Assembly: GCA_900617105.1 (NCBI GenBank)
Contig: UYFQ01000130.1
Location: 1 to 38,678 of the forward strand
Direction of reading: 5' to 3'
DNA length: 38,678 bases
DNA from: Hydrurus foetidus
Taxonomy: Eukaryota
The position numbers and the translations under genes were made by a program. Under the pieces are notes generated by a model. That model was not told the origin of the DNA and searched no databases. It saw only the letters and a program-made list of their open reading frames with translations. Shown piece by piece: positions 1-38,678 of this stretch (the first letter of the stretch is position 1; each line of letters starts with the position of its first letter).

Positions 1-272
1 GTAGTCGCGGCCGGATTCGAGTACGAAGAATCCGGGTAAAGACGGTATGCTGGAGTAAACTGTTAGGTTAGTTACAGTTTGTGAAAGAAGCGAGCAAGCA
101 GCTAACAACAGACACAAACGATAGGCTACAAGGGTGCTGATGCTGATGAGCGTCCGTTACCGGTGGACAGTTGATGTGGATGAAAATAGACTATGGGTGC
201 GTGAATTATATACATACGTGAATATATACAAACGTATATAAAGTGTACGGTGAACGTACGTGCTAGGCTACA
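1..272 (-). repeat. 3' LTR of Gypsy A
   Basis: Near-identical to 5909-6180; minus-strand start TGTAGCC. Confidence 0.95.
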
Positions 273-288
273 CTACTCCTTCCTCCTT
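273..288 (-). other. Polypurine tract of Gypsy A
   Basis: Minus strand AAGGAGGAAGGAGTAG directly before the 3' LTR TG. Confidence 0.85.
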
Positions 289-604
289 AAAATTTAAGTT
301 AAGTGAAAGAAAATGAATGTGAGTGAAAATACATGTGGTAACGTATAGCTCATTTGAAAAAGGTGCCACTTCAAATTATTCAGGGATCCCATACGCCTAT
401 CTATCGTCAAAGATTTGGTAGTATGTGTGGATATGAAAATCAAAATGTTGTTGACACGATTTTCATCGGCGGCACTCCTTAGAGTCGGGGTATAATATCT
501 AAACAATTATGTCAGACTCTTACTGACTAAAAACTCCCAAAAAGAATGTTGACCGACAACAAACAAAAAATAGGGTTGAAATCCATCATGGATATTGTTT
601 AGTA

Positions 605-1036
605 TTATATATTTGTATCTACAACGTTTGTAAACTTTCTAGGTATTAAACGTTGAAGATTGTTAGATGTCAAGTATTCGTGTAATTTTTCGGTATCACG
701 AAGATTGGCATAGGATGTCCATGAATTGTGTTCATCGGCATAACCTAACCATTTGACAAGGAATTCTAACGAAGTTTTGCGTTGTAAGTCACCACGATGT
801 TCAAGGATATTTTCAATATAAAATTCCATATAATCATGACGAGCAACGTCTAATGGTTCAACACGTAGTGGATCAAAAAGAAAAGGTTTCATATCTGAAA
901 CATGATATTCTTTTTCGACATGAGAGATAAGATCATAAAGGGTAAACCTTGAGTTTGATCCGGAAATAACTCTCATAGGACCACGCCAGAACGTATGAAG
1001 ACGTGTAGGCGGGTGACCTGTACGGTAATGTACCAA
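605..1036 (-). pseudogene. Integrase C-terminus and chromodomain of Gypsy A (frameshifted from pol)
   Basis: WRGPMRV (GPY/F-like motif); FYIENILEHR...FLVKWLGY...NSW chromodomain. Confidence 0.9.
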
Positions 1037-3084
1037 TACATACGTTCCGGGTTGGAAATCCGTATGTTGTAATTGTTTTTATGTGTCATATGAAGTAAGT
1101 CAGTGCGAAGAAGCTCTTTAGCAGCTGCTTTTCTAAGACTATCTTGTGTCTTGAGAAGGTTACTCATATAGACTGACATAGATTTCTTTGAAGGAGGAAC
1201 TTCGTCAATTGGACGGAACATACCACGATCAAGATTAACACAGTTACCAAACAGTAATTGTGCAGAAGATATCTTTAAACGATCACTATGATTTGAATTA
1301 ATTATTCTCATAACGAAAGGTAAAGCTAATTTGTAATCTTCTAATGAAGTGTTGTCGTATGTGAGTGATCGGATGTGACGGTTAATCTCTTTGTTCATAC
1401 GTTCAACAATAGCATTTTCCTCCTTAGAGTAAGCTAATGTTAAACAGTGTCGAGTACCAACAAACGATAAAAACTCACGTATTACGTCAGCAATAAAGTG
1501 GGGACCGTTATCTGATCTTAACTGATGAGGTGCTCCGAAACGACCAAAATGTTGTATTAGACATTGGGCGGCGGATAGTGCAGTTGAATCAGTAGTATGA
1601 TACAATTCAGTCCAACGAGTGAATGTATCAATGATAACGAGGATATGTCCTCCGTCAGGAAATGGACCGACAAAGTCGATGTTTAAACATTCCATAGGGT
1701 AATACGACGAAGTCGTAAAAGGATGAGCATGAATAGGTATTTTAATCATACTCATCTTTTGACATTGTGGGCAAAAGTCAATGAAATATCTAACATGATT
1801 TTCCATGAATTCCCACTTATGTTGATTTGCTTTCAATCGTTTCATAGTTCTGGCTAGTCCAAAATGACCAACCATAGAATTGTGAACTGATGATATAGCA
1901 TTGTATTGCATATCGGTGAGTTGAATTTTCGGAATAATAGCTGCTGCAAGAATCATATCTGCAGAGTATTCCTTAGGTGAGTCGATCATATTGTTACGAC
2001 ATAGTCGAGACATAGAGTCGGCGATATCATTATCAACACCTTTAATAAATTCAATTTTATATGTATACTCTGAGAGTGCTACATACCACCGAACAATCAT
2101 TGGATTAGAATTGTTATATATGTATAACAGATTTCTATGATCCGTTCGAATTGTAAATAATCTATCACGTAAAAGTGATTGTAGAAAAATACAAGAATAG
2201 TAAATTGCATAAGCTTCCTTTTGAATAGTGGACCAACGAAGTTGAGACCCAGAAAGAGATTTGCTTACAAATGCAACCGGATAGTCCTTTCCATCAATAG
2301 TCTGGAAGAGGTAACCACCGATACCATAATCAGATGCATCAGTGTGCAACGTGATTGGTGCAGTATCACTAATGAAATGAATGGTAGTACATTTCGATAC
2401 TTGTTCCTTTATTTCATTAAAAGCAGAAGTTGCTTCTGGTGTCCATACTATCCGTTTTGTTCTTTGATAATTTGTAAGTAACGCATGTAACGGTCTTACT
2501 ATCGTAGACTGATTTCTGATGAAATCACGGAAATAGTTTACCAATCCAAGAAAACTTTTAAGTTGTTTGGATACAGTAGGACAAGGAAAATCCAAAACTA
2601 ATTGGATTTTACTCTGGGACATTCTAAGTCCCTCTTGTGATATAACCTTACCAACAAATTTTAAATCGGCATAGCCAAGATAACATTTGGATGGTTTAAG
2701 GATCATTTTATGGAGACGAACGCGAGAAAAGAATTCTCGCAGTCGTGCAACAAAGTTGTCAGGACTGTTTCCAAAAATGTTAACGTCATCGATATAAATT
2801 TCTAAAATTCTATAAAGTAACGTATTTAACACTTCAGTAGCAATCATCTCTTGAAAATAAGAAGGTGCTTGCTTTAGACCAAAAGGTAGTCTAGTAAACT
2901 GATAGACACCACTATATAATATAAACGAAGTATATTTTTTAGTAGCGAGTGTTAATGCGGCTTGATGGTATGCTTGAGCAAAATCCACCGTGCCAAAGAT
3001 CGTCGGTTTCTGAGAACCGATTCTCTGTAACATTTCCGTTATGTTCGGTACGGGCCAAGAGGCATGTTCCGTACATTCGTTCAA
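973..3084 (-). pseudogene. pol: pol fragment of Gypsy A: RT, RNase H, integrase
   Basis: LPFGLKQAP, YIDD, TDASDYGIG, TDHRNL, HHCC zinc finger (H..GH..CPQC), IDFVGP, SDNG, VERMN. Confidence 0.95.
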
Positions 3085-3197
3085 GTTACGGTAATCTATA
3101 ACGAATCTTTTAGATCCGTCAGCCTTAGTTACTAAAAATCCTTGGCTATAATAAGCCGCCGTGGATTTCTCAATAATACCCTGCTCAATGAGGATAT

Positions 3198-5807
3198 TTA
3201 ATTGTCTAGTAATCTCCTTCTGATTGGCTGCTGATTGAGGTCTAGGTGGTTGTCTATTTTTAGAGACACGCCACTTAGGTCCTGAACAACCAGATCAAAA
3301 GGAGGAATAGAAGCAGGCTGAGATGAAAGTGTATTTGAAAAGATATCTCTGTATTCAATACAGAGTAGTCTAATCAACTCCTGAAGTTCAGGAGTACCCG
3401 ATATGTTAATCAGGGATACTGGGTCAACCGGTTCCGGATTGGTATCCGGTAACCAAGGTGAAAAGGTACTAGCCTCATGTTCACCGATTTCATCATCATC
3501 TGGCATAGCCAGTTGAGATGTATTCTCGGATTGAATGACGAGAGAAGCTAGTAGACCTGATACAATAACCCTTTGGGGTGTTACTGAGGTCGCTGCCCTG
3601 TGCACTATATTAGTCGATGCTAATTGACTAGGCAACTCGAGGAATATTTGTGATTCCCGAATTGTCACTCGTCCGATCACAACATCGACTGAAGACTTGT
3701 TTAAAATAATTGCTTTGAAATTTAAAAAAGTATTTTTATTTAAACGTTCAGAAAAGTAAGTCATTTTCAAATTTATAGACTTAGAAATGTTATAACATTT
3801 TCCATCTAAGGCTGAACAAACAGTCAGTGTCTTGTCGAAAATAATAAATTCTTCTAAATGAAAATTCTTAATTACACGCATGGCAACAAAATTGCCGGCG
3901 AGCGATCCCGTATCGATCAGCACTTGGACTTCATTTCTTGGCTGGCTGGGCTGTGACACATAGGTGACAGTAGCAGTTAGAAAGTCGGCTGACGAAAGGT
4001 TCGTAAGAGCTCCCAATATGGAAGAAGGAATAACAACATCAGTGAAACTAATAGTTGATGATAACTTACTTGTCTTCTTTAAGCTCTTTTGCTTAGTGAC
4101 CGGCTTAGACGGACCCTCCGGTACAGCCGAGGCTGACGCGGTAGCAGTAGAAGAAGAGGAAGAAGAGGAGGTGGTAGGCACGTACGCTCCTCTTGCAACC
4201 AATGCATCAGGGTAATCCTTTTTCAGTTTCTTAAATGCATTGCTATCAGCATATGCACTGTCAGAAGAATTGAAGTAGGGTGATGCAGTAAATCTACACA
4301 CAGAGATAGTGTGATTAGATCTTCCACAACCAACACAGACCTGTACGGTGCGAGTGGTTGAGGGATTCGAAGACTTTGCAGTCTTCGCGGACTTAGCACG
4401 TGGTTTGATGGTGTCCTCATCAGGCTCAGCAGCGCGTTTGGAGATAGGCTTATCTTTAGAACGCGTAGCTGGGCCTGGAGTAACCTCATAACCAGCAGCC
4501 CGAAGCTCGTTAGCTGAGTTTCTGAGAGTAGTCAGTTGCGTCCACCAAACGAATCGAAAATCTTTCAAATCGTTGATTGGAACAGTCTCACCGTTCACCT
4601 TGCGGCGTAAGATGAGCTGCCAATTGACGGGGTGGGTAGGCAACTGACGCTCTAGAATCTTAACAGCCTTAAGCTGTTCCTCAGCAGTAGTGCTGGGGAA
4701 ATTTGCTACCAATGCACCAAGGGCAGTATCGTTACAGGAGTCAGTCTCAATGTTGTTCAAATCAAATCTGAAATTGAACGATGAGACTTGCTCGAGGAAC
4801 GATGCCTGACCCAAAGGTGTATCGATGGACTCATCAGGTACTGCCTTGAGGAGTTCTTTGCAGAATCTCTCGGTAGTCCATGACTTCCACTCTTCGCACT
4901 CGTCGCGAATTGCTCTCTCAGTGCAATACTGCCTTTGCAGGAGTGTTACAAGAGATTGCTCGACGTCTAATGGTACCACGTCAAGAAACGTATAGGGGCA
5001 ACCATTCTTGCGAAGGTCGTTGGTGATGCTTAAAACTTCCAGATGAGTTGGAACCTTGCTGAGCTTTCTAACCTTTTCATGAGGTAATAGATAGCGTGCA
5101 GCAAGGTTTGAAACAACAACATCGGTAGTAACACCACCAACGGTAGCAAAAGTTGCCACACTCTGAACATTACTGTTCATGACATTGCTGTCGGAAGTGG
5201 GCAACAGGGAATCGGTTTGCACCGGGTTTGCAGGCAAAACTGCGGCAGATAACACAGGCAGCACAGGCAAAGCAGGTAAGACATCACGCACAATGACAGG
5301 TAGTGGCGTGATGTCGGTGGCGGCGATGGCGGTGATGGCGGTGATGTCGGCGGTGGCGGCTATCATCGTGGATGATGATGGTGATGGTGCTGGTGGCGAA
5401 GGCGCCGGCTCCAAAAATACTCCATCCACTCGCTGGGGAAGTTGTTGATGTTCAACAGAGACTTCCCCCGCTTGGGATATCGCTAGATCCGCTGTAAAAG
5501 CTCCAGATGGAGCGGAAGATGGCTGCAAAAAATTTTGCAAGGGGTTTCCCCCTCCCACGCCGGGGGCCAAATTCGAGAAGGGGTTAGAGGCGATAGATAG
5601 ATGTGCTGCGACGTCAGTCGCAGCAACAGATGGCTCTGGAAGCGAGGGAGGATTCGCCGAGTCGGAATCTCCCGTTGTGCTAGCGTCCTGGCTGTTGGCG
5701 ACGATTTCGTCGACAGCGTCAGTTGATGGCGCTTCCTGTGAAATCGACAGGGGAGCCGTCGAAACGGCCGATACCCTGGAAAGTCTTCGTCGGTTGCTGG
5801 AAACCAT
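3198..5807 (-). pseudogene. gag: gag-protease of Gypsy A (originally continuous with pol; frameshifts at about 3280 and 3100-3140)
   Basis: CCHC knuckle CVGCGRSNHTISVC; aspartic protease LIDTGS; RT N-terminal sequence continues in other frames. Confidence 0.9.
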
Positions 5808-5907
5808 ACTGGTGATCAGTGCCAGATGGTCGTCGGATGTCGGCGGTTGAAAATCTATCTAGCTCTCCAGTAACGAGAGTTCGTCTAACAACTCTCAATA
5901 TTAATAT

Positions 5908-6180
5908 TGTCGTCGCGGCCGGATTCGAGTACGAAGAATCCGGGTAAAGACGGTATGCTGGAGTAAACTGTTAGGTTAGTTACAGTTTGTGAAAGAAGCG
6001 AGCAAGCAGCTAACAACAGACACAAACGATAGGCTACAAGGGTGCTGATGCTGATGAGCGTCCGTTACCGGTGGACAGTTGATGTGGATGAAAATAGACT
6101 ATGGGTGCGTGAATTATATACATACGTGAATATATACAAACGTATACGAAGCGTACGGTGAACGTACGTGCTAGGCTACA
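5908..6180 (-). repeat. 5' LTR of Gypsy A (273 bp, TG...CA)
   Basis: Direct repeat of 1-272. Confidence 0.95.
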
Positions 6181-6233
6181 GCACCACGACACATAAGATA
6201 CGTTTGACAACATCACCAACAAAAAAAGAAGGC

Positions 6234-6316
6234 TTCCCGCCGTCAGGCGGGAATTTCCCGCCGTTTCGGCGGGAAACTTTCCTACCCCTGATTTGAAATT
6301 TCCCCCCCCCCCAAAG
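6234..6316. other. Cluster of TTCCCGCC/GGCGGGAA inverted repeats plus a degenerate half of the YR-unit boundary site
   Basis: TTCCCGCC-GTCA-GGCGGGAA; TTTCCCGCCG-TTT-CGGCGGGAAA; TTGAAATTT-C11-AAAG resembling 10961-10985. Confidence 0.6.
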
Positions 6317-6802
6317 ATTAATGAATTTACCGCCAATATCAGAATTTTATATTAAGCCAAATTTCAGTCAATTCAAGCTCTATTATAAAACCGAAAATGT
6401 TGTTCTGCTGACGAGATCTGCTCGTCGGAAAGGATGATATTATTCACATCACCAACTCAAACTCAGATCTAGAACACATCAAAGGACACAGAATGGCTGC
6501 GCCCGAGTCAGAAATTCATCTTCTTCGTTGAACATGAAGCCCCATGAATCAAGAAATCTTTTCGGACGGGCTCAGATTCGATTCAAACCGGTGTCAACAG
6601 GTTGAATTCATATCATTGCAAAGTTGCCAATTGAATCTGACGTCGCCGTCCGCCTACATTAACCACTCATTGAATATATCTTCTACGGCCACTTCAAAAT
6701 CAGCTGGAGACCGTAATCAATGATTAGATCGCACTCATAAAAAATTCTGCTCAACATCAACCATCTCCGCATTTCTCGATAACTGAACTCCACATTCCAA
6801 GT

Positions 6803-8132
6803 GACCGCCAACTCATTTTAGTTGTTTTAACAACTCTAACCCACCTTGGATGCACCACTGAGCAGCGCAATACCGTCGCCATCGTGCTCCGGCGCCTGGA
6901 AGCAGGTTGTCAGAGCGGTCAAAAGTGAGTACTACAGCTGCAGGAGACCACTTTGGGACACTCGCCCTACTCGACCGCCAACTCATTTTAGTTGTTTTAA
7001 CAACTCTAACCCACCTTGGATGCACCACTGAGCAGCGCAATACCGTCGCCATCGTGCTCCGGCGCTTGGAAGCAGGTTGTCAGAGCGGTCAAAAGTGAGT
7101 ACTACAGCTGCAGGAGACCACTTTGGGACACTCGCCCTACTCGACCGCCAACTCATTTTAGTTGTTTTAACAACTCTAACCCACCTTGGATGCACCACTG
7201 AGCAGCGCAATACCGTCGCCATCGTGCTCCGGCGCTTGGAAGCAGGTTGTCAGAGCGGTCAAAAGTGAGTACTACAGCTGCAGGAGACCACTTTGGGACA
7301 CTCGCCCTACTCGACCGCCAACTCATTTTAGTTGTTTTAACAACTCTAACCCACCTTGGATGCACCACTGAGCAGCGCAATACCGTCGCCATCGTGCTCC
7401 GGCGCTTGGAAGCAGGTTGTCAGAGCGGTCAAAAGTGAGTACTACAGCTGCAGGAGACCACTTTGGGACACTCGCCCTACTCGACCGCCAACTCATTTTA
7501 GTTGTTTTAACAACTCTAACCCACCTTGGATGCACCACTGAGCAGCGCAATACCGTCGCCATCGTGCTCCGGCGCTTGGAAGCAGGTTGTCAGAGCGGTC
7601 AAAAGTGAGTACTACAGCTGCAGGAGACCACTTTGGGACACTCGCCCTACTCGACCGCCAACTCATTTTAGTTGTTTTAACAACTCTAACCCACCTTGGA
7701 TGCACCACTGAGCAGCGCAATACCGTCGCCATCGTGCTCCGGCGCTTGGAAGCAGGTTGTCAGAGCGGTCAAAAGTGAGTACTACAGCTGCAGGAGACCA
7801 CTTTGGGACACTCGCCCTACTCGACCGCCAACTCATTTTAGTTGTTTTAACAACTCTAACCCACCTTGGATGCACCACTGAGCAGCGCAATACCGTCGCC
7901 ATCGTGCTCCGGCGCTTGGAAGCAGGTTGTCAGAGCGGTCAAAAGTGAGTACTACAGCTGCAGGAGACCACTTTGGGACACTCGCCCTACTCGACCGCCA
8001 ACTCATTTTAGTTGTTTTAACAACTCTAACCCACCTTGGATGCACCACTGAGCAGCGCAATACCGTCGCCATCGTGCTCCGGCGCTTGGAAGCAGGTTGT
8101 CAGAGCGGTCAAAAGTGAGTACTACAGCTGCA
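6803..8132. repeat. Tandem array, 170-bp unit, about 7.8 near-identical copies
   Basis: Period 170 (6803, 6973, 7143...); only one variant base seen, in the first copy. Confidence 0.97.
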
Positions 8133-8288
8133 TGAATTATGAATTATTTGATCGTGCTTAGCTACTTAAATCAAGAATGGTTTCGCATGAATTATGAGTT
8201 AATTGGTCGCACTATGCTACTTAAACTGTTCGCCTTCGAGCGAGTACTGGTCTCTGCCTTTATCATACTAAACAGTAATCGTCAGGAA

Positions 8289-10825
8289 TCAAAACAGCTG
8301 GTTACACAGATACTCTAACTTTGCTTCCTTTCTGAGAGGAATTTTTCGTGCTGTTGCTGAGCTGCTACTGCTGCAGCTTTTGCTCTTGCTGCTGCTACTG
8401 CTACTACTCGCAGCAGCGGAGCGGATGCCAGAGATGTCACTCTCAGTAGGATCAACATACTTCAACATTTTCCATCGCCTTGCCATTGCCCCAACACTGA
8501 GAGTCTTGACGTTGCCGACTTTCCCCTCCTTCAAGATTAAGTAGTCATTGGTCAGCTTGGCAAGTGCCTTTGATATGCCGCGAGATTTCATCTCCCATAC
8601 TTTGTAGTTGGGATCCTTGGCAGCATCCGGTACAGGAGCATTGAGGTCATCGATTTGTTCCTTACTTGCAAGCTTCACGATCAGTTTCATTATGCTTTTG
8701 GCATCACTAGCATTGTCACTGCTTGTCTTGTTGCCCACCACCATTGCCCATTTCGAAGAATTCAGTGTTACTCCAGTGCTCTTAATTTGCCCCAGGTTCT
8801 TAGCGTACCAGTCATAAATGAAGGTCTCTGCCGGCATATGAGAGAGCTCAAGTATATTGTACCCAGTAACCGACCTCCGAAATTGATCATGAAATAGTTG
8901 ACATCGGCTGGCAGGAACAGTCTCCTTGATAGACTCTACATAATGCATGAGGACAATGTAGTGTTAGGCACTGCGTAGGTAGGCATTTGTGAATCAGCAG
9001 CTATATGTACTGTAGTACCTTCAACTTCTCCAGCATCTGGAATTGCTTCCACGCAGGGTCTTTTCTTTGCAGAACTACGAGGAGCGTGACAGCTATTCGA
9101 TTTATCCTCTTTCATTCCATTCACTGCATATTTGACATCATTTAACAGACCAATCATGGACTCCATTTGTGCGGTCATAATTGCATTAGCCTGTCGAAGT
9201 TACAAAGAGTCAGCATCATAGGAAGAACAGAGAGGCAGAGGAGAAATTAGAAATAAATACCTCTTGGCTGCTTCGAACTCTTTCCTCAAGGATGATAATT
9301 CTTTCTAAAAGAACAGGAATGAGAGATTCACCCTCTCGTAGGTTGGCCTCCATGTTATCATTCTCAAACTTCGTCTTTACTGATGAACTCCATTGAAGCA
9401 GTACTGCAAGAGTTATCCCGCACTCATGAGCATTCTCTGTGATAACCCTGAGTACCGTGTGATTCGGGTAAGTTGAGCGCATATGGGGTAGATAGAGTAG
9501 AAAGGTTGCGAACAGGCATTTTGCCAAAGGCCACAGCTTCCCTCCTGAGTGCATTGAAGGAACCGAACACTGGAACAACTTCATGATGAGGTTTTCCACT
9601 TGAGTGTGATTCGTAGGAGTAATGAATACACATTCTGGCTGGTACACACTGACCCGCGAATCAGCCCAACCTGATAAGGCGCGTCCCGCTGATGAAATAG
9701 GGTTCAAAATTCCTTCGATATATATGAACAGACGGCTTATTCCCTTTCCTTCCCATCCACCACGCAGTACGATATCGATGAACTTTATCGTTCGATGGGA
9801 AGCGAGATAATTTGCTGCGCCGACCCTGCAAAATTGGAAAAGTACGAAGTTAGCTCTCTAGATAAGAAAAACTTAAAAGTATTTCAGTAGACGTACCTGA
9901 GTGATGTTCCTTCGTAGTCTCTACTGCTTTGAGCAATAGTCTCATCGTCACATTGCGAAAGAGCTTCCCTCACATACTTCGTGACCAATGATGCTGCAGA
10001 CTCGGCGTTTCGAGCAAGGTCAGGCATGATCCAGTTGCAGTCACTAGTCTGACTCAACTTTGCGTTGCCACCACCAAGAGCGAGGTAGCAGGCCAATGAG
10101 TGATAAAAGTCTATCACCATGGACGATTTGTCCGAAAAAAAGTTCATGGGGTCCGAATCACCCGTTTTGATCTCACTCCAGTCCATCAGAAGATTACCCA
10201 GCTCGTAATCCCACACCACCGATGACCACGTTGAGCACGCGGCTTCTCCAGCCCGACCTACTGCCAAGAATGTCATATTGATTGCCAGTCTTCTTTTCAT
10301 GGCCTCCATTCTACCGTCTCGCATTAATGCTTCTGATATGGTTATCAGTAAATTCCTGCCGATAGCTTGAGAACTCTCTGAAACCGGTTGTCCGTTGACT
10401 ATCTGTCGACGATTGACTTTTTTTTCTAAAGCAACTCTCAAAGACGGATACCATCTGTCAAGGCAGCGCACTTCCCATAATGCGTTTTGTGGAAACTTCT
10501 TCTGGGCAAACTCCTTAATCGCGGACAAATATTGAATCGCAGTCCTAGACATCAGATAATCGCGGTTTGCGTTCTTGCTGTTCGTAGCATTTTCAAGGAG
10601 GTAAGTAGAGAACTCGCGAAATAGTTTCTCGCTACAAAGTTCGTCTTCACTCAACAGGTCAATTGATGCTTTTTGAGTCTGAGGGCTGATGCCAATTACT
10701 TTCGTCGCGCAAAACTGATTGAATTGCACCTTTGCCGAAGATCTCCCAGCTTCAGTTGCCCTAGAAGTTCCGGCAGAAGCCAACTCTAGGTACTCAACAG
10801 GAACTGCAACACGAGTATCAGTCAT
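8289..10825 (-). CDS. Crypton-like tyrosine recombinase A, about 770 aa; exons 10825-9897, 9825-9261, 9190-9019, 8935-8289
   Basis: YR motifs GRAGE (R), IKTG (K), GTSLR (H-x-x-R with H>T), RGGW, LFIY (Y); three GT-AG introns of 71, 70 and 83 bp restore one open frame; C-terminal FIYDWY domain possibly GCR1_C-like. Confidence 0.8.
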
Positions 10826-10967
10826 TTTCGAGATAAGTAAGGATGGAATACCGAGGCAACTGCTGATGCTGTGACTGTCCACGCGCCGCACTGTGTCTGT
10901 CCACGCGTCTAATTCTGTTCAAAACTTCATTATACTTCAAAGATATGGGACACGTATTCATCGAAAT

Positions 10968-10998
10968 TTCCCGCCATCCCTAAAGGGGATGGCGGGAA
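10968..10998. other. Putative YR recombination site, 13-5-13 perfect inverted repeat
   Basis: TTCCCGCCATCCC-TAAAG-GGGATGGCGGGAA at the junction of units A and B. Confidence 0.65.
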
Positions 10999-11344
10999 GC
11001 CACTATGATATCCTTCAACAACTCAGTATCAGAACACAGACAAGCACAAAGAATTGCAGCTTCTGAGTCAGAAATTCGTCTTCCTCGTTGAAGATGAAAC
11101 CCCACCAGCCAAAAAAAATCTCGTGCACCAACAGATTCGATTCAAATCGAAGTCAACAGGTTGAATATGTACCATTGTGATCATGCAACATGAATCTAAC
11201 GTCGCCAGTCAGCAAAAATGACCACTCACCGCAAATATCTTTCACAGTCACGGAAAAAATCAGCGAGATACTAGAATCGAAGAGCAGACTCAACTAACTG
11301 CTACGACTGTCGACCTCGGCATAAAACATATTTTTAGACCAATG

Positions 11345-12091
11345 TTAGACACTCACCCCAGTCGACCGCCGACCCAATCCAGTTGTTCTAACAACTTCAC
11401 CCCACATTGGAAGTACCACTGAGCAATGCTGTATCATCGCCATCATCTTCCGGCATCTCCACACAGAGTGCCACAGCTCCCAAAATGACCGCAGCAGAGC
11501 AGCAGGAGACCCATATTAGACACTCACCCCAGTCGACCGCCGACCCAATCCAGTTGTTCTAACAACTTCACCCCACATTGGAAGTACCACTGAGCAATGC
11601 TGTATCATCGCCATCATCTTCCGGCATCTCCACGCAGAGTGCCACAGCTCCCAAAATGACCGCAGCAGAGCAGCAGGAGACCCATATTAGACACTCACCC
11701 CAGTCGACCGCCGACCCAATCCAGTTGTTCTAACAACTTCACCCCACATTGGAAGTACCACTGAGCAATGCTGTATCATCGCCATCATCTTCCGGCATCT
11801 CCACGCAGAGTGCCACAGCTCCCAAAATGACCGCAGCAGAGCAGCAGGAGACCCATATTAGACACTCACCCCAGTCGACCGCCGACCCAATCCAGTTGTT
11901 CTAACAACTTCACCCCACATTGGAAGTACCACTGAGCAATGCTGTATCATCGCCATCATCTTCCGGCATCTCCACACAGAGTGCCACAGCTCCCAAAATG
12001 ACCGCAGCAGAGCAGCAGGAGACCCATATTAGACACTCACCCCAGTCGACCACCGACCCAATCCAGTTGTTCTAACAACTTCACCCCACAT
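11345..12091. repeat. Tandem array, 171-bp unit, about 4.4 copies, homologous to the 170-bp unit
   Basis: Period 171 (11345, 11516, 11687, 11858, 12029); shares GACCGCC, AGTTGTTnTAACAACT, ACCACTGAGCA, TCGCCATC and GCAGGAGACC with array A. Confidence 0.97.
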
Positions 12092-12199
12092 AGGAGATAT
12101 TTTGGAAGAGTCACAATTAGTTTTAAAGCGTGTTAGTTAGTTTACATACGTGAGAGAAGATTTACTATCGAGATAATTTCTTAAACAGTTACTTGTACT

Positions 12200-13120
12200 T
12201 TATTTCAAGATTGCACTTTTCGCTTTGATGCTTGCATTCTTGAAGCTTGAGCTTGAGCTTGATGTCTTGTGTCTATTGCTGTTACTCATCGCATTGCGCA
12301 ATTGTTGTAGCTCATCTTCAGTCGGAGCAGGAAATTTCTTGACCTTCCAACGTCTCGCCATTGCTCCAAGCGTGAGAGCCTTGGCATTACCGACTTTGCC
12401 TTCTTTCATGGTCAGGAAATCATTCGTCATAGTGGTAAGCACTTTGCAGATACCCCTAATCAGATGTTCCCAATCGCCATAAGCTGGATCAGTAGCTGCA
12501 TTGGGCTGTGTGCCCTTCAGAGAATCCAGTTGGCTCTTGGTGGCAAGCATTTCAACCAATTTCATGAGACTCTTGGCGTCAAGAAGATTGTCTGTTGAGA
12601 CCTTGCTGCCAATAGCTGACATCCAGGACCGCTGCATCAACTCAACTTCGTTTCCTTTCACTGCTCCGAGTCCCCTCGCATACCAATCATATATGAATGT
12701 CTCTGTGGCCTTTGAGCTAAGTGTTGCCGGATTGTATCCTGATGCTGAAGGTCTAAAGTGACTGTTAAAAATGGTTGCAACACTGACATCCCTAGCGACA
12801 GGTTCCTCCTGCACTGCAGCTGCGTAGGGTTGGGTGTCTACAATGAGAGTGCCGTCATTGCGAGACCTCTTGCACCCACTACTGGCACTTCGGGGGGTAT
12901 TCTGTGTCGAGCATAGCATGCTGAGTTTTGCATTTATCTCGTGGATGGTACCGTGCATTGACTCAATAGTAGATGCCATGTTGGAAATTGACTGCAATGG
13001 ATTATATACGAATTGTTAGAGTGTAATTGTTCAGAAGTAGATAACATTTAGGTGTACCTCTTGATTGCTCGCGACCACTTTCTCGAGGACTACTATCTTC
13101 TCGAGTAGTACCGGTATTAG
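12200..13120 (-). pseudogene. 3' part of YR gene B (exon piece 13120-13058, intron 13057-12992, exon 12991-12200)
   Basis: LIPVLLEKIVVLEKVVASNQE matches LIPVLLERIIILEERVRSSQE of gene A; ETFIYDWY, KEGKVGN and GAMARRWK are shared. Confidence 0.85.
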
Positions 13121-13449
13121 TATGCTGCGTCACGGCTTCGACGAACTGGTCGAAGATGAAACGTTAATTGTCCAGTTGGGCAGATTGGCGCAACTGGGGA
13201 TCTTGTCAGACGAATTGGACTGAGCAAGGGATTTGGCTGACTCAAAGGAGTCGAAGTTGGTTTTGGGTTTCAGTAACGTTAGTTAATAAGATGTGAAAGG
13301 AGTGTGAGATTAGCTACGATGGAGTATGTCTCGAGTTGAAGTTGTCGAACAGTCAGAAACCGAAAACTGGTCCGAAAAACTAGTGGCTACGAGTGACGTG
13401 CGTTGTGTATGTACATACGTGTGATTGATATGAAGTAACGAATGTAACA
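13121..13449 (-). repeat. 3' LTR of Gypsy B
   Basis: Direct repeat of 20294-20622. Confidence 0.95.
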
Positions 13450-13460
13450 CCACCCCCTTT
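13450..13460 (-). other. Polypurine tract of Gypsy B
   Basis: Minus strand AAAGGGGGTGG abutting the 3' LTR. Confidence 0.85.
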
Positions 13461-13569
13461 CCGGGTGAAATGTATTACAATGGTAAAAAATAAATACGCT
13501 GTATTAACTACATCTCAGTGAGTTCATCAAATACAGGGTATCGCTAGAAAAGCTAAATTATGTGAATTT

Positions 13570-13656
13570 AAAAAATATGGGTGTGAGCTGTACAGGGTTC
13601 GAACTCACGGCCTTGAGCGTTGTGAGTCTCGTGCTCTCCCAATAGACCAGTGCAAA
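13570..13656 (-). ncRNA. tRNA-type Pol III cassette (A box, B box, T6 terminator) inside Gypsy B
   Basis: TGGTCTATTGG (13649-13639), GAGTTCGAACCC (13606-13595), then ...CCCATA-TTTTTT; the cloverleaf stems are poor. Confidence 0.5.
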
Positions 13657-13824
13657 AAGAACATTTTTCATGCCACTTTTCAGGGCGCCGGAAAAATTGT
13701 GACGTGGCTGCAAAATGGTTTTTTCAGGAAAGGAAAAAGTCGAGTCGCGAAATATTCGACTATACACCACATACCTCATACTGAATGAATCGTTAGGATA
13801 TTCACAACTCAAGTACACAGCATC

Positions 13825-14463
13825 ATGAAGGACGAGTTCCAGCCGTCGAAAAACTTGTGCATGGCCGCTGCGATGGTTTTGCCACTGTCTGCGCAGCAGC
13901 AGGGGTGGATGCGACTGGGTGGCGATGCAGGCGATGTGTTCAAGGAATCTGCGGGTTTGCCTCTTGATCATAAGCTTCACTACGGCGCATCGGTGGAAGA
14001 TGCAGTTGGTTTTCTGAAGTATGTGTGTGCTGGGAATCGAGAACTGGGGATAAAGTTGAAGTTTGAGTTCAGGAGGGTTGTAGGAAGACACGACAAGAGC
14101 CGCCGTTGGAACGTTCAGTCGTTGATGAAGACAGTAGGAAGAAGGAGAGGAATTTATGTGATATTCGGCAAAGCAAAGCGGTTGAACCGGTTTCACGAGG
14201 CGCTTATCAAGAGGATGAAGAAAGCAGATTGCATGGGTGAAGAACTCGAGATTTTCAGCAAGGTGGCCAAGGGATTGAGTCGTAAAGATCATGCATGTAG
14301 TGTTCGTAATGATGAAAATGGATTGAGATTATTTGATAATGCATGTACTAAGGGTAGCATTGATTTTAGCATTGTGAACTTGGCAGGCAAGATGATTGAT
14401 TTGACGGATTGTTATTATTTTGACTTGTATGAGAAGGGAAAGAAAGCGAAGATAACTAAATAG
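13825..14463 (+). CDS. Antisense accessory ORF of Gypsy B, 212 aa, putative papain-fold (Josephin-like) cysteine peptidase
   Basis: ATG-initiated intact ORF between pol and the 3' LTR; QPSKNLCMAAA ... DHACSVR ... LRLFDN pattern (C-H-D). Confidence 0.6.
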   Translation: MKDEFQPSKNLCMAAAMVLPLSAQQQGWMRLGGDAGDVFKESAGLPLDHKLHYGASVEDAVGFLKYVCAGNRELGIKLKFEFRRVVGRHDKSRRWNVQSLMKTVGRRRGIYVIFGKAKRLNRFHEALIKRMKKADCMGEELEIFSKVAKGLSRKDHACSVRNDENGLRLFDNACTKGSIDFSIVNLAGKMIDLTDCYYFDLYEKGKKAKITK

Positions 14464-14623
14464 AGTATTATTTTAGGGGGCAAACCCACATTTTGAATGC
14501 CGTCCTCACATAGTAGCTTCGGCTATGTTTCATTGAGTGGGAAAAGGAATGTGGGCAAGCCTCAGACGTGTTCTCAAAGACTGAAGTGTTCCAGCTGGAG
14601 CAGGATGGAGTTCGAAGGTAAGT

Positions 14624-17600
14624 TTACTTGTACTGTTGTGGAATGATGTTTGACATGTTGTTTTGTTCGAGATATTCGTGTACAACCGATACCTTTTTCA
14701 TTTCAGCCCATGGTTCCCATGAATCATGTGCTGAGGAGTAGTTGAACCAGCGGATTAGGAACTCGAGGGAGGACACTTTCTTCGCATTTCCACGGTGAGT
14801 AATGACTGAATCGACAATGAATTCATCACGGTCGAGAAGTGCTGATGTTTGTGCATCGGTTGTAGTACCAACGAATGGTGTAACTCTGCTTGAGTGAAGT
14901 ACTGAGATGATGTTGGTAACGACATGTTTGCATTTAATATCGTTTTTTATTTGTTGTATTACTTCGTAGGGTCCGAGGAGCTTTGGAGAAAGCTTACTGG
15001 ATCGTAGGGATTGTGGAGTCTCTAGTGGATTCCATAGGATGAAGTCTCCAGGTTGGTATATGTTGTGCGAACTTGAAGGCGTGTTGGATTGACGTTTGCT
15101 GCGTAGTGATTCCTGATATGTACTGGTTATTGATCGTACTATTGCTAGATTGCGATCAAGGGCTGTTACAAGGTCACAATACTTGTGTCCCGGCAGTAGT
15201 GGCGGCGGAAGTTGGAACCGTGCATGATCTCGCGTGCCGAATTTGAGTTCGACGGGAGACAAGCCTCCAATTTCGGTGTTTGGCATCGTCATAAGTGCGT
15301 GATTGATTAGGGGTAGGACTGTGTCGGAAGCCCATTGATTTGTAAATCTTTCATCATGTACTAGTCTACGTAAATGTCCCATGAATAGAGCATTTACGTG
15401 TTCTGTACCGTTTGATTCGTGTCGTCCGACGAGGGATATTCGGTGTGGAATACCGATCCAGCGATTGAGATGGTTCAGTACTTCGGCGGTGAATGCACTG
15501 CCAGGATCGGAGTACAGAGAGTCATAGGATCCAAAGGTACAGAAGTGTTTGAAGAGTATGAGTGCAACTGTTTTGGCTGTGTAATCTCGGATCGGATAAG
15601 CCTGAGGGAACTTTGTGTCGAGTTCTACGACAAGAAGTAGACCGACATATCCATCTTCGTCGTGTGGAGTGACAGTGACGTGATCGATTCCTATCGACCG
15701 AGGATGATGAAAAATTGTCTCACGGATCTCATTGTTGGGAATTGTGTGCATTGGGAGTCGGTCCTTCTGACAGATAGGACATTCAGACACAAGATCTTGA
15801 ACAACACGTAGAGGGATACCATGGCCAGGAAATTGTCGACAGAGAGCAAGGTAAGTACGTTTTGCACCGTGGTGTAGTGAGCGACCACCATGAACAGCAT
15901 CAAACATGTGCTGTACAGTAAGAGGAGTTGAGATGGTAGATAGAGTCGTTTGTGTTGTAGGCGGAGGGTACATGCGTGAGAGCCAATCTGCGACAGTATT
16001 GCTCTTGCCGGGTATATGCTTGACGTCAAAGACAAAGCTCTGGAGAAGGACACGCCAGCGAACAACGATCGGAACATGGCTGGTCTCAATCCAGACAAGG
16101 TTGCGGTGGTCGGTTTCCATTAGGAACGGTTTACCACGTAGGTAGTAGTTAAATTGAGTGACTGCATAATACAGCGCATACGCTTCTTGTTTGAAGGTGT
16201 CCCAATTGACTGCAGCTCCAGAGTATTTATGTGAGGCAAATGCGATTGGTTGGTGTATGACTGTACCATTGGAGTCTGTGTACTCTTGAAACAGAACAGC
16301 GCCGACGGCGTGATCAGAAGAGTCTGATCGAATAATCCATGGCAGCGAGTAGTCTGGAAAGTGTAGTGTGACGGACTCAGTGATGGCTAATTTGAAGACT
16401 TCGAACAAATGTTTATAGTCGGTTTTCCATGTTGAAGGGTCCCAGTTGAAGCCAGCGGTAGTGCATTCGTATAAGGCGGATGCCCATGAGGCGAAATTGG
16501 GAATGTGAGTGTGGAAGAAGTTTGCTGCTCCTAAGAAGCTTTGCATTTGTTTTTGTGTTGTTGGGAAGATCATCGATGAGATGGCAGCTTTGCGTGCATC
16601 CGAGAGCTGCCATGAACCAGGGTGAACTTCGTATCCAAAAAACGTAACAACGTCTGTACCTATCCAAGACTTCTTCATCTTTAGGACGAGACCATACTTT
16701 TGGCAACGGTGTAGCACCTGCTCAAGTTTCGACAGAGCATCGTGGTAGTCGGAGGCAAGAATGAGAAAGTTGTCAAAGATGACTATAATCCAGTCGTCGA
16801 AGTCGGCGAAGATACGGCGAACGATGGACTGCAGAATACCAGATGCTGGACCAACTCCTTCCGGAAGAAACTTTGGCCGGAACAATCCCCATGGTGTAGA
16901 TACAGAGAGGAGGTTGGAACTAAAGTCATCGATAGGAATTTGATGGAATGAATTTGTCATGTCGAGATCGACGAAGATTTTCCAACCAGCAGCTTTTGAA
17001 AGGGACTGTTGGACGTGTGGTATTGGCTCTTGTGGGATGTTAATAAATGGATTAATAGGGCGATAGTCGCCGCAGAGCCGTATAAATGGAGCTGTTGCTT
17101 TGGGTGCTATTACGAGCGGACAAGCAATTGAAGATGTAGATGGCTCGTAGAAGTACGTACGCATTCGATCAAATTCAGTTTTAGCATCTTGAAATAAGGC
17201 TTCTCTAACGGGACGAGCTCGTGCCCTTAGGTAATCTGGTAAGCCAGGTTTGACATCTAGATGGTACGGCACCATGTCAATTCCCTTCCACGCACGTGGA
17301 ACAAAGACATCGTAGGCAAGTTCTGATTGGAGGAGTATCATGATTGCTGGGCAAGCAGTGCGAATTTCAGTGGTCACGTGTGTGATCAGATCAGAGTCAT
17401 ATATAGCACGAGCTTCTTCCGGAGTAGTTGTAAGGTAGGCAAGAATATCATCGGGGAAACTAGTCGGGTCTGGGGTATTGATCTCTTCAGGTGCAAGAGA
17501 GTCTATGGGCTTAGACCAGGGCCTAATGATGTCACCAGGATCTGGGGAGCATAGTAGCGCAGATAACATGGTGTATTGATTTTCGACCCGGTCGTCAGCG

Positions 17601-18352
17601 AAGACGTGACCTAGGCGGGGATGTGCGAGAATGTTTGTTACTGTTCCATCTTCGAGCGCAAGTAGGTGAATGTGAGTGCTGGCACTGTTGCACATCACAT
17701 CTTTGCGTCCAAGATAGTCTGCACTGCATTCTTGCAGTTTCTGTTTCGCTTTTAGTACGTCCTCTTGATTGTGTTGAAGACGAAGCTTACTTATTGCTTT
17801 TGTATCTTCTGTTAAATTTGTTCCTAGATCATTGGTGATTGATAACTGGCGTGCTGTTAGGACAGAATCAGCGAATAGGTCGTAGAATGGACCGATGAGA
17901 TCAATCAAACCAATGATAATGTCATGACTTAGGATGTCAAGGACGCTGTACCAGAGGCGATGTTGATGATTGTTGTTGGTGGAATCCAGGATACCGACAG
18001 TGAGTGGAACTTCAAGTTGAATTGACAGGAAGCGAGCATCGCCGAGGCGAACAATTTTATCGATTGGACGACTGAGGTCAGTAACACTTGGAGGTAGGCT
18101 GTCGTATAGTTCTCTGGAGATGAAGTTGCTTCCCTGTGCGCCAGTATCAAGTAAACCACGACTGAAAGGCATCAGACCAGTGTTAGTTACAATGGTACCA
18201 GAACGAATGAAGGGTTGACATAGAGTTTGTGACGTAGTAGATGTCGCAGATGCTAGTTGGTTGAGCAGTGCTTGCGTTAGGATTTTGTCCGGGTCAAAGA
18301 TTGTCGGATGCGGATAGTCATTAGAGGAGGCGAGGTGATCTTCGATATGCAT
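14624..18352 (-). CDS. pol: Pol of Gypsy B: protease, RT, RNase H, integrase, chromodomain
   Basis: LLDTGA, DYRPIN, LPEGVGPA, IFDN, SDSSDHAVG, TDHRNL, H..H..CPIC, IDH/SDPG/TEH, LLGPY, FLIRWFNY..DSWEP. Confidence 0.95.
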   Translation of the reverse strand: MHIEDHLASSNDYPHPTIFDPDKILTQALLNQLASATSTTSQTLCQPFIRSGTIVTNTGLMPFSRGLLDTGAQGSNFISRELYDSLPPSVTDLSRPIDKIVRLGDARFLSIQLEVPLTVGILDSTNNNHQHRLWYSVLDILSHDIIIGLIDLIGPFYDLFADSVLTARQLSITNDLGTNLTEDTKAISKLRLQHNQEDVLKAKQKLQECSADYLGRKDVMCNSASTHIHLLALEDGTVTNILAHPRLGHVFADDRVENQYTMLSALLCSPDPGDIIRPWSKPIDSLAPEEINTPDPTSFPDDILAYLTTTPEEARAIYDSDLITHVTTEIRTACPAIMILLQSELAYDVFVPRAWKGIDMVPYHLDVKPGLPDYLRARARPVREALFQDAKTEFDRMRTYFYEPSTSSIACPLVIAPKATAPFIRLCGDYRPINPFINIPQEPIPHVQQSLSKAAGWKIFVDLDMTNSFHQIPIDDFSSNLLSVSTPWGLFRPKFLPEGVGPASGILQSIVRRIFADFDDWIIVIFDNFLILASDYHDALSKLEQVLHRCQKYGLVLKMKKSWIGTDVVTFFGYEVHPGSWQLSDARKAAISSMIFPTTQKQMQSFLGAANFFHTHIPNFASWASALYECTTAGFNWDPSTWKTDYKHLFEVFKLAITESVTLHFPDYSLPWIIRSDSSDHAVGAVLFQEYTDSNGTVIHQPIAFASHKYSGAAVNWDTFKQEAYALYYAVTQFNYYLRGKPFLMETDHRNLVWIETSHVPIVVRWRVLLQSFVFDVKHIPGKSNTVADWLSRMYPPPTTQTTLSTISTPLTVQHMFDAVHGGRSLHHGAKRTYLALCRQFPGHGIPLRVVQDLVSECPICQKDRLPMHTIPNNEIRETIFHHPRSIGIDHVTVTPHDEDGYVGLLLVVELDTKFPQAYPIRDYTAKTVALILFKHFCTFGSYDSLYSDPGSAFTAEVLNHLNRWIGIPHRISLVGRHESNGTEHVNALFMGHLRRLVHDERFTNQWASDTVLPLINHALMTMPNTEIGGLSPVELKFGTRDHARFQLPPPLLPGHKYCDLVTALDRNLAIVRSITSTYQESLRSKRQSNTPSSSHNIYQPGDFILWNPLETPQSLRSSKLSPKLLGPYEVIQQIKNDIKCKHVVTNIISVLHSSRVTPFVGTTTDAQTSALLDRDEFIVDSVITHRGNAKKVSSLEFLIRWFNYSSAHDSWEPWAEMKKVSVVHEYLEQNNMSNIIPQQYK

Positions 18353-18379
18353 TTCGGCAAAGGAAGGCCTCGCAAAATC

Positions 18380-20092
18380 CTATTTCTGATTTGGACGTGT
18401 CGAGGTGGACGGATAAGTAGGCTTTATGACTCCACGGAAGTTCGTAGAGCTGGTGGTTTTAAAGCTTTGTGAGTTGTTTGTTTTCAAGTTGCTACTTGGT
18501 TCTTGTTTTGGCGAAGACCATGGCTCGAGCTGTCCATGCTGTTGGAGCTCACGTTTGGCAAGTAGTGTAAATGATTGAATGCAGCGTTCTTGACCTGCAG
18601 TTGAATGGTCGAAGGTGCAACCAGAACTCTGGCGTGTGCATCTACCGTAGACAAATGCTTCGCTGCAAAATCCACGAAATGTGGCAGAAACAGCTGAGCG
18701 TGAACGATGCTGATCTGTACTGATTGCAAGAAGTGAATCCTCAGTAGATATTTCCGCGTTCGCGTCATTTGAAAGATCTAGATCTTCAGCCGAGTATGTA
18801 GGCGCATTTTCATCTTCTGTGTCCTCATCATTTTCATTGTCATGTGTGGATGACATCTGTTGGGTAGAGAGCTCGATTGATGCAAAGTTGGACTGCAGTC
18901 GTTGGTCATGTCTGCGTGGAGTGGTGAATTGCGGACGGTTAGGTGCTGAGATCTGCTGGCGTGTATGGGATTCGCCTTGAGTGTAGCGTAAATCTTCATA
19001 GCGTATAGGAGTGAGCTTTGCATCAAAGTCTTGACGAGACTCGCTTTGGACGCGGCCTTCCATGAGCCTGGCTCTGATGAACTTGACTGATGATTCTAAA
19101 GTCTTGTGTTTAACCAGTTCGTCCTTACTAAGCCACTGTAAGATTGAGTCTTTTTGTGTGCCCAAGGAGATGAGCCATAAGGCAATTTGGCCAGGGCTGT
19201 CCCTAGTTCCATAGGCTTGGACCGGTATCTTTGATTTGTTCGTGCTATGGTTGGAAGTTTCCTCGGACATAAGATCATGTAGGTGATGTAAGTCGGTCAG
19301 TGACTTCATTAATGGGGCGTAAAACGTACTGGAGAAGTTCTCGGTGGTTATGGATGGGGCTTGTGGGATTCCTTTGCCGAGAAATAGGATGAGTTCTTTC
19401 GAGTAGAGTTCTTTTGTGCGTGGCCTCGCAGCCTCTACCAGGATAGCTTGGACTTCCGAATTTGATAGAGATAGCCAATCTTCTACCATAATTTCGTTGG
19501 ATTCAAGGCCAGTTATGAGAGATTCTCGATAACGATGGGAATTCCACGATGCTACGACGTGTGGACGTAGGTTGTAGGAAACCATGTGAGCCATTTTAAT
19601 TTCGCGGCCAGGATATTTAGAAGATAGTAGTTGAAGTTGTCGAGCTAAGTACTGAAGACCTTCAAGTGAACTGACTTTGAGTTCCTTGTCGTATACAATA
19701 TCGGCTTGAAGCACTTGTATGTTCGATTTGAACGGCGTATCTGCGAGGAGCGTATCCGTGAGCTGTGGGGTTGATGGAAGTTGAGATATGCCGAAGAACA
19801 TTGAAGATCTTCTGCTGCCACGAGATCTAACGGGATAAGGAGTCTCCATGCTTTCCGAGCCCATTGGAGACTGAGTGCTAGATCTGTTAATTGCTTTGAT
19901 TGCCTCTTTCAATTCGTTGATGTCGGCGCGGTTGCTAGCCTGAGTTTGATTGCTTGATATCAAGAATTGGGAAAACATTTCCTTGAGCTCAAGAATTGCA
20001 TTTTCTGTCTGATCTTCTTTTAAGCCCTCGATCTTCTTCTTTGCTTCTTCCTTCTTCAAGTCTTGAGTTTGGATTCCCTTTCCTTCCGACAT
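18380..20092 (-). CDS. gag: Gag of Gypsy B (first ATG at 20092), with a CCCH zinc finger
   Basis: Long ORF between the 5' LTR and pol; N-terminal coiled-coil-like region; C-x8-C-x6-C-x3-H near the C-terminus. Confidence 0.85.
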   Translation of the reverse strand: MSEGKGIQTQDLKKEEAKKKIEGLKEDQTENAILELKEMFSQFLISSNQTQASNRADINELKEAIKAINRSSTQSPMGSESMETPYPVRSRGSRRSSMFFGISQLPSTPQLTDTLLADTPFKSNIQVLQADIVYDKELKVSSLEGLQYLARQLQLLSSKYPGREIKMAHMVSYNLRPHVVASWNSHRYRESLITGLESNEIMVEDWLSLSNSEVQAILVEAARPRTKELYSKELILFLGKGIPQAPSITTENFSSTFYAPLMKSLTDLHHLHDLMSEETSNHSTNKSKIPVQAYGTRDSPGQIALWLISLGTQKDSILQWLSKDELVKHKTLESSVKFIRARLMEGRVQSESRQDFDAKLTPIRYEDLRYTQGESHTRQQISAPNRPQFTTPRRHDQRLQSNFASIELSTQQMSSTHDNENDEDTEDENAPTYSAEDLDLSNDANAEISTEDSLLAISTDQHRSRSAVSATFRGFCSEAFVYGRCTRQSSGCTFDHSTAGQERCIQSFTLLAKRELQQHGQLEPWSSPKQEPSSNLKTNNSQSFKTTSSTNFRGVIKPTYPSTSTRPNQK

Positions 20093-20293
20093 TGTTTGAA
20101 AGAGAAAGGAGATGTAGACCTCTTCTTCTCGGAGTGGCTTTGCGAACGTATTGGATTTAGACTTCACTTACCTCAGAGATTCTGAATCTCGCTGAGCCAG
20201 GGCGTTCACTGCTTTCTGGCGTGTAAGAAACAAATCAACTGAGGGGAGTCGATTGTAATAAACGTTGTCTCGTGTTTACTAGAAATATATATT

Positions 20294-20622
20294 TATGCTG
20301 CGTCACGGCTTCGACGAACTGGTCGAAGATGAAACGTTAATTGTCCAGTTGGGCAGATTGGCGCAACTGGGGATCTTGTCAGACGAATTGGACTGAGCAA
20401 GGGATTTGGCTGACTCAAAGGAGTCGAAGTTGGTTTTGGGTTTCAGTAACGTTAGTTAATAAGATGTGAAAGGAGTGTGAGATTAGCTACGATGGAGTAT
20501 GTCTCGAGTTGAAGTTGTCGAACAGTCAGAAACCGAAAACTGGTCCGAAAAACTAGTGGCTACGAGTGACGTGCGTTGTGTATGTACATACGTATGATTG
20601 ATATGAAGTAACGAATGTAACA
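20294..20622 (-). repeat. 5' LTR of Gypsy B
   Basis: Direct repeat of 13121-13449; minus-strand TGTTAC...GCAGCATA. Confidence 0.95.
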
Positions 20623-22190
20623 TTAGCGTCTCTCCTGTATTCAGACTTGCCTCCATATTCGACTCATTGAACCTTTCTTTGACCGCTTTCCCCCACTCCA
20701 ATAGATCTTTTAAAGAGATGTCGCATTCATTTGCCTTGTCGATCAGTATTGTCAGTAGCTCATGTCTCGGGTACTTGCTTCGCATCTCAGGCAGGTACAT
20801 CAGGACAGTGGCAAACATGCACAGTGCGAGAGGCCATAACTTGCCATTCGCGTGCATGTCGGGGACGGAGCAGTGGAATAGTTTCACGACAAGATTGCCA
20901 ATTCGAGTCATATTGCGTGAGTCCAAGAAACAACACTCCGGTTGGTGCACGGTCGAGTGAGAGTCTCTCCAACCAGCTAGCGCTCGACCGGCGCATGATA
21001 TTGGGTATTGAATCCCTTCTATATAGATGAATAATCTGCTGATGCCTTTTGCCTCCCAGCCGCCCCGGAGGACAATGTCGATGAATCTTGTTGTCTTGTG
21101 GGAAGATAAGAGACTCGCCGCTCCGACTCTGATACATATAGCTTAGTTTAGTGCTGTGCACACCTTGACATTAATTTGAAACAGTTCAACATACCTTAAT
21201 GAAGTCCCCTCGTAGTCTTTACAGCTGTCAGCAATCGATTTGTCTGCGCAATCTGCCAAGGCCTCTCTGATATACTTTGTGACAAGTGACGATGCAGAAT
21301 CCAGATTCCTAGCAAGGTCTGGAAGTATCCAATTAGACGGGGTTCCTTTGCTAAGTTTCGAATTTCCACCACCCATGATCAAATAAGACGCCATTGCGTG
21401 ATAAAAGTCAATCTCCATCGAGGAAACGTCGGAGAAGAAGTTCATGGGGTCCGAGTCCCCTTAGAATTTCGCGGTTAGAACAAGAGCGATCAGTGAATTA
21501 GTGATCTAGATTAGTTTTTACAAGAGTTCAAGATTTCTACACACCAGTCTTTTTTTCGTTCCAATTTATCAAAAGGTTCCCAAGTTGCCGATCCCAAATG
21601 GCAGATGTCCAAGTAGACAAAGCCGACTCCCCAGATCTTCCAACCGCGAGAAATGTCATAACTATTGCGAGACGTCGCTTCATTGCCTCTGCAGTTCCCA
21701 TAGACATCAACGTCTCGTTGATAGAAAGTAGCAAACTTCGACCAATAGCTTGAGAGCTCTCCGACACGGCAAAACCATTGATCATTTGCCGACGACTGAT
21801 GTTTGTCTCGATGGCAAGACGCAGATAAGGATACCACGTATCGAGGGACTTCTCGATCCAAAAAGGGTTTGTCGAGAACTTTTTCTGTGCATGCTCCTTT
21901 AATGCTGATAGATACTGTATCGCTGTCCCAGGCATCAACAATAATCCAGTGCTTTTCCTTTTTGCATGCTCTGCCAGGTACGTAGCAAACTCTTTGAAAA
22001 ATTCCTGCTTGCAGATTTCACTCTCGGACAGCCTTCCAAGAGAAGCGATTCCTTTAGTATCCAAACCAATCTGTTTGTTGGAGCAGAAAATATCTGCATG
22101 CCTTAATGCAGAAACTCTGCCAGCCTCTGTTGATTTGGACGAACCACATGTAGCCATGGCTTTGTAGATTACAGGAACGATTGCGGCCAT
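20623..22190 (-). pseudogene. 5' part of YR gene B (exons 22190-21545, 21459-21195, 21128-20623), interrupted by Gypsy B
   Basis: GRSGE, KKTG-DSDPMNFF, GTSLR-VGAA, RGGW, LFIY; introns of 85 and 66 bp give an open frame colinear with gene A. Confidence 0.85.
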
Positions 22191-22348
22191 CGGCAAGAAT
22201 AGGTTCTTTCGCAGTGCTTTTCGTACTGAATTTTTTGCTACAGCGCTGTTGCATGAGCTTCATAATCATCTTAATTGCCGCACTTCGCAGCAGTGCTGAA
22301 CATTGATGACGTGATCGTAAGGCATCGTCAGGAGGGAGATCTTGAAAT

Positions 22349-22379
22349 TTCCCACCATCCCTTTGGGGGACAGTGGGAA
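22349..22379. other. Second putative YR recombination site (13-5-13, arms match at 11/13)
   Basis: TTCCCACCATCCC-TTTGG-GGGACAGTGGGAA preceded by GAAAT, as at 10963. Confidence 0.6.
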
Positions 22380-22893
22380 GTCATAGGAATTTTATTCAAA
22401 AATGATGGTTGCAATTGTAGATTCGATTCTAGATGCATCAACGTCGACGTCTCAAATAGTAATTTCTTTTCCATACAGTCGGGGTCGGCTGGAGCCGACG
22501 TTTAATATGGAGTGATACGGCGATTGTATCTCCTCAAATGATAACATTTTATTCCATCTTATTATCTGTCTATTCGATAGATCTTGAGCAGGCGTGTATG
22601 GTAGACTGATTACATTTTTTATTTTTTAGTTACTGAAGGAGGAGATGACTTTTCTATTCTACACTCAAAGTCGCTGATGTGGCACTGACCGTACGTACAG
22701 GTCTCACGCATACGTACGTACTTCAAAAATGTGCGTACGGATGCCGTGAGGTACATCAAAATGAGTGGAATTCAAGCATGTATCTGCGTCAACCCGCTGA
22801 CTTAAAAATACGGGAATTTCTGGAGGTATTTTGCTGTCGAGAAGTCTTGAAGGACCGGCATTCAAACGACGGCTCCCAGCTCTCACAATAAAA

Positions 22894-23490
22894 ATGCCTA
22901 AAAAGAGTTTTCGATCGAGGTTGGCAAGATCTCAACGATCAGATGCGTCAAATGTCTTCGTGAGCACCAAGGAAGTACAGGACGAACTGGAAGAACTATG
23001 GTGTTCAGATGACGAATTATGCCCCATTCCAAGTTTCTTGATAGATGACGCTGACATTGAGCACAGCGAAGATGACGAAGAGAAAGATGAAGAATTTGAA
23101 CTGAATGTCCCCGACATGGAATCATTAACCGAATTGATAAGTGATGTGAAAGCAACAGAGAAAAGATGGAGGGAGACGGGTTTTAATGCAGGAGTTCGAG
23201 GATATGGCACGAGCAAAAGAACTTTCTACAGAAATAATGCGAAGGTAGCACAACGAGTCGCAAGCGGTGAAGGTTCCACAGGGCTAATGTCATGGTTGAG
23301 GTCACACACTTCGACCGACAACTTGGATTTGGCGAGTTCAATCTCAACCTTTGAAGCGGAAGCAAACGACGATGTAGATATAGAGAACAACATTGAGAAT
23401 GATGAAACCGATTACTTGGAACACAACGATATATTTGATGAGATTCTTAATTGCGATACTAACGAAGAGGGTACTCGAGGCAGTAGCAGT

Positions 23491-23528
<38 letters not shown>

Positions 23529-25391
23529 TAGAAATAATAGAAGTAATAGGACAAGCAATAAAGAAATTGTCAAAAATAAATACAGCAGAAGTGAAGCAAT
23601 TGCATTACTTCTTAATACTCACGCGAATGTTTCAAGAAATGTGGCCGTCGAATTGAAGAAAGGTTTGCAGCATTATCAAATTCTGCAGGCGACAGCAATC
23701 GCTAAATACTTTCAGTTACTTGAAGAAGGTACTCCTGTCATGAAAGCGAGTTACTTAGTTGCTTCTTTTCTCTACAGAAAAACAGCAAGAAATTCCTATA
23801 AAGCTCGATGCATCCGAGGGTGGGCATCTTATTATCTTCAAACCGGAGAGTTAAGAAAGTTTATTCAGGGGACGAATGTCAAGACAACAAGTGTAATAAC
23901 AGACGAAAATGTGGCGTCACTATTCAAATCACATCTGCGTTTGATGAAAGATGAGGATCGATCACCTGTGTCATTTCAGTCACTATTGAATGAATCCCTA
24001 TTGATGGAAATCCCCGGTGCGCCTAAAACGATAAGCAGAAAGACTGCAACACGATGGTTATATCACTTAGGGTTTCAGCCACGGAAGCAAAGGAAGGGGT
24101 ACTACACAGACAATCATAACAGAGAAGATGTCATGAAATATAGAGACGAATCATTCTTACCTCAGATGCTTCAGTACGAAAGAAGAATGATGTACTTTGA
24201 AGGCGAAAATATGGATGTTGAATGTCCACCTACTCTACTTGATAGAGAGCGTCAAGTTGTACTGATAACACATGACGAAACAACATGCTACTGCTGTGAG
24301 GGGAAAGCATTTATGTGGATGGAGGATGGAAAAAATAAGTTGTTACCTAAAACAAAAGGCACCTCAATCATGATTAGCGGATTTGCTTGCAAATGTCATG
24401 GATTTTATGAAGAATTTATTGAAGACGTCCTAGTGAGGTCATTTCAATTTTTGAGGCAGGTACAGCAAGGGATGGATGGTTCACGAATGCTGATCTAGTC
24501 GCTCAGTTTGAGGTACTCACCCCACTCATAAAAAAGATGCATCCTGGATGCGATATTGTCATTGCTTTTGATAATAGCATGACTCACCATGCAAAGGTAA
24601 TGATTGCTATAATAATATTTTCGTTAATATTTGTGAATCAAAACTAAATTCATGCGATGATGCGTTAGGTACCCAATGGTTTGGACGTCAACTTTCTGAA
24701 GTTGAGTGACGGAATGTCATCAGGAACGAAGACATTGATGAAGGCAGGATGGTATATAGATGACAACAATGTGAGAGTCATTCAATCAATGCAGAACGAG
24801 AATGGGATCCAGAAAGGTGTGAGAACAATCCTCAAAGAAAGAGGTAAACATAGAAATGCACAAGGTCACGATCTACCGCTACAGTGTCGTTACTGTAAGA
24901 CCAAAGTCACTCCAGAAGAGAGAGCATTGGCAATATCTGATGGACACTTACAACAGAATTGCTGTGCATCTCATGTCCTCGCAAATGAGCCTGATTTCCT
25001 AGAACAAGATGAATGGTTGACAGAAGTAGTTCGTAAAGCGGGATTTGACATTATTTTTTATCCGAAGTATCATTGCGAATTGAATTTTATAGAAATGATG
25101 TGGGGGTGGATAAAAAGTTATCATCGTAGGACGTGCACTTACAATTACAAGGACTTAAAGCTTGCACTGCCAGAGACTCTCATGACGAAGATGCCTCTCG
25201 CCTTTGTAAGACGAGCTGAACGCCACTGCTCCCGATTTATGAGCGGATACAGGTTAGGCCTCGAAGGTCCTTTGCTAGACTTCTCCATGAAGAAGTATGC
25301 CAGTCATCGCTCCATTCCTGTAGGCGTAATCAATACATTAACAGCAGATTATGAAAGATATTCATCTAGCAAGAAAATAAAAAAGAATTAA
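22894..25391 (+). pseudogene. DDE transposase (IS630/Tc1-like) with a 1-nt frameshift in the T-run at 24448-24452 and an intron at 24597-24668
   Basis: LITHDETT (D1); shifted frame DGWFTN...IAFDNSMTHHAK (D2); FYPKYHCELNFIEMMW (E); ISRKTATRWLYHLGF HTH-like segment. Confidence 0.85.
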
Positions 25392-25443
25392 AATGTAGGT
25401 TATTATAAAGTTGAACTGTAATTTAAAAAAAACCAGCGTTGTC

Positions 25444-26178
25444 CCTGTGAAGTAACAACAAATGAGAATCTCGAGCAAACAATGCCAAACAGAATCAGGC
25501 AGAGTTGTCTCTGTAAAGTAACAACAAATGAGAATCTCGAGCAAACAATGCCAAACAGAATCAGGCAGAGTTGTCTCTGTAAAGTAACAACAAATGAGGA
25601 TGTCGAGCAAACAATGCCAAACAGAATCAGGCAGAGTTGTCTCTGTAAAGTAACAACAAATGAGAATCTCGAGCAAACAATGCCAAACAGAATCAGGCAG
25701 AGTTATCTCTGTAAAGTAATAACAAATGAGGATGTCGAGCAAACAATGCCAAACAGAACCAGGCAGAGTTGTCTCTGTAAAGTAACAACAAACGAGAATC
25801 TCGAGCAAACAATGCCAAACACAGTCGAGCAGAGTTATCTCTGTAAAGTAACAACAAATGAGAATCTCGAGCAAACAATGCCAAACAGAATCAGGCAGAG
25901 TTGTCTCTGTAAAGTAACAACAAATGAGAATCTCGAGCAAACAATGCCAAACACAGTCGAGCAGAGTTATCTCTGTGAAGTAACAACAAATGAGAATCTC
26001 GAGCAAACAATGCCAAACAGAATCAGGCAGAGTTGTCTCTGTAAAGTAACAACAAATGAGAATCTCGAGCAAACAATGCCAAACACAGTCGAGCAGAGTT
26101 GTCTCTGTAAAGTAACAACAAATGAGGATGTCGAGCGGACAATGCCAAACACAGTCGAGCAGAGTTATCTCTGTAAAC
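25444..26178. repeat. 66-bp minisatellite, about 11 copies with interspersed variants
   Basis: Unit AGTAACAACAAATGAGAATCTCGAGCAAACAATGCCAAACAG...TCTCTGTAA. Confidence 0.95.
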
Positions 26179-26974
26179 TAACATTGAATAATTCGTTGAG
26201 GATCTCCTAGATCAAACTGCTATTGACGGCGATGAGCTGCCCATCGCGAAGGTTATTATTTGTCACGTGGCAACGTGCTCAGTTGGAGGTAACTGATGTG
26301 GTCGTAGAGATGATTCTCGATTCAAAGTTGATAGACGTCTGCCCCCATTACTTCCGAATATTTCTTCTTCAACTAAAGACAGGATATGATAAAGCTTCTA
26401 TTAATGAAGCGTGGAAGTCATTGAGTAATCCCGAATGCTATACAGCGTGCTGAATTTCACTTGCTGTAGGAATATAAGTGAAAAGTCATACCTATTCAAT
26501 GAGGAGGCAGTTTAAATCTGCTCAGCGGCGACCCTTCGCGAAAAATGTTCTTGGGAGCAATTGTTCTAGCGCATTGTCTATGAGTTGGACCTTCCACAGG
26601 TATAATTTGGTTGGGATGAATCGTCTTTCCCAGCATTTCTGAATCGAATTCCACTTAAATTGAACGGGCAGGACGAATCTGAACCTATCGGACAGGACAG
26701 ATCCAAGATTGGACAAATGAATGAAACGAACAGACTCATCTGCTGAAAAAATGTGCTATAGCGCTGTGCGAAGTAGAGATGATTACCATACTCCGAGAAG
26801 TAGAACACTGTTATGTTCTGTTCTCATCTTTCAGGCCTGAACGTCCGTTAAAAAGAGAGGGGACTTCCGTTAAACCTGATCAAGATCCCCCTGGGGAAAA
26901 TCCCCCAGGGGAATTTATTTCGAAAATCGATGTGGCACAACATTTGGATTGTCGGCTACAGATGTCCCCGACTG

Positions 26975-28377
26975 TATTCCTCTGTATTCTCGCCGCTATC
27001 CGGCCATAAGATACCGTACCTCCCGGTTAAGGGGTTAACCTTTAAAGAACCCTTAAACCGGATAGGTACTCGTGAAAATGGGCTACTAATTAACTCTTGT
27101 GAATTGCCCTACAAGTGGCGTCACTCGCGCGCCTACTATTGTCCACCCACCCTATCCGCGTAGCCGCTGACTCAGTCGGCTGCGCTGGAATAGGATGGAC
27201 CGTGGACCCAGATAAGCCCTTCACCGGCTGGCGCGCGTGCGGTCAGACGAAACACATTTACACAAAATCTGTAATAGGAATGGTTGGCTACGGGGTAAAT
27301 AAAGTTGCTACGCTGCTGCAATGACCAGCAAGCAGGTGCAGTGGATCAAACGCTGCGGTCAAGTCGTGACCGCAGCGTTTCAAAAGATGTGATGCATGCA
27401 TGTGAGATAGCTATGCAACGAGACTTGCTTCTCTCAGTTATAAATCATGTGGATGGAAGACTATTCGGTATACGGGACTGCCCGGTCGCATGGAATTCCG
27501 ATCCAGAGAACCTATCCTACCCTCCGCAAGCTCCGATTATCCTCTAATTCTATTCCTCTGTATTCTCGCCGCTATCCGGCCATAAGATACCGGACCTCCC
27601 GGTTAAGGGGTTAACCTTTAAAGAACCCTTAAACCGGATAGGTACTCGTGAAAAGGGGCTACTAATTAACTCTTGTGATTTGCCCTACAAGTGGCGTCAC
27701 TCGCGCGCCTACTATTGTCCACCCACCCTATCCGCGTAGCCGCTGACTCAGTCGGCTGCGCTGGAATAGGATGGACCGTGGACCCAGATAAGCCCTTCAC
27801 CGGCTGGCGCGCGTGCGGTCAGACGAAACACATTTACACAAAATCTGTAATAGGAATGGTTGGCTACGGGGTAAATAAAGTTGCTACGCTGCTGCAATGA
27901 CCAGCAAGCAGGTGCAGTGGATCAAACGCTGCGGTCAAGTCGTGACCGCAGCGTTTCAAAAGATGTGATGCATGCATGTGAGATAGCTATGCAACGAGAC
28001 TTGCGTCTCTCAATTATAAATCATGTGGATGGAAGACTATTCGGTATACGGGACTGCCCGGTCGCTTGGAATTCCGATCCAGAGAACCTATCCTACCCTC
28101 CGCAAGCTCCGATTATCCTCTAATTCTATTCCTCTGTATTCTCGCCGCTATCCGGCCATAAGATACCGTACCTCCCGGTTAAGGGGTTAGCCTTTATAGA
28201 ACCCTTAAACCGGATAGGTACTCGTGAAAATGGGCTACCAATTAACTCTTGTGAATTGCCCTACAAGTGGCGTCACTCGCGCGCCTACTATTGTCCACCC
28301 ACCCTATCCGCGTAGCCGCTGACTCAGTCGGCTGCGCTGGAATAGGATGGACCGTGGACCCAGATAAGCCCTTCACC
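26975..28377 (+). repeat. 576-bp tandem repeat, about 2.4 copies (B-A-B-A-B'); possible 3' split direct repeats of a YR retrotransposon
   Basis: Unit starts at 26975, 27551 and 28127; the 253-bp A part (27297-27549) recurs alone at 32413-32665. Confidence 0.9.
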
Positions 28378-28664
28378 CACCACAACCTAGGGCGCTGCTG
28401 GTTGTCTTGTGCAGTGGTCTCCGCTGCACATGTGACTTCTCGCTATCATGCTCAGGTCATTAAGTCATGATACCCCGCCGCGAAACACCCTCTGCCCTGC
28501 AGCTGTCCTCGGTGACGCCCACTCTGTGCGGAAGTCAAATCTTCTATCCTGAGGTCGCGCTCTGTCCGACTCAAGCGGCTAGCTCGAACCCAAGCGGTTA
28601 CTCCAACGTTTGTCACGCACTAGCACTTGTTGAAGGCTTGCGCTGGGCAGCCACTGCGCCACGC

Positions 28665-28795
28665 TATGCTGCACTTCACTGTGCCGCACTGTACTGTGCT
28701 GCACTACACTGTAGTGCACTACACTGTACTGTACTGCACTACACTGTACTACACTACACTACACTATACTGTGCCGCACTGTACTGCACTGTACA
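28665..28795. repeat. Degenerate pentamer microsatellite (CACTG/TACTG/CACTA)n
   Basis: Visible 5-nt periodicity. Confidence 0.85.
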
Positions 28796-31729
28796 GCATC
28801 CCCTGCCCCGCCTTCTCCAATCAGCCAAAATGCTCGTCCCCTTCCCGGTCCAGTACGCCCCCCATAGACACATCGGGTCTCTCTACTTCCCTAGCTTATT
28901 CGTTTCGTTTTTTTAAAAAAATACGCTTACGCCGTTGATAACGAGAAAGATATTGCAGTTTATCCTCTATGTTGTGCTGCTGCTTGTAACTTATAAGCGG
29001 CACCGTAATAAGGGGGTCGCTAGACAGGGCAGACCATAGGGTCCCGGCTGAACATGCCTCCGCATTGATTTTATCGCAGCACACAGTCAGCACTGGATAA
29101 GGACCAGACCTTGACAGAAAAGTTGATCTTCCAGTCGTACGTTGTCGCGTTGTGTACGAAAAGGAAGTCTTCCAGTGGAGGGGTTCCGAATGTCTTGTAT
29201 CCCCAAGTGTTTGTGTACGTACGGGTCGTGAGTACGTGCCCCACACCACGCAGATATTGCAGAGCAATTGCCATGTCTCTGTCGAATGCGTCAAACGCTG
29301 TAGGAGGAGTGCTATGTCCCTCCAGGGCCAAGTGGAAATATCCGGATAGCACAATAGATCCAGTCGTACGTACGAGCACAGATGGCTCTTAACCATCTTG
29401 CACGGTAAATGCCTCTGCAGACGGCTGGCGCTGCCACGGCTGGCGCTGACACCCCCGATACCTCTGCGCCCTCTGTCGCACCTCGCACTAACCCAACGTG
29501 CACTGTGCCGAGCTTTCCGCCGGGATGGCCAGCCATCGCGCTTTATTTCTGAAAGGTAGATGTTGGTGCGGGTAAGGTGAGTCTCCGCTCTCTTATATGA
29601 TTATGGTAAGGGCTTGCACTCGTGTGCGTGCGCCCTTACTAGGGCCATAGTCGCGTGGTATCCTGACAGATACAGTATACCACGCGGATATAGCCCACAC
29701 ATATACAATGCACTGAGCTTTCTACCGTCAACATGACGGCAGGACTGCTACTCACTGTAGCAGTCGGGCCTTTTCTATGGCTACACACAAGTGCCGTAGA
29801 CAGTGCAAGGTGCTACAACACAAGTACAATCAGAGGCTTGTCATATCAAGCTTGTCACAAGTGCATAGACTGCATTCATACATTACAGGGCTGTTTCTTG
29901 TGCATGTGAAATCAGCCGTCACAGCGTGTACTGGGCCACACGACCACGACAGTACACACTCGACTCATTATCACACATGCACAGACAGTCACACCCATAA
30001 ATAACACACCAATCAACACTACGGGGCTGTTTCTTGCGCATGTGAAGATTGCCCAACCAGGACAGTCTGCTATCTTCGGCTCACTGGCCTCAGACGGTGT
30101 ATACCAGTCTACCACAGACGGTATACACCAGACGCCACTTGTCACACATGCACAGACAGACACACCCATTAGTGCTATGTTGTACGCACTCGAATGATAC
30201 TCATCATTCTTTGCTTACGCAGGGTGTGGATTCAACCTCGGTAAATCGGGTTGAATCCACAAAGCATCAACGCATACGCACACCACCAACACTATGGTGC
30301 CGTAAGTTCATATCAGCTTATCACTACTATGATCGCCTGCGATTTATCTATAACAATACACTCTCACCTAGAGGACATTGTTCTGCCGCGCCGCTCGTTG
30401 TGGCGTTGCCTTCTTGATGGAAGGCACTGCGAAGGGTTCACGCTAGATAACCGCTGCACCCGCCGCTGCATCCTTTCTTCGCTAGGATCTTGGGACTATC
30501 TGTTAAGGTAGTTTTATAACAGTGCTCGCTGCAGCAGTGCCTTCTAGACGGCTTGTACTAGATGGCAGCCGCACGGGTGGCTCACCGTGAAGAGCTGTGA
30601 GGCGTGTGACTGCTCCACCTTGCGGCCCCCGCATATTGATCATGTTGGCCGCTTCCCAAACGCCGAATTAGATTTCGCGGTTGGGCCCCTCCTACGGGAG
30701 GCGATGACGTGTAAGACCTGTCGTGTATCATTTGCATTGTCCAGGACTTCTAAATGCCTACGTAGACGATGCCGCTTTGGTACTTCAATTATCGATCTAA
30801 CCCATCGCGTACAGCACGCCTACCACTGGCGAAAACACCCCCAAAACCTTTTCGCGTTCTGAAGTATAATAAATTCGTTCGGGCTTCACTGAACTTCGAT
30901 CATTACTGATCACTTGTACCTTCGAATTCAATAGACGGAATGGTACTATTCAAAAGACGAAATAGTAACCTATATTTCGTCTCAAGTACATAAAAACATA
31001 TAATATTCCGTGTTTTAAGTAAATTCACGTTTTTTCTTTTTCTTTTTTCTCAAAGAGCTCTTCTCCACATAGAGCTTTTGTATCATTTCATTTCCTTCTA
31101 TATAGCCAAGAGTTTATTATTCATTTATAATCTTCTTGTTTCTTGCAAGAATAACCGTTTAACTGCTCTCATTCATTTATTCATTTTTGCTTTTAGTTTC
31201 ATTCTTTGATTTTTGATTCGATCAGGAGCAACTACTGACACTTTTAGTCGGATGAGGTAGATATTCATCATTTTCTACGTGTCTGGAATAATTTTCTAGG
31301 GAAAGACGGAATGATATCCTATATTTCGTATCCAGTACAGAAAATCGCATAATATTCCGTATTCCGAATCCATCCACTTCTCTTTTCTTCTCTCTCAAAG
31401 AACTGTTTTAGAGTAGAAGAAGGAGAGGAGTAGTTTCTGTAACAGTTCAATTATTTTCACTCATCTATTATTTATTTTTCATTCTCCTGCATTTTGCTTC
31501 ATTTTCCTTTCATTTGCGGTCACCTATGTGTTATTTGTTATTCTTTGATATTACTTCTCTATTTCTCATTTTCGATTTGATTCGAAGCAGATACTGATAG
31601 GCTGTGTCGCACAAGAAAGTTCCTGCGATTGTATCCACATCTTTATCTCCTCCTTTTTCTTTTACTTCGTTGTTGATCAGAATCCAAATTGTAGAACGTG
31701 AAATGCATTTTCTCTATGATGTACCACAA

Positions 31730-31814
31730 GCTCATCTGGCCAAGTGGTGTAGCGGTGTCGTCACAAAATAAGATGCTCAGAGTCGAGGGGTTGATCCCCT
31801 CAGCGGCCTCTTTT
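31730..31814 (+). pseudogene. Degenerate tRNA-like or SINE-head sequence
   Basis: A box TGGCCAAGTGG, T-arm-like GAGGGGTTGATCCCCTC, TTTT downstream; the acceptor stem does not pair. Confidence 0.4.
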
Positions 31815-32412
31815 ACTTACAGCATATGAGTCGTGGAATAAGCTACACGCAACCCCCTAATGAGCCACCTACTTCTCGTCGACAGTGCCGCCACATTGAC
31901 GTCCAAAAAGGAAATCTTAAGGTAGAGACGTGCCCCCGGTCTGATTCCAACTGATATCGGCGGTAGAATCCATTGCACGATTCTAACTCTAACAGCGGTG
32001 TCTCTATCCATTGCGAAGAGCTGATATCCCTTGCCTGTTCGCTCAGATCGATTGACAAAAGATGACCGCATAACTTGGACAGTGCTGATGCCCGGAAGAG
32101 ATGTGTCGAAACAGATTTAGTAGCCTTCTAAAGCGCCTCCATATTTCCTCCAAAGCTCTTTCACTGAACCTGGCATGCTGAACTACGCCCTTTTGTGCGT
32201 CTCCTTCTGAACGATCACTATGCCCGATAGCTAGCACATCCCACGCGCACAAGCGCCGCTCGCTCGCTGTCTCGACGCCCCCTCCATTCCTCGAGATATT
32301 GAGAGAGCGAAGTATTTCTCCATCGACATTTTTAAAGTCGTTGGAGAGTTCCAATTTCATATCCATCGCCTTGCCGTAAAATTTTTCACTGTCCCAATGT
32401 TACGCCGTTGCA

Positions 32413-32665
32413 AAATAAAGTTGCTACGCTGCTGCAATGACCAGCAAGCAGGTGCAGTGGATCAAACGCTGCGGTCAAGTCGTGACCGCAGCGTTTCAAA
32501 AGATGTGATGCATGCATGTGAGATAGCTATGCAACGAGACTTGCGTCTCTCAGTTATAAATCATGTGGATGGAAGACTATTCGGTATACGGGACTGCCCG
32601 GTCGCATGGAATTCCGATCCAGAGAACCTATCCTACCCTCCGTAAGCTCCGATTATCCTCTAATT
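32413..32665 (+). repeat. Solo copy of the 253-bp A repeat, likely the 5' end of an element
   Basis: Near-identical to 27297-27549 and 27873-28125. Confidence 0.9.
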
Positions 32666-32858
32666 TGCGCTGTCAACGGAAGTTTGCATCGGCGCATGAA
32701 AGTTTAAAGATGAGGTCTACAGTAATTCGGACGCCTAGGGAGTCAATCTACTACAGATACTGCGTGAGCATCTTCGAAGGAGTGCCTAGTCTGTTATCGA
32801 CAGCGAAGCCCTAGCCAGTCCTGTTTGTTTTCTCTATTTTTACTAGTGTTTTTCAACG

Positions 32859-33924
32859 ATGTCATCAGGGTCAAGTAATCAATTACCTAAAGAGAATGTG
32901 GAATTGTCTGATGAGGAATCTAACAATGGAGCTCCAACTGAAGTCAACCCACAGAAACGGCCTAAATTCAATCGAGATTCAAACACAGGCTATGGTCCTA
33001 AATACACTTTAGCGAATGCAGTCTGGCAAGCAAAGTTATTCGCTGCGGCATATTATGAGCCTTCCAGCACTACAGAGGAAGGACAAGGTTTCACTGAAAG
33101 CCTATCAAAAATAGTTCTGGCAAAACATGCGTAAATGGGACTACCAATAATGATTCCAGCAGATACTCCAAATAAAAACGAGTTGCTAAACGGAGACGAG
33201 TTGCTATCTCCACTCACCAGCTAAAGTTGAACTACAGGCTGGGCAGTTTTTAGTCTATGAAACTCCTGATCAATTTCTCACACCTCTAGGAATCAATGAG
33301 GTGGCTGTCAAAGGAATGTTATCTAAGCCGGGATTAGAAGAGCTAACACCTCTTTCAACTTATCGAGTAAGGAGTTCTGACTTAAGTATAACGGATGAAT
33401 CAGGTAAGCCAATAGTTGGCGAGAAGGCTAAACAGAGTGGACTGTACTGTGTACTTGACCTGAATGGTATATTAAGGCCATGTTCTGGGAAGAGTGAAGG
33501 AGTTAAGAGAATGAGTAAAGTTGGTGGAATGATTAGACTGCTCGGCTGGGAGAGATTTCAAAAATTGGTATTGGATTTGGACTATAACTCAAAGCACTTC
33601 ATGACAAACTGTCAGCGGTACGAGGAAAGCGCTGCAGATTTGCCTGTCACGTCAACATTTAAGACACTGGGCAAACTCAGCCATATCAGTGACTTGCCTG
33701 TTTTTACAAACAATATTGGGACTGTGTAATATTGGGGACGTACCCTCAGTACGACAGAACAGTAATCTGTCTGGGTGACTTCATCAGAACTGATTCGACA
33801 AAAGTTCAGTGGAAGAAAGAGGCGTCCCGACAGGGAAGAATCATCCTCACTGATGCTCTCAGGAATGTCGAGAAGGTCTTCGAAGTTTTCTACGGTACAC
33901 CGTATAAAAATTGTTTCGATACAA
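32859..33924 (+). pseudogene. Fragmented ORF1/gag-like coding sequence after the A repeat, truncated by Gypsy C
   Basis: Consecutive protein-like same-strand fragments (32859-33134, 33301-33729, 33732-33924); no family motif recognised. Confidence 0.45.
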
Positions 33925-34187
33925 TGTAGCCTTATTGCATCCCTATATGGATACAATGTGTCTAGGTTTACTAGGCACAATAGGCTCATTACGCCCAGAT
34001 TCCAGTTTAGGTCTTAGTTCCATATATGACGTGAGTGCTCTTAGCGTACACATCACCTTCATCTATTTAACTGTAAGATATTAACACAAGTCTTTATCCC
34101 CTCGACTTTGCCTTCGTTTGTCCACGCCTTCCATCCTCCGCCTACTCCAACTTCGCCTCCCGTCCTAGGCCCCGCCGTCAGACCACA
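33925..34187 (+). repeat. Probable 5' LTR of Gypsy C (263 bp)
   Basis: Starts TGTAGCCT like LTR A and ends ACA followed by ATAT like LTR A; the partner LTR is outside the window. Confidence 0.7.
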
Positions 34188-34292
34188 ATATCGATAGTCG
34201 GTCATCTACCGAAGTTTCCTCCGAGAAAATCTTTTCTCTTTTCCAACTTTTACCTTCGACTCTTTCTCAACTTTATCCATCACGTCAAAGTT

Positions 34293-35953
34293 ATGGCGCT
34301 ACGCCGTCAAGAAAAGAAGACATCCTCCATCAACGCCCTTCGGCGAAAGCAGCAACCTCGTGCTGTAGCCGTCGCGTTCCGACAACGCTATGACGACCAT
34401 CACAATCGTAGTGGAGACGCAGAGTCTCCTGGGCCACCTGCGGCTCAGGACCCCGCCGGCGACCTGTCTGCACCGATTCCTCAGCGGAATTCGGAGCCTG
34501 CGGTCATGTCTGTCGTTGATATTCCTGTCATTTCTGCGTTATCAGCATTGTCATTGCAACCAGCTTCGGCTGCGACACCAGCTTTTGCTGAGAATCCTAT
34601 TCCAAGGACGATGGCACCACCCCAGCAATATGTGCAAACGGGTGAGAGAGCTCCTAAGTTGAGCGCCGTGCCCTCTCGTCAGGAAGTACTACGGGTAATG
34701 GAGGTCCTCCTTTCAAATGGAACTCCATTTAAACCAGTTGACGTAGTCCATGTTTCCAACCATCAATCGTTTACAACGCTTCTCAAGCGTAAGTTTGCGA
34801 CTGATCCCGATCGTCGCGACTCCTGTAACAATTGGAAACATTGGTCGAATCAATTGTTCTGTAGAGAACTCAATCTCACAGTTCCTACATCAGCTGTCAA
34901 TCGAACTGACAAGCTGAGTTTCATTGAAACTGTCTCTCAGGTCGCACTTCAATTCGACCTGAAGGATAAATCAGTGGAAGACAAGACAGATCAGCTTTTA
35001 GCTGATATTGTTGATGGATTCCCTGATGCAACACCCGCTCTCCAACTTCAGGCAACCAAAATTCTCATCGATAAGTTGCCAGTCGAACCTATCAATTGGA
35101 GAGCAGTGTTACAGCGTAGTCTTAACAACACAACGCCAAGACTCATTACAATCGAAGACTTTCGATTCGTATGGCTTGCGCAGCTTGCTAAGCTACGAGA
35201 ATCAATTGATGCCTTACGGTTCATTGATGTCTCTCCTTTGTATGGTGATAACTCTCGCCAAATCAAAGCTCCTGCTCGTTCCTCTCAGGACAAAAATATG
35301 ACAGACCTCTCTGCACAGGTTGTGGGAGACTTGGCCATTTTGTTGCCACGTGTTTCTACACTACGTCTCCGTATTATAATAGTACTCAGACACCCTTCAT
35401 TAACTCTGAGGGTCATAAGCAATTGTTGAAAGTTGATCCACAGGCTAAGTTTATTCCAACTTTACCTAAGACAACCTCTTCTTCATCGTCTTCCTCTTCT
35501 TCTTCTTCTTCTTCTTCATCAAAACCTGCTACTTCTACAGCAGACTCGACACACACTGCGAAGAAACACAAAGGTGAGCAACTATGCAACCTAAATTCAT
35601 CATCTATTCTTTCCGATGATCCAGAACTTATTCCTTTCTTCGTATCTCCCCTCTCACAGGAGGTTATGCTGGAAAAAAGTAATAGAGTCTTTACTCTCCT
35701 GGACACCGGCTCTTTTGCTGGCAACTTTATACATCGCCGCATTATAACTAATCATAATTTCACACAATTCGTTTCTAACTCTTCAAAGAAATTGTGTAAA
35801 GTTTGTAGTGGATTAGATAATCATTGTTATGATATTTCTGACACTATAGACTTAACTCTTTCTTATTTTTGCCCTGATTTAAACGATCCCCGATCAAATA
35901 TCTGCCAATGCTTCATCAAGCACTACCTCATTAGCGGAAGTTTTATCTTCTGA
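34293..35953 (+). pseudogene. gag: gag-protease of Gypsy C (frameshifted)
   Basis: WKHWSNQLFC, PINW and DFRFVW match gag A; the CCHC knuckle lies in a shifted frame; LLDTGSFAGNF. Confidence 0.88.
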
Positions 35954-35957
35954 ACAA

Positions 35958-38678
35958 GTGGATATAACGTGTGGCTGTCAGCCTAAGGAGAAGTTGCAAC
36001 CCTCTGATGGCTCCCCAAAGGTCGATCCTTTAACCCAAAAGGTGAAACCGGCAGTAACCCAAACACACGTTATTCTAGCTTCACTAATACAAGAGTCTGA
36101 AAGACTTTTTGAGGCTGTGCCCCCTGATGAGGACGAAATCGACGACTCGATCAAGGACTCGTTTTCACCTTGGATAGATGAATTTCCTGATACTGACCCA
36201 CTCTCGCTAATAAACTTAGCAGGTGATGAAGATCAGAAAAATAAACTTCGGTTACTAGTACACGAATTCAAGGATATATTTAGCAGTGAACTTTCGGCCA
36301 CTCCTGCTGATATTCCACCCTTTGACTTTCATGTCAATGACGACCAATGGAGAGTCCTAAAATAGACAACCTCCATGGTCTAAATCAACAGTTGATCAAG
36401 CTGACATTCTTAGTCAAATTAACAAACTTGAAAAACAAAATATTGTTGAAAAATCAAACGCGGCTTATTATAGCCAAGTTTTACTAGTTCAAAATCTGAT
36501 GGAACTAAGCGCATGTGTATTGATTTTCGGAATCTCAACAATTGTACCGAAGATAAATCACATCCTATTCCACACATCGGTGAGATGTTGCGTAGAATAG
36601 GTGCACATAAAGCAAAAGTGTTTGCTGTACTTGACCTCACTCAAGGTTACCATCAAGCACCACTTACACTTGCTGCACGTGCTTATACTGCATTCATACT
36701 ATTCTGCGGAGTATATCAATTCACTCGTTTACCCTTTGGGCCTAAACAAGCACCCTCCTATTTCCAACAGATCATGACGACTGTTGTGTTAGCAGGGCTG
36801 ATATACTCTATATGCGAAATGTACATAGATGATTGCAATGTTTTCGGTAAAGACATTGACGAACTTATTTCTAGACTTCGTCTTGTTTTTGAACGTTTAG
36901 AAAACACAAAATATTCCTTAAACCGAATAAGTGTTATCTAGGCTATGCCGAAATAGACTATGTTGGCAAAGTTCTATCTGCAGATGGACTTAGAATGTCA
37001 CAAGAAAAAATACGGACTGTCTTAGATTTTCCTAAACCAGTACTATCTAAACAACTCAAAAGTTTTTTAGGATTGGTTAATTATTTTCACGACTTTGTTA
37101 GAAACGCTTCTACTGTTGTATACCCGTTACATCAGTTGCTTCTTAACTATAATAAGTATAAGAAAATAACTTGGACAATAGAAGCTCTCAGAGCATTCAA
37201 TTTGATCAAATCCGAGATTTCAAAATGCACGACTATGCACTTTTTAAGTGACACCGATCCGATTTACTTGCACACTGATGCATCGGACTATGGTGTAGGT
37301 GCCTATCTTTTCCAGTTAGTTGACGGTCAAGAAACGCCCATAGCATTTGTCAGTAAATCACTTAACAAAGCTCAGCTTCGTTGGGCTGTTATACAAAAAG
37401 AAGCATATGCTATCTTTTATTCGTGCACGTATTTAAAATCGCTATTACGTGATCGTACGTTTACATTACGTACAGATCATCGTAACTTGTTATACATCAA
37501 GGATAATTCAAATCCAATGATTGTTCGGTGGTTTATGGCCTTATCCGAATATTCATTTAAAATTGAATATATACCTGGTGCTAACAATGATATAGCTGAT
37601 TCGATGTCTCGACTCTGTCGCAATAACATGGTTGATTTCCCTCAGGAATATACTCCTGATGCAATCATGTCTGCTAATACTATTGAAAAATTCAAACTAA
37701 CACGTGATCAGTACAATACAATCAGTAAAGTACACAATTCACAAGTTGGGCATTTTGGCCTTGAGCGCACTTTAAAGCGTCTCATTGACAGAAATGAAAT
37801 TATGGCAATATATGCGTCAGCATGTCAGGTGGTTCATAGATCACTGTTCGTGTTGTCAGAAAATGAGTATGTTAAAGATACCAATACATGCTCATGGCTT
37901 CTCGACTTCTACTTACACACCTATGGAATGCCTTAACATAGACTTCATAGGACCGTTTCCAGACGGCGGGTACGTACTCGTAATTATCGATACGTTCACA
38001 AGATGGGTTGAACTGTTTCATACAGAAGATGCTACAGCACTTTCAACAGCTAAATGCCTCTTGCAACATTTCGGTCGTTTCGGCGCACCTCTCCAACTCC
38101 GTTCTGATAATGGGCCACACTTCATTTCCGAAGTTATTAGAGAGTTTCTAACTCTTATTGGCACTCAACATTGTCTTACTTTAGCATATTCTAAAGAAGA
38201 AAATGCTATTGTTGAGCGCATGAATAAAGAAGTTAATAGACATCTTCGTGCATTAACATTCGATAATGTCACACTAGAAGATTATAAAACGTCACTTCCA
38301 TTTGTGCAACGAATTTTAAATTCTAATCACAGTGACCGTTTAAAAATATCATCTTCTCAACTTCTTTTCGGAAATGTACTTAAACTCGATAGAGGTATCT
38401 TTTACCTCCTGCTGAGCGAAATGTTACTGATGACAAACCTTTGTCAAAACGTATGAGCAATCTACTAAAAACGCAAGACAGTCTTCTTAAAGTTTCTGCT
38501 AAAGAACTTCTTCGCACAGATTTGCTTCATCAAAGTCAGTCTCAAGTTTTTCAGCATGTAGAGTATCCAAAAGACTCTTATGTCTTAGTGCACTATCGCG
38601 ATGGATCCCCTCCTTCACGTCTTCACACGCATTGGAGAGGTCCATTAAAAGTCGTTAGTGGCGAAAATTCGCGTTAGA
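35958..38678 (+). pseudogene. pol: pol of Gypsy C (RT, RNase H, integrase; several frameshifts)
   Basis: ORF fragments at 35958, 36513, 36995, 37785 and 38441 are colinear with pol A. Confidence 0.92.

What the first reader, a model, noticed from the sequence alone, without database searches (positions are those of the whole stretch)
10968..10998. loxP/FRT-like 31-bp inverted-repeat site at the YR unit boundaries
Seen: perfect 13-bp arms TTCCCGCCATCCC / GGGATGGCGGGAA around TAAAG (also parseable as 12-7-12). The same geometry recurs at 22349-22379, each time about 150 bp upstream of a YR start codon. Known: YR core sites are two inverted 11-13 bp binding elements around a 6-8 bp spacer. Inference: this is the recombinase's crossover site, which would give a candidate new eukaryotic recombinase/site pair, and gene A looks intact.
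Basis: partly seen in the sequence, partly recalled or inferred. Interest (0 to 1): 0.85.

Follow-up and report, generated by a model that had tools for sequence, protein, structure and literature searches.

The report
Crypton transposon end signal, not loxP
The palindrome is real but is not the cut-and-join point: it sits 17 bases inside the end of a 4.8-kb jumping gene that has inserted into a relative, and it is likely a docking site for that element's own predicted recombinase, which would give a testable enzyme-and-site set for a poorly understood class of eukaryotic transposons.

Summary
The 13-5-13 palindrome at 10968-10998 is real and beyond chance; the copy at 22349 pairs 11 of 13. 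It is not the crossover site. Contigs from three studies join window 6219 straight to 11016. That is the empty site, so element A is 6223-11018 (4,796 bp), bounded by a CAA direct repeat and nested in the arm of related element B. Flanks diverge after 11018, not in the spacer. CAA lies exactly 17 nt beyond the palindrome in A, in B and in 10 of 11 loose-end rows. All six TTCCCGCC motifs of the window lie in A's two ends. Gene A splices to an open 770-aa protein with R-K-(T)xxR-W-Y, and a full-length homologue folds like Cre. This is a Crypton-type (CryptonS-like) transposon. The palindrome is most likely a subterminal binding site for its own protein (about 0.55; binding untested); an E2F promoter site or a hairpin signal are the rivals. 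The filled allele was not seen in the two runs checked. The scan earlier noted a similar gene between tandem repeats in another genome (e1-7560833).

The parts
10968..10998 (.). Perfect 13-5-13 palindrome, subterminal in the gene-upstream end of element A; the block shared with other families spans about 10963-11001
   Evidence: loose ends cluster at 10960-10964 and 10998-11001
11016..11018 (+). CAA direct repeat at the gene-upstream junction of A, 17 nt from the palindrome; inferred strand-exchange core
   Evidence: contigs carrying A's end stop matching at 11018; empty-site contigs start matching at 11016
6220..6222 (+). CAA direct repeat at the other junction of A
   Evidence: the 30 letters before 11016 in run X1 equal window 6190-6219
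6223..11018 (-). Element A, 4,796 bp, Crypton-type, inserted in the arm of element B
   Evidence: filled window against empty-site contigs in X1, X3, X7, and by coordinates X4
6231..6276 (.). Four TTCCCGCC motifs as two inverted pairs at A's gene-downstream end; 6231-6241 is the exact reverse complement of 10991-11001
8289..10825 (-). YR-A gene; predicted exons 10825-9897, 9825-9261, 9190-9019, 8935-8289; 770 aa; R191, K220, T307 in the His place, R310, W334, Y345; conserved C-terminal domain
6803..8122 (.). 170-bp tandem array inside A, about 71% alike to the array of B
6181..6222 (-). Piece of element B's gene-downstream arm, cut off by Gypsy 1 on the left and by element A on the right
11019..22399 (-). 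Rest of element B: arm, 171-bp array (11336-12095), YR-B gene split by Gypsy 2, palindrome, predicted end
   Evidence: the end at 22399 is inferred by analogy with A and was not mapped by reads
12200..22190 (-). YR-B gene; predicted exons 22190-21545, 21459-21195, 21128-20623 continuing 13116-13058, 12991-12200; 755 aa when the Gypsy insertion is skipped; 54% identical to YR-A
22349..22379 (.). Imperfect palindrome of B (11 of 13 pairs); both arms read TTCCCAC in place of TTCCCGC, one two-sided change
22397..22399 (+). CAA 17 nt beyond B's palindrome; predicted end of B
13121..20622 (-). Ty3/Gypsy chromodomain retrotransposon (329-bp LTRs, 99.7% identical, TTAG duplication) interrupting YR-B

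Best explanation
The palindrome lies 17 nt inside the mapped end of a 4.8-kb Crypton-type transposon and is likely a binding site for the element's own predicted recombinase, which would cut and rejoin the DNA at the short CAA core outside it. Shown: the element's limits, the CAA direct repeat, the fixed 17-nt spacing, and the same motif at both ends. Inferred: the element excises as a circle that brings both ends together, so that an 11-bp inverted pair (10991-11001 and 6231-6241) flanks the core at 14 and 8 nt. Protein bound at these motifs, possibly through the C-terminal domain, would organise the complex, as arm-type sites do for bacterial integrases (recalled). The circle would then integrate at CAAAAA-like targets, here at a one-mismatch target inside a relative.
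For: Empty site: loose ends before 11016 match window 6190-6219 at 30 of 30 letters in X1 and 29 of 30 in X3 and X7, three studies. The joined B sequence also aligns in register across the junction with the matching part of A. Variable flanks: 3 contigs in X1 and 2 in X3 run on with unlike letters after 11018 (agreement 0.63 and 0.75). Spacing: 10 of 11 distinct loose-end rows behind 10998-11018 have CAA after 17 nt and 1 has AAA; they cover at least three other end types, although the 17 nt themselves differ (counted by hand). Motif: 6 copies against 0.49 expected, all in A's two ends. In B, whose protein is 54% identical, both arms changed in parallel. Protein: catalytic pattern conserved in homologues, several with His at the T307 place; the alignment profile aligns weakly to Cre (E 0.022); the model of homologue P0036 (pLDDT 83.7) has Cre as best match (E 7.7e-5). 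Lead only: the C-terminal domain's nearest Atlas cluster (score 0.90) has GCR1_C in 33% of members; yeast Gcr1 binds CTTCC (PMC7466126, table row), which the motif at 6231-6241 contains.
Against: No binding or recombination data. Pfam does not call GCR1_C on the C-terminal exons or on 26 homologues. The spacing within the inverted pairs differs between ends (15 nt against 4 and 5 nt). TTTCCCGC is also a listed E2F site and lies in the promoter position. The perfect direct repeat is only 3 bp. No contig in X1 or X3 bridges 11018/11019 (depth there equals the single empty-site contig), so the filled allele rests on the window alone. Loose-end tables were cut (24 of 56 rows seen, 12 of 13).
Confidence: 0.55

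Rival explanations
1. The palindrome is a promoter element bound by a host factor of the E2F type. It would time recombinase expression to S phase and play no direct part in recombination.
For: TTTCCCGC is listed as the plant E2Fa element (PMC1832190, table row) and is present at 10967-10974. The site lies 142-158 nt upstream of the ATG. In Starships, circle formation raises recombinase expression by joining the two ends (10.64898/2026.09.21.753150, abstract), which could explain motifs at the far end.
Against: B's arms both read TTCCCAC, off the listed E2F sequence. The distance to the CAA core is fixed at 17 nt while the distance to the ATG varies by 16 nt. The inner arm bases beyond the E2F octamer also pair.
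Confidence: 0.2
2. The signal is a DNA structure, a hairpin or cruciform near each end, recognised in single-stranded or supercoiled DNA, not a double-stranded sequence motif.
For: Both ends of A fold into hairpins (-22.7 and -17.3 kcal/mol, no shuffle control run). One pair changes on both sides between A and B.
Against: Two other changes in B break pairs (11 of 13). The same octamer is used in hairpins of different shapes, which points to sequence recognition. One two-sided change is a single event.
Confidence: 0.15
3. One reading: the palindrome is a loxP/FRT-like core site and strands are exchanged in its spacer.
For: Geometry near the textbook 11-13 bp arms with a 6-8 bp spacer (PMC3212892, passage). 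Many contigs branch around the palindrome: depth peaks there and X1's YR-A contig ends at 10989, so some swaps between families within the arms are not excluded.
Against: The empty allele lacks the whole palindrome and joins at CAA 17 nt away. A's flanks vary only after 11018. A's other end has no 13-5-13 site. Branching near the palindrome is expected from a motif shared by several families.
Confidence: 0.05
4. The palindrome is a non-functional relic inherited by related elements.
For: An equally good palindrome occurs in an unrelated repeat in the same window.
Against: It is kept between elements whose proteins are 54% identical and whose adjoining DNA has diverged, at a fixed distance from the end.
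Confidence: 0.05

Closest known systems
CryptonS transposons of oomycetes and diatoms (Kojima and Jurka 2011, PMC3212892; passages, section 6 and supplement 1 read)
   Same: One tyrosine recombinase gene with a conserved C-terminal region and no Pfam GCR1_C call; no terminal inverted repeats; short direct repeat at the ends; size near the one diatom member listed (4,671 bp); homologues come from diatom transcriptomes.
   Different: Listed ends are mostly TATGG (CTGTAAG in Phaeodactylum). Here the repeat is CAA, or 5 of 6 bases over the hexamer. The passages read describe no subterminal inverted motifs or internal tandem arrays. No direct sequence comparison with CryptonS proteins was possible.
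CryptonF-1_cRei of Chlamydomonas (PMC9977147; passages read)
   Same: A short motif at the element end recombines with a near-identical target, and clean empty sites exist.
   Different: The motif is CACCG with target CAYCG; CryptonF proteins carry a recognised GCR1_C domain.
Tn916 and CTnDOT integrases (PMC5812530; passages read)
   Same: Works-like comparison: short cores that tolerate mismatch, A/T-rich targets, proteins bound at or near the ends.
   Different: Bacterial conjugative elements with an excisionase; no such genes here, and no homology test was run.
Cre-loxP and Flp-FRT
   Same: Recombinase fold: best matches of the homologue's model.
   Different: There the crossover is inside the palindrome's spacer; here it maps 17 nt outside.

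Membership tests
Crypton (eukaryotic YR DNA transposon) | Encodes a tyrosine recombinase with catalytic R-H-R-Y | tested here: met
   R191, K220, R310, W334, Y345 conserved; His place is Thr in A and B and His in 8 of 32 long homologues; Cre fold for homologue P0036. Activity untested.
Crypton (eukaryotic YR DNA transposon) | No reverse transcriptase, LTR or terminal inverted repeat | tested here: met
   No other long ORF in 6223-11018; only an 11-bp subterminal inverted pair, 8 and 14 nt from the cores.
Crypton (eukaryotic YR DNA transposon) | Short (4-6 bp) direct repeat at the ends matching the target | tested here: inconclusive
   3 bp perfect, 5 of 6 over the hexamer, from one filled/empty comparison.
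Crypton (eukaryotic YR DNA transposon) | Multi-copy and mobile | tested here: met
   Different flanks after 11018 and an empty site in three studies.
Crypton (eukaryotic YR DNA transposon) | Circular excision intermediate (proposed) | not testable with these tools
CryptonS | No GCR1_C domain but a conserved C-terminal region | tested here: inconclusive
   Conserved region shown (probability 97.7); no Pfam GCR1_C call, yet an Atlas lead to a cluster with 33% GCR1_C.
CryptonS | 5-6 bp direct repeats, mostly TATGG | tested here: inconclusive
   Not TATGG, but the paper lists other ends too; length 3 perfect or 5 of 6.
CryptonS | Stramenopile host | tested here: inconclusive
   Host not identified; distant homologues are from Grammatophora and Skeletonema; nearest Atlas cluster mostly diatom, phylum known for 4 members.
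CryptonS | YR clusters with CryptonS in a tree | not tested
   No reference CryptonS sequences were available from the tools.
CryptonF | C-terminal GCR1_C domain | tested here: inconclusive
   No Pfam call at E 0.1; weak Atlas lead.
loxP/FRT-type core site | Strand exchange inside the spacer of the palindrome | tested here: not met
   Junctions map to 6220-6222 and 11016-11018.
loxP/FRT-type core site | Same site in direct orientation at both ends of the excised unit | tested here: not met
   A's other end has short inverted pairs with 4-5 nt spacing and no 13-5-13 site.
loxP/FRT-type core site | 11-13 bp arms around a 6-8 bp spacer | tested here: inconclusive
   13-5-13 as read; 12-7-12 only if a pairing base is counted into the spacer.

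The most novel reading that the evidence does not exclude
A widespread freshwater protist family of Cryptons uses a two-part attachment site like that of bacterial integrases: a relaxed CAA(A/C)AA core plus arm motifs at a fixed distance, read by the recombinase's own GCR1_C-like C-terminal domain, with motif and domain changing together between families. This would be a first anatomy of Crypton ends and a compact, currently mobile eukaryotic integrase that needs only a 5-6 bp target.
Probability: 0.35. Interest if true: 0.75.

Novelty: new variant of a known kind. Interest (0 to 1): 0.52.

Why it matters
Crypton ends are hard to map, and the 2011 survey reports no conserved nucleotide sequence among them and no study of their transposition (PMC3212892, passages). 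Active Cryptons were first reported in 2023 (PMC9977147). Here an intact gene, both junctions, an empty site, a target consensus and a candidate binding motif at fixed spacing are all in hand, so the mechanism can be tested with a mini-element. Searches listed no paper whose title or abstract start describes such subterminal motifs in Cryptons. Repbase and Goodwin 2003 were not available, so the feature may be recorded there.

Tried and rejected
No whole genome is held. The search for related loci with alignment A1 confirmed no locus in metagenome, viral or prokaryote contigs (0 of 407, 12 and 83 candidate stretches). The palindrome pattern had 0 matches in viral contigs and prokaryote genomes. 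A looser pattern gave 11 metagenome loci; 0 of 11 had a tblastn hit to YR-A and none showed the 17-nt CAA, so they were dropped as unrelated. No RNA holder listed. Exon 1 alone hit no Pfam family and nothing significant in the PDB by sequence, and no longer protein; the longer homologues came. The C-terminal model (pLDDT 68.4) had no clear fold match (Foldseek no E below 0.001; VIA best Z 4.9). A Pfam scan of alignment A2 timed out. Rfam found nothing in 6100-12200. My first reading, head-to-tail tandem units joined at the palindrome, was rejected once the empty site showed nesting. The idea that B sits in a third related element got weak or no support (36 and 548 of 2000 shuffles reached the score). 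The 42-nt B fragment alone does not align significantly to A (78 of 1000 shuffles). Searches for E2F sites in transposons gave nothing relevant; PMC2194621 and PMC12130899 passages were read and added nothing.

Full report
Observation. The window has perfect 13-bp arms around a 5-nt spacer at 10968-10998. Such palindromes occur 4 times in the window and 0 times in 40 shuffles; three of the four are copies of an unrelated 14-5-14 palindrome in a 253-bp repeat. The second site at 22349-22379 is 24 of 31 identical and pairs at 11 of 13. The sites lie 142 and 158 nt upstream of two minus-strand genes.

The genes. Gene A reads as 770 codons without a stop after removal of three predicted GT-AG introns of 71, 70 and 83 nt. 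Gene B gives 755 codons when a Gypsy insertion with a TTAG duplication is skipped, and is 54% identical to A. The downstream ORFs are the C-terminal part of the same protein: uninterrupted homologues of about 700-840 aa exist, and their profile matches the last exon's profile at 97.7% probability. Exon 1 has 675 relatives at E up to 0.001. R191, K220, R310, W334 and Y345 line up with conserved columns. The His place holds Thr here and His in 8 of 32 long homologues. Three of 61 alignment members hit Phage_integrase (best E 9.8e-5, below the curated cut-off). The profile aligns to Cre's catalytic region only weakly (E 0.022). The model of homologue P0036 (32% identical to A over 548 residues; pLDDT 83.7) has Cre as best structural match (E 7.7e-5), then Flp and XerH. 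Gene A itself was not folded whole. All four runs laid have one extra G after 8333, which would change only the last codons; the window may have an error there.

Where the element ends. Twenty of 22 listed runs, from 12 studies (freshwater, sediment, biofilm, air and one organism), hold at least half of the words of the YR-A region. I laid five of them (X1, X2, X4, X7; X1, X3). Contigs carrying the sequence right of the palindrome match only from 11016 and run on to the left with other letters. Those letters equal window 6190-6219 at 30 of 30 positions in X1 and 29 of 30 in X3 and X7, three different studies; X4 shows the same break by coordinates. This is the empty site. The window therefore holds an insertion of 4,796 bp (6223-11018) between two copies of CAA (6220-6222, 11016-11018). 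Independently, the rejoined sequence aligns in register across the junction with the matching part of A's own arm, so it is the original sequence of element B, and A is nested in B. Contigs carrying A's gene-upstream end stop matching at 11018 and continue with differing flanks (3 contigs in X1, 2 in X3, 1 in X2).

The palindrome's place. Depth peaks over 10961-11002 because other families share the block. Of 11 distinct loose-end rows behind 10998-11018 that I could see, 10 have CAA exactly 17 nt after the right arm and 1 has AAA; B has it too. The 17 nt between differ among families. One family shows at least four different flanks in five runs, all starting after CAAAAA. So targets look like CAAAAA, and the window's insertion used a one-mismatch target. 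The tables were cut (24 of 56 rows, 12 of 13), and rows from one family in different runs are not independent events. The octamer TTCCCGCC occurs 6 times in the window (0.49 expected, 0 of 100 shuffles): twice in the palindrome and four times, as two inverted pairs, in 6234-6275 at A's other end. In B both arms read TTCCCAC.

Against this reading. In X1 and X3 no contig bridges 11018/11019, so the filled allele rests on the window alone; a misassembly is not excluded, though it would have to reproduce a clean CAA repeat at both junctions. X1's YR-A contig ends at 10989, inside the right arm, and I cannot see the letters of the branches, so occasional exchange within the palindrome between families is not excluded.

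Mechanism. Shown: limits, direct repeat, spacing, motif at both ends. Inferred: excision to a circle and integration by exchange in the CAA core, as proposed for Cryptons (PMC3212892, passages citing Goodwin 2003, which I did not read) and supported in Chlamydomonas (PMC9977147, passages). The motif most likely binds the element's own protein: its distance to the core is fixed while its distance to the ATG is not, it occurs at the end without a promoter, and it changes on both arms in the diverged relative. The C-terminal domain is the candidate reader. Its nearest Atlas cluster (0.90) has GCR1_C in 33% of members, GCR1_C is the DNA-binding domain of CryptonF, and Gcr1 binds CTTCC. This is a lead only: Pfam does not call the domain. 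The comparison with arm-type sites is recalled; mismatch-tolerant cores of Tn916 and CTnDOT are from PMC5812530 (passages). The main rival is an E2F promoter site (TTTCCCGC, PMC1832190 table row); the two roles could coexist.

Comparison and novelty. The element works like a Crypton and is closest to CryptonS, but membership of CryptonS is not established: no tree with reference sequences, host unidentified, direct repeat not TATGG (supplement 1 read, supplements 2-6 not read). PMC13465315 (passages) repeats that Cryptons have short direct repeats and no terminal inverted repeats. Searches gave no paper describing subterminal motifs of this kind, as far as listings and the passages read show; Repbase was not available, and the supplements of the bioRxiv Starship preprint (abstract and passages) are closed.

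Verdict. The palindrome is real and probably functional, but it is a subterminal signal and not a loxP-like crossover site. New variant of a known kind; interest 0.52.

Noticed in passing
window 27348-27380, 27924-27956, 32464-32496: Perfect 14-5-14 palindrome in three copies of a 253-bp repeat; two of the copies lie within a 576-bp tandem unit (26975-28377). No recombinase gene identified beside it; the element type is unknown.
   Followed up: no
window 22475-26975: TA-flanked DNA transposon with imperfect ~50-bp terminal inverted repeats, a split transposase with a weak DDE_3 hit and a 66-bp tandem array, inserted about 75 bp outside B's predicted end.
   Followed up: partly
   Followed up: partly
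window 13121-20622: Gypsy element whose LTRs read TG...TA with a 4-bp duplication, inside a YR-B exon; LTRs 99.7% identical, so recent.
   Followed up: partly
window 6803-8122 and 11336-12095: Homologous 170/171-bp tandem arrays downstream of both recombinase genes, nearly identical within each element and about 71% alike between them; they lie inside the mapped element A. Function unknown.
   Followed up: partly
window 8333: All four runs laid have one more G here than the window; probable assembly error near the 3' end of YR-A.
   Followed up: partly
window 9826-9896 and 21129-21194: In both genes a predicted intron interrupts the codon of the second catalytic Arg.
   Followed up: no
window 34077-38678: A third Gypsy element on the plus strand, with frameshifts, about 67% alike to the one at 1-6180.
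   Followed up: no
whole assembly: Other notes on the same assembly concern Brevundimonas-like bacteria, so the source is probably a mixed assembly and not one genome.
   Followed up: no
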